From Lachnospiraceae bacterium (GTDB taxonomy: Bacteria; Bacillota; Clostridia; Lachnospirales; Lachnospiraceae): a DNA stretch of 64,000 nucleotides. The stretch spans positions 970 through 64,969 of the forward strand of contig JAFVDW010000009.1 in NCBI GenBank assembly GCA_017478245.1, in the 5' to 3' direction. Made by a program: the position numbers and the translations under genes. Positions 1 through 64,000 of this stretch are shown here, one piece after another (the stretch's first letter is position 1; each line of letters begins with the position of its first letter). The notes beneath the pieces are model-generated. The model made no database searches. It saw only the letters and a program-made list of their open reading frames with translations, and was not told where the DNA came from.

Positions 1-251
1 ATATTCCAGGGATACTTTTCCTCCAGCAGCTTGATTGCTTTCTCCTCGCTCAATCTGCTGACATCCTCTCCATCGATAATGATGGTGACATTTCTTGGAA
101 TCTGTACTGTCTGCACGGAACGACCTGTTGCATAAACAGCTCCTCCGATGACCAACACCAACAGAACGCTCACCATAAGAGCTGCTGCACGATTTCGGTT
201 TTTCTTCTTGTTACTTTGCTTCCTTGCTTTCGCATTCTTACTCTGTGCCAT
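1..251 (-). CDS. Partial (runs off window) membrane-anchored cell-envelope protein, N-terminus of VanW/L,D-transpeptidase type
   Basis: ATG at 251 reads MAQSKNAKARKQSNKKKNRNRAAALMVSVLLVLVIGGAVYATG...VTIIIDGEDVSRLSEEKA: basic N-tail, one TM helix, PG-binding-like 'IDGEDVS' segment; not in ORF track because it is truncated by the window edge. Confidence 0.55.
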   Translation of the reverse strand, partial: MAQSKNAKARKQSNKKKNRNRAAALMVSVLLVLVIGGAVYATGRSVQTVQIPRNVTIIIDGEDVSRLSEEKAIKLLEEKYPWN

Positions 252-284
252 ATTTCCTCACATTCTCTATTACTTTCTAGGCGT

Positions 285-779
285 TTACGCTTTCCACCGT
301 AGCCTGTGTAATTCACCCGCAAGCTGCATCTCATGAAAGGATTGTTGTCTGAGTGCCTCATAAAGTACAATCGCCACTGCATTGGATAGATTCAAGGAAC
401 GAATGGCAGGCAGCATGGGAATTCGGATACATGTCTCTTCATAATCCACAAGTATCTCCTCCGGAATGCCTGCACTTTCCTTACCGAACATAATGAAATC
501 GTCCGCTCCAAAATGGACATCCGTATATATATGCTTTGCTTTCGTGGTCGCCATCCAAATCTTAGCACCCGGATGACGCTCCTTGAATTCATCAAAGTTC
601 ATATATCTGGTCACATCCAGATGCTCCCAGTAATCCATACCGGCTCGCTTGATCTCCTTTTCATTCAGGCGAAAGCCCAAGGGCTCAATCAAATGCAGCG
701 ATGTCCCCGTCGCCACACAGGTTCTTCCTATATTGCCGGTATTTGCCGGAATCTCCGGCTGATGTAATACAATGTGCAT
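285..779 (-). CDS. trmL: tRNA (cytidine/uridine-2'-O)-methyltransferase TrmL (SpoU family)
   Basis: HIVLHQPEIPANTGNIGRTC, FGKESAGIP, RSLNLSNAVAIVLYEALRQ SPOUT motifs; start moved to ATG 779 behind GAGGT RBS. Confidence 0.92.
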   Translation of the reverse strand: MHIVLHQPEIPANTGNIGRTCVATGTSLHLIEPLGFRLNEKEIKRAGMDYWEHLDVTRYMNFDEFKERHPGAKIWMATTKAKHIYTDVHFGADDFIMFGKESAGIPEEILVDYEETCIRIPMLPAIRSLNLSNAVAIVLYEALRQQSFHEMQLAGELHRLRWKA

Positions 780-861
780 AACTGACCTCATTCTTGACAT
801 GCCGTCACTTGACAACATCGCCATCTTATTTCTTCGGCACAAATCTCCTAATTCTTTAGCC

Positions 862-2040
862 CTATTTTGCGCCCTGCTCTGCCCTGAGCTTATTCACAAA
901 GTGCTCCAGTCTTCCCATGGCAAGCTTGAGTTTATCCAACGAATAAGCATAGGAAATTCGTAAGAACCCTTCCCCGCTGTCGCCAAAAGCCGTTCCGGGC
1001 ACGGCAGCCACCTTCTCCTCCTCCAGGAATCTGGTGGCAAACTCATCACTGGTCATGCCAAATTCCTTGATACAGGGAAATACATAAAAGGCTCCAAAAG
1101 GCTCAAAACACTCCAGCCCCATCTCCTTGAACGCATTTAACAGGAATCTTCTTCTCTGATTGTAGGAGGTTCTCATCTCTGCCACATCCGCATCCCCATT
1201 TTTCAATGCCTCTACTGCAGCATACTGGCTGGTGGTGGGTGCGCACATGATGGCAAACTGATGAATCTTGGTCATCTGCTCAATGATGATTCTGGGACCG
1301 CATGCGTAGCCCAGACGCCATCCGGTCATAGCGTATGCCTTGGAAAACCCATTAATGACAATAGTGCGCTCCTGCATGTCGGGCAGACTGGCAATGGATA
1401 CATGCTCGCCCTTGTAGGTCAGCTCGGAATAGATTTCGTCTGACATTACAATAATGTCATGTTTTTTCACTACTTCTGCGATTGCTTCCAAGTCCTCACG
1501 TTCCATAATGGCTCCGGTGGGATTGTTCGGAAACGGCAGAATCAATACCTTTGTTTTGTCCGTGATGGCGTTCTCCAGCTCCTCTGCGGTCAGACGGAAT
1601 TCATTTTCTGCCTTCAAGTCAATGATGACGGGAGTTGCTCCCGCCAGAATCGCACATGGCTCATAGGACACATAGCTGGGCTGTGGAATCAGCACCTCAT
1701 CTCCGGGATTACACATGGCACGCAAACCAATATCGATTGCCTCTGAACCGCCTACGGTGATAATGACCTCTTTCGCCCAATCATACTGTATGCCTTGTTT
1801 TCTTTTCATATAATTACAAATCTCTGTGCGAAGCTCCTTAAGACCGGAATTGGAGGTATAAAAGGTTCTTCCTCTCTCCAGTGAATAGATACCCTCGTCA
1901 CGAATATGCCAGGGGGTATCAAAATCCGGCTCGCCCACACCAAGTGAGATTGCATCCTGCATCTCACTGACAATATCAAAAAATTTACGAATACCGGATG
2001 GTTTTAATTCTACTACCTTGTCTGCTAATGGATTTCTCAT
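862..2040 (-). CDS. Class I/II PLP-dependent aminotransferase (YugH/AlaT-like)
   Basis: SLGVGEPDFDTP, PNNPTG, SDEIY, NGFSKAYAMTGWRLG (PLP lysine). Confidence 0.92.
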   Translation of the reverse strand: MRNPLADKVVELKPSGIRKFFDIVSEMQDAISLGVGEPDFDTPWHIRDEGIYSLERGRTFYTSNSGLKELRTEICNYMKRKQGIQYDWAKEVIITVGGSEAIDIGLRAMCNPGDEVLIPQPSYVSYEPCAILAGATPVIIDLKAENEFRLTAEELENAITDKTKVLILPFPNNPTGAIMEREDLEAIAEVVKKHDIIVMSDEIYSELTYKGEHVSIASLPDMQERTIVINGFSKAYAMTGWRLGYACGPRIIIEQMTKIHQFAIMCAPTTSQYAAVEALKNGDADVAEMRTSYNQRRRFLLNAFKEMGLECFEPFGAFYVFPCIKEFGMTSDEFATRFLEEEKVAAVPGTAFGDSGEGFLRISYAYSLDKLKLAMGRLEHFVNKLRAEQGAK

Positions 2041-2519
2041 GGTGTGATCATCTCTCTTTCGTCCTCAGATTTCTGGCTAAAAACAGTGCCGTGATCCTTA
2101 TATTTCTTCAGGATAAAATGGGTCGCCGTACTGTTCACGGTCTCCAAAGTAGAAAGCTTATCTGTCACAAACATGGATACCTCGCGCAGCGTCTTGCCAT
2201 CCAAAATCACCATCAGGTCATATCCGCCTGCCATCAAGTACACACTACGCACTTCAGGATATTTATAAATGCGCTCTGCAATCTTGTCAAAGCCCTGACC
2301 TCTCTGGGGTGTCACACGCACCTCAATCAATGCTGTCACCTTGTCAATGGAGGTCTTTTCCCAGTTGACCAATGTGTGATATCCACAGATCACACCCTCT
2401 GCCTCCAGAGCTGCCAGTTCATTTACCACATCAATCTCTTCCACACCTAAGATAACAGCCAGTTCTTTTAAGTCTATACGGCTGTTTTTCTCGATTACTG
2501 CCAACAATTCTTCTCTCAT
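2037..2519 (-). CDS. Lrp/AsnC family transcriptional regulator
   Basis: N-terminal HTH, VRSVYLMAGGYDLMV RAM domain; 4-bp overlap with the aminotransferase. Confidence 0.9.
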   Translation of the reverse strand: MREELLAVIEKNSRIDLKELAVILGVEEIDVVNELAALEAEGVICGYHTLVNWEKTSIDKVTALIEVRVTPQRGQGFDKIAERIYKYPEVRSVYLMAGGYDLMVILDGKTLREVSMFVTDKLSTLETVNSTATHFILKKYKDHGTVFSQKSEDEREMITP

Positions 2520-2574
2520 CGTTTAACCCTTCCTTTCGAGATTTACTGATTTCATATTTATGATTTCTTATGTA

Positions 2575-3621
2575 TCAATATCCATAGATTGCATCCTGTT
2601 TCGGTCGATCCATATATCTTACTTCGTCCTCGTTCAGTATCAGTCTATCGTTACTGTCGGTCATTTTTCCCACCACGACTGCAGGAAGTCCCTCCGCCTG
2701 CAGTGCCGCCGCCAGACTCGCTCCGTCTTCGGTGGTCATAATCAGACATCCTCCCGATAATAGTTCATAGGGATTCGCATTTAAAACCTCACATACCTCC
2801 ACGGTCTCCTGACGGATAGGCAGCTTTTTCAAATCTATAGTCAGTCCAACGCCTGCTCCCTCTGCCAACTCCCAGAGGGCTGCAAATATGCCTCCTTCCG
2901 AAGCATCATGCATCGCACACACGCCGGACTTCACCGCTGCTGCCGCCTCCGGCACAATGGACAGATACCGGTCAAAGTCTATGGCTTCCTCCACCAGATA
3001 CGCCGGATACCGTGCCAATAATTTTTCTCTTCCCCTGCGGGCAAGCATAGCGGTTCCCTCCAAACCAATCCACTTGCTGAGCACAATATCCTGCCCCGGT
3101 CTGGCGGTCTTAAAAACGCCATAAGTCTTCTTACTTAGTTTACCATAGCCTGTGACGACTGCAAAGGGTAGATTTACGGATTTTGTCACTCTGGTCTGTC
3201 CCCCTGCAATCTGTATAGACAGTCTCTCGCAGACCTCATCCGCCTCTGCCATCAATGCCTTCAGTTCGGTCTCCTCCGTCTCTTGGGGCAAAAGGAGGGT
3301 AATCATCACTGCCAGGGGCTCTGCCCCGCTTATCACCATGTTATTAACGCATTTTTGAATAAGGTGTGCCATGGTTCTCACCGGTTCGCCGAAAGTGCCT
3401 GCGCTAGCGAAAGAGACATTTTTCTGCTCCGTACATATTTTATCCCGTACGCTGACAGCAGACTCCTGCATGCAGCTCACCATGTCAGGGATATGGGTAT
3501 CTGTCAACGCAAAGATAGCGCAGTCTGCCCCTGCGCTATCCTTTATCTCATCTCGTCTGGTATGAATTTGCTTCCACACGGAACGTTTTAACACGTTGCC
3601 TGATACCTTGCCAAGTTTCAT
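2575..3621 (-). CDS. AIR synthase-related protein (PurM/HypE/ThiL superfamily)
   Basis: MKLGKV..., ADCAIF, NNMVISGAEP, IAGGQT, AMHDASEGGIFAALWE motifs. Confidence 0.8.
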   Translation of the reverse strand: MKLGKVSGNVLKRSVWKQIHTRRDEIKDSAGADCAIFALTDTHIPDMVSCMQESAVSVRDKICTEQKNVSFASAGTFGEPVRTMAHLIQKCVNNMVISGAEPLAVMITLLLPQETEETELKALMAEADEVCERLSIQIAGGQTRVTKSVNLPFAVVTGYGKLSKKTYGVFKTARPGQDIVLSKWIGLEGTAMLARRGREKLLARYPAYLVEEAIDFDRYLSIVPEAAAAVKSGVCAMHDASEGGIFAALWELAEGAGVGLTIDLKKLPIRQETVEVCEVLNANPYELLSGGCLIMTTEDGASLAAALQAEGLPAVVVGKMTDSNDRLILNEDEVRYMDRPKQDAIYGY

Positions 3622-3641
3622 CACTGCCTCTACCTTTTGCT

Positions 3642-5105
3642 TTACTCTTCACCCACCTCAGGGGTCTCCGCCGGCTGGGAGATCAATGCGTTCATCACAT
3701 TCCGCACATGATCCAGATTGCCGGTACCGATGGCTGCCATTATCTCCTCATATGCCTGAGGATTGTCAGTCGCAACTCCTACCGTCGCACTTCTGGGAAC
3801 CATTTTATAGCTGCTGCTGTTGACCTCTGTACGGCTCACTTCCACGCCGTTCTCCGTCACAACCTTCCACAATTTGGCTTTGTACCCCACATGCGCACTG
3901 TCCGAAGCGATATATCCGATTGCATGGGAGCTGTCCGCATAAATCGCATCTGCCTGTGGCTTATTTACTTCCAAAACCTCACTGACATAGCTGACCTTGT
4001 GACCGGCATCCCGCGTCTCTTTTCCATATATATTAAACGTGATTTTTCTGTCTGCAGTGTATCCTTCTATGTAAATCGGATAATCCAAATTGTTCACAAA
4101 CTTAAAATCCTTACCTGAGCTCTCCGCAATGGCAGCGTCTGCGGAAGGATCTACATAAGAGACAATCATGGAATGATTATGTCTCTCTGTTACCTCCAGC
4201 TCGGAGCGAAGCACTGCATTGTAAAGTGTGGTGGATACCTGACAGATACCGCCTCCCAAGCTATCCACAACCTTACCGTTCAAATAGGAACCTGCCATGT
4301 AATAACCGTTCGCCTGTGAAAAGGGTGATACAGTTGCATAAGTGGAAAATTCTTCTCCGGGATACACCGTGGTTCCGTTAATCAGTCTGCATCCATTCTC
4401 CACATTGGCTCTTCTGGAAGAACCGGAGGAGGAATAAGATGTGGTAAAGCTTCCCAAAAGATCCTTTACCTCCTCTAACTCTCCGGCACTCCCCTTTGGC
4501 TCATCCACAATAATATCCAGAGCAATACTGCCGTCCTGCCCATTCCACTCATTTGCCAGATAATCGTTGAGCTTATCTGCTGACGCTGCAACATCCAATA
4601 CATATCCCGGCTGACCGCCCACAATCTGGAATGCCCCGTTCTCTCTCTTCAAAGATGCACTGACCGCTTTTTGGTCATATTTCGCACATTCATTGACAAG
4701 AATGTCATTGATTGCCTGTTGATCGAAGGAAAACTCCAAATCATAAATTTTGTTTTCATGCTCCAAATCCTTCTGCAATTTGTAGCGTTGAATGACATTG
4801 CCCTCTGTACCCAGCTTCGCCGCTTCTGCTACGATATCGCGGTTCTTCCAGGTGATTCCCAACTCACCGACTGTAACAGGAACCTCGTTGTCGTCCGCTG
4901 CAAGCAGTGTGATTGTCGTTCCCTTCAGCTCCTCCACATAGGACTCAATCGCCGCTGTCGCCTGTGCCGCTGTTTTGCCGGACAAATCCAGTGTCTCGGC
5001 GTAGACACCATTTTTAATCGTGTCTTCCTCCTTTGCCTGCACCGTGAATCCGCATATCAGCAGCATCACTGCAAGCAGCACTCCGAATTTCACATTTTTT
5101 TTCAT
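3642..5105 (-). CDS. VanW family cell-envelope protein (PG-binding, VanW and G5 domains)
   Basis: Signal peptide; GGGICQVSTTLYNA, ERHNHS, DAAIA...DFKFVN VanW motifs; start ATG 5105 behind GGAGG. Confidence 0.88.
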   Translation of the reverse strand: MKKNVKFGVLLAVMLLICGFTVQAKEEDTIKNGVYAETLDLSGKTAAQATAAIESYVEELKGTTITLLAADDNEVPVTVGELGITWKNRDIVAEAAKLGTEGNVIQRYKLQKDLEHENKIYDLEFSFDQQAINDILVNECAKYDQKAVSASLKRENGAFQIVGGQPGYVLDVAASADKLNDYLANEWNGQDGSIALDIIVDEPKGSAGELEEVKDLLGSFTTSYSSSGSSRRANVENGCRLINGTTVYPGEEFSTYATVSPFSQANGYYMAGSYLNGKVVDSLGGGICQVSTTLYNAVLRSELEVTERHNHSMIVSYVDPSADAAIAESSGKDFKFVNNLDYPIYIEGYTADRKITFNIYGKETRDAGHKVSYVSEVLEVNKPQADAIYADSSHAIGYIASDSAHVGYKAKLWKVVTENGVEVSRTEVNSSSYKMVPRSATVGVATDNPQAYEEIMAAIGTGNLDHVRNVMNALISQPAETPEVGEE

Positions 5106-5163
5106 AATATGCCTCCATGAAAACCATTGTAACAGTTCAGCCATGTACCCGCCGCACATTGAA

Positions 5164-5271
5164 TTAAACAAAGAAATATGATAAAGTGGGTATAATCATG
5201 GCAAGTACCACAACAATTATAATGATAGCAGATAAGCGCTTTCTGTTCTTTTTATTATTGAAATTAAACAT
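5164..5271 (-). CDS. 35-aa single-TM small protein (DUF4044-like)
   Basis: MFNFNNKKNRKRLSAIIIIVVVLAMIIPTLSYFFV; strong RBS GGAGGAG 4-5 nt upstream of ATG 5271; basic N-terminus plus hydrophobic helix. Confidence 0.7.
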   Translation of the reverse strand: MFNFNNKKNRKRLSAIIIIVVVLAMIIPTLSYFFV

Positions 5272-5311
5272 TGTACTCCTCCATGTCGTAAACTCTGAAA
5301 GGATATTATAT

Positions 5312-5920
5312 ATGAAATTACCGTTTTTGGCAAGTTTTATTATATTTATACTTGTTTTGGCGAGACGCATCAAACGCCAGGACCGCTTAAGTGAAAAGGA
5401 AAATCGCTCTTTTTGGGAGCGGGAAGCACGGGCAAACGCCACCCGGCGAAAACCCCTGGATGATCTGGAATACATCACAATCCCCTGGGATGCTCTGCCC
5501 ACGGAAGTCATGCAGGACGATGCGACTGTAGCAGAATGCCAGCGACTGCTGCGAGAGCTTTCCGAACAAAGAATCGTGAACTTCACCGGCTTTACCAACA
5601 CGGATCTGAAACTGGAATACGGAGCGCCCAATATCACCTTACTCACCGAATACGATCAGAATTATACGGTTTTGGTGCGCACACTCCAACAGTGGGCAGA
5701 TGTTTTATGGGATGGCGGCTATGAAGCCGAGGCTTCCATCATCATGGAATTTGCCATCAGCACCCATACTGACGTGAGTCGAACCTACTACAAGCTGGCG
5801 CAATATTGGGCTTCCCATGGTGAAAGCATGCAGATAGAGCGCCTGCTTGCCACAGCAGAAACATTGCGCTCCGCCAATAAAGCTTCTATTATCCGCACAC
5901 TGAAGGACAACTACCAATAA
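5312..5920 (+). CDS. Conserved hypothetical membrane-anchored protein
   Basis: GAAAGGA RBS then ATG 5312, N-terminal hydrophobic segment, helical C-terminus; no family recognised. Confidence 0.7.
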   Translation: MKLPFLASFIIFILVLARRIKRQDRLSEKENRSFWEREARANATRRKPLDDLEYITIPWDALPTEVMQDDATVAECQRLLRELSEQRIVNFTGFTNTDLKLEYGAPNITLLTEYDQNYTVLVRTLQQWADVLWDGGYEAEASIIMEFAISTHTDVSRTYYKLAQYWASHGESMQIERLLATAETLRSANKASIIRTLKDNYQ

Positions 5921-5933
5921 GTTAACCTTCGTG

Positions 5934-6638
5934 TTATCTCCCATATGTTGCCAAAAGCTTATCCGTCATCCGACTGGCTTCACTGCGGGTAAGCTTTTCC
6001 ACATCTAAATCTAAGGTTATATTATGCTGTGACAACAGCCGATATAACCTTTCCTTTTGCGGTTTGGTCGCCGGAGTATCCCGTTTCGCGGCATAATGCA
6101 GAGGGGCGGGAAGAAATAATGCTGCCTCCTCATCTTTATAAAAAAGCTCTGCCAATTTCTGATACAATTTATGCGTTGCCTCCGCATCCTGAAACGCCCT
6201 ATGCGCCTGATGCGGAATCTGATAATATGTGCAAAGATAGGGCAGGTTCTTATGTTCCAGTTCGGGAAGATATCTGCGGGCAATCCGTAAAGTGTCCACA
6301 CCGCTTTTTTCAAAGCTGCGCTTATAATCCACTGCAGCTTTCTTCAAAAAAGAGTAATCAAAAAGAATCCTGTGTCCTAACAAGGGAAAATCCCCCAGAA
6401 AATCAAAAAGAGAATCTAATATTTCTTCTATATAAGGAGCATCACTCAACTGCGTATCCCGAATACCTGTCAGCTCCACGATGCGCTCCTCCAGCTTACG
6501 TCCCGGATTAACAAAGCTGCTGAAGGTATCTGTCTCGTGTCCATCTACCACCTTGAGCGCACCGATTTCTATAATTTTATCATGCTTTGGAGCAAGTCCC
6601 GTAGTCTCCAGATCCAGAGCAACATATGTATTTAGCAT
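5934..6638 (-). CDS. DEDDh 3'-5' exonuclease (DnaQ/PolC epsilon-like)
   Basis: VALDLETTG, GHRILFDYSFL, HRAFQDA Exo I-III motifs. Confidence 0.9.
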   Translation of the reverse strand: MLNTYVALDLETTGLAPKHDKIIEIGALKVVDGHETDTFSSFVNPGRKLEERIVELTGIRDTQLSDAPYIEEILDSLFDFLGDFPLLGHRILFDYSFLKKAAVDYKRSFEKSGVDTLRIARRYLPELEHKNLPYLCTYYQIPHQAHRAFQDAEATHKLYQKLAELFYKDEEAALFLPAPLHYAAKRDTPATKPQKERLYRLLSQHNITLDLDVEKLTRSEASRMTDKLLATYGR

Positions 6639-8452
6639 GGGGATTCTCCTTTTTGGGGTCTTATAATTTGGGTAGCAGCTTCATGGGTCAGGGGGCTGCG
6701 GTTTTGATAGTCGAATAAACAATAAGCAGCCTGCCGCAAATGCTCATGGAAACTCTCATTAAAGTCCTCATTTATCATCCTCTCCACATCCCACACCGGA
6801 TAGTGAAAGGGCTCTAAATGTGTCATTTTGCTAAGCTGCTTCCAATCGTAGCCATCATACACGGGCAGATACTCCCGCGCCGACTCCTCCTTACGGTAAA
6901 AATCACGAATGGTCTCCTTCGTCACCGCGTCCGTCAAGGGAGGCGCGAAATCCGGTCGGCTTTTTACATTTTCCCGCAGATATAAATCAAAGGTAAGCAA
7001 TTCCCGGTAAATGTCACTATGCTTCGGATCATTTCTTTCGGCAAACTCCAGAAGCACATGATAACGGTAAGCCCTCGCCGGACTGTTCTGAAAATACCCC
7101 TGCTCCTCATAAAAAGCAGACAATTCCTCAAACATTACAAAGGGACTTTCAAACATCCGCTCTAAATAGGGTAATGTATGCGTATACTGATTGCTGTTAT
7201 AGTATAGCTCTACCATCTCCTCAACGGCTTTTAGACGAAGCACATCACCAAAGGCAAGCCACGGCGTGTGCAATACCTCGTAGGGAGGCTTGTCCCTGTA
7301 GACAATGGCAAATTCTTCTGCCCTTTCCTGCATCTTAGAACCCTTGAGCACCTTTAAGAATCCCAACTGTAGCTGCTCCGGGTGCATCCCATATACCCGG
7401 TTGAAGGAACGCGCAAAGCTTTGATAATCTTCAAAGGGCAATCCGGCAATCAAATCCAAATGCACATGAATGTTATTGCCCTTGTGGATTGCTCCCACTA
7501 TACGTTCCAGCTTATCCACGTTCATCACTCTGTCGATGGCATGAATGGTCTGCTCATTGGTAGACTGTACGCCAATCTCCAACTGCGCCAGTCCGGGGCG
7601 GAACTGTTGCAGCAGCGCAATCTCATCCTCCCTTAAGATATCTGCGGAAATCTCAAAGTGAAAGTTGGTGACACCATTGTCATGTTCGTGTATATACTGC
7701 CAGATTGCCATGGCGTGCTCATGATTACAATTAAAGGTTCTATCAATAAACTTCACCTGCGTTACATTGTTGTCCAGAAAAAATTGCAATTCTTTTTTTA
7801 CGACACGAATGTCACGCAATCGTACACTTTTATCACTGGAGGACAAGCAATAGCTGCACCTGTACGGACAGCCCCTGCTTGTCTCATAATAGATAATACG
7901 GTTGGTAAACAGCTCCAAGTCATCATACAAAAAGGGCAGCGTGCTCATATCTGTAAGCGGACGGATGGGCGTATACCCATCATGAAGGCACAAGCCGGCA
8001 ATGCTATGCAATGCTTCCTTGTCATCCGCCGCCTCACATCCGCAATGTGAATCCTTCTCCTGCTGCACATAATAGCGCATAAGCTCCCGGAAGGTTTCCT
8101 CACCCTCTCCAACCATAATTCCTTTTAACAGGGGATATTTTTTCAAAACCTCTTCTGCGTCGTAAGTAACCTCCGGACCACCCAGCCAGATATCCACATC
8201 GGGCAAAATCTTGGGCAGCTCTACAATGATATCCTGTATCATATTCCAATTCCAGATATAACAGGAAAACCCAATCACCGTAGGCTTTCTGCGGTAAATA
8301 TCCGCGAGAATATCCTGTAATTGCTGATTGATGGTATATTCTGCAAGATCCACAAACGGACGCAGCTCCAACCCTGCATAAGCCCGCAGACTGTAGATTG
8401 CGGGGTTGGAATGAATATATTTTGCATTCAGTGCCGTCAATAAAAATTTCAT
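6632..8452 (-). CDS. B12-binding radical SAM protein (DUF4080-type C-terminus)
   Basis: IGFSCYIWN, WLGGPEVT cobalamin-binding domain; SRGCPYRCSYC CxxxCxxC; HLDLIAGLP. Confidence 0.88.
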   Translation of the reverse strand: MKFLLTALNAKYIHSNPAIYSLRAYAGLELRPFVDLAEYTINQQLQDILADIYRRKPTVIGFSCYIWNWNMIQDIIVELPKILPDVDIWLGGPEVTYDAEEVLKKYPLLKGIMVGEGEETFRELMRYYVQQEKDSHCGCEAADDKEALHSIAGLCLHDGYTPIRPLTDMSTLPFLYDDLELFTNRIIYYETSRGCPYRCSYCLSSSDKSVRLRDIRVVKKELQFFLDNNVTQVKFIDRTFNCNHEHAMAIWQYIHEHDNGVTNFHFEISADILREDEIALLQQFRPGLAQLEIGVQSTNEQTIHAIDRVMNVDKLERIVGAIHKGNNIHVHLDLIAGLPFEDYQSFARSFNRVYGMHPEQLQLGFLKVLKGSKMQERAEEFAIVYRDKPPYEVLHTPWLAFGDVLRLKAVEEMVELYYNSNQYTHTLPYLERMFESPFVMFEELSAFYEEQGYFQNSPARAYRYHVLLEFAERNDPKHSDIYRELLTFDLYLRENVKSRPDFAPPLTDAVTKETIRDFYRKEESAREYLPVYDGYDWKQLSKMTHLEPFHYPVWDVERMINEDFNESFHEHLRQAAYCLFDYQNRSPLTHEAATQIIRPQKGESPC

Positions 8453-8470
8453 GCCAGAACCATTTCTCTC

Positions 8471-9694
8471 TTACTCTCTATTTTCTCCATATACATTTTC
8501 CATCAAATATTTATGGTTTGCCTCAAAATCTACCTCCAGTACCGCCATTCCACGGATATTCGCATCCTTGTATGTTCCTTCCATAGGAATACTGCTTGGT
8601 TCCAAATCATAGGTCAAAAGCTTGCTCGCCACCAAGCTCAGGCGATAACATTCGCTCTTGGTTAAATTGGTAGTCAGATTCGGCATCAGACCATCGATTA
8701 ACCCCTTGGGATTCGTCACTATTGCCCCCGGCAGCTTCTTGATTACAGCAGTGAGTACCTTGCGTTGACGCTCTGTCCGTCCAAAATCCGTTCCAATATA
8801 ACGATTGCGCGTGTAAGCAAGCGCCTGCGCACCATTTAGGTGAATCATGCCGCTGAGAGAGGTATCAAAGTAATCTGTTCCCTCAGGACGTCCCAACAAA
8901 ATGTTGTACTCCCACAGATATCCATTTACCAACACCACCTCATCGTTAGTCAGCTCCAGATCTACACCCTTCACCGCATCTACCAGATTCGCAAATGCCT
9001 CAAAATTAACCAACACATAACGATTTACCTCAATTCCCAGGTTTTGCTCAATGGTCTGCATCAACAGCTCCGCTCCGCCATAAGAATATGCCGCATTGAG
9101 ACGGTTGCCATCGTGTCCCGGAATCTCCACATACATATCCCGCAACAGTGATGTCATATAAATCTTCTTTGTTTTCTTACTGATGGACAACAGAATCATG
9201 GCATCAGAACGTCCATCTTCCCCATTTTCCCGGGAGTCATTACCAATCAACAAAATATTGACTACGCCATCCTCCTGCAGCGATTCCTTTGACACAGACG
9301 GAATCTCCTCATAATTCATCTTGTCATATGCAACTCCTACCAGATAATACAAGCCTGCCGCCAACAGTATCACTATAATCAAAAGTATGATCAGAATACG
9401 CTTAAAACCGGATTTTTTCTTTTTCTCTTTTCTATTTCTTTGATGGGTTTGATTATTTTTATCTCTTCTCTGCTTTTGTCTTCCCGGTCTGTCCTCCGAG
9501 GTCTCAAAGGTCTGGTCGGAGGATTCCCTGTAAGCCTCTCTTGTCCGAGAATTGCGCGTGCCGCTTTGTACCCTCCTGCGCGGTTTTCTGCTGTCCCAGT
9601 CCTCCAGATAGTCATCTGACGACACTCCCTGCTTTCGTCTGCCTGTGGTATTAGAACCAAAATTGATTACGTCAATTTCTTTTTCTTCTCTCAT
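8471..9694 (-). CDS. LCP (LytR-CpsA-Psr) family cell-wall glycopolymer transferase
   Basis: NILLIGND, RSDAMILL, SLLRD, RLNAAY, LAYTRNR, DFGRTERQR; charged N-tail plus TM. Confidence 0.92.
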   Translation of the reverse strand: MREEKEIDVINFGSNTTGRRKQGVSSDDYLEDWDSRKPRRRVQSGTRNSRTREAYRESSDQTFETSEDRPGRQKQRRDKNNQTHQRNRKEKKKKSGFKRILIILLIIVILLAAGLYYLVGVAYDKMNYEEIPSVSKESLQEDGVVNILLIGNDSRENGEDGRSDAMILLSISKKTKKIYMTSLLRDMYVEIPGHDGNRLNAAYSYGGAELLMQTIEQNLGIEVNRYVLVNFEAFANLVDAVKGVDLELTNDEVVLVNGYLWEYNILLGRPEGTDYFDTSLSGMIHLNGAQALAYTRNRYIGTDFGRTERQRKVLTAVIKKLPGAIVTNPKGLIDGLMPNLTTNLTKSECYRLSLVASKLLTYDLEPSSIPMEGTYKDANIRGMAVLEVDFEANHKYLMENVYGENRE

Positions 9695-9963
9695 ATATTT
9701 CTTCAGAACCTTTCTAATAGTTATTTACTGATTATAACGCCAAACAAGCCAAAACACAAATATATTAAGGAAATTTAAACTTCTGTAATTCACGGATAGT
9801 AAATTTATTTTGCTTTTTCTCCAAATATTTATTTGATTCCTAGAATACGCTTCCTTAATATCTGAAATACTATAAAATGAAATTTACAGAACATAAATTG
9901 TGACAACTACAAAGTAGAAAACTATTTGACATTCTTAAAATCAACAGAAAGGAGAGACGTTCC

Positions 9964-10338
9964 ATGAGTATCGGACCGATTCTGATCGCACTGCGCACGG
10001 AAAAGCATATTTATCAGAAAGAACTGGCTGCCTACTTAAATGTGTCCATCGGAACGATCTCCAATTATGAAAAAGAATTACATTATCCGGATCTGGAGAC
10101 ACTGGGCAAGATTGCCGACTTCTATGATGTCAGCACCGATTATTTGTTGGGCAGAACAGAGTGCAGATATAGCCTTGATAAATTAGTTACTCCTTTAGTG
10201 GATACCTATAACTACAATGATCTGTTGGATACGGTATTACAGCTTCCCCAACCCAGCAGACAATCCCTCAAGGATTATCTTGAATATTTATTGTTTAAGG
10301 TTAAGCCTTTACCCAATTCCAATGGCAAGAAAAAATAG
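9964..10338 (+). CDS. XRE family HTH transcriptional regulator
   Basis: LRTEKHIYQKELAAYLNVSIGTISNYE...VSTDYLLGRT; AAAGGAG RBS. Confidence 0.88.
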   Translation: MSIGPILIALRTEKHIYQKELAAYLNVSIGTISNYEKELHYPDLETLGKIADFYDVSTDYLLGRTECRYSLDKLVTPLVDTYNYNDLLDTVLQLPQPSRQSLKDYLEYLLFKVKPLPNSNGKKK

Positions 10339-10363
10339 TGCGTCATCCCGGCGCACTATTTTT
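10331..10363. terminator. Bidirectional intrinsic terminator
   Basis: AAAAATAGTGCG-N9-CGCACTATTTTT perfect 12-bp stem between convergent genes. Confidence 0.8.
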
Positions 10364-10372
10364 TATCCTTTA

Positions 10373-12163
10373 TCAATCCCATGTACGGTTATCGTCAAAG
10401 TTTATCTTGGGGAATCCACCATCGAAATCACCCTCTGGCATCTCAGGTCGCTCTCCATTGAATCCGTCCTCCTTCATTCCTTTACCGAAGCCTCTGCCTC
10501 TTCTGCCAAACCCATCTTCGTTCTCATCGAATTCAAATTTCTCATCGAACTCCATGTCACCGCCAAAGCCGGGTCTGCCGCCGAAGCCACCACCAAAACC
10601 GCCAAAACCGGTGCCCTCTCCGTAAAGAATCTCTGACATGGTGATTTCATTGCTCTCTGTTCCGATGTCCAATGTATAAGTCTCGCCCACCACGATATCC
10701 GGCGTACTTACCACTACGGAATTGTAATTTTTCTCGGGATTATAGCTCACCAACACATTGCCTGCACTGTCCTTTAACTCTATAGATGAACCTGCCTCCT
10801 GTACAGAATCGGTATTCATCAGGATGGAGCCTTGTGTGGAGGTGCTGCCCATATTCTGCTCCATGCCGCTGTAGCCTGCTGCCACCAGAATACCCCCGGT
10901 AATCCGGGCTTCACCTGCATAATCCAATGCCCCATTACCGCCATTGGTAGGACCGGAGACATACGTCTCACCACCTGTCACATAGAAATCTCCGTTGCTG
11001 TCCAGACCATCGCCATTCGCATTCACAGCAAGCTCCCCGCCGGAAATCAGGATATAAACGCCCTCTTCAGCCTCATCCATCATACCTCTGTCCAAGAAGG
11101 TTTCTGTACTGCTGCCGCTTGCAGCATTCAGACCATCATCGCTTGCTACAACACTTGTTTTGCCTCCTGCAATCTCGATCACCTTACCCTCGATACCCTC
11201 ATAGCTCTTGACAATATCAATGTTTCCACCGGTAATCACTACCTGCGTATCGGAATGAATCCCATCATCCCCTGCTGTAATGGCGATATTGCCGCCTGCA
11301 ATGTAAGTGAAGCCCTTGGTCTCATCGTCATCATTGCCGGAATGAATTCCATCCTCCGCACAGGTGATCTGAATGTCTCCACTGGCGATGCGTACACTAT
11401 CCTTACCTGCCAGACCATGATCTCCAGATGTAATCTCATAGGTACCGCTGGTGATTACCAAATCATCCTTAGAGACAATACCATGGCCATAATCCGCCTG
11501 CACGATCAATGTGCCCAGACCGTTTAAGGTCAAATCCTCTTTGGAAAAAATAGCTGCATCAATGTTGTTATCATCGATTGCCACGAATTCTCCGGTACTG
11601 GAAAGTGTATTCACTGTACCGGATGCGGTGGTGACAAATACCTTATCCGCCTGTTTGATATAAAGTGCTGCACTGGTGCTGTTGGTGATTGTCACACCAT
11701 TTAACACAATCTGAAGCTTATCAGCGTCATCCGCATCCACAATCACCATACCATCCTCCAAGGTCCCGGATAGCACATAAGTACCTTCATCCGTAATTGT
11801 CACTGTGGTTCCATCAATCTGCACGGAAGCATCCTCACAGGTTGCAGAAGTTCCGTTTAACGTAATCTGCACTGCTTCATTCTCATCATAACCCACTTCC
11901 TTGTCGCGGTCGGTGAACATATCGCTGACATCCAAGCTCTGCACGGCGCTGCTTGCGCCCTCCACTGTACTGTCACTATCGACGTTGCTGCTGCCACTTT
12001 GGATGCTGACATTTTCTACAGCCACATCTATGGTGCTATCTGTAGAGTCAATGACTCTTCCTGTCTGACCGCAGGCACTCATTACCATGGCTGCGGCACA
12101 CATTACTGCAAACACGGAATATTTTCTTCTGTTCCATCTATGATTTATATGCTTTCTACTCAT
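10373..12163 (-). CDS. Cthe_2159-type (DUF4353) beta-helix carbohydrate-binding lipoprotein
   Basis: Lipobox MSAC; repeated GxxxI...DDG(I/L)(H/N)S beta-helix rungs (DDGIHSD, DDGLNAA, GDGLDSNG); Gly/Phe-rich tail. Confidence 0.82.
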   Translation of the reverse strand: MSRKHINHRWNRRKYSVFAVMCAAAMVMSACGQTGRVIDSTDSTIDVAVENVSIQSGSSNVDSDSTVEGASSAVQSLDVSDMFTDRDKEVGYDENEAVQITLNGTSATCEDASVQIDGTTVTITDEGTYVLSGTLEDGMVIVDADDADKLQIVLNGVTITNSTSAALYIKQADKVFVTTASGTVNTLSSTGEFVAIDDNNIDAAIFSKEDLTLNGLGTLIVQADYGHGIVSKDDLVITSGTYEITSGDHGLAGKDSVRIASGDIQITCAEDGIHSGNDDDETKGFTYIAGGNIAITAGDDGIHSDTQVVITGGNIDIVKSYEGIEGKVIEIAGGKTSVVASDDGLNAASGSSTETFLDRGMMDEAEEGVYILISGGELAVNANGDGLDSNGDFYVTGGETYVSGPTNGGNGALDYAGEARITGGILVAAGYSGMEQNMGSTSTQGSILMNTDSVQEAGSSIELKDSAGNVLVSYNPEKNYNSVVVSTPDIVVGETYTLDIGTESNEITMSEILYGEGTGFGGFGGGFGGRPGFGGDMEFDEKFEFDENEDGFGRRGRGFGKGMKEDGFNGERPEMPEGDFDGGFPKINFDDNRTWD

Positions 12164-12209
12164 ATTCTTAACCCTTCCTTTCCGTAAAATAAACCTGCTT
12201 TTTCATACT

Positions 12210-12896
12210 CTATAGCTCTGCTGTGACGGTCTCCTGCTTGGACATGGCAATCTCCAGATTACCATTACGGCAACGAAGCTTATCAATGAAATCCTTTTCC
12301 TTGGACGCGTCCTTCAAGGTCACATGATAGGTAAGCTTGAACAGGCTGCCCATATTGGCAGTCTTGACACTGATTAACTCGTTACTGTCCGTGAACTCAT
12401 CCAACAGATCCTGAAATACATCTGTGTAATCCAGATCCTCCGGGATGGTGATACGCAGTACCTTTTTGTTTTCCTCTTCTTTGTTTCTTCCGAAATCCAT
12501 TACATTAAACAGTAACGTAATACCGCATACAATAATGGTGTAGAGAGCCGCATATCCCAGATAGCCCATTCCGGTAATCAGACCTGCTGCCATCGCCATG
12601 AAGATGGCTCCAATTTCCTTCGCTGTGCCGGGCAGAGAACGGAATCTCACCAGACCAAAGGCTCCTGCCACTGCCACGCCTGCTCCCACGTTGCCATTCA
12701 CCATCATGATTACCACACAGATTACTGCCGGAAGCATCGCCAGAGTCACCACAAAGCTCTGGGTGTATCTCGTCTTGTAACGATAAGTCAGCGCCATCGC
12801 CAGACCGATGACCAACGATACCGCGATACATAATACAAAATTACCTACTGCTAAATTACTGCTATCAAATACACCATTAAATAACTGATTCCACAT
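12210..12896 (-). CDS. DUF4956 family membrane protein
   Basis: SFVVTLAMLP, NGNVGAGVAVAGAFGLVRFRS, RCRNGNLEI. Confidence 0.85.
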   Translation of the reverse strand: MWNQLFNGVFDSSNLAVGNFVLCIAVSLVIGLAMALTYRYKTRYTQSFVVTLAMLPAVICVVIMMVNGNVGAGVAVAGAFGLVRFRSLPGTAKEIGAIFMAMAAGLITGMGYLGYAALYTIIVCGITLLFNVMDFGRNKEEENKKVLRITIPEDLDYTDVFQDLLDEFTDSNELISVKTANMGSLFKLTYHVTLKDASKEKDFIDKLRCRNGNLEIAMSKQETVTAEL

Positions 12897-13680
12897 AACT
12901 TACCTCTTTTCTGCGCTGCTTTTGATTTTTTATAGTTTGTGTCTGCAACGCTGACACATATCTGCTTGCCGGTATAAACAATGTCTTTTTTGCTGACATC
13001 ATCTGTGCATAGGCTGCTCCGTATTTGGAGAGAGAGGTCTGATAGATTTTCTCTGCCGACAGCACATCTACCAACCATTTCGGCATCGCTGCCGCCACCT
13101 TGATTTCCATCAGTGTGCATCCCGGCTCCAGTATGGGCTTGCCGTAAATCTCACTTTGAAGGCTTAAGTCCTCTTCGCGCCACAGGATGTTTTCATCGAA
13201 GGTAATCCGAAGCTCGTGATCCTCCTTGCCATAGAATGCTTCTCTCTCGTAGGAGAGGAAGACTGCCGGACGAAGTCCCTTGTAAAGCTGACGGAAATAA
13301 TCAATCTCTTCCGTGATCTGATTCTTTAGCTTCAGAGACTTACCCTGATTCAGATATCCTTCTGCATCTGCTTCCGGAACACTGACTCTACGTTTGTATA
13401 CAACGGAGTCATATTTTTTCTTCAGTTCTATGAACACGGTACTGTCTGCTGTAGCCTTAGTATAGCTGCGAACCCGAAGCTTTTCTTTGTAGATGGGCTT
13501 CTCCAGTGATCTTCGGATTAGCAGACTGTCCGGTGTATCGTAGTAGATATTGCGGATGGTGCTTCTACCGAATTCGTCCTGCTTCATGTAGGGCTCCATA
13601 GCCTCCATGATTTTGCGCTTCTGATCGGCGGTTAGCATATATTTTAATTCGTATCTTTGAAATACATTCTGAAATGCCAT
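12877..13680 (-). CDS. VTC (polyphosphate polymerase/TTM) domain protein
   Basis: FQRYELKY, NIYYDT, KEKLRVRSY, FIELKKK, YEREAF, LRITFD, LMEIK CYTH/TTM motifs. Confidence 0.85.
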   Translation of the reverse strand: MAFQNVFQRYELKYMLTADQKRKIMEAMEPYMKQDEFGRSTIRNIYYDTPDSLLIRRSLEKPIYKEKLRVRSYTKATADSTVFIELKKKYDSVVYKRRVSVPEADAEGYLNQGKSLKLKNQITEEIDYFRQLYKGLRPAVFLSYEREAFYGKEDHELRITFDENILWREEDLSLQSEIYGKPILEPGCTLMEIKVAAAMPKWLVDVLSAEKIYQTSLSKYGAAYAQMMSAKKTLFIPASRYVSALQTQTIKNQKQRRKEVSYVESVI

Positions 13681-13810
13681 ATCCTACCCTTTCCTTTCCA
13701 TTACCTGCCAAGATGATTTTTCATTTTCTCCTCATGCTTGCGCCATTTCTTTGTTTGTAAGGTCAGTATACAATGCGAAACTAAAATCAACTTTAAATTT
13801 TAACTTCAAT

Positions 13811-13828
13811 GTGTGAAAAAAGTGTGAA
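13811..13828 (-). promoter_or_regulatory. Direct repeat GTGTGAA-N4-GTGTGAA (11-bp period), candidate OmpR-family box upstream of the VTC operon
   Basis: Exact 7-mer repeated at 13811 and 13822; the period matches winged-helix response-regulator boxes. Confidence 0.4.
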
Positions 13829-13864
13829 TCACCAATAATTTTTCTAAGACAAAAAAACGCCCCT

Positions 13865-13900
13865 TCCGTCCCCTTCACATAAGGAAGTAAAGGGGACGGA
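13865..13900. repeat. REP-like hairpin A
   Basis: TCCGTCCCCTT/AAGGGGACGGA perfect 11-bp stem; core CTTCACATAAGGAAGT (13873-13888) is the exact reverse complement of 21526-21541. Confidence 0.7.
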
Positions 13901-13935
13901 GGCGGCTCCGACAAATTACGGTATAGTCATAATGG

Positions 13936-15438
<1,503 letters not shown>

Positions 15439-15485
15439 TTAACTCCTTTCCGACAGCCGGATATGATATGAATTGTAGCGCATAC

Positions 15486-15514
15486 ATTATACCACATCCG
15501 AACTGACATTTCAA
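15486..15514 (-). promoter_or_regulatory. sigma-A promoter of tnpX
   Basis: TTGAAA-N17-TATAAT with extended -10 TG. Confidence 0.75.
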
Positions 15515-15547
15515 CGCTTTAACGTGCTGAACCGAAAATTCTTTCGA

Positions 15548-15814
15548 TCAGTTTTCGTTTAGTACAATGCGATGCACCTTTGTGAACGTATCCTCTGCGC
15601 CTTCTTTGTCAAAATGAGAACGTACAACATAGTAGGTGTCGCCGATCTTTTTTACAAAGTCCAGTTCCTTCGGTTTTCGCATTTCTGCAAACCATTTCAG
15701 ACGTTCTTCTTTTGGCTTTGCCGCAAGAGCGTCCAGTATATCATCAAATTCCTTGTAAATAGGATTTTCAATATCCTCGACCATGACTCCGTTTTCTTCC
15801 TTGTAAACCTTCAC
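15548..15814 (-). CDS. tnpW: Transposon-encoded TnpW family protein
   Basis: KIGDTYYVVRSHFDKEGAEDTFTKVHRIV resembles the TnpW signature; GTGA overlap with mob. Confidence 0.7.
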   Translation of the reverse strand: MKVYKEENGVMVEDIENPIYKEFDDILDALAAKPKEERLKWFAEMRKPKELDFVKKIGDTYYVVRSHFDKEGAEDTFTKVHRIVLNEN

Positions 15815-17034
15815 CTTTCCTTATTCCATCCTTTCCTTGATTTTTTCTGTCGATAAATCTCCTTTGCCTGTTTCAGCAGACCGTCGATCTGCTCGTTTCC
15901 GAATATCCGCCGCAGAAAAGCGTGATCCTTGTTCTGCTGACGCAGTTCGGAATTTACCCGGCGCAAATCCTTGTTTTCGGCTTTGAGGTCGGCAATCTCC
16001 GCTTTCAAACTGTCACCCTCACGCCATAGCTTTCCGTTGTTGTCAAGCACACGGTTGTATTCGTCCCGTAGCTTGAAATACCGCACAAGCATGGTCTTAA
16101 TGAGTTTCTTCAGCGCATTGATGACCGGATCGACGAATTTGTTCTTGTATGATTTCGCCGTCATAAGAGCAGAGGGATCGGGGAGGTTGTAGTTTTGTGA
16201 AGTGTCCAGTTCCTTTTGAAGTTCAGCCACGCTTTTGTCGCTGTTTTCAAAATCCGTTATCCGTTCGGCAAGCGATTTGACCGTATGCTCTGCGTCGGAT
16301 ATTTCCTTTTTCAGCCCGTCGGCTTTTTCGGTGAGTTCCGCAACCTCTTGCGTCCGCATTTTCTTTTCATAGTCATACACGGACAAATGTTTTTCGTGTG
16401 TGCCTTTCTGTTCCCATTCAAAGCCGTGCCGTTCCATCACCTCGGCAAGCGTTTCCTTTTCGGACAGTACCCATTGGCTCCATTCTGTTTCCCGCCGAGT
16501 GCCGCCCTTAAAGCCTTGCGCCGCCAGCGCCTGTTTCAGCGACACCCTTGTATCAAGCCCTCGCTTGCTCCCAGAGATGAACGGGACAAAATCAACGTGC
16601 AGATGAGGCGTTGCCTCGTCCATGTGCAGGTGTGCTGAGAATACACGCAGGTGCGGATTGCGTTCCTGAAACCCGTTGTAATACTCCGTCAATGCTTCCG
16701 CAGCCTGCTTGCCGATCTCCGTTGTTGCTCCGGTATCCTCACGGTTGCCGATTTGAATTATGATTTCGTGGAACAACTTTTCCTGTTTACCGGCACGGAT
16801 GTGTTCATAGTAATCGGGGATAATACGGTCCTTGCGCGTCTGCTTTTCGTTGTTCCGTTTCAAAGCGTCGTCGAACAATTCATGATACACGGTTTTGATT
16901 TTGTCATTGCAGAATTCCGTGTTCAGCGGGGTGCGTTCCGGATCGGTATTCTTTGCGTTGAATTTCCGACTGTTGTGGTTGGTCGAGCCTTTCCCGACCT
17001 CTACGCTGATCGTTCTTTTCAGTATAGTTATCAT
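15811..17034 (-). CDS. MOBV (Mob/Pre) relaxase, TnpZ-like
   Basis: NHNSRK motif I, HLHMDEATPHLH motif III, coiled-coil C-terminus; the true start may be a few codons downstream. Confidence 0.9.
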   Translation of the reverse strand: MITILKRTISVEVGKGSTNHNSRKFNAKNTDPERTPLNTEFCNDKIKTVYHELFDDALKRNNEKQTRKDRIIPDYYEHIRAGKQEKLFHEIIIQIGNREDTGATTEIGKQAAEALTEYYNGFQERNPHLRVFSAHLHMDEATPHLHVDFVPFISGSKRGLDTRVSLKQALAAQGFKGGTRRETEWSQWVLSEKETLAEVMERHGFEWEQKGTHEKHLSVYDYEKKMRTQEVAELTEKADGLKKEISDAEHTVKSLAERITDFENSDKSVAELQKELDTSQNYNLPDPSALMTAKSYKNKFVDPVINALKKLIKTMLVRYFKLRDEYNRVLDNNGKLWREGDSLKAEIADLKAENKDLRRVNSELRQQNKDHAFLRRIFGNEQIDGLLKQAKEIYRQKKSRKGWNKER

Positions 17035-17079
17035 CTCCTTTACAATATTTTTCCTTGCGCTGCGTCAGCAGCGGGTTTT

Positions 17080-17115
17080 GTTACTTTTTCCAAAAGTAAC
17101 GCAAAAGCACTTTTG
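17080..17115 (-). promoter_or_regulatory. Candidate oriT/RSA
   Basis: Inverted repeat GTTACTTTT/AAAAGTAAC with minus-strand TGCGTTAC, similar to MOBV nick regions, immediately upstream of mob. Confidence 0.4.
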
Positions 17116-17284
17116 ACAGCCTGCGGCCATCAAAAGCTCATTGCGCTCTCCGAGGGGGATTGCGGTATCTGCGAATACCGCTTGCCTGCCCGAGACTTTC
17201 GCTCCGGCGTCGCTTCGCTCGTTCATGTGGAGGTCATCGCAAAGTCATATCCCATTCGGACGGTCATTCAGTTGTATTCAGGCA

Positions 17285-17532
17285 TAAAAAAGCCATTACA
17301 TAGAAACACCAATAAGCGAGACAACTACCTCGCTTTGAAAAAAGTGTGTCTATGTAACGGCTTGTATTAGAAGTCGGGAACACTGTCTTGCATCCCGCCC
17401 GTGTTCCAAAGGCATTGGGATGTGTGCGGCAATTTCATTAGCCTGCCGCAGCATTGTCGGGCGTATAGCCCGCACTATGTTGACAACGTTATTCTATTTT
17501 TTGACTATCTCGCAGAAAGCGATAAGATCACA
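17285..17532 (-). ncRNA. Putative structured non-coding transcript or long leader
   Basis: Consensus promoter at 17539-17567, several hairpins, and a 20-bp stem (17290-17309/17344-17363) followed by a U6 tract on the minus strand. Confidence 0.45.
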
Positions 17533-17538
17533 ACTATC

Positions 17539-17567
17539 ATTATACAGAACAAATATTCGCTTGTCAA
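17539..17567 (-). promoter_or_regulatory. Perfect sigma-A promoter
   Basis: TTGACA-N17-TATAAT with extended -10 TG. Confidence 0.85.
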
Positions 17568-17737
17568 GAGGAAATTTCAAATTTCCCGAATATTTTTTCG
17601 GAAAGTCGGGAATAATAATATGTTTGCTCATAGAAAACGGACGCCGCAGCAGCGACGTCCTTCAAAAATCCTCTGGTGAACAGGTGCATGGAGATAGGAA
17701 TGTGTATTTAATAATGATTGTGTATGCGACACCTTAT

Positions 17738-19189
17738 TTACTCAACTTTAATACTACCGTCTTTTATCAATCTCCACAATAGCGCTGTCTTGACCGCTCC
17801 GCCAAAAAAAGAGTACACTGCAGATACAACTACTGTAATATACACATCCGGCACAAACGATTTTGCCACCCAAAGCGGTGTTTTGAAAATAACAGGAACA
17901 ATAAGCAAGATGAGAATCGGTGCTAAAAGGTGTGCGATACCAAGCCAGATGAAGGAGCGAACTGGTTTATTTCGCTGTATCCTTTTTCGGTATGATGGAA
18001 TCAAGCACAGTAAAATCACGGCAATAACAAACACAGCAAACATAATCAGGTCGATCTGAAGATGGGAAAGCCAATAAGCATTTTCGGATATTTCGTTCGG
18101 CTGCTCACCTAAAAGCATGAGTACAACACCCCATCCGAGGCTGTCCATCATTTCGTTCGTCACAAAATAATCATTGACATTGGCGGTTATCGCTATACCA
18201 ATACCGCTTTCGGGGATGATGAATATGCAGGAAGTGCCTGTTTCAACAAGACCACTGTGGCGCAGTACCGGTTCAGGCAACGGTTCTTTTATCTCAGCCC
18301 AACCGTATCCATACCAAAACGGCACGTCACCGTCAACAAAAACGGTATCACCATAAAATATTGTGTCAATGCTCTGTTGCGAAATTGTTCCCTCGCCGCC
18401 ATTTAGATACATCTGTAGATACCGTCCGAGATCATTTGCGGAAGATGATATATATCCTGCCGGAACTGTGATCCATGCATCATCTGACTCAGGATACTTG
18501 TGATCACGTTTCAGGTGTAAGCCCCAATAATTCGTATAACCGTCAATAAGACCGTTTTTAATACTTTTATCAAGCGTTGCAGCAGTATTAGAAAGAGAAA
18601 GCGGTTCAAATATGTTCTTCGTTATATAATCTTCATATGGCATACCGCTGACTTCTTCTATTATTTTGCCGAGCAGTGAATAGTTCACATTAGCGTAGTT
18701 ATGGACGCCTTGTTCGTTGATAATTTTATAATTGGCAAGTGTTTGATATTCTCCAAGTCCGCCTGTGTGGTTCAGCAGTTGGCTGACAGTAATCCTGTCG
18801 CCGTCAGTAGCATCCGGCAGGTATTTTGATATTGTATCATTCAGATCTATCATCCCCTGCTCAACAAGCTGCATGATGCAAACCGCAGTAAATGATTTGC
18901 TTACCGAGCCGAGAACAAATGGTGTGTCGCAGTTTTCTACTTGCCCGTAGTTTTTTGAAAACAACACCTGATCCTTATTCACTATGGTAACTGTCATCGC
19001 AGGAATATGGGCGTCTTGAGAGCAGGACAACAAATAATCATCTATTTTGTTATATTGTTCATTGCTTGACCCTGACTCTACTGCATATGTTTTACACTGC
19101 AATGCAAACATAATCATAACAAACAGCGTTATAACACACACTACTGCATTTATTTTGTTTTTTTTCGCCTTTTTAACGATACAGTTCAC
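17738..19189 (-). CDS. Serine hydrolase (class C beta-lactamase/PBP-like fold) with C-terminal TM helices
   Basis: GSVSKSFT SxxK, YANVNY YxN, LRHSGL; N-terminal signal peptide. Confidence 0.85.
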   Translation of the reverse strand: MNCIVKKAKKNKINAVVCVITLFVMIMFALQCKTYAVESGSSNEQYNKIDDYLLSCSQDAHIPAMTVTIVNKDQVLFSKNYGQVENCDTPFVLGSVSKSFTAVCIMQLVEQGMIDLNDTISKYLPDATDGDRITVSQLLNHTGGLGEYQTLANYKIINEQGVHNYANVNYSLLGKIIEEVSGMPYEDYITKNIFEPLSLSNTAATLDKSIKNGLIDGYTNYWGLHLKRDHKYPESDDAWITVPAGYISSSANDLGRYLQMYLNGGEGTISQQSIDTIFYGDTVFVDGDVPFWYGYGWAEIKEPLPEPVLRHSGLVETGTSCIFIIPESGIGIAITANVNDYFVTNEMMDSLGWGVVLMLLGEQPNEISENAYWLSHLQIDLIMFAVFVIAVILLCLIPSYRKRIQRNKPVRSFIWLGIAHLLAPILILLIVPVIFKTPLWVAKSFVPDVYITVVVSAVYSFFGGAVKTALLWRLIKDGSIKVE

Positions 19190-19192
19190 AGG

Positions 19193-19516
19193 TCAGCCCC
19201 CATTTTGTTTTTTCTTCGGAGCCGGAAGTTCCTCATACATAGTCTCCAGCAGTTCACGGAGAAAATCCTTATTCTCCACATCGTCTACAAGCAGCATTTC
19301 CTTTGCGCCGTCATACGGAAGTTCCATACTCGCATTCGGCATCATGGTTACGGCGGACTTTGTAGGCTTCACAAGAAAGCGGTCATCGTAAATGCCGCCG
19401 ACCACTTTGCCACGATAGTAGATGATGTATTCGCCCATCATTGCCCGATAAGATACATCCTCCAGTTCGGAAAGCTGCTCCAATATAAAATCAAGGTAGC
19501 CTTTGCTTGATGCCAT
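19193..19516 (-). CDS. TfoX/Sxy N-terminal domain protein
   Basis: YRAMMGEYIIYYRGKVVGGIYDDRFLVK. Confidence 0.82.
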   Translation of the reverse strand: MASSKGYLDFILEQLSELEDVSYRAMMGEYIIYYRGKVVGGIYDDRFLVKPTKSAVTMMPNASMELPYDGAKEMLLVDDVENKDFLRELLETMYEELPAPKKKQNGG

Positions 19517-19519
19517 ATG

Positions 19520-19987
19520 TTAAATCTCCCTTTTATGCATTAAGTGAATACCGATATGTCCGATTCCAAGAAGCAAGACGGCAGCTCCAAGCACGAGGTT
19601 TTTTCCGTAAACTGCCAACAGCAGAAAAGCAAGGACGGGGAGTGTTGCTCCTGCGACTGGGATGCCAAGTAAGCTACTATAGAAATCTTTCATGGTCTTT
19701 TCGCTTTTGAAGTATCTAATCCAATAAATCTCATAGAACACCATCAACATAAAAGATGCAATCAGCCACCATGTCCAGCTTGACCACGGTTTAATATTGA
19801 AGTCGGAGAAAATAAGTACCGCACACGAAACCAGCACTTCTCCGATTCTCTCAAGCCACAACAACACCTTGTTTTCGTTGGCGGCATATTTCGCATAGTC
19901 CTTTGGCTGATTCTTTGTCCATATGATGTTTGGCACCATCAACATGACAAGAAAAATCAGACCTCTGTATGAAAAACCAAAATTCAT
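19520..19987 (-). CDS. Hypothetical integral membrane protein
   Basis: Four or five hydrophobic helices; contiguous with flanking genes. Confidence 0.7.
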   Translation of the reverse strand: MNFGFSYRGLIFLVMLMVPNIIWTKNQPKDYAKYAANENKVLLWLERIGEVLVSCAVLIFSDFNIKPWSSWTWWLIASFMLMVFYEIYWIRYFKSEKTMKDFYSSLLGIPVAGATLPVLAFLLLAVYGKNLVLGAAVLLLGIGHIGIHLMHKREI

Positions 19988-19989
19988 AT

Positions 19990-20622
19990 TTACGCCTTTC
20001 TGATCGGATGCCTTATTACAGTCTTCAGTTTTTCGGGAGCTACTTTTCTGGCATCGCTCAGATAAATCTCGTGATGCAGCCGCTTATCCGTAATATCAAG
20101 AGTGTATCCCTGACCTTCCATATACTCATGCATGAGGGAAACAGTCGCAGGCTCATCGTCATAGGAACCGATGTGCATACATTGGACACACAAGCCTTCG
20201 TCATAGGTCAAGAATTCGACTTTGGAAAAGTCAGTTTTCTTTTTCTTTGTTGCTTCCTCGACAGCCCAATCGAAATGAGATTTGGTAACGAAATCCGGCA
20301 GACGAATCACGGATATCCACTTGAAATTTTCTTTATGGGCGTAATCGATACCGTCCACGCCATCCTGCCACCAAAAGCCCTCAAGCGGCGGTACTACATA
20401 ATCGAAATAACCGTCGATCTGATGATCGCCCTTTTTGCTCATTTTGATGGTAAACGCAATGCCATAGAGTAGACCGATGGACTGTTTGTATTCCCCATCC
20501 TCGGTGTTTGGATCGCCCTGTCCACGAACCGCAATATAATTCATGCTCGGCACAGTAACGATTCCGGGCTTGTTTTTAGGCATATAAAATTCTTTGTATT
20601 CTTTCTTGAAGTCGAAAGCCAT
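19990..20622 (-). CDS. GyrI-like small-molecule-binding domain protein
   Basis: DFKKEYKEFY, YVVPPLEGFWW, CVQCMHIGSYDDE, HHEIYLSD. Confidence 0.85.
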   Translation of the reverse strand: MAFDFKKEYKEFYMPKNKPGIVTVPSMNYIAVRGQGDPNTEDGEYKQSIGLLYGIAFTIKMSKKGDHQIDGYFDYVVPPLEGFWWQDGVDGIDYAHKENFKWISVIRLPDFVTKSHFDWAVEEATKKKKTDFSKVEFLTYDEGLCVQCMHIGSYDDEPATVSLMHEYMEGQGYTLDITDKRLHHEIYLSDARKVAPEKLKTVIRHPIRKA

Positions 20623-20626
20623 TATT

Positions 20627-20842
20627 TTATTCCTCCTCACGCTTCACATAGGTCAGCTCGATGTCGTATCCCAAGCATTCGAGCATCTGTATGAACGTCC
20701 TATTGACGATATTTTCGCTTTTCTTTATCAGCCGATTCACATAGGACGGGGTAGTACCCACATCCTCTGCCAGCTTTGCCTGCGTAGTTTCTACTTCTAT
20801 GCACTTGACCTTTACATCGACCTCTATATTGTTCTTCAGCAT
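20627..20842 (-). CDS. Small XRE/HTH regulator heading the cargo operon
   Basis: TQAKLAEDVGTTPSYVNRLI; GAGGTG RBS before ATG 20842. Confidence 0.75.
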   Translation of the reverse strand: MLKNNIEVDVKVKCIEVETTQAKLAEDVGTTPSYVNRLIKKSENIVNRTFIQMLECLGYDIELTYVKREEE

Positions 20843-20896
20843 TAATTTCCACCTCGTACGCATCGTTTGAAACAAATTGCCTTATTCGTACAATTT

Positions 20897-20925
20897 ATTA
20901 TAACACAAAAATGCCGTTATTTCAA
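20897..20925 (-). promoter_or_regulatory. sigma-A promoter of the cargo operon
   Basis: TTGAAA-N17-TATAAT, TG extension. Confidence 0.72.
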
Positions 20926-21061
20926 GTCTCGGATGCAAAAAAGACACCCGACCGAAGCCGAATGCCATAATCTTCCTGTATTCCGTTATGTCTGTATATC
21001 CGTACCGTCTTAGTGATATCAATGGGACGGCGGGGATTGCTCCCCGCCGCTCTGTTGTGCT

Positions 21062-21439
21062 TTATGCGTAAATCAGTTCATGGTTTACGATTTCCCTTAC
21101 CCTGTCTTGGATATTGTTCATGTGCCGTACCCACGTCATTTGGTCTTGCGCTTTCAGCCTTTCGGTTACGCCCTCACGCTCCGCCATCTGTTTTACAAGC
21201 TGAGAAAACATTTCCTCCGCTTGCTCATCGATATCAGCAAGGTAGTCGGGCAACTCACCGCTGATGAGTAGACCCGTGTAGATCGCTTTCTTGGTCTGCC
21301 TGAGATAGTGCCCGTGTCGCTGCCCCCATATTCCAATGTGACGCTGTTCCTCCGGTTCGTCATCCCCGGCGATGAAGTAGTAGTCGCCAACCAATTCGTA
21401 TTTCAGCCCGGTTCTTTCGTCGATAATGTACTTTTCCAT
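21062..21439 (-). CDS. tnpV: TnpV family protein
   Basis: YELVGDYY, IGIWGQRH..YL, LADIDEQA, EGVTERLKA.DQM.WV..MNNI; GGAGG RBS. Confidence 0.88.
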   Translation of the reverse strand: MEKYIIDERTGLKYELVGDYYFIAGDDEPEEQRHIGIWGQRHGHYLRQTKKAIYTGLLISGELPDYLADIDEQAEEMFSQLVKQMAEREGVTERLKAQDQMTWVRHMNNIQDRVREIVNHELIYA

Positions 21440-21519
21440 AAGTAGTGTCCTCCAAAAATATTTTGCATTTTGATTTCACTACAATTCAGTATCATCCCGG
21501 CTTGTCTGTAACAATGCCA

Positions 21520-21548
21520 AAGGGCACTTCCTTATGTGAAGTGCCCTT
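21520..21548. terminator. REP-like hairpin B, likely the terminator of the two-component operon
   Basis: AAGGGCACTTC-CTTATGT-GAAGTGCCCTT perfect 11-bp stem. Confidence 0.7.
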
Positions 21549-21605
21549 CCGGAGCGTTTTTTCACTGGTTTATATTGCAAAACAGATAGGTTTTTTACTT
21601 TCATC

Positions 21606-22901
21606 CTAAAGAAGAGCTGTGAATGCAAGGGACTTCCCATCCTCACTGTTTGCCGTAATCTTGCCCTTATGCAATTCCACGATAGATTTTACAATAGAAA
21701 GTCCTATGCCAGAACCGCCCGTTTGGGAATTGCGGGAGGCATCCCGACGGTAAAAGCGCTCAAACAGAATATCGTGATTGCCCTTCTCAATCTCGTCCAC
21801 GGTATTCCAAACACTAAATTGGTATTTACGCCCTTTTCGCTTCAGAGTGACTTTGATGGTTCCTTTTTCCGAGGAATATTTCATGGCATTATCCACCAAA
21901 AGTGATACCATCTGTCGAATCAGGCGCTCATCGCCATGATAACGACACGGACTCTCCACCTGGAACTCCAACTTCTTTTCCTGAGACTGCGCAATGGGAG
22001 AAAAGAGTCCCGCCGTCTCTTCCACCGCGTCCGACAGAGAGAAATCCGCAAACTCCGCAGTCTGACTGCCCTCGTCCATTCGGGAAAGCGCCACCATCTG
22101 CTCCGTCAGGGACGTAAGCCGCTCTACCTGATGATGAATACTCTGGGTATAGTTATTCTCTCCATCCAGCTCCAGAATCTCTACGTTGGCAGAGATGATA
22201 GCAAGCGGTGTCTTCAGCTCATGGCTGGCATCTGTAATAAAACGCTTCTGCTTCTCATAGCTGTCCGCTATAGGTGCAAATACCCGCTTAGACAAGATTA
22301 CTACCAAAATAAATACCGCCAGAACTCCCAACACAGACACGGATACGCTTGTGACTGCCGTAGTCTTAAAAGAACTTAGCTCTCGATTCCGATCCACAAA
22401 AATGATAGTGCGTCCATTCTCTTTCATCACTGCCAGATAACGGTAATGATTGTAGAAGCCCTTCGTCTTACCGCTCTCCCACACTTTTCTTGCATACTGT
22501 GCGGCTTCTTCCGTCTCCAATGCAGCAACACGCCCGGTATCTACAGTGAGCACCTCTCCGCTTTCATCCATCTGCACCGAAAAAAATCTAGTCTCATAAG
22601 GGGTTTCCGCAGACAGCCCATCCGCCCCACCAAACACATCCCGGAATTCTACAGACATAGGCGGCTTGGGACCTACCATCTCCGGACGTTCTTTCTTCTC
22701 CGGCTTCTCCGGTCTGCCACCGAATACATCTTCCGGAAAGGCAGCATCATTCTCCGCCAGCATGCTCAGGATGGCGTCCGCTTTCCGTACTACATTCCGA
22801 TAACTGACAATATTTAAAATGCCAATAATAATCACCAACACTGCCAAAGTGGAGCACATGGTGACAATTATAAAATTTTTCCGCAGTTTTTTTATCATCA
22901 C
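21606..22901 (-). CDS. Sensor histidine kinase (HisKA plus HATPase)
   Basis: DASHELKTPL H-box, LVDNAMKY N-box, FERFYR, GSGIGLSI G2; two TM helices. Confidence 0.93.
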   Translation of the reverse strand: MMIKKLRKNFIIVTMCSTLAVLVIIIGILNIVSYRNVVRKADAILSMLAENDAAFPEDVFGGRPEKPEKKERPEMVGPKPPMSVEFRDVFGGADGLSAETPYETRFFSVQMDESGEVLTVDTGRVAALETEEAAQYARKVWESGKTKGFYNHYRYLAVMKENGRTIIFVDRNRELSSFKTTAVTSVSVSVLGVLAVFILVVILSKRVFAPIADSYEKQKRFITDASHELKTPLAIISANVEILELDGENNYTQSIHHQVERLTSLTEQMVALSRMDEGSQTAEFADFSLSDAVEETAGLFSPIAQSQEKKLEFQVESPCRYHGDERLIRQMVSLLVDNAMKYSSEKGTIKVTLKRKGRKYQFSVWNTVDEIEKGNHDILFERFYRRDASRNSQTGGSGIGLSIVKSIVELHKGKITANSEDGKSLAFTALL

Positions 22902-23576
22902 TTATATCTCCTGTAAAGTATATCCCTGATTGCGGATTGCTTTAATCTGCACATTTGCATCCAGACTGGTCAGCTTCTTGCGCAGATAGGACACATAGAC
23001 CCACACAACGTTGACCTCGGTCTCACTGTCCAATCCCCACACCTTTTCCATAAAGCGCTCTGTGGAAATCACCTGCCCCGGATTGCTCATCAGCATCTCC
23101 AACATCTGGAATTCCTTGTTGGCAAGGCGCATATTGCCCTTGTCCGTAGACAACTCAAAGGTACCTCTTTCCAATGTGATATTGCCAAAGCGCAATGTAT
23201 TATCCGGGGCAGAGGCGGTCTGCCTGCGGGTCATGGCACGAATTCTGGCAAACAGCTCTTTCATGGCAAAGGGCTTACCCAGATAATCATCTGCCCCACT
23301 ATCCTAGCCAAGCACCCTGTCATCTACACCGGTCTTGGCTGTCAGGATCAACACCGGCACAGAATTGCCCTGTTCTCTAAGCCTTTTCAGCACCGATATA
23401 CCGTCTAACCTGGGCATCATCACATCCAGAATCACACCATCATATTCCTGCAGCTCCAGATAGTCCAATGCCTCCTGTCCATCGTAGACTGCATCCACCG
23501 AGTAATTATTATGCTTTAAGAGCGTTACCAACGCATCTGATAATTCCTTTTCATCCTCTGCCAATAATAAACGCAT
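22902..23576 (-). pseudogene. OmpR family response regulator with an in-frame TAG at 23304-23306
   Basis: MRLLLAEDE...LDVMMP...LTAK...RVLG*DSGADDYLGKPFAMKEL...RNQGY: both ORF-track pieces are in one frame, and the stop replaces the usual Leu of 'GLDSGADDY'. Confidence 0.88.
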
Positions 23577-23830
23577 ACCGCTCTCCCTCTTAATCAAAAT
23601 GACTGTTTTCTTTCATTATGAATCAAATTTCATGAATATGTCAATAGCACTTGCCAACTCAAACTGCTCAGATCAGCTATGTGGAATATTTTTTAATGCA
23701 CAGAAACACAAAATATACTATAATAATTTTATAGTCAAATACCCCGCGGCAGGCTACAGGGCATACCAAAGCTTGTACTTAGTTTGTTCGCATTGCTTAC
23801 GGGAATAAAAATATGCAAGGAGACCTATTT

Positions 23831-24715
23831 ATGAAAATTTTAAAGTATGGTAAGGCTATCTGTTATTCGGGCTATCGGGAGGGACAGAGTCCCAAGACAG
23901 CAATCCCCTCCAAGGAGCAGATCGCAGAGGATCTGGAGATTTTGGTGAAGGATGGTTATCAATACATCCGTATGTACGATCCCAACGACCACGCCAGAAG
24001 AGTACTGGAGACCATTCGCGAGAAACAGCTTCCGATCAAATGTCTAATAGGTGTAGATTCTGATGCGGAGGTAAACAATCCGGGCTGTCCCTGGATTGAT
24101 CACAATATCCCCGAAGAGGTACTTGCCCAGAATAAGGTGCGCAATGACGGTGAAGTGGAAAAACTGATTGAGATGGCAAAGGAGTTTGACGAGGAAATCA
24201 TTGCGGTATCCATCGGCAATGAGAACACACCTTCCTGGGGTGCCCATATGGTTCCGGTAGAGCGCCTAATTCGTCACGTCAAGAGACTGCGGGAAGCCTT
24301 GGACAAGCCCATCACCTTCTGTGAAGGCGCTTTAGACTGGCCTGCCATCGTAGAATTGGGGAATCTGCTTGACTTTATCAGTGTTCACAGCTATCCTTAT
24401 CACTATGGCAGCGAATTAGCCGACGCAGTTGCTGTCAACAAGAAAAATCTGGCAGATGTGCAAGCATTGTTCCCGGATAAACAGGTTATTTTTACGGAGC
24501 TGGGATGGAGCACCAATGATGATTTTTCAGAAGAGCCCAAACGCTCCTCGCGAGAAAATCAGAAAACATACTTTGACGAACTGCTTCCCTGGTTGGAGGA
24601 GGAGCAGATCATTGCTTTCTTATTTGAAGCCTTCGATGAACCCTGGAAAGGCGATTCCCCCGATAAATCCGAGTGTAACTGGGGACTGTATGATGTACAT
24701 CGTCAAAAAAAATAG
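23831..24715 (+). CDS. GH17-like beta-1,3-glucanase/transglucosylase, no signal peptide
   Basis: ICYSGYR, AVSIGNE (acid/base), FTELGWST (nucleophile), FEAFDEPWK, ECNWGLY. Confidence 0.8.
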   Translation: MKILKYGKAICYSGYREGQSPKTAIPSKEQIAEDLEILVKDGYQYIRMYDPNDHARRVLETIREKQLPIKCLIGVDSDAEVNNPGCPWIDHNIPEEVLAQNKVRNDGEVEKLIEMAKEFDEEIIAVSIGNENTPSWGAHMVPVERLIRHVKRLREALDKPITFCEGALDWPAIVELGNLLDFISVHSYPYHYGSELADAVAVNKKNLADVQALFPDKQVIFTELGWSTNDDFSEEPKRSSRENQKTYFDELLPWLEEEQIIAFLFEAFDEPWKGDSPDKSECNWGLYDVHRQKK

Positions 24716-24720
24716 ATACA

Positions 24721-24759
24721 AACTGGCTAATTCAGATACCAAATCTGAATTAGCCAGTT
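24721..24759. terminator. Hairpin between convergent GH17 and GH55-like genes
   Basis: Perfect 17-bp stem AACTGGCTAATTCAGAT/ATCTGAATTAGCCAGTT. Confidence 0.8.
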
Positions 24760-24774
24760 CCATTTTTCCTTCAT

Positions 24775-27753
24775 TTATCTGCTACTGCTGCTGGAGGGTA
24801 TCCTGTAAACATGTTCCCTTCCCATAAGATAAGCATCCTCCCCGTTGGACACGATGGAATACGCATCTCTAGGCACAGGGCGTCTCTCCACAAGCGCTCC
24901 ATCCCGGAATCCATACAGACAGTCATCCACTGCCCAGATGATACCCTCTGCATCCCTCATGACGCCATACTGTCCCTTGTTGCCTACTTTCTGTCCATGA
25001 GCAAAATTGCCTCCCTCGGTCACCTCGTAACAATAAACACTCCTTAAGGCATCGTCTGTAATCAGAAATTCTTCCCCCTCTACCGCTGCATCTAAGCGCA
25101 GCGTCCGTGCCAAATCAATGGTTGCCTGCAGGGCAGTCTTTCCGTCCGGTGCCATATAGTACGCCTCGACCTTCTGCACTGCCTGCACCTGAAACACCCC
25201 CGGATAATCCATCTGTGCAGGGCGGAAAATCACTTCCGGTCTGCACGCCGATGCAGATATGGCAGATAACTCCACCATGGTATCGTAGGGATTCTCCAGC
25301 GATATCGCATACACCTTCTCGCTTCTCTTATAAAACCATGAGAAGAAAGGATGGAAATTGCGAAAATCATGGGACTGAAAGGGCTGTCCGGGAACCGTCT
25401 TCTTCAGCTCCGAATAATCTGCTGCCACCAACAGATTCCCCGCCGTATCCACCGCCAATGCGGAGGGCATAAAGTGACAGTCAAAGAATGGCAATACAAT
25501 ATCTTGCTCTTTCACATACTGATAAATCCGCTTCTGGGATTTGTCGCACCAGTAAAGGTTACCCTTACTGTCAAATGCTGCTCCCTGCGCAAAATCAAAA
25601 CCGGATGCTAATACCTCATAGCCTTCTATATATTCCGGTTTTTTCGCAGAGACACAGCCACCTCCTATGGTCAGCTTAGCGTATTCCGGCGACTTGGCAT
25701 AGAAGCCACTGGTAGCATCCTCTGCTGTCACCGTAAACAAATAGTGCATCTGCGCCTTATTCTGCACGTTCAGGAAGGTTATATCTCTGCTGTTCCACAC
25801 ACGAATACCTGTTTCATAGCTGCGATCCACCGCTATCACACGGAACAGAAAATAATTAGCAAACGTAATATGCTCGCAGGAAATCAATTCCATGGGCAGA
25901 CAATTTAGTCCTTCCGCCTTCTCTTCTTCCGTCTGTATAGCATAAAACACCCAGTTTGCCACATTTACAAGCTTCATCTCACTGCGCACATGATGCTCCA
26001 GAGAGATGGCATACATACGTCCTTTTGTACGGGTATTGGTAATAGTGATTCCCGTCTCCGCGTAGGGGGAAGCACTCCACACATCCTTGAACACGCCACC
26101 GCCGCCATCGGTAATCCACAGACTGGCATACTGAAAATCCCAGATACGATCCGGGTCATAATCTGCGGTACGGCTGGGATTATACAGGTATCCATAAGCA
26201 TTTCTGCCATCACGAAGCATATTGCCATGCCCCCCCAGGAACTTCACATCGTTCATGTAAGAGGTCTCCCCAGCCATCCATTTCACGCCTACCGCTCGCG
26301 GATTCTTACCGGCGGTCTCAATGCCGATACCATTGATGCAGACAAAACCACCTTTTGCCGTCTCCACCACTGCCTTGGGGGTGCCGAATCCAAAGAATGC
26401 CGGCGTGTCATCCGTAAGCGCGATCTGAGTAGTGATGGGACTAAAGCCATACAGGCTCACACCCTCCGGTAGCACAATCGTATCGGATACCCGATAGATA
26501 CCCTGGGGAAAATACAACGCTTTCTGTTCTCCTGTGATGCGCATCTTCTCTGACACATCCAAGAATGCCTGCTTCAGTGCCATGGTATCGTCTGTCTCGC
26601 CGTCACCCACTGCACCGTATGCCTTCACAGACACCCACTGACTCATAGGCAATAGCGCCGGAATGTCACTTGCTGCCATCTCTCCCGGTCTGTCAAGCTC
26701 CCGCACAGACAAAATCTCCTGCATAGAAGCGTCCTGTTCCTCACTGTACACATACCCTCTGGTGTACTCCTCCACCTCATAATAAGCTTCCTCTCTGCGC
26801 ACATACTCGTCCACATCCGCGCGATGTATGAGTGTAGGCACATTGGCACAGCGAAGCCTTTTGATATTGGTCTGCTGAATCACATTGTCCGATTGATAAC
26901 TTGTGATTGCAGCGTCGGTGATATTCTCAAAAACACAATCCTCCAGATACAGCTTCTCCCAACTGCCTGTCAAATAGATATCAAAAGCATGCTTTGTATT
27001 GGCAATCCGCAGCCGAAAGGCTGTAAAGCCTGTGGTGGCACTTAAGACAGCCGCTTCCTTTTGTCCATCAAACACACAGTCCAACAGTGCAAAGGGCCAA
27101 CCCGGAGAACACATCCTACAGACAATACCATATTGTCCACCTTCAAAGGTCAAATCCTCCATCTCATTGCCCACATCAAAGATGCCTGCCAATCCATCCC
27201 CCAACTCAAAATGACAATGACTGATAAAACCATGCTGCGCAAAATGCGCCCGAATACAAATAGCTCCCGGATTGTTATTTTCTATGCGAAAATCAATGTT
27301 ACTGATGGCATCATAAAAAGTACCCGCATTGGCATCCATGGGCTCATCCGCATCCATATTCCGATCTCCAATGAACCAGAACAGATACTTTGCCCCAGGA
27401 TAGCCATCCATGTACAGATTTCGAATCTCATCCCCCCTGATTGTATTACGGTCAATTCTCCGCTCAAAGCCTTTGGTACCCGCAGGCAGCACAAATACCG
27501 GTCTTGTTGCACCGTATCCAATCAGACGCACAGAAGGCGGAATCAGCACAGTATTCTTCAGACGATACTCTCCCTCCGGAATGTAGAGAATTCCATATTT
27601 CTGCTCCTCCACAAGGTGTTTCAAAGCATCCTGCAGCACCTTGCTCACATCCTCTGCTGCATTCTTTAATTCCGGGAACTCCTCCTCTGTGAAGAAAATT
27701 CCCATTTCATCCTGAAATCGATCCTGATAGACCGATGTTTTGCCATGCCACAT
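24775..27753 (-). CDS. GH55-like double beta-helix glycoside hydrolase fused to an SMP-30/gluconolactonase-like beta-propeller
   Basis: Two Pectate_lyase_3-type repeats (LYIPEGEYRL; VKAYGAVGDGETDDT..LYFPQGIYRV); SLEHH...IQTE matches the remembered GH55 catalytic-region pattern; C-terminal GAAFDSKGNLYWCD propeller blades. Confidence 0.7.
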   Translation of the reverse strand: MWHGKTSVYQDRFQDEMGIFFTEEEFPELKNAAEDVSKVLQDALKHLVEEQKYGILYIPEGEYRLKNTVLIPPSVRLIGYGATRPVFVLPAGTKGFERRIDRNTIRGDEIRNLYMDGYPGAKYLFWFIGDRNMDADEPMDANAGTFYDAISNIDFRIENNNPGAICIRAHFAQHGFISHCHFELGDGLAGIFDVGNEMEDLTFEGGQYGIVCRMCSPGWPFALLDCVFDGQKEAAVLSATTGFTAFRLRIANTKHAFDIYLTGSWEKLYLEDCVFENITDAAITSYQSDNVIQQTNIKRLRCANVPTLIHRADVDEYVRREEAYYEVEEYTRGYVYSEEQDASMQEILSVRELDRPGEMAASDIPALLPMSQWVSVKAYGAVGDGETDDTMALKQAFLDVSEKMRITGEQKALYFPQGIYRVSDTIVLPEGVSLYGFSPITTQIALTDDTPAFFGFGTPKAVVETAKGGFVCINGIGIETAGKNPRAVGVKWMAGETSYMNDVKFLGGHGNMLRDGRNAYGYLYNPSRTADYDPDRIWDFQYASLWITDGGGGVFKDVWSASPYAETGITITNTRTKGRMYAISLEHHVRSEMKLVNVANWVFYAIQTEEEKAEGLNCLPMELISCEHITFANYFLFRVIAVDRSYETGIRVWNSRDITFLNVQNKAQMHYLFTVTAEDATSGFYAKSPEYAKLTIGGGCVSAKKPEYIEGYEVLASGFDFAQGAAFDSKGNLYWCDKSQKRIYQYVKEQDIVLPFFDCHFMPSALAVDTAGNLLVAADYSELKKTVPGQPFQSHDFRNFHPFFSWFYKRSEKVYAISLENPYDTMVELSAISASACRPEVIFRPAQMDYPGVFQVQAVQKVEAYYMAPDGKTALQATIDLARTLRLDAAVEGEEFLITDDALRSVYCYEVTEGGNFAHGQKVGNKGQYGVMRDAEGIIWAVDDCLYGFRDGALVERRPVPRDAYSIVSNGEDAYLMGREHVYRIPSSSSSR

Positions 27754-27806
27754 AACCTCGCTCCACTCCTTTTACCAGTTCTATTATCAGTTTCATAAAC
27801 ACCTTA

Positions 27807-29807
27807 TTAAAAGTCCACTGAGGGCTGTAGTACATTATGTATAATCTCCAACAGCGTTTGGGACAGATATGGCTTGATTAAATAATCCTTTGTGCCCAAC
27901 TCTGCCGCTTTTTTCACAATATCAATTTCTTTCTCAGATGTGGCAAAAATAATCGGGGTATTCCCATAATCCTGGATGGCTTTTATCACACGATAGCCAT
28001 CCATACCTGTAGCGTCCATATCCACCAGTACCAAATCAATGTCCTGCTCTAAAAGAATGTGCTTACAAGCCTCCACGGTCTTAGCCTTGTGCACCACATA
28101 ATGGGACTGAGTGGCAATAATTTCTTCTGCTGTATTCAAATCCTCGTCATTGTCGTCGACCAGCAATATGTTCTTTTGCTCTGAACGGAATTGCCGCAAC
28201 TGATACTCCTGGTCCTCATCAATCATCTGAATCATAATATCCGCAATCCTTGGATCGAACTGCTTACCCATACCCGCCAATATCTCACTGCGCACTGCAT
28301 TTTGCGGCAATGCACTGCGGTAGCTTCGGTTGGAGGTCATGGCATCATAGCTGTCCGCAACGCAGACAATCCGGGCTGCAAGCGGAATATTCTCCCCTGT
28401 CAATCCATCCGGATAGCCCTTTCCATCATAGCGTTCATGATGCCATCTGGCTACACTTGCCACATCAAAGGTATTAGATACATTTTTCAAAATGTAATAT
28501 CCCGACACTGTGTGCAGCTTAATATTTTCATACTCATCTGCCGTAAGCTTTCCATCTTTATTGATGATAAAATCGGGCACACGAATTTTCCCCACATCGT
28601 GTAGTAAGCCCGCATAGTAAATTTCCCGCTGCTCTTCCTCGCTCATTCCCATTCTTCTGGCAATCTCTCTGGCATAGTCTGCTACTCTCATGGAATGACC
28701 TTTTGTATATCGATCCTTTGCCTCCACCGCACTGCTCAAGGCATTGATCACCTGGAAATAGAACTGCTCCATCTCCTCCTGCATCCTGCGCACTTCGGTG
28801 GTCTTTTCATCCACTTCCTCCACCAAAGTCTGGGCATAATAGTACGAAACAGTCACGTCGTTCAACACAAAGACTTGTCCATGGGGAAGGGCGGAATGAT
28901 GCACTTCCTGCCCACTGATCGTGTATACTTTATTCTTATAAAATTTATATTTTCCGGCTCCCGCATAATGAACTACATCTGCTACCGCCTCATACGCTTC
29001 ATTTGTCATAAGCTGCGGATAAATGTCTTTCGCAATACGATTGGCATAGAGTAACTGATCGTTCTCTCCTAGTATAACCACGCCAGTACCAATCTCATCC
29101 AGCACCTGATCCTTTGCCACGCTCAAAGTATCCACTAAATTATAACGAATGGTTATTCGCATCAGGAAAATAACAGATACACAGTTGAAAAGTGCCGTGA
29201 TATCATATCCCCTTGTAACACCTGTCAAAAACGCCGTAAAACCTACCATCTGCATCACTATGACTGCGAGGAAATAGGGGATTTGTTTACGCCGGATCGT
29301 ATCTGCCGTTTTGCAATAGCCATAAGTACACATTCCCACACCGGCGAGCAGACAAAGAAATAAATAAGCGGAATACAAATAGTATACAGGACCATGCCCC
29401 AACAGAAGATGCGGAAATTGTCCCTCATAGGTAAACCCAATACTACTGTAATATAAAGTGTGATGCTCGCAGGTTCCTACCATAATCAATGTAGCTGTAG
29501 CAATAAAAAACATGACTGCTTTCAACCATTTGGGAAATTTTACCCTCGTCAAATGACCCATGACAAGCATCATGGTATATAACAAATACACCTTTCCCAA
29601 ATATGCAATTTTCACACCTGTAAGGGCTACCTGTTGGGTTTTGGCATCCAATTCAATCAAATAACCATATGCACTGATACCTACAAAAACCGTGTACAGC
29701 AAGATGAGCGCCTGATGTTTCATAGAGATACGCCTATACAGAATCATAACCTGTATGAATACCAGTGCCAGACCTATGATCTGAATACTAAAATATACCG
29801 CATGCAA
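27807..29807 (-). CDS. 7TM sensor - HD-GYP phosphodiesterase - C-terminal receiver
   Basis: About 7 N-terminal TM helices; HSMRV, LLHDVGK, HHERYDGKGYP, VADSYDAM; REC domain LLVDD...LVDM...KP. Confidence 0.9.
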   Translation of the reverse strand: MHAVYFSIQIIGLALVFIQVMILYRRISMKHQALILLYTVFVGISAYGYLIELDAKTQQVALTGVKIAYLGKVYLLYTMMLVMGHLTRVKFPKWLKAVMFFIATATLIMVGTCEHHTLYYSSIGFTYEGQFPHLLLGHGPVYYLYSAYLFLCLLAGVGMCTYGYCKTADTIRRKQIPYFLAVIVMQMVGFTAFLTGVTRGYDITALFNCVSVIFLMRITIRYNLVDTLSVAKDQVLDEIGTGVVILGENDQLLYANRIAKDIYPQLMTNEAYEAVADVVHYAGAGKYKFYKNKVYTISGQEVHHSALPHGQVFVLNDVTVSYYYAQTLVEEVDEKTTEVRRMQEEMEQFYFQVINALSSAVEAKDRYTKGHSMRVADYAREIARRMGMSEEEQREIYYAGLLHDVGKIRVPDFIINKDGKLTADEYENIKLHTVSGYYILKNVSNTFDVASVARWHHERYDGKGYPDGLTGENIPLAARIVCVADSYDAMTSNRSYRSALPQNAVRSEILAGMGKQFDPRIADIMIQMIDEDQEYQLRQFRSEQKNILLVDDNDEDLNTAEEIIATQSHYVVHKAKTVEACKHILLEQDIDLVLVDMDATGMDGYRVIKAIQDYGNTPIIFATSEKEIDIVKKAAELGTKDYLIKPYLSQTLLEIIHNVLQPSVDF

Positions 29808-29840
29808 TTTGAATCAACTCCATCTAAAAACGTTACTTTC

Positions 29841-29869
29841 ATTATATCTTATAACCCCGATGGACACAA
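29841..29869 (-). promoter_or_regulatory. sigma-A promoter of HD-GYP (and probably GH55-like) unit
   Basis: TTGTGT-N17-TATAAT. Confidence 0.55.
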
Positions 29870-29881
29870 TGTTTTCCATGC

Positions 29882-29917
29882 AAAAAGGCGGATACTTTTT
29901 CAAGCATCCACCTTTTT
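29882..29917 (-). terminator. Terminator after first GH16 gene
   Basis: AAAAAGGCGGAT...ATCCACCTTTTT stem with T tails. Confidence 0.65.
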
Positions 29918-29945
29918 AGGGATTGTATAGTTAGACGAAAAACCC

Positions 29946-32900
29946 TTATTTAACTGCCTCCGTAACGATTGCGGTATCTCTTCTTCCGCTCTCATTAAGA
30001 GGTGTGTAACCGAACATATAGGATACAGTGCTGCCCTCTGCCTTTACAGTAAAGGTATAGTAACCTTCCTTATCGCCGGTTCTGTTCATTGCTGCACCTG
30101 CAAGCTGCCACAACTGAGGATTGGTCTTGTCAAAGCCCCAGAATACCAGAGGAGTTGCCTCATTCTCATTTGCGTAGATGTAGAAAGTCAATGTACCATC
30201 AGCATTGCGCTTTACGCCATATTCCCCTTCTACTTCCTCTACCACCTCTGCAACCGGTGCTGTCATAGCAGATACCTTGGTGCTGAAGATCTCGGAATCA
30301 ATTCTTCCGCCTGCGTTTAACGGTGTGTAGCTGAACATATAATTCATTACATCGCTTGCTGCATAGCTCTCTGTAGTAGTGAAGCTAAAGTAGTTGTCTC
30401 CCAGGCTTGCATCCTTTGTCAAAGCAAGACCTGCAAGCTGCCATAACTGAGGATTGGTCTTATTTACACCCCAGTAGAGCATAGGTGCAAAGCTGGTATC
30501 CTCTGCCTTCACATAGAAGGTAATGGTTCCATCATTATTCTGGAATGCTCCAAGCTCATCGTTCACCTGTACTGTGCCAGTGTTACCTGTGCTGCCGGTA
30601 TTATCACTTTCATTGCCACCCTGATTCTGATTCTCATTAGAATCATCCTGCTTCTGATCGTTACCGGTCTGTGTCTCGTTTCCGCCGGTCTGAGTACTTT
30701 CATTTGCCTTCGCATCAGACAGCTTCTGACTGGTAATTGCAGAATCAATTCTACCGCTTCCGCCCAGCGGTGTATAACTAAACAGATAAGAAATCACGTC
30801 ACTTGCTGCATAAGCTGCACCAGTTGTATATGTAAAATAATTCTCCCCATAAGAAGCATCCTTTTTCAGGAATGCACCTGCCATCTTGTAAAGTGCAGGA
30901 TCATCTAAATTAGCTCCGTAGTAAACCATAGGACCAAAAGCGGTATCCTCTGCCTTCACATAGAAGGTAATGGTTCCATCACTGTTCTGATGTACACCGC
31001 TCTCTGCAGTAGGAACAAAGGTATCCTCTACGGGTTCTACCGGGTCAACAGGATCATCTTTGCCGGGTTCTACCGGATCAACAGGATCCTCTGTACCAGG
31101 GTCTACCGGGTCAACAGTCACCTCTTCTGCCCCCTTGGTAACTGTGACTACGCAGGATGCGCTCAAGCTGCTGTTTGCAGTAGAACTAGCTGTGATGAGA
31201 GCAGTGCCTTCACCCACTGCGGTCACCTGACCTGCGCTTACTGTAGCGACTGCTTCGTTAGAAGAAGTCCACTCAACATTTCTCTGTGTTGTATTGCTCG
31301 GTGTATAAACCTTATTCAAGTTAGTGGTCTGACCTACATTCAGTCTTACGGATGCTTTATCCAGTCCTAAACCTGTAATTGCTATCGTCTCGGGTTCCCA
31401 AGTTCCCTCTTCCTTGTAAACTCGCACATAGTCAACTAACATCTCTGCTGATGTGAAGCTGCTGTCAGGTACTACGCCTCCATCGAACCATCCGCCTACT
31501 GCCAGGTTCATGATAATATAGAAATCCTGGTCGAACGGTGCGGTATCAGAGCTGGAACCTAAGGAGTACCACTGACTCTTAGGGATGTACTCGAAGAACT
31601 CACCATCTACATAGAAGGTAATGTTATCTTCCTCCCAAATACAGCTATATACATGATATCCATCATCAAAGGTTGAGCCATCCGGGAAGATATAATCCAG
31701 TCCGGTATATTTGTTGTTCGGCCAAGCTCCACCGTAGTGAAGTGTACCACTGGTGGAATTAGTCACACGACCTCTTGCCTCCATAACATCAATCTCGCCG
31801 GAAGCTGCCCAGGTACCATAGGTATCATCATTGGGAAGCAGCCAAAGTGCGGGCCACAGACCCTTACCTGCGGGAAGCTTTGCACGGAAATCAATACGTC
31901 CATAGGTAAAGGATACCTTATCCTTGGAAATAAGCTTTCCTGAGGAATAATCTGCTGTCACCTTAGTCTGTGCTGCATCAGTACAGGTAAAGGTATAAGG
32001 CTCATATTTTGCAACTAAGTGCAAATCACCATTTGCCACATAAGTATTACTTGCGCTATCAGTATAGTATTCTTTCTCATTGTTTCCCCAACCAAAAGTG
32101 TTAGGGTCGGAGGGGTCAAGGAAATAACCTGTGTTGTAGCTCCAGCTATCCATATCTACGGAATTGCCATCGAACTCATCGTTGTAGTAAAGAACCCAAC
32201 CGTCCAGTGCATTTGCATCACTGCCTGCACCACCTACGGTGATATTTTCAATTACTACGTCCTCAGGACGATATGCGTTGGGAGCACCTACAAACTGATA
32301 CTCAATATAGTTGTTATTTACTGCGCCGCCTGCCTGACCGTTCTCAGGATATCCAATACGAAGCTTGAAGTCCTCGGTTACAGGCTGGAACCAGAGACCA
32401 TATACATAATCATCGAAATAGCCCCACTGATTCTTAGCGGAATAGTTGATGTAACCATTTCCCTGATAGTACCAACCGCTTGCTGCACTGTTGGTGAACT
32501 CTACCCAATCAGAACCATTGTAATACTGGATTACAAAGTTGTCTAATTCCTTGTTGGTAGGAAGGTAATCATCACCGGTTCCTCCCAGGAAAGGAAATAC
32601 TACGCCGCAAGCTCCGGTGGAGGAATCTGCTGTGATGGTAGTGGAACCATTTGCATATACCTGATAGCTGCTTCTTGCAGTATCAGAATAGGTGATGGTA
32701 TAAACGGTGTTGATATTCTCATAGCCCTTCAATGCTACCTTTACATTGATGGAACCGCTATCTTCTACCTTGAACCAATAGCCATACTGCTCAATACCAA
32801 AATTGGTGTCATAAATCCATCCGCTTTCGGGATTGTTGTCGATATTCACATATGCGCTATCTGCCTCATTTACACCTTTTACATATACTACAAGGCTATC

Positions 32901-33482
32901 AGCATCTGTAGGGTAGCTGCCACCATTTGCAATCGCATTGGGGAAAGCAATAAATCCGCTACCGGTACGATTGGCAGAAATTGTTGCACCTGCAACAGGT
33001 GACAATGCTGTTACACTAGCTGCATCTGTGGTATTTAAGATCAAAGTATAATCCAGTGTCACACTGGGATTGGACTTGGAATAGAGCTGTAAGTAAGTTG
33101 TCTCGCTTACCTTAAACCAGTAGCCGTTGAATCCGCTGTCAGACCAATGACCCCAGTTGCTGTTGTAGACAAAACTGTCCACAGAGTCAATGTCAACCCA
33201 CTGTCCGTTTACCTTAACATTCACGGAGAGGTCGTTCACTACTTCGCTCCAGGTATTCGCACCGCCGTTGAAAGTCGGCATCTGGAATCCAAAGCTGGCT
33301 TCATTCATACCGGACGCTGTGAAAGTCGGACCGTCTTTGTAAGCCATAGAAGTGATTGTAGCACTCTGTGTTGTCTCAGCGTTCACAGTGAGAGCAGTAG
33401 TCGGCGCAACCCCCGTTACTGCCAATGCTGCTGCCATCAGTACACTCAGACAAAGTTTCTTCCATTGGAACCTTCTCTTCAT
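29946..33482 (-). CDS. Secreted GH16 endo-beta-1,3-glucanase (GlcA-type N-terminal region, GH16, one Big_2, three ~95-aa repeats)
   Basis: Signal peptide; NWGHWSDSGFNGYWF and QWGYFDDYVYGLWFQP as remembered from B. circulans GlcA; WPALWLLP, SGEIDVME catalytic motif; no SLH. Confidence 0.9.
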   Translation of the reverse strand: MKRRFQWKKLCLSVLMAAALAVTGVAPTTALTVNAETTQSATITSMAYKDGPTFTASGMNEASFGFQMPTFNGGANTWSEVVNDLSVNVKVNGQWVDIDSVDSFVYNSNWGHWSDSGFNGYWFKVSETTYLQLYSKSNPSVTLDYTLILNTTDAASVTALSPVAGATISANRTGSGFIAFPNAIANGGSYPTDADSLVVYVKGVNEADSAYVNIDNNPESGWIYDTNFGIEQYGYWFKVEDSGSINVKVALKGYENINTVYTITYSDTARSSYQVYANGSTTITADSSTGACGVVFPFLGGTGDDYLPTNKELDNFVIQYYNGSDWVEFTNSAASGWYYQGNGYINYSAKNQWGYFDDYVYGLWFQPVTEDFKLRIGYPENGQAGGAVNNNYIEYQFVGAPNAYRPEDVVIENITVGGAGSDANALDGWVLYYNDEFDGNSVDMDSWSYNTGYFLDPSDPNTFGWGNNEKEYYTDSASNTYVANGDLHLVAKYEPYTFTCTDAAQTKVTADYSSGKLISKDKVSFTYGRIDFRAKLPAGKGLWPALWLLPNDDTYGTWAASGEIDVMEARGRVTNSTSGTLHYGGAWPNNKYTGLDYIFPDGSTFDDGYHVYSCIWEEDNITFYVDGEFFEYIPKSQWYSLGSSSDTAPFDQDFYIIMNLAVGGWFDGGVVPDSSFTSAEMLVDYVRVYKEEGTWEPETIAITGLGLDKASVRLNVGQTTNLNKVYTPSNTTQRNVEWTSSNEAVATVSAGQVTAVGEGTALITASSTANSSLSASCVVTVTKGAEEVTVDPVDPGTEDPVDPVEPGKDDPVDPVEPVEDTFVPTAESGVHQNSDGTITFYVKAEDTAFGPMVYYGANLDDPALYKMAGAFLKKDASYGENYFTYTTGAAYAASDVISYLFSYTPLGGSGRIDSAITSQKLSDAKANESTQTGGNETQTGNDQKQDDSNENQNQGGNESDNTGSTGNTGTVQVNDELGAFQNNDGTITFYVKAEDTSFAPMLYWGVNKTNPQLWQLAGLALTKDASLGDNYFSFTTTESYAASDVMNYMFSYTPLNAGGRIDSEIFSTKVSAMTAPVAEVVEEVEGEYGVKRNADGTLTFYIYANENEATPLVFWGFDKTNPQLWQLAGAAMNRTGDKEGYYTFTVKAEGSTVSYMFGYTPLNESGRRDTAIVTEAVK

Positions 33483-33794
33483 TTTTTTCTCCTCCAATAC
33501 ATTATACAGCACATCTTGGTCACATTTCCTAACCCCTTAAAAAATATGACCTGTTTCAAAATGTAACTTGATTTTACGCTATTGCATTTGCGGGAGAAGT
33601 ATTTTTTTTTGGTGTAAAGTTCCTTTTTTTTAGTTGCTTTTTTTCAACTTGTATATTTTTTCTAAAGAATGGCATCCTCGATTGTGCAAAATTATAAATA
33701 AATATAACGGATTTTTCTGTGGTATTCCTTTAATTCGTTAAAGTGTACATAATGCTTCAAGTAGAAAAATTTCATTTTGTATAAACAAACAACC

Positions 33795-33827
33795 CCGGTA
33801 AGTTAGCACGAATATCTAACCTACCGG
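33795..33827 (-). terminator. Terminator after second GH16 gene
   Basis: CCGGTAAGTTAG-N9-CTAACCTACCGG stem followed by T-rich tail on minus strand. Confidence 0.6.
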
Positions 33828-33863
33828 AGCCGTTTTATGTTTTTCTAATCCACATGTTTAGTA

Positions 33864-36800
33864 TTAGTTTGTATTTGCCTGAACTACCTTCATCATCATG
33901 GATGCACACTCAGCGCGTGTTGCATTGCCAATCGGATCCAATCTCATTTCAGACTTAGCAGCTCCTGCCTTGCCTTTTCCGCTCATGACACCCTGGGAAA
34001 CTGCCCAGCTCAAAGCTTCTTTCGCATAATCGCTCACCTTTGCAGAATCGGAGAAGTCATCAATGATTCCATCCGTAATGGTGGTATCATAGTTGTTCAG
34101 CTTTGCATAGCTGTAAAGCATCACTGCAAGATCCTGACGCGTAATATTCTTGCCGACACCAAAGGTGCCTTTACCTGTACCGCTTGCAATCTTATTCTCA
34201 TTTGCCCACTTAACAGCATTGACATACCACTGTCCTGCCTTCACATCCGGAAAGTCCTTTGCTGTTCCGTTTAAAGCAGGGCTGCCGGAAGAATTATACA
34301 AGGTCTGTACGAACTCTTCACGGGTAATATTCCCTTCAGGTCGGAAGTTGGTACCCTTACCTGCCATAATGCCGTTATCGTATACGAACTGTACCGCACT
34401 TACCCACCACTGACCTTCTTTTATATCATCAAATACGTTGACCACGGATTCCTTGGGTTCGGGTTCAGGTTCGGGTTCGGGCTCCGGCTTTTCTGTCAAT
34501 CCCTTCCATGCACTATTCAGTGTTGCCAGTGCGCTATCTACTTCACTCTGGGTTGCTGCTTCTTTTGCAAGTACTTCCTTCGCTGCAGTCAGCGCTGCTT
34601 GTAAAGCTGCTACTGTCTCATCAGTATAGCTTGTTGTATCCAGTTGCTCACAGGTATTAACCGCTGCCTGCAATGCACTTTTATCTACAACCGGCTCCGG
34701 CTTCTCTGTCAAATCATCCTTTGCTTTGTTCAATGCTGCCAGTGCACTATCTACTTCACTTTGAGTTGCTGCTTCTTTTGCAAGCACTTCCTTCGCTGCA
34801 GTCAGTGCTGCTTGTAAGGCTGCTACTGTCTCATCAGTATAGCTTGTTGTATCCAGTTGCTCGCAGGTATTAACCGCTGCCTGCAATGCACTCTTATCTA
34901 CCGTTACCGGTTCAGGGTCTTCCGGTGTGGAAGAAGCCTTCAAGGTCTCATTTACAATGGGGCTGTCTTGTCTGCCGGTGCCGGATACCGGAACATAACC
35001 GTACATATAAGAAATTACATCGCCTTCTTTATAGGTTGCCGTCGTGGTGAAGCTATAATAATTTTCTCCTAACGCAGCATCTGCTTTCAGGTTCTCTCCC
35101 ATGAGCTTGGATAGCGTAGGATTTTCAATATTGCTGCCATAGTAAAGCATGGGACCGGGTGTGGAATCTTGTGCTTTCACATAGAAAGTAAGGGTCTTGT
35201 CCTCATTCCAGGTCATTCCGTATTCCGTGGAAGGCACTACCGGATCGTCCCCGCCGGAGCTATCCTTGGATACGGTTACCGTACAAGTTGCTTTCGCTTT
35301 ACTGTTTGCAGTGGAAGTAACCGTAATCGTCGCAGTTCCTTCACCCACTGCGATAATTTTTCCATCACTTACCGTTGCCACCTTGTCATCGCTGGTTGTC
35401 CACGTTACATCCTTCTGTGTTGTATTCGTGGGAACGTATGCCAATGTTAAGGACTCACTCTCTCCTACCTTCAGCGCAACAGAGGATTTGCTCAATCCTA
35501 ATGCACTAACTGCTACTTCATCATCTGGTGTACTATCCTTGGATACGGTTACCGCACAAGTTGCTTTCACTGTATCGTTCGCGGTAGATATAACCGTGAT
35601 TGTTGCAATTCCTTCACCCACTGCGGTAATCTTTCCGCCGCTTACCGTTGCCACCTTATCATTACTGGTAGTCCAGGTTACATCCTTTTGTGTAGTATTG
35701 GAAGGTGTATAGGAGACTGTCAGTGTCTCATCGCCTCCCACCTTCAGTTCAACAGAAGACTTATTCAATTTCAGTGCGGTAACTGCTACCTCCTGCGGCT
35801 CCTCCGCCTTCGTTACGGTTACCGTACAGGTTGCTTTCGCTTTACTGTTTGCAGTGGAAGTAACCGTAATGGTTGCAGTTCCCTCACCTACTGCAGTAAT
35901 CTTTCCACCGCTTACCGTTGCCACCTTGTCATTACTGGTAGTCCAGGTTACGGTTTTCTGAGTGGTATTGGAAGGGGTAAGCACTTTATTCAAAGTGTAT
36001 GTTTCTCCCACCTGCAAATCAACAGAAGTCTTGTCCAGACCCAATGCCTCAATCGCTACTTCCTCTTCAGGCTCCCAGGTGCCTTCCTTTTTGTACACGC
36101 GCACATAATCTACCAACATCTCAGCCGATGTAAAATCTGACTCCGGCAGGATATCATCATCAAACCAACCGCCCACTGCCAGGTTCATAACAATGTAGAA
36201 ATCCTGATCAAAGGGTGCAGTATCGGAACCGGAATTTGCGGACCACCACTTTGACTTAGGAACAAAGGAATAGAAGTTGCCATCCACATACCATGTGATA
36301 TTGTCTTCCTCCCAGATTGCACTGTATACATGATATCCATCGTCAAAGCCGGAGCCCTCCGGGAACTCATAATCCAAGCCTGTGTGCTTATTGTCCGGCC
36401 AGGTTCCGCCATAGTGGATTGTACCAGTCACAACGCCGGGAGTTCTGCCTCTTGCCTCCATGACATCCAACTCTCCGGAGCATGCCCATGTACCGTAGAC
36501 ATTGTCATTGGGAAGCATCCAGAGTGCAGGCCACAAGCCCTGTCCGGCAGGAAGCTTTGCACGGAAATCAATTCGTCCATAGGTAAATTTCACTTTATCT
36601 TTGGAAATAACTTTGGCAGAGGAGTAACCTGCTGTCACCTGTGTCTGTGCCGCATCTGTACAGGTAAATGTACGAGGCTCATTTTTTGCAATCAAGTGAA
36701 GCGCACCGTCACCCACATAGGAGTTCTCTGCACTGTCGGTATAATACTCCATCTCATTGTTACCCCAGCCTTTCGTACCGGGATCAGAGGGATCAAGGAA

Positions 36801-38165
36801 ATAACCCAGATCATGACTCCAGTAATTGGTATCTAACGCATTACCGTCAAACTCTTCATTGAAGTAAAGCGTCCATCCATCCAACGCGTTGGGATCGCTT
36901 TCCTCCCCGCCTACAATGATGTCACCAACCTCTACATCTACGGGACGGTAAGCATTGGGCGCTCCAACAAAGGAATATTCAACATAATTGGAGCCTACAT
37001 CTCCGCCCTTCTCTCCATTGGAAGGATAACCGATGCGAAGCTTGAAATTCTCCGTTACTGGCTGGAACCATAGACCATATACATAGTCATCGAAATAGCC
37101 CCACTGATTCTTGGAGGAATAATCCACATATCCATCCCCCTGATAATACCAACCACTGGCTGAGCTGTCTGCTAAGTTCACCCAGTTCGTACCATCGTAG
37201 AACTGATATACAAAATTATCCAACTCTGCATTTGTAGGTAGATTATTGGTCTTATCAGTACCGCCAAGCAGCGGAAGCACTACACCGCATGCGCCGGTCT
37301 CAGAGTTCGCAGTAATCGTCGTTCCTTCAAATGCGTATACCTGATAGCTGGAACGCGGCTCTGATGAGTAAGTGATCGTGTATACTCTGCTGACGGTCTC
37401 CTTATCCTTCAATGCCAGTTTGACATTGATAGAACCGGAATCCTTTACCGTAAACCAATATCCATTTTCTTCAATTCCAAAGTTACTATCATAAATCCAA
37501 CCGCTAGCTGCGTTATTATCAATATTGACATATGCGCTGTCGGGATCATCGACACCTTTTACATAAGCCACAAGGTTCGCAGCACCGGTAGGATATGCAA
37601 CACCGTTTGCAATCGCATTGGGGAACGCAATAAAACCGGTTCCGGTACGGCTTGCATTAATCGTATCTCCCTCTTTCGGTGCCAACTCTGTCACACTGGC
37701 TGCATCGGTTTTATTGACAGTCAGTGTATAATCCAACGTCACACTGGGATCTGACTTGGAATACAACTGCAAATAAGTGGTCTCACTCACACGGAACCAA
37801 TAACCATTAGCTCCACCGTCAGACCAGTGACCCCAATTTCGGTTATAAATAAAGCTATCTACGGAGTCAATATCAATCCATTCCCCATCCACTTTTACCT
37901 TTACAGACAAATCCTTGTTGACCTCACTCCAAGTATTCGCCTTGTTATTGAAGAACGGCATACGGAATCCAAAGCTTACTGCGTCCATTGCATTGGCTGC
38001 AAAATTAGGACCATCATCGTAAGCCATAGATGTAATCGTAACGCTCGTCTCCTCAGCATGCGCCGTAAGAGCAGCCGCAGGCAATACATCCGGCGCTATC
38101 AGTGCCAGCGACAATGCCAGTGACATGCCGATACAAAGCTTTTTCCATTTGGACTTTTTCTTCAT
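33864..38165 (-). CDS. Cell-surface GH16 endo-beta-1,3-glucanase (GlcA-type N-term, GH16, three Big_2, one ~95-aa module, two FIVAR, three SLH)
   Basis: Signal peptide; SGELDVME; FDDIKEGQWWVSAV...ITREEF, FPDVKAGQWY...ITRQDL, ATRAECA SLH motifs; PEPEPE linker. Confidence 0.92.
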   Translation of the reverse strand: MKKKSKWKKLCIGMSLALSLALIAPDVLPAAALTAHAEETSVTITSMAYDDGPNFAANAMDAVSFGFRMPFFNNKANTWSEVNKDLSVKVKVDGEWIDIDSVDSFIYNRNWGHWSDGGANGYWFRVSETTYLQLYSKSDPSVTLDYTLTVNKTDAASVTELAPKEGDTINASRTGTGFIAFPNAIANGVAYPTGAANLVAYVKGVDDPDSAYVNIDNNAASGWIYDSNFGIEENGYWFTVKDSGSINVKLALKDKETVSRVYTITYSSEPRSSYQVYAFEGTTITANSETGACGVVLPLLGGTDKTNNLPTNAELDNFVYQFYDGTNWVNLADSSASGWYYQGDGYVDYSSKNQWGYFDDYVYGLWFQPVTENFKLRIGYPSNGEKGGDVGSNYVEYSFVGAPNAYRPVDVEVGDIIVGGEESDPNALDGWTLYFNEEFDGNALDTNYWSHDLGYFLDPSDPGTKGWGNNEMEYYTDSAENSYVGDGALHLIAKNEPRTFTCTDAAQTQVTAGYSSAKVISKDKVKFTYGRIDFRAKLPAGQGLWPALWMLPNDNVYGTWACSGELDVMEARGRTPGVVTGTIHYGGTWPDNKHTGLDYEFPEGSGFDDGYHVYSAIWEEDNITWYVDGNFYSFVPKSKWWSANSGSDTAPFDQDFYIVMNLAVGGWFDDDILPESDFTSAEMLVDYVRVYKKEGTWEPEEEVAIEALGLDKTSVDLQVGETYTLNKVLTPSNTTQKTVTWTTSNDKVATVSGGKITAVGEGTATITVTSTANSKAKATCTVTVTKAEEPQEVAVTALKLNKSSVELKVGGDETLTVSYTPSNTTQKDVTWTTSNDKVATVSGGKITAVGEGIATITVISTANDTVKATCAVTVSKDSTPDDEVAVSALGLSKSSVALKVGESESLTLAYVPTNTTQKDVTWTTSDDKVATVSDGKIIAVGEGTATITVTSTANSKAKATCTVTVSKDSSGGDDPVVPSTEYGMTWNEDKTLTFYVKAQDSTPGPMLYYGSNIENPTLSKLMGENLKADAALGENYYSFTTTATYKEGDVISYMYGYVPVSGTGRQDSPIVNETLKASSTPEDPEPVTVDKSALQAAVNTCEQLDTTSYTDETVAALQAALTAAKEVLAKEAATQSEVDSALAALNKAKDDLTEKPEPVVDKSALQAAVNTCEQLDTTSYTDETVAALQAALTAAKEVLAKEAATQSEVDSALATLNSAWKGLTEKPEPEPEPEPEPKESVVNVFDDIKEGQWWVSAVQFVYDNGIMAGKGTNFRPEGNITREEFVQTLYNSSGSPALNGTAKDFPDVKAGQWYVNAVKWANENKIASGTGKGTFGVGKNITRQDLAVMLYSYAKLNNYDTTITDGIIDDFSDSAKVSDYAKEALSWAVSQGVMSGKGKAGAAKSEMRLDPIGNATRAECASMMMKVVQANTN
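34489..34905 (-). repeat. Intragenic tandem duplication of FIVAR module (213-bp period)
   Basis: Near-identical DNA: TCAGTATAGCTTGTTGTATCCAGTTGCTC at 34621 and 34834; protein VDKSALQAAVNTCEQLDTTSYT... twice. Confidence 0.85.
35265..36055 (-). repeat. Three Big_2 (Ig-like) repeats
   Basis: PSNTTQKxVTWTTSxDKVATVSxGKIxAVGEG three times. Confidence 0.85.
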
Positions 38166-38273
38166 TGACTTTCTTCTCCTTTACTACATTTTGGACAAAA
38201 TGGAATCCTGTCTCTATTTTACCTTATTTTCACTTCCGTGTAAGTAATTTTTTTTGCACAAAGTGATATTTTT

Positions 38274-39170
38274 CTAGCTGCGGAAATCAAAGCTCTGTCC
38301 CACTATCCTCTCCGCATCTGTCCGCACTGAGGACACAGAAGTTTCATAAGCCGCATCACTAACCTTTCGTAATAGTGCATGCAGGGAAGAGGAACGGTAT
38401 TCTGTATAATTTAGTCTCTCGTTCTTCTCGGCACGCTTCTTTTCTTCTGCTTTCTCCTTTGCTTTCTCATCAGCTTTTTTCTCTGCCTTTTTCTCTGCCC
38501 GTTTTTCAGCAGTCTTTTTGTCGGCAGCTTTTCGGGCTTCCTTCTTCTCGGCTGCTTTCCGCTCAATGCGCTCCTTCTGTGCCTTATTCGCCTCTTCCGT
38601 CACTGCGAAAAAGCTCTTGTTACCGCCTGCGTCCACTGACATTCCGAAATTCTTCACTCCAGCGCCGGTACTGGAAAGCTGATTTTTCATGGCGGCAAGT
38701 TGAGGCTGAGCAGATGCAATGATCCCCTCATATTTCTTGCGGAAGGATTCATCCGTAGCCATGCGCTCCAGCTTTTCCTCATCGATGAGTACCACCATGC
38801 GGTTGCTGTTGCCATACTGAGAGGCATTCTGATGCACCTGGGATTTCATGTCATTGCTCACCAACATGAAATCCAGGTTGTGGAACTTGGACTTAAGCTT
38901 GTCATAATATTCCGCTGCCTTGTCGCTGAGCTGCACATCCCCAATGGTCTTGCCGTATGTCTCATGTGTTGTGGGAATCATGGAACTTGTTACAGATTTT
39001 GCCGACCACGCAGAAGATTTGATCTCCGGCGAAGTGGCTTTGGATCTCGCGGTGTTCTCGCTCTGCTCTGTATTCACAGATGAAGTGCGTTCCATCCGCT
39101 TCGTGTCAGACTGCTGCCACAGGGCAGCACTTTGCTGATAGGCATTAGCGCCATAAACTGTACTACTCAT
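38274..39170 (-). CDS. DUF6033-like protein, charged/helical, no signal peptide
   Basis: YGKTIG..LS..AA.YY..LK.KF, MVVLIDEEKLERMATDESFRKKYEGII; K/E/A-rich tail; ATG 39170 behind GGAGG. Confidence 0.7.
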   Translation of the reverse strand: MSSTVYGANAYQQSAALWQQSDTKRMERTSSVNTEQSENTARSKATSPEIKSSAWSAKSVTSSMIPTTHETYGKTIGDVQLSDKAAEYYDKLKSKFHNLDFMLVSNDMKSQVHQNASQYGNSNRMVVLIDEEKLERMATDESFRKKYEGIIASAQPQLAAMKNQLSSTGAGVKNFGMSVDAGGNKSFFAVTEEANKAQKERIERKAAEKKEARKAADKKTAEKRAEKKAEKKADEKAKEKAEEKKRAEKNERLNYTEYRSSSLHALLRKVSDAAYETSVSSVRTDAERIVGQSFDFRS

Positions 39171-39284
39171 ACACATCTCCTCCTTGATTGTGATAAATAA
39201 TAGCAAGAGAACAAAATCCGTCCCACGAAACAAAATCCGTTTTGTCCCATTGCAGATTCTTTTCGGCTAGTTCTCCTATTCTTT

Positions 39285-39311
39285 ATATCGGCGTTTTCTC
39301 CTGAATCTTTA
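39285..39311 (-). promoter_or_regulatory. sigma-28 (SigD/FliA) promoter
   Basis: TAAA-N15-GCCGATAT exact consensus, overlapping the cls stop codon and pointing into the DUF6033-like gene. Confidence 0.8.
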
Positions 39312-40880
39312 CATAAGCGGCGCCACCAGCTTCATAACGCTTCCTGCCACCTTATAAAATACTTTTTCCTGCTTGATGGTCTCCGGCGTGACCTCCCTGC
39401 ACTTTGAAAGGGTATCCTGGAAATCCGCCTCCATATCACTGATACAGTCTGTCCTATAAAGATAGGTAGCACATTCAAAATGATGATAGAGGCTTCTGTA
39501 ATCTAAGTTGATAGTGCCCACCACGCCCTTGCAATCATCGCTCACAAACACTTTGGCATGTACGAATCCGGGAGTATATTCATACAGCTTGATTCCCGCC
39601 CTTATCAAGGTTTTATAATGGGATTTCGCCAGGGCATAAGCCATCTTTTTATCCGGAATACCCGGCAAAATAATCTTTACATCCACGCCCCGCTCTGCCG
39701 CGTAGGTCAAAGCGCGCTCCAGTTCTCCGTCCAGAATCAGGTAAGGAGTCATGATATGCACATAGTCTGTGGCACGATAGAGGATGTCCATGTATACATT
39801 TTCCCCCACCTTGTCCCCATCTAGTGGACAATCCGCATAAGGCATCACATAACCGCCGGGGTGCTCCACAGAGACAGGCGGCACATGAACGTAACGGTCG
39901 TAGTCAGGCTTGGGCTCACTGATATCCCACATCTGAAGGAACATCAGCGTAAAACTCTTTGCCGCATCACCCCGCACCATCACCGCAGTATCCTTCCAAT
40001 GTCCAAAACGCTCCACGCGATTGATGTATTCATCTGCCATATTGACACCGCCGTTAAACGCCACCTTGCCATCAATCACCAGAATCTTGCGATGGTCACG
40101 ATAGTTGTAGTTGGTAGAAAGAAAAGGAGTGATGGGCGTAAAGGTTTTACATTTTATACCTATCTGCTGCATCCGTCTGGGATAATCATGGGGGAGCAAT
40201 GAGATTTCGCACATCCCGTCGTACATTACCCGAACCTCCACCCCTTGCTTTGCCTTGCGGGCAAGGATTTCCAACACCTTTCCCCACATATAGCCTTCTT
40301 CGACGATGAAGTATTCCATAAAAATATATGCTTCTGCCTTTTCCAGTTCCTCCAACAGAGCCTCAAATTTTTTCTCACCCAGGGGAAAATAGATGACTTC
40401 TGTGTTATCAAATATAGGATAGCAGCCGGAGCGGTTGATGTACCGGCAGAGGTCATCCGTTCCGCTACCATCCTTTTCCAGTTGTTTTAAGACCTCCTCC
40501 GACTGGGTAATCTCATTTCTACTCTCGTCGATGAGCTTCTCAATGCGTCTCGCCACCGCTCTGTGACCAATATCCGTCCGTGTAAAGACCAAAAAGATTG
40601 CACCGGGCACAGGAGCAATGGTCATGATAATCATCCAAGTGAGCTTTCCGGACGGGTCCATGTCACAATTATAAAGATAAATCACCATTGTGACTGTGAA
40701 AATCGTAATCACCACACGAAAGTAGGGGATGTATTCGTTGAACCAGTTGTACACTGATACCAGAATCACCACCTGCAGCGCCATCAATGCCAGAATTACC
40801 AGCAGTCTGCTGAAAATGATATGAAGGATTCCTTTGCGTTTGGGCTTAGCCAGCCTCATAATTTCGTTCGTATCACTCAT
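39309..40880 (-). CDS. cls: Cardiolipin synthase
   Basis: Two HKD motifs (HRKILVID, HAKVFVSD), N-terminal TMs/PLDc_N. Confidence 0.93.
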   Translation of the reverse strand: MSDTNEIMRLAKPKRKGILHIIFSRLLVILALMALQVVILVSVYNWFNEYIPYFRVVITIFTVTMVIYLYNCDMDPSGKLTWMIIMTIAPVPGAIFLVFTRTDIGHRAVARRIEKLIDESRNEITQSEEVLKQLEKDGSGTDDLCRYINRSGCYPIFDNTEVIYFPLGEKKFEALLEELEKAEAYIFMEYFIVEEGYMWGKVLEILARKAKQGVEVRVMYDGMCEISLLPHDYPRRMQQIGIKCKTFTPITPFLSTNYNYRDHRKILVIDGKVAFNGGVNMADEYINRVERFGHWKDTAVMVRGDAAKSFTLMFLQMWDISEPKPDYDRYVHVPPVSVEHPGGYVMPYADCPLDGDKVGENVYMDILYRATDYVHIMTPYLILDGELERALTYAAERGVDVKIILPGIPDKKMAYALAKSHYKTLIRAGIKLYEYTPGFVHAKVFVSDDCKGVVGTINLDYRSLYHHFECATYLYRTDCISDMEADFQDTLSKCREVTPETIKQEKVFYKVAGSVMKLVAPLM

Positions 40881-42048
40881 GATTCTCTCCGTCCTTAACT
40901 CGTGTTAAAATATCGTTCTTCTGTACCACCGTCTTCCAGAAACGAAAAAGCATCCCCAATACCACCAGGGCAAACACCAGCGTAATCGCAATGTTCACAT
41001 ACATTTGACGATAGAAAATACCCATCAATGCAACAAAAGCAACGGCGAGCGACACAAGAATAGTCACATATTTCTTATTCAACCGCATCCGCTCCTTGGC
41101 ATATCGCTCCGTCAGGAAGAGACACACATAATATAAGAGGAAAGAGCCTATCAGAAAAGCACTCTTTTTCACCAAATCCACCTCTTCCTCCCGCATGAAC
41201 TCCAAAGCAGTGGTGATATTATTCAGTGCAAGAATCAAAAATACATGAATCAACATGTATCCGGTTGCGTTTGTAGATTGCTCTCTGTCGATCAGATGAT
41301 CATAGATTACACCATAGCTTAAGAACAGCGCTGTCACAATCAAAAAAGCCATCAACGAAAAATAAATCGTATTAAAGCCGAATCCACCCTCAAAATAAGA
41401 TGCAATACCTATAATCATTTCACCAAAGGTAAACACCACATAGAGCATGGCACGCTCAGTCAGGTGCATGAAATCAACCGGTACCAGTTGATTGACTTTT
41501 CCCGAAAGAGCGGTAGCTACAATACCAAACACCATTCCCAGGGGTGAAAAGGGAAGCTTTGTCAGGGCATAAAGCGGAAGTGACAAAAAGATTATGCCCG
41601 CCTCTGTGAGCAGAATCCACATACTATTCTTTATCTGTGCCATTTCCCAAGGTGCTTCCTTAGATTTTTGGCGCATCTTCAGATAATGCTGCACCGCCAG
41701 ATTCACCAGAATCAGTCCCCACGCCACATTGTAACGATAATAATACTCCTGCCAATGTACCCTCGTCCCATCCGCCATGTAATACAGCAGATACATATTG
41801 ATGAAGACACACACATGCTCCGCCAGTCCGTTGGAGCCATATCGATTGATATAGAGAGTCGTAAAATTCCATATCTGAATAATCACCAATGTACATAGAA
41901 TATAGGTAATAAACAAATCCATACTGATAAACCCATTCTCCACATGATGAATCAGGGAGCTATTGCGACCGATCAGATAGACAAAAATCAAATCGTATAT
42001 CAACTCCAGATATTCAACTTTCTTTTCTTCCACATTATTTGTAAACAT
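40873..42048 (-). CDS. ltrA: Low temperature requirement protein A family membrane protein
   Basis: KKVEYLELIYDLIFV, HLTER...FTFGE. Confidence 0.8.
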   Translation of the reverse strand: MFTNNVEEKKVEYLELIYDLIFVYLIGRNSSLIHHVENGFISMDLFITYILCTLVIIQIWNFTTLYINRYGSNGLAEHVCVFINMYLLYYMADGTRVHWQEYYYRYNVAWGLILVNLAVQHYLKMRQKSKEAPWEMAQIKNSMWILLTEAGIIFLSLPLYALTKLPFSPLGMVFGIVATALSGKVNQLVPVDFMHLTERAMLYVVFTFGEMIIGIASYFEGGFGFNTIYFSLMAFLIVTALFLSYGVIYDHLIDREQSTNATGYMLIHVFLILALNNITTALEFMREEEVDLVKKSAFLIGSFLLYYVCLFLTERYAKERMRLNKKYVTILVSLAVAFVALMGIFYRQMYVNIAITLVFALVVLGMLFRFWKTVVQKNDILTRVKDGENHE

Positions 42049-42165
42049 TTTCTCACACCCTGTAAATTATATACTCAAGCAATTTTGTTTGCTTTTTATT
42101 TTACAATGATGTCACCCGGAAAACAAGATGTAAAAGATCTGTGATAATTTATTTTAAAAAAATAC

Positions 42166-42194
42166 TTGACAAACAGAATTTGTAAGAGTATGAT
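42166..42194 (+). promoter_or_regulatory. sigma-A promoter of sulfur amino-acid uptake operon
   Basis: TTGACA-N17-TATGAT. Confidence 0.82.
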
Positions 42195-42201
42195 ACGACT
42201 T

Positions 42202-42222
42202 ATCCCAGTAAACAAGTAGGAA
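42202..42222. promoter_or_regulatory. Rrf2 (CymR/IscR)-like operator 1
   Basis: ATCCCAG-N7-GTAGGAA at the transcription start; matches operator 2 at 11/14 arm positions. Confidence 0.55.
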
Positions 42223-42282
42223 TACAGTAGTTTGTCCAACGGTTTGCTTGGAAAATTAATTTTGTTTTAGGAGGAGAATATT

Positions 42283-43977
42283 ATGAAGAAAGGATTTTGG
42301 AAGAAATGAACTGCAGTTACAGCCAGTCTGACATTGGCAGGAGCGCTTCTTGCAGGCTGCGGTTCCAATGCGGACAGCAATAATCAGACAGCAGAAGTAT
42401 CCAACGAGGCAACAGGCAGCGCAGGTTTCCGTACCTTGGATGAAATCAAGGAAAGCGGAACCGTGAACATCGGTGTGTTCTCTGACAAGAGCCCCTTTGG
42501 CTATGTAGATGAAAATGGCGACTATCAGGGCTATGATGTATACTTCGGAAACCGCATCGGCAAGGATCTTGGGGTAGACATCAACTATGTATCTACGGAA
42601 GCAGCCAGCAGAGTAGAATATCTGGAGACCGGCAAGGTTGATATTATCCTTGCAAACTTCACAGTGACCGAGGAGCGTGCTGAAAAAGTAGATTTCGCAC
42701 TTCCCTATATGAACGTAGCATTGGGTGTTGTCTCCCATGATGACAATGTAATCACTGATTTGGATACATTCCCTGAGGATGAGCAGATTATCGTCATCTC
42801 CGGAACCACCGCAGAGACTTACCTGGAGAAGAACTACTCCAACATCAAGCTGCAGAAGTATGACGCTTATGCAGAGGCAAAGACCGCTTTCGAGAACAAG
42901 AACGGTATTGCCTGGGCAAATGATAACACCGAAGTAATTGCTTTCTCTCTTGAGAATGAGGGCTACACGGTAGGTATTCCTTCCCTGGGAAGCGCAGATA
43001 CCATCGCACCCGCTGTGACAAAGGGTAACACCACTTTGCTTGACTGGCTCAATGATGAGATTAAGGCACTGGGCGACGAAAACTTCTTCCATGCTGATTA
43101 CGAAGCAACTCTGTTAGACACTTACGGCAAGGACTATGAAAATACTCTGGTTGTAGAGGGCGGTGTAGTTGCGGCTGCAACAGAGGCAACTGAAACGGAT
43201 ACAGAAGCTGATACCGAGGAGACCACAGCAGAAGTGGAGGCAAAGGGTACTATCACCAATGCAGCATCTCCCACTCCTCACGCAGAGATTTTAGCTAAAG
43301 CAGGCGAGCTTTTGCAGGCAGAGGGCTGGACTCTGGACGTGAAAGAATTTGAGGACTATGTACAGCCCAATCTGGTAGTGGAAAGCGGCGACATTGATGC
43401 CAACTATTTCCAGCATGTTCCTTATTTAGATAACTTCAATAAAGAAAACGGTACACATATTGTAAATGCAGGCGGTATCCACTATGAGCCCTTTGGTCTC
43501 TATCCCGGAACCAAGTCTGATTTGTCCGAGCTATCTGAGGGCGATGTGATTGCAGTTCCCAACGACACCACCAATGAGGCAAGAGCACTTTTGCTTCTGG
43601 AGGCTAATGGAGTCATTACCTTGAAAGAGGGTGTAGGTCTGACTGCAACTGTAAAGGATATTGAGGAGAATCCCTTAAACGTACAGATTCAGGAGCTTGA
43701 GGCAGCTCAGGTACCCAGAGTCATTGACGAGGTATCCTTTGTAGTCCTGAACGGCAACTACGCTCTGGAGGCAGGCTTCTCCGTAGCAAAGGATGCAGTA
43801 GCTTACGAGAAGAGCGATTCCGAGGCTGCTAAGACCTATGTAAACATCATCGGTGTTAAGGAAGGCCGTGAAAACGAGGACGGCATCCAGGCACTTGTAA
43901 AGATACTGAAATCCGATGAGATCAAAGCATTCATCAATGAAACCTATGATGGTGCAGTCGTTCCCTTCGAGGACTAA
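42283..43977 (+). pseudogene. Fused substrate-binding lipoprotein (Cys/polar amino-acid SBP plus MetQ/NlpA) with in-frame TGA at codon 9 (42307-42309)
   Basis: AGGAGGAG RBS then MKKGFWKK*TAVTASLTLAGALLAGC lipobox; domain 1 IGVFSDKSPFGY...DIILANFT; domain 2 ASPTPHAEIL, DANYFQHVPYL, AVPNDTTNEARAL. Confidence 0.85.
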
Positions 43978-43985
43978 AAAAGACT

Positions 43986-44013
43986 TTGCAAAGCACAGAA
44001 ATTGTGTTATCAT
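43986..44013 (+). promoter_or_regulatory. Internal sigma-A promoter upstream of metN
   Basis: TTGCAA-N16-TATCAT with TG extension. Confidence 0.5.
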
Positions 44014-44034
44014 TTCCTAGTGATTCTCTAGGAA
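44014..44034. promoter_or_regulatory. Rrf2 (CymR/IscR)-like operator 2
   Basis: Perfect palindrome TTCCTAG-N7-CTAGGAA directly after the -10. Confidence 0.6.
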
Positions 44035-44040
44035 CAATGG

Positions 44041-44077
44041 TTTGGAGGCAATGTTCAGACAGAGCACTGCCTCCAAA
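44041..44077 (+). terminator. Hairpin between SBP gene and metN
   Basis: TTTGGAGGCA...TGCCTCCAAA stem followed by TTGTATT. Confidence 0.55.
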
Positions 44078-44162
44078 TTGTATTCGTTAAGAATACTCGT
44101 GACAAGGGACATAACCATGTATAGATAAAACACAACGTCGTTCAAATGAAAGGAAGAGAACC

Positions 44163-44966
44163 ATGAGCAACGACAACAATCATAACAAAATCATTCGCGT
44201 AGAGAACCTGACCAAAACCTTTGAATCCAAAAAGGATTCCCTGCACGCCCTAAAAGATGTCTCTTTCTCTATTGAAAAAGGAGATATCTACGGCATCATC
44301 GGTCTGTCCGGTGCAGGCAAAAGCACCTTGGTTCGCTGTCTCAACCTATTGGAAAAACCCACCTCCGGCAAGGTCATTGTCAAAGACAAGGATTTGTTGG
44401 CACTCTCCAAGGAAGAGCTTCGGCTGGAACGCCAAAAGATCGGCATGATCTTCCAGCATTTTAACCTGTTGGCTCAGAGAACCGTGTTGGACAATATCTG
44501 CCTTCCGCTGGAGATTCGCGGAATTCCCAAAAAGGAACGACAGGCAAAAGCCATGGAGCTGCTGAAAAGTGTAGGACTGGAAAGTAAATCCGGTGCCTAT
44601 CCGTCTCAGCTATCCGGCGGTCAACAGCAACGTGTAGCCATCGCCAGAGTCCTGGCAAATGAGCCGGATATTCTGTTATGCGATGAGGCTACCAGTGCAC
44701 TGGACCCCCAGACCACCAAGACCATTCTGGATTTGTTGCTAGATATTAACAGGCAGTTAGGAATCACCATTGTTGTGATTACCCATGAGATGCGTGTGGT
44801 GAAAGAAATCTGCAAACATGTAGCTGTACTGGATGAAGGAATCCTGCAAGAAACGGGCACAGTTTCTGAAGTCTTTACCAATCCCCGCACCCATGCTGCC
44901 AAGCGTCTGATCTATATGGGATTAAGCGAGGAAACCGAGGAGGAGGTAGCAAAGCATGTGGGATAA
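44163..44966 (+). CDS. metN: Methionine ABC transporter ATPase (short, no NIL domain)
   Basis: GLSGAGKST, LSGGQQQR, LLCDEATSALDP; ends about 25 aa after the ABC core. Confidence 0.85.
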   Translation: MSNDNNHNKIIRVENLTKTFESKKDSLHALKDVSFSIEKGDIYGIIGLSGAGKSTLVRCLNLLEKPTSGKVIVKDKDLLALSKEELRLERQKIGMIFQHFNLLAQRTVLDNICLPLEIRGIPKKERQAKAMELLKSVGLESKSGAYPSQLSGGQQQRVAIARVLANEPDILLCDEATSALDPQTTKTILDLLLDINRQLGITIVVITHEMRVVKEICKHVAVLDEGILQETGTVSEVFTNPRTHAAKRLIYMGLSEETEEEVAKHVG

Positions 44967-45618
44967 AGCTATGATAGACATGTTGCTTGAGGGTATCAAG
45001 GACACCCTTTATATGACACTGCTTTCCACCTTTTTCGGATATGTGTTAGGTCTTCCTCTAGGGATAGCTCTGGCTGTCACCGATAAAGAGGGGATTCAAC
45101 CCAACGCAGTAATATATCGGATTCTTGATTTTATCGTGAATATTGTGCGCAGCATTCCTTTTTTGATCCTGCTGATTCTCGTGATTCCTCTGACGCGCGC
45201 ATTGGTGGGCAAAAGCTATGGTCCTACGGCTACCATTGTACCGTTGACACTGGCTGCAGCTCCCTTTATCGGACGCATGGTGGAATCCTCCTTGAAGGAG
45301 GTAGATCACGGTGTCATTGAAGCTGCCATCAGTATGGGTGCCAGAACCCGCACCATCATTACCAAGGTCTTGATCGGTGAGTCCAGAACTTCGCTGTTAG
45401 TAGGAGTAACCATCGTGTTGGGAACGGTGCTTGGGTATTCCGCAATGGCAGGTGTAGTCGGCGGCGGCGGACTGGGAGATATTGCAATCCGCTACGGATA
45501 TTATCGTTATGAGACAGAGGTCATGATTGTAACATTGGTGATTATCGTAGTGTTGGTGCAGCTATTACAATGGTTGGGCATGCTGCTGTCCCGCAAGCTG
45601 GATCATCGCAAAAAATAG
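44956..45618 (+). CDS. metI: Methionine ABC transporter permease
   Basis: RSIPFLIL, EVDHGVIEAA.SMGA, GGGGLGDIAIRYGY. Confidence 0.9.
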   Translation: MWDKAMIDMLLEGIKDTLYMTLLSTFFGYVLGLPLGIALAVTDKEGIQPNAVIYRILDFIVNIVRSIPFLILLILVIPLTRALVGKSYGPTATIVPLTLAAAPFIGRMVESSLKEVDHGVIEAAISMGARTRTIITKVLIGESRTSLLVGVTIVLGTVLGYSAMAGVVGGGGLGDIAIRYGYYRYETEVMIVTLVIIVVLVQLLQWLGMLLSRKLDHRKK

Positions 45619-45657
45619 TAAATAAATGTTTGAAATATTAATTGAAGGTGAAATAAT

Positions 45658-46317
45658 TTGGACTGGACTGCAATAAAAGAATACTTACCTTTATATAGGG
45701 AGGCTTTGCTTCTGACTATGAAAATCGGATGGATTGGCATATTACTTGCCTTTCTGTTGGGTTTGTTATGTGCTGCCATACTGCATTTCCACACACCAAT
45801 TTTGCGGGGCATTGTAAAAATATATATAGAATTATTTCGCAATACACCCCTGTTGGTACAGCTTTTTTTCATTTATTTTGGTTTGCCGAAGATCGGTGTG
45901 CGAATCACAGCCCAAACCTGCGGCATCTTAGGGTTGGGACTGTTAGGCGGTGCCTACATGGCTGAAACCTTCCGAAGCGGCTTGGAATCGGTGGAAAAGA
46001 TACAGACAGAAAGTGCCTTAAGCCTTGGCATGAGCCCTCTACAGACCTTTCGGTATGTAATTCAGCCACAAGCTGTTGCTCTAAGTGTACCCGGATTTAT
46101 GGCGAATGTAATCTTTTTGTTGAAAGAGACCAGTGTTTTCTCAGCCATCAGTCTGATGGATCTGATGTTCACTGCCAAAGATTTGATCGGTCTCTATTAT
46201 AAGACCACGGAATGTCTCTTTTTGTTAGTCATTTTCTACCTCATTATGCTTTTGCCGGTATCCCTCCTCGGCAGTGTAGTAGAAAGGAGGATGCGTCATG
46301 CAGGATTTGGGGATTGA
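45658..46317 (+). CDS. Polar amino-acid ABC permease (HisMQ family)
   Basis: FRNTPLLVQLFFIYFGLP, AETFRSGL, Q.ESA.SLG; TTG start. Confidence 0.9.
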   Translation: MDWTAIKEYLPLYREALLLTMKIGWIGILLAFLLGLLCAAILHFHTPILRGIVKIYIELFRNTPLLVQLFFIYFGLPKIGVRITAQTCGILGLGLLGGAYMAETFRSGLESVEKIQTESALSLGMSPLQTFRYVIQPQAVALSVPGFMANVIFLLKETSVFSAISLMDLMFTAKDLIGLYYKTTECLFLLVIFYLIMLLPVSLLGSVVERRMRHAGFGD

Positions 46318-46972
46318 CCTGCTCTTTAAGGGCAGTAATTTTCTGCGGCTTTTGAACGGTTTGTGGGTGGCTCTCCGTATCAGTCTGATTTCTGTGGTAA
46401 TCAGTATCGGGCTGGGACTTCTGGTAGGTGCTCTCATGACCCTGCAGAACAAGGTACTAAAGGTCATCATGCGCATATATTTGGAAATCGTGCGTATCAT
46501 GCCTCAGATGGTACTTTTATTCATTGTATTTTTCGGTTCTACCAGAGTATTCGGCTGGAACATCTCTGCGGAGATTTCCTCCATCATCGTATTTACCTTC
46601 TGGGGTACTGCCGAGATGGGCGATCTGGTGCGCGGTGCACTGATCAGTATCCCCAGACACCAATATGAAAGCGCACAGGCTTTGGGATTATCCACCGTCC
46701 AGACCTATGTGCATATTATTATTCCACAGACCATACGACGCCTGATTCCACTATCCATCAATCTGATTACTCGTATGATTAAAACCACCTCACTGGTTAT
46801 GATGATCGGCATTGTAGAGGTATTGAAGGTAGGTCAGCAGATTATTGAAGCAAACCGAAGAACCTCTCCCAATGCGGCTTTTGGTATTTTTGCCACCGTA
46901 TTTTTCCTATATTTTATTGTGTGCTGGCCTATCAGTAAGCTGGCGGGCTTTCTGGAAAAAAAGTGGAGTTAG
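46298..46972 (+). CDS. Polar amino-acid ABC permease (HisMQ family)
   Basis: AEMGDLVRGAL, QYESAQALG, IKTTSL. Confidence 0.9.
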   Translation: MQDLGIDLLFKGSNFLRLLNGLWVALRISLISVVISIGLGLLVGALMTLQNKVLKVIMRIYLEIVRIMPQMVLLFIVFFGSTRVFGWNISAEISSIIVFTFWGTAEMGDLVRGALISIPRHQYESAQALGLSTVQTYVHIIIPQTIRRLIPLSINLITRMIKTTSLVMMIGIVEVLKVGQQIIEANRRTSPNAAFGIFATVFFLYFIVCWPISKLAGFLEKKWS

Positions 46973-47036
46973 AACTAAATTCATTATTACAATTCATCAC
47001 AAATCAAATGGTACATAGAAAGGCTTGGATGTTATC

Positions 47037-47783
47037 ATGGACGAAAAAGAACTGTTACGTTTAGAGCATTTACATAAAGAATTTGGCGGCAATGTTGTGT
47101 TAAAAGACTTTGACCTGTCTGTAAAAAAGGGAGAAGTCATTGTCATCATAGGTCCCTCCGGCTGCGGAAAAAGTACCCTGCTGCGTTGCATAAACGGTCT
47201 GGAGGCGGTTCAGAGTGGCAAGATCACCTTCGAAGGAGCTCCTGTAGAAAAGAACAGTAAGAATATTTCCCAGATCCGTCAGAAGATTGGCATGGTATTC
47301 CAAAGCTATGATCTGTTCCCTCATAAGACGGTTCTCCAAAATATCATCCTTGCTCCCTGCAAGGTGCAGAAGCGCAAAAAGGAAGAAGTAGAACAGGAAG
47401 CATTGCAGCTACTGGAACGCGTAGGTTTAAACGATAAAAAGGATGCTTTTCCCCGCGAACTCTCCGGCGGTCAGAAGCAGCGTGTAGCCATTGTCCGTGC
47501 TCTTTGCATGCATCCTGATATCCTACTGTTTGACGAGGTGACTGCTGCTCTTGACCCGGAAATGGTGCGAGAGGTATTGGACACCATGCTGGAGCTGGCG
47601 AAACAGGGAAGCACCATGTTGATTGTTACACATGAAATGTCTTTTGCAAGGGCTGTAGCTGATCGTATTCTGTTTTTGGATGGGGGTGAATTGGTGGAAG
47701 AAAGTAATTCACCGAAAGACTTTTTCGACCATCCCAAAACAGAAAGAGCTCAAAAATTTTTACAGACCTTTGAATATGAGTAA
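47037..47783 (+). CDS. Polar amino-acid ABC ATPase (GlnQ family)
   Basis: GPSGCGKST, LSGGQKQR, FDEVTAALDPE. Confidence 0.92.
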   Translation: MDEKELLRLEHLHKEFGGNVVLKDFDLSVKKGEVIVIIGPSGCGKSTLLRCINGLEAVQSGKITFEGAPVEKNSKNISQIRQKIGMVFQSYDLFPHKTVLQNIILAPCKVQKRKKEEVEQEALQLLERVGLNDKKDAFPRELSGGQKQRVAIVRALCMHPDILLFDEVTAALDPEMVREVLDTMLELAKQGSTMLIVTHEMSFARAVADRILFLDGGELVEESNSPKDFFDHPKTERAQKFLQTFEYE

Positions 47784-47789
47784 TCATCT

Positions 47790-49828
47790 TCACAGAAGGT
47801 CTTCTATCTCATTGGTGGGTGGCAGACAGGAATATCCCTTGCATACATAATAAGTGGTTCTATCATTGTGCAGAGGATATTCTTCTGTAGGCGCCTCCAG
47901 TATACGCACCACCGTGTCCAATGGAGCCTGACACGGAGAAATCCCTGCTGTGGAGCCTTCCTTACATACAACGACGATTTTATCCGGCATGTAAAGCTCC
48001 TCCAGACATGCCACTAAGGCAAACGCATATCCTGTTGGAAAATCTTCCGCCTCCCCACATAAATATGCCAACTGTCTCTTTGCCTGAGACTGATAACATT
48101 CCTTCCCTGTGAGATAATGAAGCTGCAGCAGATTATACGCCATCACCGAATTGCCACTGAAAACAGCCCCATCCGATGCCTGCTTCGGACGCAGAAGCAG
48201 TTGCTCATTTTCTTCCCCATTCAGAAAAAATCCACCCTGCTTCACATCACTGAATTCTTTTAAAACCATCTCACACAAGCCTTCTGCCCTCCGCAGATAA
48301 CTCTGATTCCAAGTGCCTCCATAAAGTGCCAGCAAAGCATATATCTCATAACTGTAATCGTCCAGAAAGCCCCTCCCGCCTCGCCATCCGTCCCGATAAC
48401 TCACATACAGAGCTTCCCCTTCACAGAGCTTTTCCTCCAGAAATTCCTGCGCTCTTATAGCTGCATCAAGATAAAACTCCTTTTGTGTCACACGATACAA
48501 ATAAGCCATCGCTGCAATCATCAGCGCATTCCATGCTGTCAAAATTTTGTCATCTGTGTGAAGCTTATAACGAATCCTGCGATATTCATACACCTTTTTC
48601 AGACACTTCGTCCATACATCTTCTGTTCGTATTCCCGATGGTGTTTCATGTAATAAATCGTTTTCCAGATGCTTTACCCAAGTATTATCCGCCCGTAGCA
48701 GATTCGGAATATTCTTTCCCTCAAATTCCCCTGCTCCGTGATATCATAGACTGCATTAAATGCCTTTCCTTCCGCCTTGCCCAGGACGCTCGTAATCTCC
48801 GCAGGGGTAAAAAGATAGTACTTTCCCTCCTCCCCTTCACTGTCCGCATCCTGCGCGCTGTAGAAGCCTCCCTCCACAGAGCGCATCTCTCGCAGCACAT
48901 AACCTGCCGTCCGTTCTGCAATCTCACGATAAATATCCTTTTTTGTCACCTGGTATGCTTTTGCATAAGCATGTATCAACAACGCATTGTCATAGAGCAT
49001 CTTTTCAAAATGAGGCACCAGATAAAACCGGTCTGTGGAATACCTGCAAAATCCCCCGCCGATGTGATCAAATAATCCCCCGCGATACATTTGCTCCAAC
49101 GTCTTATCCACAATGCTTAATACTTCTTCATCCCCACTTCTCTGGTAATATCGCATCAAAAAAAGCAGGTTATGAGCCATTGGAAATTTAGGCGGTCTTC
49201 CAAAACCACCCCATTGTTCATCAAATCTGCGCTTATAGCTTTTCACCGCTCTGTCGATTAACTGCTCCGCCTGCTGTGTCTGCGTCAATGTCCTATGCCC
49301 CTCGCAGCCCATCGATAGGTCTGATTTTTGCTTCTGCAAAAATGCAAGCATCTCTTCCGCAGAGTCCAACAATAACTGCCTGTTGGTCTCCCACTGCTTT
49401 GCAATGGCTGAAAGCAACTCCATCAGTCCCATTTGTCCCATGCGGGCTTGCCTGGGAAAATAAGTGCCTGCAAAAAAAGGCTTCTGATCCGGTGTCATCA
49501 ACACGGTGGTAGGCCAGCCGCCGCTTCCGGTGAACGCCTGACACACCTCCATATAGATACTGTCGATATCCGGTCGCTCCTCCTTATCCACCTTGATGGA
49601 AATATAATACTCATTCAGTATCTTTGCCACCTGCTCGTCCTCAAAGCTCTCATGCGCCATCACATGGCACCAATGACAGGTACTGTATCCGATACTTAAG
49701 AAAATAGGTTTATCTTCCCGCTTTGCCCGCGCAAATGCCTCCTCGCACCAGGGATACCAATCTACCGGATTCTCCACATGCTGCAAAAGATAAGGACTTG
49801 TCTGACCCTGCAGATGATTCAGCCGCAT
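47790..49828 (-). pseudogene. YyaL/SSP411-type thioredoxin-domain plus (alpha/alpha)6 protein with a frameshift near 48724
   Basis: [33 protein letters not shown]; adding one T in GGGAATTT(T)GAG restores [12 protein letters not shown] and an open frame through to LHTDDKILTAWN. Confidence 0.85.
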
Positions 49829-49941
49829 ATTTTGCCTTTACCTCCATTTTCTTTTCTCAAACTGAAACTTTACCATATGCAATATACTTATTGTACACAA
49901 GATAGACATGAAATAAAACCTCTATTTTTATATGGATTTAT

Positions 49942-49970
49942 TTGACAAAGCCATCAGATAATGAAATAAT
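49942..49970 (+). promoter_or_regulatory. sigma-A promoter
   Basis: TTGACA-N17-AATAAT with TG extension. Confidence 0.6.
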
Positions 49971-50000
49971 AAATCTATCAGTAGACAAAGGAGATGCCCT

Positions 50001-50411
50001 ATGCCATACCAGAAACCGGACAAGAAAAATGTCTTTAAACATATTTTTCAAAATATCAGTGATTCCAATCACGGACTTGCCATCATGTTCCGGGAGTCAA
50101 CCACTGTAAAACGGCTAATACCCATCGAGCTGATTGGCGGGATTGTGTTGGGACTGCTCTTTGGCTTCATCCCTTTAGAATACATTATTCTGGCTTTTAT
50201 TCTGGTGATTTTATTCACTGTAGAGACACTCAACACCGCTATCGAAGAGGTCAATGACCTGGTTACTTTAGAGGAAAATGAGCGCGTGCGTCGCTCCAAG
50301 GATATCGCCTCCGGCAGCGTGGCAGTGTGGCATCTGATATATGTGGTATGTGTGTTCACTTTTATCTTCTGCCATCTGGCAGGATTCCCTTGGTGGTTAC
50401 ATATTATGTAA
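50001..50411 (+). CDS. dgkA: Diacylglycerol/undecaprenol kinase family
   Basis: VETLNTAIEE..D, KDIASGSV; three TM. Confidence 0.8.
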   Translation: MPYQKPDKKNVFKHIFQNISDSNHGLAIMFRESTTVKRLIPIELIGGIVLGLLFGFIPLEYIILAFILVILFTVETLNTAIEEVNDLVTLEENERVRRSKDIASGSVAVWHLIYVVCVFTFIFCHLAGFPWWLHIM

Positions 50412-50466
50412 CAAGACAATAGACGAACCATACAATAAAAAGAAAAGCAAGAAGGAGACTCAGCAA

Positions 50467-50907
50467 ATGGCTAAGAAAAAAGTAGGAGAGTTGATTAAGG
50501 AAGCCCGCACCAATGCCGGTATGACCCAGGAGCAGTTGGCAAAACATATTAAGAGCCTGACGGCATCGGATATCAGCAAGGCGGAGAGAAATGAAAAGGA
50601 ACTGACCCAGGCTCAATTAAAGGAAATCGCCAAAGCAACCGGCATCACCCAGAAGTCCCTTTTAGAGGCTGCCTCCGGTACCTCCTCTACCAAGAAGACC
50701 GGGTCTTCCTCCGGCACTTCCATCAAAGTGACCACCACCGAAAAGAAGCTGCTGGAGCTCTATCGCGCGGCGGACTCCGATACCAAAAAGGCTGCTATTG
50801 CGCTCTTAAAGGGTGAAAAGACACAGACCAGCTCAATCCTTTCTTCCATACTGAATAATTCCTCCATTATGGATACAGTGCAAAGCTTCCTCACGAAGGA
50901 GCAATGA
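50467..50907 (+). CDS. XRE family HTH protein with S/T/K-rich linker
   Basis: IKEARTNAGMTQEQLA...DISKAER; AAGGAG RBS before ATG 50467. Confidence 0.75.
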   Translation: MAKKKVGELIKEARTNAGMTQEQLAKHIKSLTASDISKAERNEKELTQAQLKEIAKATGITQKSLLEAASGTSSTKKTGSSSGTSIKVTTTEKKLLELYRAADSDTKKAAIALLKGEKTQTSSILSSILNNSSIMDTVQSFLTKEQ

Positions 50908-50950
50908 TGATATTCCCTATGGCTTTTGATGAATGGCGTAGTACATATCG

Positions 50951-52489
50951 CTACAGGGAAGCATAGATCCCCTTCAATGCCGGATACAGCCTTCGAAACA
51001 CCTCATATCGATCCTTATATTTCTCCACCAGTGCCGGTTCTGGCTTGGTGGAGTCTTTTATTCGCACAATGCTCCGCACCGCATCCTCCACAGTCCCATA
51101 TTGTCCATCTGCAACCGCAGCAAGTATAGCGGCGCCATAGGCGGGTCCCTCCTCCACTTGAACCGTCTGCACCTCCAGATTCATCACATTTGCCACGATT
51201 TCCCGCCAAAGGAGACTCTTGGCACCGCCACCGCAGATGGTGGTCTTCTCCAGTTTGATTCCCAGACTTCTCGCCATTTCCAGCGAGTCCCACAATCCAA
51301 ACGCCACCCCTTCAAATACCGCCTGTAGCATATCTGCTCTGGACGTATCCATGCGCATCCCGATAAACGCTCCCCGTGCCAGAGGATCATTGTGGGGCGA
51401 ACGCTCCCCCATTAAATACGGCAGAAAGTACACCTGATTCTCCCCAAGCATTTTCTGATTCGTCTTCGCTTCCCCGGCTCCTGTAGTGCCCTGCCCATCC
51501 GCCTTTCCGATGAGCATTCTGGCTTCCAAGGGTTTCTGCTCTGCGGCAAAATCGTCTGTCCCTAAAATATCCTTCATCCACCAGTTGTTACAACTGGCGG
51601 CGGAAAGCATACAACCCATCAGATGGTAATTCCCATCCGCATGGGCAAAGGAATGCAGCGCATGAAAGGAATCTACCCCAAATTGCTCATGTGTGATAAA
51701 GATGGTGCCACTGGTTCCCAGAGAAAGGTTACATCTTCCCGGACCTACAGTCCCACAGCCAACGGCTGCTGCAGCATTATCTCCTGCACCTGCTGCCACG
51801 ATGCAATCTCCGGGCAAGCCCAATTCCTTCGAAATCTCCGGCAACAACACGCCAATCTTCTCATAGCTTTCATAAAGGGTGGGAAGCTTGCTTTCCTGCA
51901 AGTCACAGATTTGCAACATCTCCTTGGACCAGCATTTATGCTCCACATCCAGTAAAAGCATGCCCGACGCATCCGAATAATCCGTTGCATGCACTCCTGT
52001 CAGCCTGTATACCAAATAATCCTTGGGCAGCATAATCTTACAGATGCGCTTAAAATGCTCCGGCTCATGACGCTTCACCCATAGAAGCTTCGGTGCTGTG
52101 AAGCCTGCAAAGGCAATATTTCCTGTGAGCGCAGAGAGCCTTTCTTTCCCGATCTCAAGATTCAGATAATTCGTCTCCTCCGTGGTACGACCATCATTCC
52201 AAAGAATGGCGGGACGAATCACCTGATCCTCCCCATCCAGGAGCACCAGACCATGCATCTGACCGCCAAAGCTGATGCCGCGAATCTGACGCTTATCACA
52301 ATCCGCCACAAGCTCCCGCAAGCCCTCCACGCTCTTCTCCCACCAGTCGGAAGGATTCTGCTCGGACCATCCCGGATGAGGGAAAAAGAGGGGATATTCC
52401 TTGGACACAATTTTTAATACCTTCCCCTTTTCGTCCATCAATAACAGCTTCACCGCCGATGTTCCCAAGTCGATTCCAATATAATACAT
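50951..52489 (-). CDS. xylB: Xylulokinase (FGGY family)
   Basis: YIGIDLGTSAVK, GQMHGLV, AILWNDGR, GAGDNAAAA, SLGTSG, PYLMGERSP. Confidence 0.92.
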   Translation of the reverse strand: MYYIGIDLGTSAVKLLLMDEKGKVLKIVSKEYPLFFPHPGWSEQNPSDWWEKSVEGLRELVADCDKRQIRGISFGGQMHGLVLLDGEDQVIRPAILWNDGRTTEETNYLNLEIGKERLSALTGNIAFAGFTAPKLLWVKRHEPEHFKRICKIMLPKDYLVYRLTGVHATDYSDASGMLLLDVEHKCWSKEMLQICDLQESKLPTLYESYEKIGVLLPEISKELGLPGDCIVAAGAGDNAAAAVGCGTVGPGRCNLSLGTSGTIFITHEQFGVDSFHALHSFAHADGNYHLMGCMLSAASCNNWWMKDILGTDDFAAEQKPLEARMLIGKADGQGTTGAGEAKTNQKMLGENQVYFLPYLMGERSPHNDPLARGAFIGMRMDTSRADMLQAVFEGVAFGLWDSLEMARSLGIKLEKTTICGGGAKSLLWREIVANVMNLEVQTVQVEEGPAYGAAILAAVADGQYGTVEDAVRSIVRIKDSTKPEPALVEKYKDRYEVFRRLYPALKGIYASL

Positions 52490-52524
52490 ACGTCTCACAC
52501 CTCATGTCTTTCAGCCACATATCG

Positions 52525-54045
52525 CTATACGATTAATTCAAACTCCTGCATCTGTAGCTCTCCGGTTCCCTCAAAGGTAAAATACAACGGATATACACCC
52601 GGCTCCACTGTCGCCTCTGCACTAACATCCTGCCACTGCTCTGATTCTATGTCGGAAATGGACAATGGAAGCTCCGCAATCACAGGATTGCCTCTATCCG
52701 TAGTAACCTTCACCACTCCCCGGGCTGTTCCCCGCGCACGAATCCGTATAGCACGGATACTTTGTATATCAAAATATTTGAATCCAAGCACACTGCCGTC
52801 CTGAATCTGTGTCACATAGGTTCCGGCATGCACCTGCGTATTTGTATCTGAATCCTCCTTGGAAACCTCCATGGAATCCTCCATGGAATCCTCCATGGGC
52901 TGTTCCGGTGCCGGCTCCACATCTTCTCCCTCCTGAGTCAGATAGGGCATTCTTCTCTCCCGCTCCCCGCTCTCTCGCATATCCTCCAGATTCACACCCT
53001 TGCTGTCTTTGGAGAACAGATTGCACACGATTCCCGCAGGATAAACTCCCTCCCCTCGCAAGGGTCCGCCATTCAGACCACAGGAGGTCATCTCCACCTG
53101 CCGGATACTGCCGTCCGGAGCAATGGTAATAGGCTCCGCACTTCCCTGTCTGGAAAACATGGTCTGATTGGTGGGACGATGATAGAAAATATACCACTGA
53201 TCCCCTATCTGCACCATACCACCATGATTGTTGCCCCCATGATTCCGGGGCTCCGTATTCCCATCCACACCTACGTCAATGTTGGAGACAATGGTTCCCC
53301 GGAAGGTGAAATCCCGATCCGGATATCGACTGGTGGCATAACACAGCTCCACACATTGTTGGGAGGAATAGACAAAATAATAAGTGTCTCCTATTTTACG
53401 GATGGAGGAAGCCTCAAAGAAATTGTGAGTCCCCAACGATTCGTCCTGTCTGGGCATGATAATCTTGGGCTCTCCCACCATTGTCACCATATCTGACTTC
53501 AGCTCCATCACATAAGCCCCCACAAAGGTACGCTGGGGCTTAAACGGGAAAAAGGGATTAAATCCGGAATACAGATACACTTTTCCATCATCATCCACCA
53601 AAACACCCGGATCAAATTGAATCCAATCCCCCTCCGAGGAACCCGGCTCGTACCCCTCCTCATCATGGACATGTCCCAGAAATTCATAGCTTCCCGCCGG
53701 TGTATCGCACACCGCCACGGAGATGACCTCAGTGTTTTCCATACTGTAATATAGATAATATCTGCCGTCTTTCCCCTGTACCACATCCGGCGCATAGAGG
53801 TTACAGATATCCTTTCCGTTATACAGGGGCTCCTGGGTTTTTCGGAAGATCACGCCCTCATAGCGCCAGTTACCCAGCTCCTCCACCGGCGCAGACCAAC
53901 AGACATAATCATTTTGACAATAATCCGTGCCATGCGCCCTGTCATGGGAACCATATACATACAGACGCTCCCCGAACACTCTGGGCTCCCCATCCGGCAC
54001 ATACTCATAGGTTGGTAAATATGGATTAAAGGCTTGTCTCTTCAT
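52525..54045 (-). CDS. GH43 beta-xylosidase/arabinofuranosidase with C-terminal CBM6-like domain
   Basis: VPDGEP, YAPDVV, FDPGVLVD, FFEAS, NNHG; co-oriented with xylB. Confidence 0.85.
   Translation of the reverse strand: MKRQAFNPYLPTYEYVPDGEPRVFGERLYVYGSHDRAHGTDYCQNDYVCWSAPVEELGNWRYEGVIFRKTQEPLYNGKDICNLYAPDVVQGKDGRYYLYYSMENTEVISVAVCDTPAGSYEFLGHVHDEEGYEPGSSEGDWIQFDPGVLVDDDGKVYLYSGFNPFFPFKPQRTFVGAYVMELKSDMVTMVGEPKIIMPRQDESLGTHNFFEASSIRKIGDTYYFVYSSQQCVELCYATSRYPDRDFTFRGTIVSNIDVGVDGNTEPRNHGGNNHGGMVQIGDQWYIFYHRPTNQTMFSRQGSAEPITIAPDGSIRQVEMTSCGLNGGPLRGEGVYPAGIVCNLFSKDSKGVNLEDMRESGERERRMPYLTQEGEDVEPAPEQPMEDSMEDSMEVSKEDSDTNTQVHAGTYVTQIQDGSVLGFKYFDIQSIRAIRIRARGTARGVVKVTTDRGNPVIAELPLSISDIESEQWQDVSAEATVEPGVYPLYFTFEGTGELQMQEFELIV
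52859..52898. repeat. 12-bp tandem repeat in GH43 linker
   Basis: TTGGAAACCTCC-ATGGAATCCTCC-ATGGAATCCTCC-ATGG, encoding MEDSMEDSMEVS. Confidence 0.7.
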
Positions 54046-54316
54046 CGTAACCCTCCTCGTTTATACATTATAAGTGATACCTTCTATTAATAAAATTACC
54101 ATAAAAAAACAGGTATTACAATACAAGGCGTTTGGCAAAAAAGCCGTGCTATCTGGTAATAAATCTTCTCATGTTATTTGACATAAAATTTTTGTGAATT
54201 ATCCTTTACACTTTCTTTATACTTTCTTGAGTACTTATTTACACTTAAAAAATATAATCATGTTCAGAACCATTCACTTGGTTTGGAACAGTTACTAAAA
54301 AGGAGTATGTCGGAAA

Positions 54317-55609
54317 ATGAAATTGTGGAAGAAAAAACCCTTGGATCCCATAAAGGAAGCACGCAGAAAAAGACGTAAGAAGATGAGGAGAATCATCGAT
54401 GCCATCACCATATTTGCAGTGATTTGCTATATTTTTATTCCGGTTGGTCTGGCGCAGTTCAAGGTGAAGAATTTCGAGCAGTATGCACAGGATGTGACGA
54501 TGCTTCATGTACCTGACGTGAAAATTGTCGCTTTGGGGGAAGCCACCCACGGAAATGCAGAATTCCAGGAGCTGAAATTAACCGTCCTCAAACAGCTCGT
54601 CACACAAGGCTACCATGCCTTTGCGTTGGAGGCTGACTACGGGGATTGTGCGGTGATCAATGATTGGCTGCAAGGAGGTGAAGGAACTGCAGAGGAAATG
54701 ACACAAACCCTTTCCTTTCGCCTGTACAGGACAGATAAAATGAAGGAACTGCTTTCATGGATATATGACTATAACCAAACTGTCGATGATGATGACAAAA
54801 TCCGTTTTTATGGCTTTGATCTGCAAGGAATGACTCGGAGCGCAAATCACATTCTGGCTTATTGCAGGGCACATGATCTGTCTGAGGTTGAGACCTATGC
54901 AAATGAATTGGAGAGTATGGAAATGCCAAAGGAATACTACTCGGAGGAGGATGCGGCACCTATTCTCACCCTGATCCAGTCTGTCAGAGAGCTGTTGGAG
55001 GCGCATCCGGATGAGACAGATATAGCATATCGTCGCGCTTTGCATGAGACAGATTGTCTCTACAATGCTGTCCTGATGAATGAGGATTCCCGCCAGTATG
55101 CCGCCTTACGAGACATGTATATGGCAGAAAATGTGGAATGGATTGTTGCAGAGGAAGAAAAGCTTGGCAATGCACATATAATTTTAAGTGGTCACAATGG
55201 TCATGTGGCGAAAATGGACAAATATCGTAAGGTTATGGGGGCATATTTGACAGAAATTTATGAGAATGATTACTTTGTCATCGGAACAGACTTTTATGAT
55301 ACCAACTGCAATATGCCAGGTATGACAGGGGAACGTGTGGTCAAGCATTTTGTATCAGCCGATCCTCTGGCAGCGCAACTAAAACGCATGGATACCAATA
55401 CAGCTTATCTGGACTTTGCGTCGGTTCCGGAATCGGAAACCGGACTGTATCGGAAAATTCATTCTAAAATGACCCTGGGAAGTCTGGGTGAAGCTTATAG
55501 CCCGATTATGAAATTGTATACTTACACCTATCGTACGCATTATGTCCCAAGCGACTTATACAATGCCATGATCTTTGTCTATAAAGCAACACCTACGGAC
55601 TGCCAATAG
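54317..55609 (+). CDS. Erythromycin esterase (Ere/TIKI-like) family protein with N-terminal anchor
   Basis: VALGEATHGNAEF, FALEA, FYGFD, RDMYMAENV, HNGHVAK. Confidence 0.8.
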   Translation: MKLWKKKPLDPIKEARRKRRKKMRRIIDAITIFAVICYIFIPVGLAQFKVKNFEQYAQDVTMLHVPDVKIVALGEATHGNAEFQELKLTVLKQLVTQGYHAFALEADYGDCAVINDWLQGGEGTAEEMTQTLSFRLYRTDKMKELLSWIYDYNQTVDDDDKIRFYGFDLQGMTRSANHILAYCRAHDLSEVETYANELESMEMPKEYYSEEDAAPILTLIQSVRELLEAHPDETDIAYRRALHETDCLYNAVLMNEDSRQYAALRDMYMAENVEWIVAEEEKLGNAHIILSGHNGHVAKMDKYRKVMGAYLTEIYENDYFVIGTDFYDTNCNMPGMTGERVVKHFVSADPLAAQLKRMDTNTAYLDFASVPESETGLYRKIHSKMTLGSLGEAYSPIMKLYTYTYRTHYVPSDLYNAMIFVYKATPTDCQ

Positions 55610-55614
55610 TTCTA

Positions 55615-55773
55615 TTACTTTCCTGACTGATTGGTAGGATAACCATTCCCTTGCAGATCGGTGGTGGCTGACAGCTCACTGTTTTTATCCCTTTTATCAC
55701 TATCGGGTCTGTCGGCTTCCCACACACCGTCGGGAACTGTGTTGATGGGTTTCTTTTTATCTGTGATTTTCAT
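55615..55773 (-). CDS. 52-aa hydrophilic small protein, candidate forespore protein
   Basis: MKITDKKKPINTVPDGVWEADRPDSDKRDKNSELSATTDLQGNGYPTNQSGK*; AAAGGAG and AGGTG upstream; below the ORF-track cut-off. Confidence 0.65.
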   Translation of the reverse strand: MKITDKKKPINTVPDGVWEADRPDSDKRDKNSELSATTDLQGNGYPTNQSGK

Positions 55774-55850
55774 AAAACACCTATCTCCTTTCTAAATACA
55801 AGTAGATTCTGCACAATACTCCATGATACATGATAAAGATTGTACTTTAT

Positions 55851-55880
55851 TAGTATGTTTTATGAGCCCGACATTTATAC
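55851..55880 (-). promoter_or_regulatory. sigma-G-type promoter
   Basis: GTATA-N18-CATACTA, matching the B. subtilis SigG consensus GHATR-N18-CATACTA. Confidence 0.65.
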
Positions 55881-56819
55881 CTCGTTACTATATTCATCCC
55901 AGTAGGAGCCTATTTTGTCCTGATGCAAATGCTCGCCGATCACAATAAAAAGCTCCTGCCCTACAGAGATTTCCCGTATGGTCACATGCTGCTTTGTCGC
56001 ATTGACCTCCAGCCAATGACCGGTCTGATCCTTGATAAACCCCTTGATGCGATAGATGTTGCCCACCTCTTTATCTGCAAAAATAGACTCTATGGTAGTC
56101 CGCAGCTTCTCTATCGGTGTCTTTACATGAAAATAAAAGGCGGACGTATATTGATTGTTCTCCGAAACCGGGAGCTTTATCATATCCCCCCGGCGATAAC
56201 TACAGGACGAAAGCCTGCAAAAATCCGCCTCACTGATATCTCCCCGTTTCCAGATATACAAATCTTCTATCTTCCGGTTGCATTTAAAAAGCTTAAGCGA
56301 TTGATTCAGATAGGCGAGCATATCCTGCTTTGCTGTATCTGTAATGTCATCTGCTTTGCTGAGCACCACCTCTCCTGCCTTGGAAATCTGAGATGCCAGC
56401 AGATACCGGGACTCATTGGACAGGTCTTTTCCAAGAGCTCCATCTACAATGGTAATCACATTTCCAAGCTCATACCAACGCTCCAATGGCTCCTCATACA
56501 ACAAATCAAAAAATTCATCTACATCAAAAATACCCGACGGCTCAATCAGAACATGATCGTACTTCTCCATGCCCATGGTGATTAATTTTGTCTTCAGACG
56601 TCTCCTGTGACAATCCGGATCGCCACCGATGACCATCTCCAAGTGACAGGCATCCCCAAGCGCCGCCTCCAACAGCAGACGGTCTACGTTAATTGCGCCG
56701 TAATCATTTACAATGATAGCAATACGCTCTCCCTTGCCTACAAGCCATTTGCCGTATTCCTCTATAAAAGTTGTTTTTCCCGACCCTAAAAAACCCGTGA
56801 TAAGATCTACTTTAATCAT
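55875..56819 (-). CDS. CobW/COG0523 family P-loop GTPase (metallochaperone)
   Basis: ITGFLGSGKTT, IIVNDYG, LIEPSG, SKAD, RIKGF; CxCC replaced by GGDPDCH. Confidence 0.85.
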   Translation of the reverse strand: MIKVDLITGFLGSGKTTFIEEYGKWLVGKGERIAIIVNDYGAINVDRLLLEAALGDACHLEMVIGGDPDCHRRRLKTKLITMGMEKYDHVLIEPSGIFDVDEFFDLLYEEPLERWYELGNVITIVDGALGKDLSNESRYLLASQISKAGEVVLSKADDITDTAKQDMLAYLNQSLKLFKCNRKIEDLYIWKRGDISEADFCRLSSCSYRRGDMIKLPVSENNQYTSAFYFHVKTPIEKLRTTIESIFADKEVGNIYRIKGFIKDQTGHWLEVNATKQHVTIREISVGQELFIVIGEHLHQDKIGSYWDEYSNEV

Positions 56820-56882
56820 TTTGCTGCCTTTCTTCTGCATTTTTTGATGAATGCTTCCTAAATCTTTGGAGGCTTATCGTCC

Positions 56883-57359
56883 TTAAGAGCGAATCACGCT
56901 CCATGCCTCAATCAACCGCTCCAGACTCCACGCCGCATTGGCAGGACTGGTGGAGGGGAGACAGATAGCTGGTCTGTGTATGAGGTTTTCCGTATATTTG
57001 CGATACATTTTCTCCGCAGTCTTTCCATTTACATAGATGTGCCGGATGGGGGCTGCGTCCAGTATCACACGCAGGTCATTGGCTGTGACATTCCGTATGC
57101 TGGAATCGGAGGAGCCTTCAATATCACAGGATTTGATGACATCCCATGCTGCTATTTTGTGCCGTATCAGGAAATCCCTTCTTTCCGGCACTGTCTCAGG
57201 AAAAGTATCCTCATACACTGCTGCCACCACTCTCCAGAATCTATTTTGAGGATGTCCATAGAAAAACATAGCTTCTCTTGATTTGATGGAGGGGAAGCTC
57301 CCCAGGATTAATATTCTGGATTGTTCGTTAAATAAAGGCGGAATGGGATGTTCTATCAT
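56883..57359 (-). CDS. Uracil-DNA glycosylase superfamily (MUG / deoxyinosine glycosylase-like)
   Basis: LILGSFPS, YGHPQNRFW, LPSTSPANA. Confidence 0.88.
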   Translation of the reverse strand: MIEHPIPPLFNEQSRILILGSFPSIKSREAMFFYGHPQNRFWRVVAAVYEDTFPETVPERRDFLIRHKIAAWDVIKSCDIEGSSDSSIRNVTANDLRVILDAAPIRHIYVNGKTAEKMYRKYTENLIHRPAICLPSTSPANAAWSLERLIEAWSVIRS

Positions 57360-58252
57360 ACTGTCACCGCTTCCTTCTTTTTATCTGATACATTACACAG
57401 ACAGATCGCGCCCAGAACCAACAGGATTCCCAACACCGTGCCAAGGGAGGGCTTCTCATGAAACCACAGAATGCCGTTCAGCGTCGCTATCACCGGCTCA
57501 ATGGAGGCAATAATCGCAGCTTTTCCATTCTCCACATGCTGCAATCCAATGGTATATACAATATAAGGAATCACTGTGGATACCAGGACAAATGCCAGTG
57601 CCAGCAAAATATTCCCCATATCTGCCGTCACGGTCTTTGCGATGACCAGTGGTCTGGCAAACAAGGAAGTCCCTATACCGGCAAAGAGAAAGGTATAAAA
57701 GCTGATGGTAAAAGAATGATAGCCCCGTTCCAAGGCGTAACGCCCGAAGATGGAATATAAAGCATATCCCAATCCGGCACCCAGTCCAATCAAAATCGCG
57801 CGGGTAGTCAATCGTCCCGCATCCCCAATCACACCAGTCACAAAAATCAGTCCTAAAAAACAAAGTGCCAGTGCGATTAGCTTTGGCATCGTCAGTTTTT
57901 CATGAAAACAAACTGCCGAAATCACCATCACAAAAGCAGGACTCGTGTAAAGCAATATTGCAGCCACCGAGAGAGAAGTCATGGTAATCTCTTTAAAATA
58001 ACAAAGGTTAAAAAATACAATACTGAATAATCCTGTTCCCAAAAAACACCAAATGTCTTTCAGACGAATCCGAAAGAGCTTACGATTATAAATCAAAAGA
58101 ACCACCGCCATACTCACTGTGGTCAGAAAAGCCCTCAAAAATACTATATCCCAGGAAGTCAGTCCTTTCGCATCATAGGGACGCACAAACAATCCCATGC
58201 ACCCCCAAAGAATACCTGCCAACAAAATATATCCCGCATGCTTTATATTCAT
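57356..58252 (-). CDS. DMT/EamA family transporter
   Basis: Ten TM helices; AAILLYTSP, ASIEPV. Confidence 0.88.
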   Translation of the reverse strand: MNIKHAGYILLAGILWGCMGLFVRPYDAKGLTSWDIVFLRAFLTTVSMAVVLLIYNRKLFRIRLKDIWCFLGTGLFSIVFFNLCYFKEITMTSLSVAAILLYTSPAFVMVISAVCFHEKLTMPKLIALALCFLGLIFVTGVIGDAGRLTTRAILIGLGAGLGYALYSIFGRYALERGYHSFTISFYTFLFAGIGTSLFARPLVIAKTVTADMGNILLALAFVLVSTVIPYIVYTIGLQHVENGKAAIIASIEPVIATLNGILWFHEKPSLGTVLGILLVLGAICLCNVSDKKKEAVTV

Positions 58253-58304
58253 AATATGCCTCCTGCCTCTGTAATTTACCACAATCTACCCCTCTGTTTT
58301 TGCC

Positions 58305-60461
58305 CTATCTGCTTTCAACCACCATAGGCAGATATCTTTTATTCTCTTCCACTATAAATGATTGAATCCATTCCCCATCCATAAGATTTTCCGTCGCCTC
58401 CGCCATAACAGATTCCTCCGCATAGGCATCAAATTCCTGCTGCTTACTCTCCAACAAACGAACCATAGCCTCATCAACGGTATTCTCGCAGAGCAAATGG
58501 TACACCAACACATTTCTCACCTGACCCATGCGATATACTCTGGATAGAGCCTGGTTAGTCAACGACGGTTTGATCTGTGGTTCACAGAAAATAACGACAC
58601 TGGCGGTCTGCATATTCAGTCCCGTTCCTCCCGCCTGCACCTGACATACCAACACACTGCCATCCGGCGCGTCCGTAAAACGGTCTATCAATGCCTGACG
58701 CTTTGCAACCTCTGTATTACCGGTAATGACTCCAATACAGCTATTCTTCATCAGCTCACTGACCTTCATCACGGTTTCCCGGAAAAAGGAATAAATCAAA
58801 ATCTTCCTGCCTTCCGCCCCTGCCTCTTGGCATAGCTCCCTCAAACGAATTGCTTTTGAGGACGTGGATAAATCATCCTGCAAAAAAGACACTCTCCGCA
58901 TACCGGCAAAACTATGCTGTGACAGACAATCAATATAGGAAACACAGTCTGCATCGGTCATACCGCACCACTCCTGTTTTTCTTCCATCGCCGGTAGCTC
59001 CTCCAAAACCTGCTCCCTCAGCCTTCTCAAATAGATCGGTGCCAACATCCTCCGGAATTCCGGTACATGACTCATGTAGGCAGATTTTCGCACCTCCGGA
59101 GATAAATCCGGCCGGACAAAATCAATCAAAGAACACATCTCATCCACACGATTCTCCAAGGGAGTCCCCGTCATCATCAGAATCCGCTCCGATTCATTAT
59201 CCAGCATACGAATATATTTGGTCCGCTTTGCGTCCGGATTCTTTATATAATGTGCCTCATCAATCACCAACAGAGCAAGCTGCATATGATTGTCTATTCG
59301 CTCCACAATCTTGCCCATGGTTTCATAATTGGTTACAGCAGCCCCACCCTCTTCCTGCCATTTTGTAAAAGCATCCTCCAGATAAGGACCGTGCACAAGA
59401 TGAGTAGCAATCGCGCTGAACTTTTTGATTTCTCTACACCAATTTATCAACACACTGGCAGGACAGATAACCAGAAAATGAGATTTTACATCTTTTGCCC
59501 CTAAATCTGCCATGACCGCTATTGCCTGAATCGTTTTACCAAGCCCCATCTCATCGCCCAAAAGCACCCTCTTTTGAAAAAGAATGTATTTCGCTCCAAA
59601 TGCCTGATAAGAACGTAGATTTCCTTTGAATAATTGCTGATTTAATTCCAAGCTATCGATTTCCGCTGCCAACTGTGCCGGAATACTGCTATAAATAACC
59701 GGCTTGGAAAGCCTGGTGCCGCCAAGCTTTTCCAGCAACGCATAATATTCTGCACTGTTTCGCTTAAAATCCTCTTTTGCAGCGAATATATCTATGTTTT
59801 CCACATCGCGATATAAGGCAATCAGATGGTTCACACGCGTATAGCCGGGACTTTTAAAAAAGGCGAGCATCTCAGCCAAAGCCTGAACTGTCGCCTCTTT
59901 AGCTGTTTTACTTGCAAAAAGCCACCGTACTCTGTTGCGAATAAGCACCTGGGGTAAAATCTCTTCCACAAAGCTATGTAATTGGTTCTGAAGCTCACCG
60001 GCATCCTCCCTCACAAGCTGCCCCTGTCGATATTTGGCAATGGCAACAATCAACTCATGATTTTGTAAGGAGTCCTCTTCTGCGGACAAACGAATTGTCT
60101 TGTATTTTACAAGCTGACGGATAAATTCCTGGAGGATATTCCGAATAGCTTCCATCTGTTTTTCTCCGATTCCATCTATAGAGCCAAGCTCCCAATCCTG
60201 CGCCTTTGCAAGCTCTCCCAAATTGTTATATCCTGCATCCTGCAAAGCAGATACACGAATGCCTGCCTTGGCGTTCGCAAGCTCTGATATAGGAATTTCC
60301 GCAAGAGATGCCTGCGCAGACTCTGCCAAAAGCTTGTCACAGATATCCCGCACCACTTCCCCTTGACGCTCCTCATCCTGCAATATCCTCAAAAAAGTGT
60401 TATCCAACTCTATCAGGATTGTTATTAACTTATTTAATTCTTTGAAATTTAATTTCTCCAT
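58305..60461 (-). CDS. SNF2/SWI2-family helicase with N-terminal HhH-like segment
   Basis: LGDEMGLGKT, ICPASV, IDEAH, MTGTPLEN, GGTGLNM, QALSRVYRMGQ; N-terminal SIDGIGEK. Confidence 0.9.
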   Translation of the reverse strand: MEKLNFKELNKLITILIELDNTFLRILQDEERQGEVVRDICDKLLAESAQASLAEIPISELANAKAGIRVSALQDAGYNNLGELAKAQDWELGSIDGIGEKQMEAIRNILQEFIRQLVKYKTIRLSAEEDSLQNHELIVAIAKYRQGQLVREDAGELQNQLHSFVEEILPQVLIRNRVRWLFASKTAKEATVQALAEMLAFFKSPGYTRVNHLIALYRDVENIDIFAAKEDFKRNSAEYYALLEKLGGTRLSKPVIYSSIPAQLAAEIDSLELNQQLFKGNLRSYQAFGAKYILFQKRVLLGDEMGLGKTIQAIAVMADLGAKDVKSHFLVICPASVLINWCREIKKFSAIATHLVHGPYLEDAFTKWQEEGGAAVTNYETMGKIVERIDNHMQLALLVIDEAHYIKNPDAKRTKYIRMLDNESERILMMTGTPLENRVDEMCSLIDFVRPDLSPEVRKSAYMSHVPEFRRMLAPIYLRRLREQVLEELPAMEEKQEWCGMTDADCVSYIDCLSQHSFAGMRRVSFLQDDLSTSSKAIRLRELCQEAGAEGRKILIYSFFRETVMKVSELMKNSCIGVITGNTEVAKRQALIDRFTDAPDGSVLVCQVQAGGTGLNMQTASVVIFCEPQIKPSLTNQALSRVYRMGQVRNVLVYHLLCENTVDEAMVRLLESKQQEFDAYAEESVMAEATENLMDGEWIQSFIVEENKRYLPMVVESR

Positions 60462-60476
60462 TTCAAATACAATCCT

Positions 60477-60908
60477 TTATTGTTTTGTTTTTCTAATTTC
60501 CTGTATCATATCAGCCATTTGCAGAAAGCTGTCCGATTTTAATAATGCAAGCCCCTGCGTCTCATCCCCCAATACAACTAACTCATCCTGTGGCTTTATG
60601 GAGAATAATTTTCTCGCCTTTGCCGGAATGACAATCTGTCCTTTATCACCCACTGTGACCACGCCAAAGATGTGCTTGCCCTTGGGCGGAACACCTAACT
60701 CAAAATTGGAACTGGGTTCATAGTTCGCCAAATCATCCAGAGAAACTTCAAAAATCTCTGCCAACATTCTGCATCTTTCCAAATCGGGTACGGTCTCACC
60801 TGCTTCCCACTTTGCGATTGCCTGTCTTGTCACACCCACCTTTTCCGCCAATTCCTCCTGAGTGAGTTGTTTGTATTTTCTCAGTTGATTCAAATTATCC
60901 TTAAACAT
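60477..60908 (-). CDS. XRE HTH plus AbrB/SpoVT-domain regulator
   Basis: [21 protein letters not shown]; [14 protein letters not shown]. Confidence 0.85.
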
Positions 60909-60917
60909 GGTTTTCCT

Positions 60918-61982
60918 CTATTTCTTCATACCAAGCACACACCATCGTAAAATAGGGATTCTTGATATAATCTCATACAGCAGCCATCCTCCCAAAAATG
61001 CCGCAAGTCCTGTCAAAAAATAGCTCGGAATTGCTGAAAGCGACGTATATGTGTGCAGTACATACGCTGCTGCCGACAATGGAAGATAATGGAATACATA
61101 CAGCCCAAAGCTTCTCTGAGACATGAAGCTTGCAAGCTTTGATGTGACATTCGCCCATCTTTTCATGGAGCTAAGGATTGTAAGACACGCAATCCATGCG
61201 TATGCTACCGCCGGAATACAGTTCACCGTAGGCATCACTGCGTAATTGTCACCAAAGTGCAGTGCCACATACACTATCCCAAGAATGACTGCTACTCCCA
61301 TCAGCAAATAAGCATATGAACCCATTCTTTCCACTACCTCATCATGGGCAAACACAAAATATCCCAGGAAAAATGTAACGCCATAGATGCCAAATCGATA
61401 GACCGCTATCACCGGTGTATTCAAAATAAGTCCCGACAGATAGACCGGAATCATCAACAGAAGCATCCCTATCATATTGCTCTTTGCAGTGCATTCATAC
61501 AGCTTTCCCTTTTCAAACCTGCGAATCACCGCGAGTATCATAGAAAAAAACCATAGTAGCTGAATGAACCACAATACACCTGTACCGGATACTGCCATAA
61601 TCAGATACATTAAAAATGGCGGCATCGTATCCGGCATATGTCTGAAGGCATCGGATATCGCCATATTAAAATACCCCTGTATCCACCCGAATACCAACAG
61701 TCCGATGGTAGATGGCACCAGAAGCTTTCTGGTTCTGGTGCGTACAAATTCTATTACCGTATGCGTCTCAAGATAGTAGCGGGAACACATACCGGCTACA
61801 ATAAAGAGCAGTATCATGAACCATGGATATAGGATATACTGCATGACATCCTGATACTGCCGCTCATAAAAGGGACCAATCACACCATCTGTGATAATGC
61901 AATTGAACATATATATCACATGATATACCACCACCAGAATCACTGTCATCCATCTGATATTGTCTAAGTAGTATTTTCTCAT
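60918..61982 (-). CDS. Acyltransferase-3 family membrane O-acyltransferase
   Basis: YLDNIR, RTRKLLVP, LWFI, SFGLYVFH. Confidence 0.85.
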   Translation of the reverse strand: MRKYYLDNIRWMTVILVVVYHVIYMFNCIITDGVIGPFYERQYQDVMQYILYPWFMILLFIVAGMCSRYYLETHTVIEFVRTRTRKLLVPSTIGLLVFGWIQGYFNMAISDAFRHMPDTMPPFLMYLIMAVSGTGVLWFIQLLWFFSMILAVIRRFEKGKLYECTAKSNMIGMLLLMIPVYLSGLILNTPVIAVYRFGIYGVTFFLGYFVFAHDEVVERMGSYAYLLMGVAVILGIVYVALHFGDNYAVMPTVNCIPAVAYAWIACLTILSSMKRWANVTSKLASFMSQRSFGLYVFHYLPLSAAAYVLHTYTSLSAIPSYFLTGLAAFLGGWLLYEIISRIPILRWCVLGMKK

Positions 61983-62138
61983 AATTAACCCACCTTTGCA
62001 ACTTTTTTTAACATCAGTTTATAATCTGCTCCACGCTTTGTCTATCAAGCAAAAATAACATTTTATGAAAATTTTGTTTGTTTTTGTTGCAAAAGAAATA
62101 CCTCCACCAATTTCCACGAAAATGATGGAGGCAAAAAT

Positions 62139-62768
62139 TTATTGTTTTTCTACAGAGCTTTTAGACAAGATTTTCTTGCACCAACTCTTTTTCCCACAAT
62201 GGGGGCATTTTAGATATCTTGTAGTCAGCATGTGCGCTCCCGCCATATATTCTAAAAAACCGGGAACAAATGTCTCATCACAATGCTTACACTGATAATA
62301 GCCTACCGTTCGTTCTCCCTGCATGGCAAAATATATACCTGTGGCAAAAATAATGCAAGCGATTGAAATTAACACAATTTTGATTGGCAGCGCTATGACC
62401 TCCGTATAGACACAGACAACTAAAAGCAGTGTTACAAATGATATCGTGGATATTCCACCCACCGCCACCACCAGAACCATTTTTTGCTTGTTTTCTTCTC
62501 TTTCTCTCATCAGATTCATCATATTCTCCTCCGCTTTCTTTTTATAGTCGGCGTCGGCCACTTTTTCTCCGGTAAGCAGCTCATTCACACTGATACCCAA
62601 AGCCTCGCACAACGGAAGCATCAATGATACTTCCGGCAATCCATTTCCGGTTTCCCACTTGCTGATTGTCTTGTCACTGATTTTAAGAAGATCTGCAAGC
62701 TGACGCTGCGTATAAGATTTTTCTTTTCGCATCTTTGCTATGAACTTTCCAATGGAAATCTGATCCAT
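62139..62768 (-). CDS. XRE regulator with two TM helices and a C-terminal Zn ribbon
   Basis: YTQRQLAD..ISDKTISKWETG; CKHC...CPHC. Confidence 0.82.
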   Translation of the reverse strand: MDQISIGKFIAKMRKEKSYTQRQLADLLKISDKTISKWETGNGLPEVSLMLPLCEALGISVNELLTGEKVADADYKKKAEENMMNLMREREENKQKMVLVVAVGGISTISFVTLLLVVCVYTEVIALPIKIVLISIACIIFATGIYFAMQGERTVGYYQCKHCDETFVPGFLEYMAGAHMLTTRYLKCPHCGKKSWCKKILSKSSVEKQ

Positions 62769-62864
62769 GACCAACACCTCTTTTCTATGGATTCAGTATA
62801 TGATAAATGAATCTGAAATCACACCCACGGAACGTGGAATGCACGAAAACAAGGGAATTCCACG

Positions 62865-63428
62865 CTACGTTAATATGTGAGGAGCCTCTTCTCCCACCAG
62901 ATGCACTGTTCTTGGCTCATGTCCTACTGCCGGAAGAAATTTCCCAAACACATCTTCTGTCCTGATCTTGAGACTGGAGGTACATACGCAAGGGTGACAA
63001 CCAAGGTATTCACCTTGTAACACATCCTCATCTACCAGAAGCTGAACCATATGATTCTTGTCATTCATCAGCCCCATGATGCTTACTGCTCCGGGCTCTA
63101 TGTCCAGGTAGCTTAACATATCTTCCGAACTGGCAAAAGAAAGTCTTGCCGAATGAATCTGACTGGACAGCTCTTTTGTCTTAAACTTCTTATCTCCCGG
63201 CATCATCAGCAGGTAGTAATTGGTTTTTTGTCTGTTACACAGAAAAAGATTCTTACAAATCAGAACATCCAATACCGCATCAATCTCGTTACAGGCTTCC
63301 ATAGTGTTTGCAGGTTCGTGGTCTGTTCTCTTGTATGCTATCCCTAACTGATCCAGAAAATCATAAGTCCTTATCTCACGAGGAAGGCGTCCCTCTGTGT
63401 TTTCCGGTCTACCATCATACAATTCCAT
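62865..63428 (-). CDS. YbaK/ProX-type aminoacyl-tRNA editing protein
   Basis: CKNLFLCN, ARLSFAS, PGAVSIMGL, CHPCVCTSSL; ATG 63428 behind GGAGG. Confidence 0.85.
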   Translation of the reverse strand: MELYDGRPENTEGRLPREIRTYDFLDQLGIAYKRTDHEPANTMEACNEIDAVLDVLICKNLFLCNRQKTNYYLLMMPGDKKFKTKELSSQIHSARLSFASSEDMLSYLDIEPGAVSIMGLMNDKNHMVQLLVDEDVLQGEYLGCHPCVCTSSLKIRTEDVFGKFLPAVGHEPRTVHLVGEEAPHILT

Positions 63429-63451
63429 AATATCCTCCATCATTTTATCTA

Positions 63452-64000
63452 TTATTTCCGCTGTGCCAACAGCCATGCCATGATGTGAACTGCCTGTTGG
63501 AAGGTTCCTTCAGCAATCATCTCATTAATCTCCGCACCGGAATATTTCCTGACATGAAAAAACTCTGTCTCATCCAGATGCTGCTCCGAAGAATGGCGGC
63601 AATTTTTTGCCACAAAAATATGGGCATAATTATCAGCGATGGTAGCGTTCGAGGGTACCGACAAAAGGTGCTCCCATTCGTCAGACTCATAGCCTGTCTC
63701 CTCCAGTAGCTCTCTCTTGGCAGCCTCCAGTGCATCCTCCGCTGCACCTTCATCCTTTCGGTCACCATACTGCCTGCCATCCCCTCGCTCAATACCCCCT
63801 GCGGGAAACTCTGTGGTTACTTCTTTTATCCCATAACGATACTGTCTGACACAAAGAAAATTGCCCTCTATGTCCGATGCCACAATCACTACATAGTCCC
63901 TGCGGCTGTAAGTATAATATGGTCCGAACTGACTGCCGTTGGGAAAACGAAAGATAGACCGTCTGAAATCAATCCACTCATCCTGCACAATATGCTCCAT
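63452..64000 (-). CDS. NUDIX hydrolase (ADP-ribose pyrophosphatase-like); N-terminus probably beyond window
   Basis: RQYRY, EFPAG, AAKRELLEETGY Nudix box. Confidence 0.85.
   Translation of the reverse strand: MEHIVQDEWIDFRRSIFRFPNGSQFGPYYTYSRRDYVVIVASDIEGNFLCVRQYRYGIKEVTTEFPAGGIERGDGRQYGDRKDEGAAEDALEAAKRELLEETGYESDEWEHLLSVPSNATIADNYAHIFVAKNCRHSSEQHLDETEFFHVRKYSGAEINEMIAEGTFQQAVHIMAWLLAQRK

Follow-up and report, generated by a model that had tools for sequence, protein, structure and literature searches.

The usual picture of β-glucan use in Gram-positive gut bacteria is a compact locus that combines GH16 enzymes with an ABC importer and a phosphorylase. Five adjacent genes in the ~2.5-Mb genome of a gut or rumen Lachnospiraceae bacterium raise the question of whether such a system is complete within one locus. 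The initial annotation had described them as a self-contained β-1,3-glucan locus with an embedded c-di-GMP phosphodiesterase. We analyzed these genes within the window, that is, the whole 64,000-nucleotide stretch of DNA. All five ORFs were found where they had been placed and their domains were confirmed, including a 7TM-HD-GYP-REC gene in the middle. The genes and the signals between them are as follows.

23831..24715, plus strand: P0001, GH17-family gene (~294 aa; the ORF opens at 23813)
24720..24760, both strands: bidirectional intrinsic terminator (17-18-bp stem with T-runs) between the convergent P0001 and P0002
24775..27753, minus strand: P0002, GH55-fold double β-helix plus propeller (Pfam, AF2, Foldseek)
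27807..29807, minus strand: P0003, 7TM-HD-GYP-REC protein (Pfam HisKA_7TM, HD_5, Response_reg)
29882..29913, minus strand: terminator-like hairpin and T-run after P0004, then a TATAAT box before P0003 (sequence reading)
29946..33482, minus strand: P0004, GH16 protein, predicted to be secreted (ORF to 33512; likely ATG at 33482; Pfam, structure matches)
33781..33827, minus strand: terminator-like hairpin after P0005; promoter-like TGnTATAAT and RBS ahead of P0004 (sequence reading)
33864..38165, minus strand: P0005, GH16 protein, predicted to be SLH-anchored (Pfam, structure matches)

Judging from these terminator and promoter signals, the five genes would form about four transcription units; the hairpin after P0004 was not reported by a consensus terminator scan. 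P0003 and P0002 are separated by a terminator-free gap of 53 nt and are probably co-transcribed. As the annotation had also observed, no sugar transporter or LacI/AraC regulator lies around the locus within the window. Neither a c-di-GMP riboswitch nor any other Rfam family was detected in the 20-42 kb part of the window. The left flank contains a Tn4451-like element and is variable.

P0004 and P0005 are predicted to be exported GH16 endo-β-1,3-glucanases of the BglH/PglA type, with P0005 anchored to the cell surface by its SLH part and P0004 free and equipped with additional modules of a binding type. PF00722 (GH16) scored 68.5 and 67.1 bits in the pair against a cut-off of 22, and the ExDxxE catalytic motif reads EIDVME in P0004 and ELDVME in P0005. 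The solved structures nearest to P0004 are the laminarinases 3azx, 4dfs, and 2vy0 (E 1e-47 to 1e-44), and P0005 matched laminarinase structures at E 3e-48. The two proteins are 71% identical across the ~780 aa that form their first part. In P0004, a signal peptide is followed by a three-repeat N-terminal region (32223-33380), the GH16 domain (~31398-32219), a Big_2 domain (~31167-31376), and three ~95-aa modules (29949-31027). In P0005, the signal peptide, N-terminal region, and GH16 domain (~36081-36896) are followed by three Big_2 domains, one ~95-aa module (~34911-35249), two FIVAR domains, and SLH (~33867-34433). The signal peptides on both proteins and SLH on one agree with the extracellular endo-cleavage proposed in the annotation.

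The annotation had called both enzymes GlcA-type. The BglH/PglA type fits better, as the N-terminal region of P0004 is 49-52% identical to that of Paenibacillus BglH-type enzymes over 386 aa (PMC4219603). BglH from Bacillus circulans IAM1165 and PglA from Paenibacillus sp. S09 have the same order of parts, namely signal peptide, three-repeat N-terminal glucan-binding region, GH16, Big_2, and a C-terminal binding module; the N-terminal region of PglA binds insoluble β-1,3-glucan, and pachyman and zymosan are bound by this type (PMC4219603). P0004 and P0005 differ from these enzymes in being two tandem paralogues, in having one or three ~95-aa modules in place of CBM56, and, for P0005, in the added FIVAR and SLH parts. 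CBM56 (PF22184) had no match in either protein even at E ≤ 1, and no Pfam model recognized the ~95-aa module, which weakly matched the C-terminal CBM region of the Paenibacillus enzymes (HMM, E ~1e-4). A GH16 orthologue in a genome of the same genus (G185) does carry CBM56. The AF2 model of the N-terminal region consists of three β-sandwiches; a specific CBM fold was not assigned to it, as Foldseek returned generic Ig-chain matches only. The other GH16 genes of the source genome stand alone amid housekeeping genes.

P0001 is predicted to be a cytoplasmic GH17 enzyme. Its start at 23831 is Met7 of the ORF and coincides with the start of the orthologue on the metagenome contig L015 (82% identical). 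No signal peptide was predicted, which places the enzyme in the cytoplasm of a Gram-positive cell. The Pfam GH17 model scored 21.8 bits, under its cut-off of 28.2, while a profile built from 12 homologues matched solved GH17 enzymes, namely 6fcg from Formosa (E 1.6e-31), the transglycosylase 4wtp from a fungus (4.7e-14), and 2cyg (7e-3). GH17 enzymes were recognized by an acid/base Glu after strand 4 (N-E) and a nucleophile Glu after strand 7 (E-x-G-W). The corresponding residues of P0001, E137 (GNENT) and E229 (TELGW), do not vary among the 12 homologues and coincide with the 6fcg pair in the alignment. The Formosa laminarinases, which belong to laminarin PULs of marine Bacteroidota, are the best solved relatives, with the catalytic Glu pair kept in a full-length alignment; P0001 differs from them in its size of ~300 aa, the missing signal peptide, and the Pfam score under the GH17 cut-off. 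PF11790 (Glyco_hydro_cc) scored 21.7 against a cut-off of 21, and assignment to GH128 on this basis was dropped because the strong profile matches were to GH17 structures only.

In P0002, PF12708 matched two stretches (E 5e-30), and an NHL/SGL propeller was also recognized. Its AF2 model (pLDDT 90.4, pTM 0.91) consists of a double β-helix (aa ~20-690) and a six-bladed SGL/NHL-type β-propeller (aa ~705-985). A Foldseek search with this model ranked the GH55 structures 3eqn, 5m5z, and 8jhh on top (E 4e-23 to ~1e-22, TMt 0.68, ~820 columns), followed by propeller lactonases. The two tandem right-handed β-helix domains correspond to the GH55 rib-cage fold. PDB sequence searches found nothing for the N-domain alone or for residues 500-680; only the stretch 400-660 aligned, to MnLam55A. 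In GH55, the general acid is E614 (MnLam55A)/E502 (Sacte), accompanied by the Glu-His pair E591-H592/E480-H481 (PMC10637969). E586-H587 and E609 of P0002 align with the MnLam55A pair and general acid, and across 58 GH55-like homologues neither E586-H587-H588 nor Q607-x-E609 varies. Thus, all the motifs named in the annotation (GH16 ExDxxE twice, GH17 NE/TE, and GH55 EHH/QTE) are present, and those of the GH17 and GH55-like proteins are invariant in their homologues.

Other parts of the GH55 active site are not kept. The acid-orienting Tyr (Y505/Y617) has no counterpart in P0002, where K612 occupies a position that is K, V, A, or R across the family, and the subsite −1 Asp (D449/D557) corresponds to position 549, which varies among N, D, E, and S. 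W538 and W546 align with the W-x-W aromatic block of GH55, with a 6-residue insertion between them. The N-domain proton relay of GH55 consists of Gln, Ser, and Thr/Glu. Its Ser appears to be replaced in this family by an invariant Asn-Glu (N196-E197 in P0002), in an N-domain alignment that lacks significance alone, and the family carries its own invariant VGNEME motif. The label GH55-like is justified by the fold, the catalytic acid, and the Glu-His pair, and not by the remaining subsite −1 residues; because these differ from GH55, activity of P0002 on β-1,3-glucan is something that we infer rather than assign. P0002 has the rib-cage fold of two β-helices in common with PcLam55A, SacteLam55A, and MnLam55A; the GH55 general acid and Glu-His pair have aligned counterparts in it, and two Trp of the aromatic block also align. 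Identity to these secreted enzymes is 12-16%, whereas P0002 is predicted to be cytoplasmic and is fused to a C-terminal propeller, and the subsite −1 Tyr and Asp are not conserved.

No signal peptide or TM segment was predicted in P0002, and among GH55-like homologues, signal peptides occur in Bacteroidota and are absent in Firmicutes. The missing signal peptides of P0001 and P0002 are consistent with the cytoplasmic processing that the annotation had proposed. The fold of the propeller matches SGL lactonases (SMP-30/gluconolactonase), which are defined by a conserved metal-binding catalytic center. In P0002, the propeller is the least conserved part, with a mean column conservation of 0.49 vs 0.63-0.69 and only two invariant residues, and we did not adopt its reading as an active lactonase because of this poor conservation. 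The GH55-fold/propeller family is large: homologues in Bacillota and Bacteroidota number far more than a thousand and frequently lie in PULs, and PULs of many phyla are represented. Distant homologues lie behind sugar ABC importers or SusC/D, in loci that also hold GH18, GH9, GH2-like, and NagB genes, none of which suggests β-1,3-glucan. Our analysis thus brings out two predicted cytoplasmic enzymes, the GH17 enzyme and the GH55-fold/propeller family.

The missing functions were found elsewhere in the genome. Contig C60 carries a locus in which transport is represented by an SBP and two permeases, and regulation by a histidine kinase and an AraC response regulator; the locus also encodes a laminaribiose phosphorylase, a second GH94, and a Peripla_BP_3-GGDEF protein. 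Another partner gene lies on contig C94. In a gpPUL, glycoside hydrolases share one locus with transporter and regulator; the five-gene locus has only the hydrolases, with the transporter and regulator on C60. As importer, regulator, and phosphorylase are on C60, the five-gene locus is one part of a scattered system, and the description as self-contained did not hold. We consider it reasonably probable that the five genes form the enzyme-rich portion of a β-1,3-glucan utilization system (for laminarin, callose, or the glucan of fungal or yeast walls) whose genes occupy no fewer than three sites in the genome. The GH16 enzymes would cut insoluble glucan into oligosaccharides, which the C60 transporter would import. 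Endo-cleavage by the retaining GH17 enzyme and exo-cleavage by the inverting GH55-like enzyme, which possibly also handles β-1,6 branches, would then shorten them to laminaribiose and glucose, with laminaribiose phosphorylase performing the last step.

The C60 locus resembles the GH94 laminaribiose phosphorylase/GH161 clusters of Paenibacillus and Acholeplasma, which pair GH16 outside the cell with an ABC importer and with phosphorolysis in the cytoplasm (PMC6484121), and the mixed-linkage glucan gpPUL of Blautia producta follows the same logic (PMC10318527). Unlike in those clusters, GH16 lies outside the C60 locus here, and both loci include c-di-GMP enzymes. A further addition is the pair of predicted cytoplasmic hydrolases, GH17 and GH55-like, and neither PMC6484121 nor PMC10318527 mentions these in such clusters. 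The Blautia example raises the alternative that the target is a cereal mixed-linkage β-1,3/1,4-glucan, since a laminarinase-type GH16 can prefer this substrate (PMC10318527). The genome also has a second, 802-aa GH94 and several GH3 genes. Nevertheless, the C60 phosphorylase is far nearer to laminaribiose phosphorylase (PDB 6ggy, E 6e-298) than to cellobiose phosphorylase (4e-26). GH17 and GH55 are families specific for β-1,3 linkages. The ligands of the BglH/PglA-type N-terminal region, pachyman and zymosan, are likewise β-1,3-glucans (PMC4219603), and a mixed-linkage target therefore seems highly improbable.

A link between GH17 and the phosphorylase was seen in other gut bacteria. On 21 contigs from gut metagenomes, GH17 comes immediately after an 898-aa homologue of laminaribiose phosphorylase, within a gpPUL of the classical kind. 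The annotated example (L176) has the order permease, GH16, LacI, 1090-aa protein, 898-aa protein, and GH17; the 898-aa protein is 53% identical to the C60 phosphorylase, and its 1090-aa partner is possibly a GH161.

We then examined co-occurrence across genomes. In a sample of 150 genera of Lachnospiraceae, GH55-like genes were present in three (G007, G068, and G106) and GH17 in the first two only (Fisher p 2.7e-4). Among 25 GH55-like-positive Lachnospiraceae genomes, GH17 was found in 15 and BglH-type GH16 in 16, compared with 2/150 each (p ~1e-13), although such statistics overstate independence because the genomes are related by descent. In the genus of the window, each of the three families occurred in 1-2 of up to 80 sampled genomes (GH55-like, 1/36), and G185 held all three, spread over three contigs. 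Neither GH17 nor BglH-type GH16 was located within 10 kb of the GH55-like gene in any of the 25 other Lachnospiraceae genomes, and GH17 had no common partner among its neighbors in 17 genome loci. The HD-GYP/GH55-like/GH17 trio was repeated on L015 only (58, 74, and 82% identity), where the gene upstream of HD-GYP has a C-terminal tail unlike that of P0004. GH16 genes were within six genes of a GH55-like gene in four loci (L030, L037, L054, and L060). The annotation had made co-occurrence in relatives a test of its reading: genome co-occurrence is strong, but there is no conserved locus and the genes are scattered. The cluster brings together, in this lineage, genes that usually lie scattered; it is not an ancient operon. 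Locus-based CAZyme mining would miss such a pathway, whose genes lie apart in the genome and which was detectable mainly through co-occurrence.

This scatter could also mean that the tandem GH16 pair and the trio are independent and came to be neighbors in an accessory region that adjoins a transposon, without co-regulation or a common substrate. The separate terminators and promoters would fit such a juxtaposition, as would the Tn4451-like element with its variable left flanks, the lone position of the other GH16 genes, the dispersal in relatives, and the dissimilar tail upstream of HD-GYP on L015. However, the chance of three independent units falling inside 14.4 kb of the 2.49-Mb genome is ~1e-4, and clustering by chance is unlikely. 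All three families also co-occur strongly at the genome level, and other gut loci connect GH17 with GH16 and laminaribiose phosphorylase. We regard mere juxtaposition as unlikely. Genome co-occurrence, together with the position of GH17 beside laminaribiose phosphorylase in gut Firmicutes, argues that the five genes are functionally linked.

The gene in the middle of the locus encodes, in order, a 7TM sensor, a linker, a predicted HD-GYP phosphodiesterase, and a C-terminal receiver. Pfam identified HisKA_7TM, HD_5 (PF13487, E 6e-36), and Response_reg in P0003; the HD and GYP motifs are intact in the translation, and six TM-like segments were predicted. P0003 shares its HD-GYP catalytic motifs and receiver domain with RpfG (REC-HD-GYP), from which it differs in the C-terminal position of the receiver, the N-terminal 7TM (HisKA_7TM) sensor, and the probable co-transcription with a glycoside-hydrolase-like gene. 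Genes for c-di-GMP turnover occupied 5/54 slots adjoining GH55-like genes, compared with 0/381 non-adjacent slots (p 2.5e-5). A fixed GH55-like/HD-GYP partnership was dropped, because the adjacency was present in 5/31 Lachnospiraceae loci and in almost none of other phyla, and because the 7TM sensor of P0003 had no close orthologue in the 25 GH55-like-positive genomes (≤31% identity). The link is recurrent but facultative.

The recurrent adjacency of c-di-GMP enzymes and GH55-like genes would also suit a role outside β-1,3-glucan feeding. P0002, with its c-di-GMP partner, might process another imported glycan (e.g. GlcNAc/GlcN fungal-wall or N-glycan fragments), or P0002 might trim an endogenous polysaccharide under c-di-GMP control, as the hydrolases BcsZ and PslG do. 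The GH18, GH9, GH2-like, and NagB genes near distant homologues, the poor conservation of the subsite −1 Asp and Tyr together with the family-specific VGNEME motif, and MBOAT and AlgX/DHHW acetylation genes upstream in L001-L003 are in line with this. Conversely, a cytoplasmic site is unlike that of known exopolysaccharide-trimming hydrolases, and the GH55 catalytic acid and Glu-His pair are invariant. P0002 also co-occurs with GH17 and the BglH-type laminarinase in Lachnospiraceae, with GH16 within six genes in the four loci mentioned above. This role for P0002 appears rather improbable.

Under the preferred reading, a scattered β-1,3-glucan system, P0003 and the sugar-sensor diguanylate cyclase on C60 would probably couple glucan availability to the c-di-GMP level, which could in turn act on motility or attachment. 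Of the c-di-GMP coupling proposed in the annotation, the link itself recurs, in the adjacency counts, the C60 GGDEF protein, and GH16-sensor-GGDEF fusion proteins (~24 protein clusters); the step to motility or attachment is speculative. The probable co-transcription of P0003 and P0002, the cyclase with a LacI-type sensor in the phosphorylase locus, and the fusions raise a bolder, more doubtful possibility: in gut and rumen Clostridia, sensing of β-1,3-glucan breakdown products might be wired directly into c-di-GMP, switching the cell between swimming and attachment on contact with fungal, yeast, or algal glucan, with P0002 as the founding member of an uncharacterized, widespread, PUL-associated hydrolase family. 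The breakdown of a dietary or fungal glucan appears to be linked to c-di-GMP time and again; this would matter for the way such bacteria find particles and stay on them. In the fusion proteins of relatives, a cytoplasmic GH16 domain is joined to a sensor cyclase, and one of them has a degenerate GH16 catalytic motif.

All five ORFs proposed in the initial annotation were present in the region 23813-38165, each with family-level evidence, and every motif named there was found. The observations held, and the initial interpretation is partly supported. The region is not a self-contained beta-1,3-glucan locus, as an importer, regulators and a phosphorylase are encoded on another contig, nor is it a conserved one. 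We read it instead as a single module within a beta-1,3-glucan utilisation system that is dispersed over the genome. The genes are as follows.

23813/23831-24715, + strand: P0001, GH17-like protein of ~294 aa; no signal peptide; Pfam GH17 match slightly below cut-off
24775-27753, - strand: P0002, GH55-like protein; two PF12708 stretches and a C-terminal NHL/SGL propeller
27807-29807, - strand: P0003, 7TM-HD-GYP-REC protein (HisKA_7TM, HD_5, Response_reg); HD and GYP motifs intact
29946-33482, - strand: P0004, GH16 protein; signal peptide
33864-38165, - strand: P0005, GH16 protein; signal peptide; C-terminal FIVAR and SLH domains

The transcription signals suggest that the five genes make up about four units. 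Between P0001 and P0002 there is a strong terminator that works in both directions, and terminator-like hairpins followed by -10 boxes were found 3' of both P0005 and P0004. The P0003-P0002 gap is just 53 nt and holds no terminator. To the left of the locus is a mobile element (13936-23264) with a serine recombinase, a Mob_Pre relaxase, a beta-lactamase-family gene, a GyrI-like gene and TnpV; beside the element are a histidine kinase and an ORF of 120 aa that corresponds to an OmpR-type regulator reduced to its DNA-binding half.

The initial annotation named failure of the genes to co-occur in relatives as a refutation; this applies to gene order but not to genome content. In 25 other Lachnospiraceae genomes with a GH55-like gene, neither GH17 nor BglH-type GH16 occurred within 10 kb of that gene. 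In a sample of up to 80 genomes from the genus of the window (36 for GH55-like), all three enzyme families were found only in G185, on three contigs and amid unrelated genes. The sole repeat of the arrangement was a 9-kb metagenome contig (L015) in the order 7TM-HD-GYP-REC (58% identity), GH55-like (74%), convergent GH17 (82%), then GH2. Synteny of the five genes is weak. In a background sample of 150 genera, with one genome per genus, GH55-like genes occurred in G007, G068 and G106, GH17 in G007 and G068, and GH16 with the BglH-type N-terminal domain in G068 and G137 (GH55-like versus GH17, Fisher p 2.7e-4). Among the 25 genomes picked for a GH55-like gene (25/25), GH17 was present in 15 and the BglH-type GH16 in 16, against 2/150 each in the background (p ~1e-13); these co-occurrence p-values are generous, as related genomes are not independent. 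Since carriers in the window's own genus numbered only 1-2 among up to 80 genomes, the pattern is not one of simple descent. Across genomes, the three families go together.

We modelled the GH55-like protein with AF2 from 58 sequences (pLDDT 90.4, pTM 0.91). It was matched best by the three GH55 structures (E from 4e-23 to 3e-18, highest TMt 0.68), and the C-terminal third, the least conserved portion of the family, matched six-bladed lactonase/NHL propellers. Residues were aligned to those of MnLam55A, with roles read from the residue list in PMC10637969.

Conservation of GH55 active-site positions in P0002 (P0002; MnLam55A; role; state in the family)
E586-H587; E591-H592; Glu-His pair; no change in 58 homologues
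E609; E614; general acid; invariant
W538, W546; W552, W554; aromatic block; invariant and 56/58, with a 6-residue insertion between
K612; Y617; orients acid; variable (K/V/A/R)
position 549; D557; subsite -1; variable (N/D/E/S)
N196-E197; GH55 relay Ser; proton relay; invariant Asn-Glu in place of Ser (tentative alignment)

P0002 has the GH55 fold and is probably a hydrolase, which makes it a candidate for full membership of GH55, with putative beta-1,3 specificity. More than 1,000 homologues (~975 aa) share the whole architecture, from Lachnospiraceae, Oscillospirales, Paenibacillus, Halanaerobiales and Bacteroidota, and this GH55-fold/propeller family is widespread in polysaccharide utilisation loci (L039-L095). 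Signal peptides are absent from Firmicutes copies and present in those of Bacteroidota. In Oscillospirales and Paenibacillus, the genes immediately ahead of the distant homologues encode a sugar ABC importer (a DUF3502 solute-binding protein and two permeases) and its AraC-type response regulator, and the homologues of Bacteroidota adjoin SusC/D, frequently in pairs of paralogues that carry signal peptides. The accompanying enzymes (GH9, GH18, GH2-like, NagB) gave no specific pointer to beta-1,3-glucan. Neglectibacter timonensis SN17 has three GH55-like copies, one adjoining a 247-aa GH16. Among other cultured strains, a GH55-like gene is also present in Paenibacillus brevis MSJ-6 and Halanaerobacter jeridensis, and a BglH-type GH16 in Pseudobutyrivibrio sp. 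YE44.

The two GH16 proteins are 71% identical across their first 780 aa, and their closest solved relatives are laminarinases (E ~1e-47). Their ~390-aa N-terminal region (32223-33380 in P0004, 36900-38054 in P0005) had no match in the local Pfam copy; it shares 49-52% identity with its counterpart in numerous Paenibacillus enzymes (~790-880 aa), in which it is followed by GH16, Big_2 and CBM56. A ~95-aa C-terminal module, of which P0004 has three copies and P0005 one, only weakly matches the C-terminal CBM region of these enzymes. The layout is the BglH/PglA architecture, and we prefer "BglH/PglA-type" to the initial label "GlcA-type". Insoluble beta-1,3-glucan is bound in PglA and BglH by the three-repeat N-terminal region as well as by the C-terminal one (PMC4219603). 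An AF2 model of the N-terminal region (pLDDT 91) has three tandem beta-sandwich modules; the search returned no specific structural relative and no closely similar solved CBM, making the region a candidate structurally undescribed beta-1,3-glucan-binding module. The window's genome (G000) has six GH16 genes in total. Two others besides P0004 and P0005 encode secreted-type proteins, each a lone gene amid housekeeping genes: C36:13009-15450 (GH16 with two CBM4_9) and C7:5518-7119 (GH16 with ricin-B).

For the GH17-like protein, a profile of 12 sequences matched the Formosa GH17 laminarinase 6fcg over its full length (E 1.6e-31), versus E 4.7e-14 for a fungal GH17 transglycosylase. Both catalytic Glu residues (GNENT, TELGW) are invariant in the family. 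Across 17 genome loci, GH17 had no neighbour in common. In 21 contigs from gut metagenomes, counted without de-replication, it lies directly downstream of a gene for an 898-aa protein, 53% identical to the phosphorylase on contig C60 of G000, and this adjacency ties GH17 to cytoplasmic laminari-oligosaccharide catabolism. The annotated representative (L176) has the order permease, GH16, LacI, Pfam-less 1090-aa protein, 898-aa protein, GH17. Contig C30 of G000 (5009-5146) holds a stretch of 46 residues that shares 59% identity with the C-terminus of the GH17 protein and contains an in-frame TGA, probably the remnant of a second copy.

Contig C60 itself carries a classical Gram-positive polysaccharide utilisation locus (70189-85999, equal to L113:4190-20000), with a solute-binding protein, two permeases and a second, sensor-type SBP-like protein, as well as a histidine kinase with an AraC-type response regulator. 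Its 912-aa GH94 is a full-length match to laminaribiose phosphorylase 6ggy (E 6e-298), and a second GH94 is also present. A homologue of the 1090-aa protein, at 55% identity, is encoded on contig C94 (12509-15682); the protein may be a GH161-type beta-1,3-oligoglucan phosphorylase; in L176 (3351-6623), it belongs to a cluster of 9 and lies between LacI and the phosphorylase homologue. From the GH17-phosphorylase adjacency and the C60 and C94 homologues, we conclude that genes elsewhere supply functions on which the window locus relies. To the known frame of secreted GH16, ABC importer and laminaribiose phosphorylase (PMC6484121, PMC10318527), these findings add two putative cytoplasmic enzymes and recurrent c-di-GMP wiring; in the literature searched, we found no description of any of these additions.

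Only ~14 c-di-GMP turnover genes were found in G000, giving a ~1% chance that one adjoins a given gene. Across 31 Lachnospiraceae loci, c-di-GMP genes occupied 5/54 slots adjoining the GH55-like gene versus 0/381 other slots (p 2.5e-5), in four different arrangements. The particular 7TM sensor found in P0003 is specific to its lineage. We regard the link as real, though facultative; motility or adhesion would be our guess at its output. No riboswitch is present at the locus. The C60 locus is the site of a second c-di-GMP gene; its Peripla_BP_3-GGDEF protein (a LacI-type-sensor cyclase), encoded on the opposite strand, has an intact GGDEF motif. In relatives, GH16, CBM4_9, a LacI-type sensor (Peripla_BP_3) and GGDEF form a single cytoplasmic protein (~24 protein clusters, Clostridia MAGs). 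Two ORFs downstream of one such fusion (L138:64-3165, metagenome contig R22__coassemble_1998), in which EIDVME is intact, lies a GH17 homologue. The GH16 catalytic motif of another (L132:37-2508) is degenerate, which suggests that it acts as a sensor. In a 62%-identical relative (L001-L003:7301-14211), MBOAT and AlgX/DHHW-type polysaccharide O-acylation genes precede the GH55-like gene, and a gene for a 422-aa HD-GYP protein comes 17 nt after it.

Follow-up and report, generated by a model that had tools for sequence, protein, structure and literature searches.

One gene in the 64,000-nucleotide stretch of Lachnospiraceae DNA analysed here (the window) raises the question of what a protein that joins a GH55-like double beta-helix to a lactonase-like propeller may do in a bacterial cell. 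A first-pass annotation, drawn from the sequence alone, had proposed a cytoplasmic exo-beta-1,3-glucanase, the propeller of which could bind its substrate or remove gluconolactone. These proposals are examined below in the light of homology, residue conservation, predicted location and gene context.

The gene and its relationship to GH55

The boundaries first assigned to the gene were exact: a single ORF of 992 aa occupies positions 24775-27753 of the minus strand, with AAAGGAG 12 nt before its ATG, and it is present in one copy in the 2.49-Mb genome. Directly 3' of it, the stem of the terminator is followed by 5 T among the next 8 bases. The features of the locus are collected in Table 1.

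Table 1. Coordinates in the window of the GH55-like gene, its domains and motifs, and its neighbours.
Feature	Position	Strand	Evidence
Whole gene: GH55-like double beta-helix and C-terminal propeller, 992 aa	24775..27753	-	ORF, single copy, AF2 model
N-terminal right-handed beta-helix domain, ~residues 1-355	26689..27753	-	First PF12708/Beta_helix stretch; aligns to 3eqn/5m5z N-domain; model strand pattern
Linker and C-terminal beta-helix domain, ~residues 356-700, GDGxTDDT at start	25654..26688	-	Second PF12708 stretch (residues 373-511); aligns to GH55 C-domain
Six-bladed NHL/SMP30-type beta-propeller, residues 701-992	24778..25653	-	Foldseek, sequence matches
A172-Q173-H174; Q173 equivalent to relay Gln of GH55 (Mn Gln-172 / Sacte Gln-174)	27232..27240	-	Profile alignment, 'vAqh' on 3eqn 'VSQA'
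N196-E197-M-E199, acidic motif specific to the family, shortly after GH55 relay Ser position (V194)	27157..27168	-	Alignment, conservation
W538-D539-F-Q541, motif limited to propeller-bearing clade	26131..26142	-	Conservation, A2 rows
S584-L-E586-H587-H588-V-R590-S-E592; E586-H587 equivalent to GH55 Glu-His pair (Mn Glu-591/His-592)	25978..26004	-	Residue-by-residue alignment to 8jhh, 3eqn, 5m5z
Q607-T-E609-E610-E611; E609 equivalent to general acid of GH55 (Mn Glu-614, Sacte Glu-502, Pc Glu-633)	25921..25935	-	QTE on QSE/QTE of 8jhh, 3eqn, 5m5z
Shine-Dalgarno AAAGGAG, 12 nt ahead of ATG	27766..27772	-
Hairpin terminator, bidirectional, common to GH55-like gene and convergent GH17 gene	24720..24760	.	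18-bp stem, T-rich tail
Convergent neighbour: 300-aa GH17-type beta-1,3-glucanase/transglycosylase without signal peptide	23813..24715	+	PDB and Pfam matches
Upstream gene, 53 nt off, same strand: 7TM sensor, HD-GYP and receiver domain	27807..29807	-	PF16927, PF13487, PF00072
1188-aa GH16 laminarinase-type enzyme with Big_2 domain	29946..33512	-	PF00722; PDB laminarinases
1433-aa cell-surface GH16 with Big_2, FIVAR and SLH anchor domains	33864..38165	-	

The two pectate-lyase-3-type repeats noticed at first reading correspond to two stretches matched by PF12708 (E 5e-30). The AF2 model of the 992-aa protein (pLDDT 87.7, pTM 0.90) had 5m5z, 3eqn and 8jhh as its top Foldseek matches (E 3e-21 to 7e-18; TM 0.66-0.69 on the target), in line with the two tandem right-handed parallel beta-helix domains, or "rib cage", of GH55. 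Sequence similarity was significant across both domains: phmmer with the query found 5m5z (3.5e-14) and 3eqn (5e-13), a family profile reached GH55 structures at 4e-26 in one search, and other family profiles reached the fungal structures at 1.6e-39 and 2.8e-38 over profile positions 124-618. Given these last two values the likeness is not due to chance, and the GH55 homology of the double beta-helix, as first supposed, is solid. The placement was made with phmmer, profiles and Foldseek.

Catalytic-site residues

Residue equivalences to GH55 were taken from HMMER sequence alignments, the list of GH55 catalytic residues and their roles came from PMC10637969, and conservation was counted over 84 relatives. 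The first-pass annotation had compared the stretches SLEHHVRSE (residues 584-592) and IQTEEE (residues 606-611) with a fungal SEH...IQTE pattern, had taken the QTE glutamate to be the catalytic acid and had named its misalignment with the GH55 acid as grounds for rejecting the idea. The alignment to 8jhh placed E586-H587 on Mn E591-H592 and Q607-x-E609 on Mn Q612-S-E614, with the same correspondence, SEH(H) and QTE, in 3eqn and 5m5z, so that both the parallel and the candidate acid held. The general acid of 3eqn stands at chain position 639, which we equate with Pc Glu-633. The SEH and QTE motifs are identical in all 84 relatives, and the putative general acid (E609), Glu-His pair (E586 and H587; proton relay, -1 subsite) and relay Gln (Q173) are each kept in 84/84. 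In the aromatic block (Mn Phe-143, Trp-552, Trp-554), F146 and W546, both invariant (84/84), align with GH55, and Mn Trp-552 itself falls on W538 in one alignment and on S544 in another. Mn Asp-557, in the -1 subsite, aligned to D549, in a column that varies across the family (N40/D20/E13).

Two residues of the GH55 site appear to be lost. The relay Ser (Mn Ser-203 / Sacte Ser-198) aligned with V194, a column occupied by V in 74/84 relatives and otherwise by L, A or I. The Tyr that orients the acid from position +3 (Mn Tyr-617 / Sacte Tyr-505) is replaced by K612, and is absent from the six commonest residues of its column, which account for 79 of the 84 sequences (S24 K23 V14 G12 A4 R2). Because these two are missing, the protein departs from a textbook GH55. 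Conversely, N196, E197, E199, E610, E611, E614, R590 and H170 are invariant in the family and missing from GH55. N196 (84/84), E197 (80/84) and E199 (82/84) stand where GH55 has GGFLG, and a catalytic role may be suggested for this acidic motif.

Propeller-bearing and stand-alone relatives

Residues close to the catalytic ones distinguish the propeller-bearing proteins. W538 (84/84), D539 (81/84) and Q541 (83/84) are strongly conserved among the relatives, and alignment A2 compared 16 propeller-bearing rows with 18 stand-alone relatives of ~650 aa. W538 was found in 15/16 rows of the former vs 0/18 of the latter, D539 in 14/16 vs 0/18, Q541 in 13/16 vs 2/18 and R590 in 15/16 vs 1/18; overall, such clade-specific residues beside the catalytic ones occur in ~13-15 of the 16 and 0-3 of the 18. 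The stand-alone proteins (e.g., P0151, P0168, P0184) share 29-36% identity with the query over the whole double beta-helix in A2, together with Q173, E586, H587, H588, E592, Q607, E609 and R638, but they have neither the propeller nor W538, D539, Q541, R590, E611 and E614. They are not an obvious bridge to GH55, to which a profile built from them alone came no nearer (7.8e-36).

Because the residues limited to the propeller-bearing clade flank the catalytic Glu residues, these proteins may possibly constitute a separate subfamily within GH55 or a family sister to it, a tentative reading in which the propeller would be part of the active-site architecture, E197 or E199 would replace the Ser relay as the base, and specificity or mode of action would differ from those of all characterised GH55 enzymes.

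The C-terminal propeller

The last ~290 residues are predicted to form a six-bladed propeller, in line with the lactonase-like fold first described, that resembles NHL/Pizza blades in its sequence and lactonases of the SMP30/gluconolactonase type in its fold. Foldseek matched it to 7ris (1e-7), 3e5z, 3dr2, 4gn7, 2dso, Pizza and Brat-NHL, while the sequence matched Pizza/PknD and, more weakly, Drp35, XylC (7plb) and 3e5z. The pTM of 0.90 indicates a fixed arrangement of the domains.

Could the enzyme be bifunctional, its propeller an active lactonase clearing gluconolactone, a glucosidase inhibitor? The presence of gluconolactonases, SMP30, Drp35 and xylonolactonase among the best structural matches, the weak sequence matches just cited and the recognition of 15/28 relatives by PF08450 (best E 1.6e-14) would speak for it, but we regard it as very improbable. 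PF08450 gave no match to the query at E <= 1, and the non-catalytic NHL/Pizza blades match the sequence better. D196 of 7plb (YPDG), which we take to be the metal-binding/catalytic Asp of the lactonase "PDG" motif, falls with its Pro in an insertion relative to the family, which has (E/Q)-(Y/F)-G there in the profile alignment. The "EGP" motif presumably holds the blade-1 metal-binding Glu of lactonases; the position equated with it here by motif analogy only is Q723 in the query and Q30/D20/E18/T10 among the 84 relatives. The propeller also evolves much faster than the catalytic part, with 26% vs 43% identity to distant relatives. The suggestion that it removes gluconolactone is unsupported because the lactonase metal ligands appear not to be conserved. 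GH55 enzymes, moreover, hydrolyse with inversion and set free glucose rather than gluconolactone (PMC10637969), so that no lactone in need of removal would be made. The propeller is probably non-catalytic.

Predicted location

The N-terminus of the protein has no hydrophobic leader. Such a leader was scored in 1/43 Bacillota relatives, in an ORF that is over-extended, and in 40/41 relatives from Bacteroidota/Ignavibacteriota. The signal-less, cytoplasmic protein of the first-pass annotation is therefore retained: judged from these N-termini, it is predicted to be cytoplasmic in its Lachnospiraceae host, and its orthologues to be cytoplasmic in Bacillota and exported in Bacteroidota.

Gene neighbourhood

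The gene context agrees with the link to beta-1,3-glucan that had been proposed, the neighbours including two laminarinase-type GH16 enzymes and a GH17. The 1188-aa GH16 matched PDB laminarinases (3azx, 1.6e-47; also 4dfs and 2vy0). The GH17-type protein matched 6fcg (GH17; E 1e-16) and the beta-1,3-glucanosyltransferase 4wtp (E 9e-6), with aligned GNE and TELGW motifs, and its match to the Pfam GH17 model was weak. No transporter was found beside the GH55-like gene within the window. Another contig of the same genome (C67) carries the ABC importer that lies directly upstream of the orthologue in loci L020/L023/L027 (58% identity for the binding protein, 71-72% for the permeases, 76% for the ATPase), and this copy adjoins a 1679-aa PF11790 (GH128-type) protein.

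The protein encoded upstream belongs to the NCBIfam c-di-GMP phosphodiesterase response regulator family, and no terminator was found between its gene and the GH55-like gene. An HD-GYP gene is the direct neighbour of the GH55-like gene in this genome, in L018 and in L004/L005; in Halanaerobacter it stands two genes off. A functional link to HD-GYP signalling was rejected, HD-GYP not being among the recurrent neighbours in 81 loci; local regulation is the most that could be envisaged.

Among Bacillota relatives, the GH55-like gene often closes an operon with a histidine kinase, an AraC-type response regulator, a solute-binding protein and two permeases, and in the close Lachnospiraceae orthologues it comes after a GH16 and the ABC importer, while in Bacteroidota it lies within SusC/D loci. 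GH16 (7 loci), GH3 (5) and GH30 (3) occur among the relatives' neighbours, with GH9 (4 loci), GH5 (4) and GH2 (5) in other lineages. A FucIso_C-like isomerase, a class II aldolase and a PfkB kinase are encoded near the gene in 5 loci, and ROK kinase, Glucosamine_iso (NagB-like), MFS and DUF5009 genes in 2-3 loci (L045/L077/L083). Given the varied neighbours of other lineages, the specificity of the clade may not be uniform, or may not be beta-1,3. GH55-only PULs with two gene copies were described (PMC6499787), matching the tandem copies seen among relatives, and a B. uniformis PUL with GH55 and GH9 is induced on Ganoderma glucan (PMC11733155), matching L045/L069/L076. These two papers hint, indirectly, that members from Bacteroidota are already classed as GH55 by CAZy.

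Proposed function and alternatives

The reading that we favour, with a probability of about 0.55, is that of a cytoplasmic glycoside hydrolase which would act as an inverting exo-beta-1,3-glucosidase with an accessory propeller, and which belongs to a large bacterial clade, uncharacterised and a distant relation of GH55. No assayed member of this clade was found in the literature searched. From a mechanistic point of view, the cleft that separates the two beta-helix domains would most likely hold the active site, as it does in GH55, with E609 as the general acid and a water positioned by E586/H587 and Q173; beta-1,3-gluco-oligosaccharides would thereby lose glucose from their non-reducing end by exo-cleavage with inversion. 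Outside the cell, the two surface GH16 laminarinases and the GH128-type enzyme encoded elsewhere may cut laminarin-type glucan, the ABC importer may take the fragments in, and the GH55-like enzyme and the signal-less GH17 may finish them to glucose in the cytoplasm. The propeller would then be an accessory module, not a lactonase, that co-evolved with W538, D539, Q541, R590, E611 and E614 and probably caps or extends the substrate-binding cleft. In this scheme the fold, the homology, the matching of residues, the cell compartment and the gene setting are results of the analysis, whereas the substrate, the exo mode, the inversion and the parts played by E197/E199 and by the propeller are inferred.

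The same hydrolytic machinery could serve, in exo or endo mode, another beta-glycan, such as beta-1,6- or mixed-linkage glucan, cello- or xylogluco-oligosaccharides, or a hexosamine-containing fungal wall glycan, and this we hold to be rather doubtful. The GH9, GH5, GH2 and GH30 neighbours found elsewhere, the isomerase/aldolase/PfkB set and the ROK/Glucosamine_iso/MFS/DUF5009 genes would fit such substrates, as would the loss of the GH55 Ser and Tyr, the variable -1 Asp and the family-specific residues, among which the many acidic ones would make the -1/+1 site differ from the laminarinase one. However, all three neighbouring glycosidases in the window are of beta-1,3-glucan types, the close Lachnospiraceae orthologues share the GH16 and importer context, the importer copy of the host genome adjoins the GH128-type gene, and the GH55 -1 residues E586/H587 and the aromatics F146 and W546 are conserved. 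Hexosamine, suggested by the many invariant Glu and by the genes of L045/L077/L083, was kept only within this wider alternative because the ROK, Glucosamine_iso-family and MFS genes of these few loci fit plain glucose catabolism too.

A cytoplasmic phosphorylase or transglycosylase could also be built on the inverting GH55 scaffold, with phosphate or a sugar acceptor in place of the water activated through the Ser relay. The predicted cytoplasmic location, the gene's place at the end of sugar-importer operons, which is usual for beta-glucan phosphorylases, the lost relay Ser and the invariant basic residues near the active-site motifs (R590, H588, R168, H170, R638) would be in accordance with this; it nonetheless ranks as highly unlikely because the 40 exported orthologues of Bacteroidota share these invariant residues, and periplasmic phosphorolysis is not expected. 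Sequence searches with the query, moreover, revealed no similarity to known phosphorylase families, and the general acid and Glu-His pair are those of hydrolases.

Significance and comparison with known systems

To our knowledge, GH55 is known almost wholly from secreted fungal and Streptomyces laminarinases. The clade described here occurs in ~370 species genomes of gut/anaerobic Bacillota, Bacteroidota and Ignavibacteriota, under public names such as "glycosyl hydrolase family 28-related protein", "gluconolaconase" and "sugar lactone lactonase YvrE", just as the first-pass annotation had anticipated in expecting the labels GH28-related or gluconolactonase. Recognised as being of GH55 type, with a cytoplasmic form in Gram-positives and an exported one in Bacteroidota, the enzyme would complete beta-glucan use in many microbiome genomes by adding the last step, the release of glucose. 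With its altered water-activating residues and its conserved link to a degenerate lactonase-type propeller, it offers a useful test case of how an inverting glycosidase may be rebuilt without an obvious base, and of what a propeller may contribute to a beta-helix enzyme. The gene would well repay one focused study of its product's biochemistry and structure, without implying a change of paradigm.

The SMP30/gluconolactonase/LRE lactonases (RPA3624 7RIS, XC5397 3DR2, SMP30 4GN7, Drp35 2DSO, XylC 7PLB) are the top structural matches of residues 701-992 and share with them a six-bladed propeller of similar size, but the query lacks their metal-ligand Asp, does not conserve the presumed Glu position, and has blades nearer to NHL repeats (PknD, Pizza) by sequence. 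SacteLam55A of Streptomyces sp. SirexAA-E (4PEY and related structures) has the same two-beta-helix fold (Foldseek E 1.9e-5) and was not found from the query or the family by sequence or profile search; unlike the query, it is a secreted enzyme that lacks a propeller. The accepted mechanism, with Glu-502 as general acid and a Thr/Ser/Gln/Glu proton relay, was derived from it (PMC10637969). Among the closest parallels are the fungal exo-beta-1,3-glucosidases PcLam55A (3EQN/3EQO) and CtLam55 (5M5Z) and the endo-acting MnLam55A (8JHH), which have the same two tandem right-handed beta-helices, a GDGxTDDT motif opening each domain, the same spacing of 23 residues from S-E-H(H) to Q-T/S-E, aligned residue for residue, and the relay Gln; from the aromatic block, the Phe and a single Trp are shared as well. 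By contrast, these enzymes are secreted and only 12-16% identical to the query in the Foldseek alignments, and the cytoplasmic query differs from fungal GH55 in the change of the relay Ser to Val, the missing Tyr at acid +3, the extra invariant acidic residues E197, E199, E610, E611 and E614, and the additional 290-residue C-terminal propeller.

Relationship to GH55

The GH55-like gene, a single ORF starting at an ATG with AAAGGAG 12 nt ahead of it, was found in one copy in the source genome (2.49 Mb, 95% complete, 119 contigs), and the nearest relatives of its product were encoded by Lachnospiraceae MAGs, e.g., Acetatifactor and Roseburia. We consider this protein to be a GH55-type glycosidase, with a probability of about 0.85. 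The two beta-helix repeats noticed in the first-pass annotation were indeed recovered by Pfam, which gave PF12708 twice (E 5e-30); the last 290 residues had no significant Pfam match, and no NCBIfam model matched the protein. The AlphaFold2 model, based on 28 homologues (mean pLDDT 87.7, pTM 0.90), comprised two long beta-helical stretches and, beginning near residue 712, a regular all-beta domain.

The top Foldseek matches in the PDB were the fungal GH55 structures 5m5z (CtLam55), 3eqn (PcLam55A), and 8jhh (MnLam55A), with E-values of 3e-21 to 7e-18 and target TM scores of 0.57-0.69. The bacterial GH55 SacteLam55A was matched by Foldseek at 1.9e-5 only, and was not recovered by any sequence or profile search with the GH55-like family. 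A single-sequence search reached 5m5z at 3.5e-14 and 3eqn at 5e-13, a 28-sequence family profile reached GH55 structures at 4e-26, and a 34-sequence profile, which took in propeller-less relatives, reached them at 1.6e-39 and 2.8e-38, as a single alignment that starts in the N-domain and extends across the catalytic region. The resemblance to GH55 is more than a shared fold.

Conservation and divergence of the catalytic residues

[quoted passage not shown] Equivalences were taken from a phmmer alignment to 8jhh, the chain numbering of which is the mature numbering of that paper. E586-H587 aligned with Mn Glu-591/His-592, Q607-T-E609 with Mn Q612-S-E614, W546 with Mn Trp-554, and D549 with Mn Asp-557. 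Profile alignments to 3eqn and 5m5z likewise placed S-E-H-H on S-E-H-H and Q-T-E on Q-T-E, and identified Q173 as the equivalent of the relay glutamine and F146 as that of Mn Phe-143. The glutamate of this QTE motif is chain position 639 in 3eqn and, with the 6-residue offset seen at Gln-176 and Ser-204, would correspond to Glu-633, which we take to be the PcLam55A acid. F146, Q173, W546, E586, H587, and E609 were invariant in 84 full-length relatives (36-75% identity). Since E609 lies on Mn Glu-614 and does not vary among these relatives, the earlier proposal that the QTE glutamate is the GH55 catalytic acid withstood the alignment check that had been set for it.

Other positions departed from GH55. 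The relay serine aligned with V194 (valine in 74 of the 84 relatives) and the acid-orienting tyrosine, Mn Tyr-617 in the 8jhh alignment, with K612; among the 84 relatives, that column mostly held K, S, V, or G, with no tyrosine among the residues listed for it. The Asp-557 position held N in 40, D in 20, and E in 13 relatives, and the equivalent of Trp-552 depended on the alignment (W538 with phmmer to 8jhh vs. S544 with the profile). The same 84 sequences had invariant or nearly invariant residues of their own, in the N-domain (D140, T145, R168, H170, N196, E197 in 80/84, and E199 in 82/84) and in the later part (D539, Q541, S544, H588, R590, E592, E610, E611, E614, and R638). From a mechanistic point of view, E197 and E199, three and five residues past the lost serine position and alternating on the strand with the hydrophobic M198, are suspects for water activation, which one of them may have taken over from the relay serine.

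The C-terminal propeller

Ranked after GH55, the Foldseek matches of the C-terminus were six-bladed lactonase/NHL propellers (7ris, 3e5z, 3dr2, 4gn7, 2dso, Pizza, and Brat-NHL). The first blades resembled NHL repeats (Pizza, PknD; profile E down to 4e-15), and the last ones bore a weak sequence likeness to Drp35, 3e5z, and the xylonolactonase 7plb. A lactonase role for this domain, one of the two suggested at first, would agree with such a fold; the sequence, however, does not bear it out. Against the family profile, which has (E/Q)-(Y/F)-G, the P-D pair of the 7plb Y-P-D196-G segment is inserted; its aspartate is a lactonase metal ligand. The analogue of the blade-1 "EGP" glutamate, an equivalence by motif only, is Q723 here (Q30/D20/E18/T10 in the family), and the polar residues that do not vary (D769, D870, T873, and R883) are few and do not follow the lactonase pattern. 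Identity to distant relatives was 26% in the propeller vs. 43% in the catalytic part. We therefore conclude that the propeller is lactonase/NHL-like in fold and lacks the lactonase site.

An exhaustive HMMER search over 1.84 billion representatives returned 245 proteins (E <= 1e-30); a good number were of ~650 aa and matched residues 5-690 only. When 16 propeller-bearing proteins were compared with 18 stand-alone forms, the GH55 core (Q173, E586, H587, H588, E592, Q607, E609, and R638) was found in both, whereas W538, D539, Q541, R590, E611, E614, and H170 were present in ~13-15 of the 16 vs. 0-3 of the 18. Because these clade-specific residues are a few positions away from the catalytic E586 and E609, and given the pTM of 0.90, the data suggest that the propeller packs on the catalytic cleft or close to it, and that both parts co-evolved, the direction of contact being inferred.

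Genomic context and cellular location

Features of the window and of related loci
Feature	Position	Strand	Remarks
Cthe_2159 carbohydrate-binding-domain, DUF4956, and VTC-domain proteins	10373-13680	-	clustered
Large serine recombinase (Resolvase + Recombinase + DUF4368), Mob_Pre relaxase, PF00144 beta-lactamase-fold protein	13936-19189	-	together; apparently a small mobilisable element, integrated about 5 kb away from the glucan locus
Hairpin terminator, 18 bp	24720-24760		just beyond the GH55-like gene end; common to the convergent gene
GH55-like gene	24775-27753	-	992 aa
7TM sensor + HD-GYP (c-di-GMP phosphodiesterase type) + receiver protein	27807-29807	-	ends 53 nt before the GH55-like gene
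GH16, 1188 aa		-	upstream of the GH55-like gene
SLH-anchored GH16, 1433 aa		-	upstream of the GH55-like gene
DUF6033 protein and two-domain PLD (cardiolipin-synthase-like) protein	38274-40880	-	directly upstream of the SLH-anchored GH16
GH43+CBM6 protein and FGGY sugar kinase; erythromycin-esterase-family protein	50951-55609	-; +	adjoining
Importer, contig C67 of the source genome	L087:3222-13150		flanked by AraC-type response regulator and histidine kinase
~650-aa protein without Pfam match	L085:7944-9896		example; adjacent in 7 loci

The GH16 domain is of the laminarinase type (3azx 1.6e-47; also 4dfs and 2vy0), and the convergent 300-aa neighbour is a GH17 without leader (6fcg 1e-16; GNE and TELGW motifs align). 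The 7TM-HD-GYP-receiver gene separates the GH16 genes from the GH55-like gene and apparently shares a transcription unit with them; no terminator stands between it and the latter. Three loci (L004, L005, and L018) have an HD-GYP gene right behind the orthologue, and in Halanaerobacter (L002) one is two genes off. No sugar transporter was found within the window, so the glucan locus does not stand by itself here. In close relatives (L020, L023, and L027), the orthologue directly follows GH16, kinase, ABC ATPase, two permease, and binding-protein genes, and the same importer occurs on contig C67 (binding protein 58% identical, E 2e-201; permeases 71-72%; ATPase 76%). It adjoins a 1679-aa protein with three discoidin domains and a PF11790 catalytic core, which we take to be the Pfam family of GH128 beta-1,3-glucanases.

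A pattern scan with one genome per species found relatives in 370 genomes; 80 loci were fetched, neighbours within 8 kb were clustered, and cluster representatives were annotated. No neighbour was universal among these loci. The typical arrangement in Bacillota (Oscillospiraceae, Paenibacillus, and others) has the gene at the end of a run in which a Cache histidine kinase and an AraC-type response regulator are joined by a DUF3502 solute-binding protein and a pair of permeases. Bacteroidota loci place it next to SusC/SusD, and two copies are frequent (L044, L063, L066, L073, L080, and L082); in these loci and L045, the paired propeller-bearing genes often lie a few kb apart, commonly with a 430-440-aa GH2_C-like TIM-barrel protein or the ~650-aa Pfam-less protein between or beside them. 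ROK kinase, Glucosamine_iso-family, MFS, and DUF5009 genes also occur in some Bacteroidota loci. Recurring glycosidase neighbours were GH16 (7 loci), GH3 (5), GH2 (5), GH9 (4), GH5 (4), and GH30 (3). In several Clostridia loci (L038, L048, L049, L050, and L061), the gene is followed by those for a FucIso_C-like isomerase, a PfkB kinase, and a class II ketose-bisphosphate aldolase, and L048 and L061 additionally carry two GH5 genes; this set hints at a non-glucose sugar pathway tied to some family members. The neighbour picture fits beta-glucan and fungal-wall utilisation, with room for varied specificity.

The protein has no leader, as the first-pass annotation had stated. Among Bacillota relatives, 1 of 43 had a hydrophobic N-terminus, in an over-extended ORF, vs. 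a typical hydrophobic leader ahead of the conserved S-V-Y start in 40 of 41 Bacteroidota/Ignavibacteriota relatives; the enzyme is therefore a cytoplasmic one in Gram-positives, and Bacteroidota export it. Such a split is usual for enzymes acting on oligosaccharides once the first transport step is past.

Proposed function and comparison with known systems

In the most probable scheme, GH16 and GH128-type enzymes would cut laminarin-like glucan outside the cell, and the ABC system would take up the resulting oligosaccharides. The GH55-like enzyme, with E609 as the acid, would then free glucose at non-reducing ends, assisted by the cytoplasmic GH17. A beta-1,3-gluco-oligosaccharide is the substrate we favour, with less assurance than the GH55 assignment itself.

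A literature search found no characterised member of the propeller clade. PULs with GH55 alone, always in two copies (PMC6499787), and a B. uniformis PUL that combines GH55 with GH9 and is induced by growth on Ganoderma glucan (PMC11733155), have been described, and both patterns recur in the fetched loci. Going by these two papers, CAZy-based tools would appear to label Bacteroidota members as GH55 already. Public protein names ("GH28-related", "gluconolaconase", "YvrE") are of the misleading kind that had been anticipated. Compared with GH55, this protein keeps the scaffold and the acid, but differs in its set of water-activating residues, in an obligate propeller of degenerate type, and in its cytoplasmic location.
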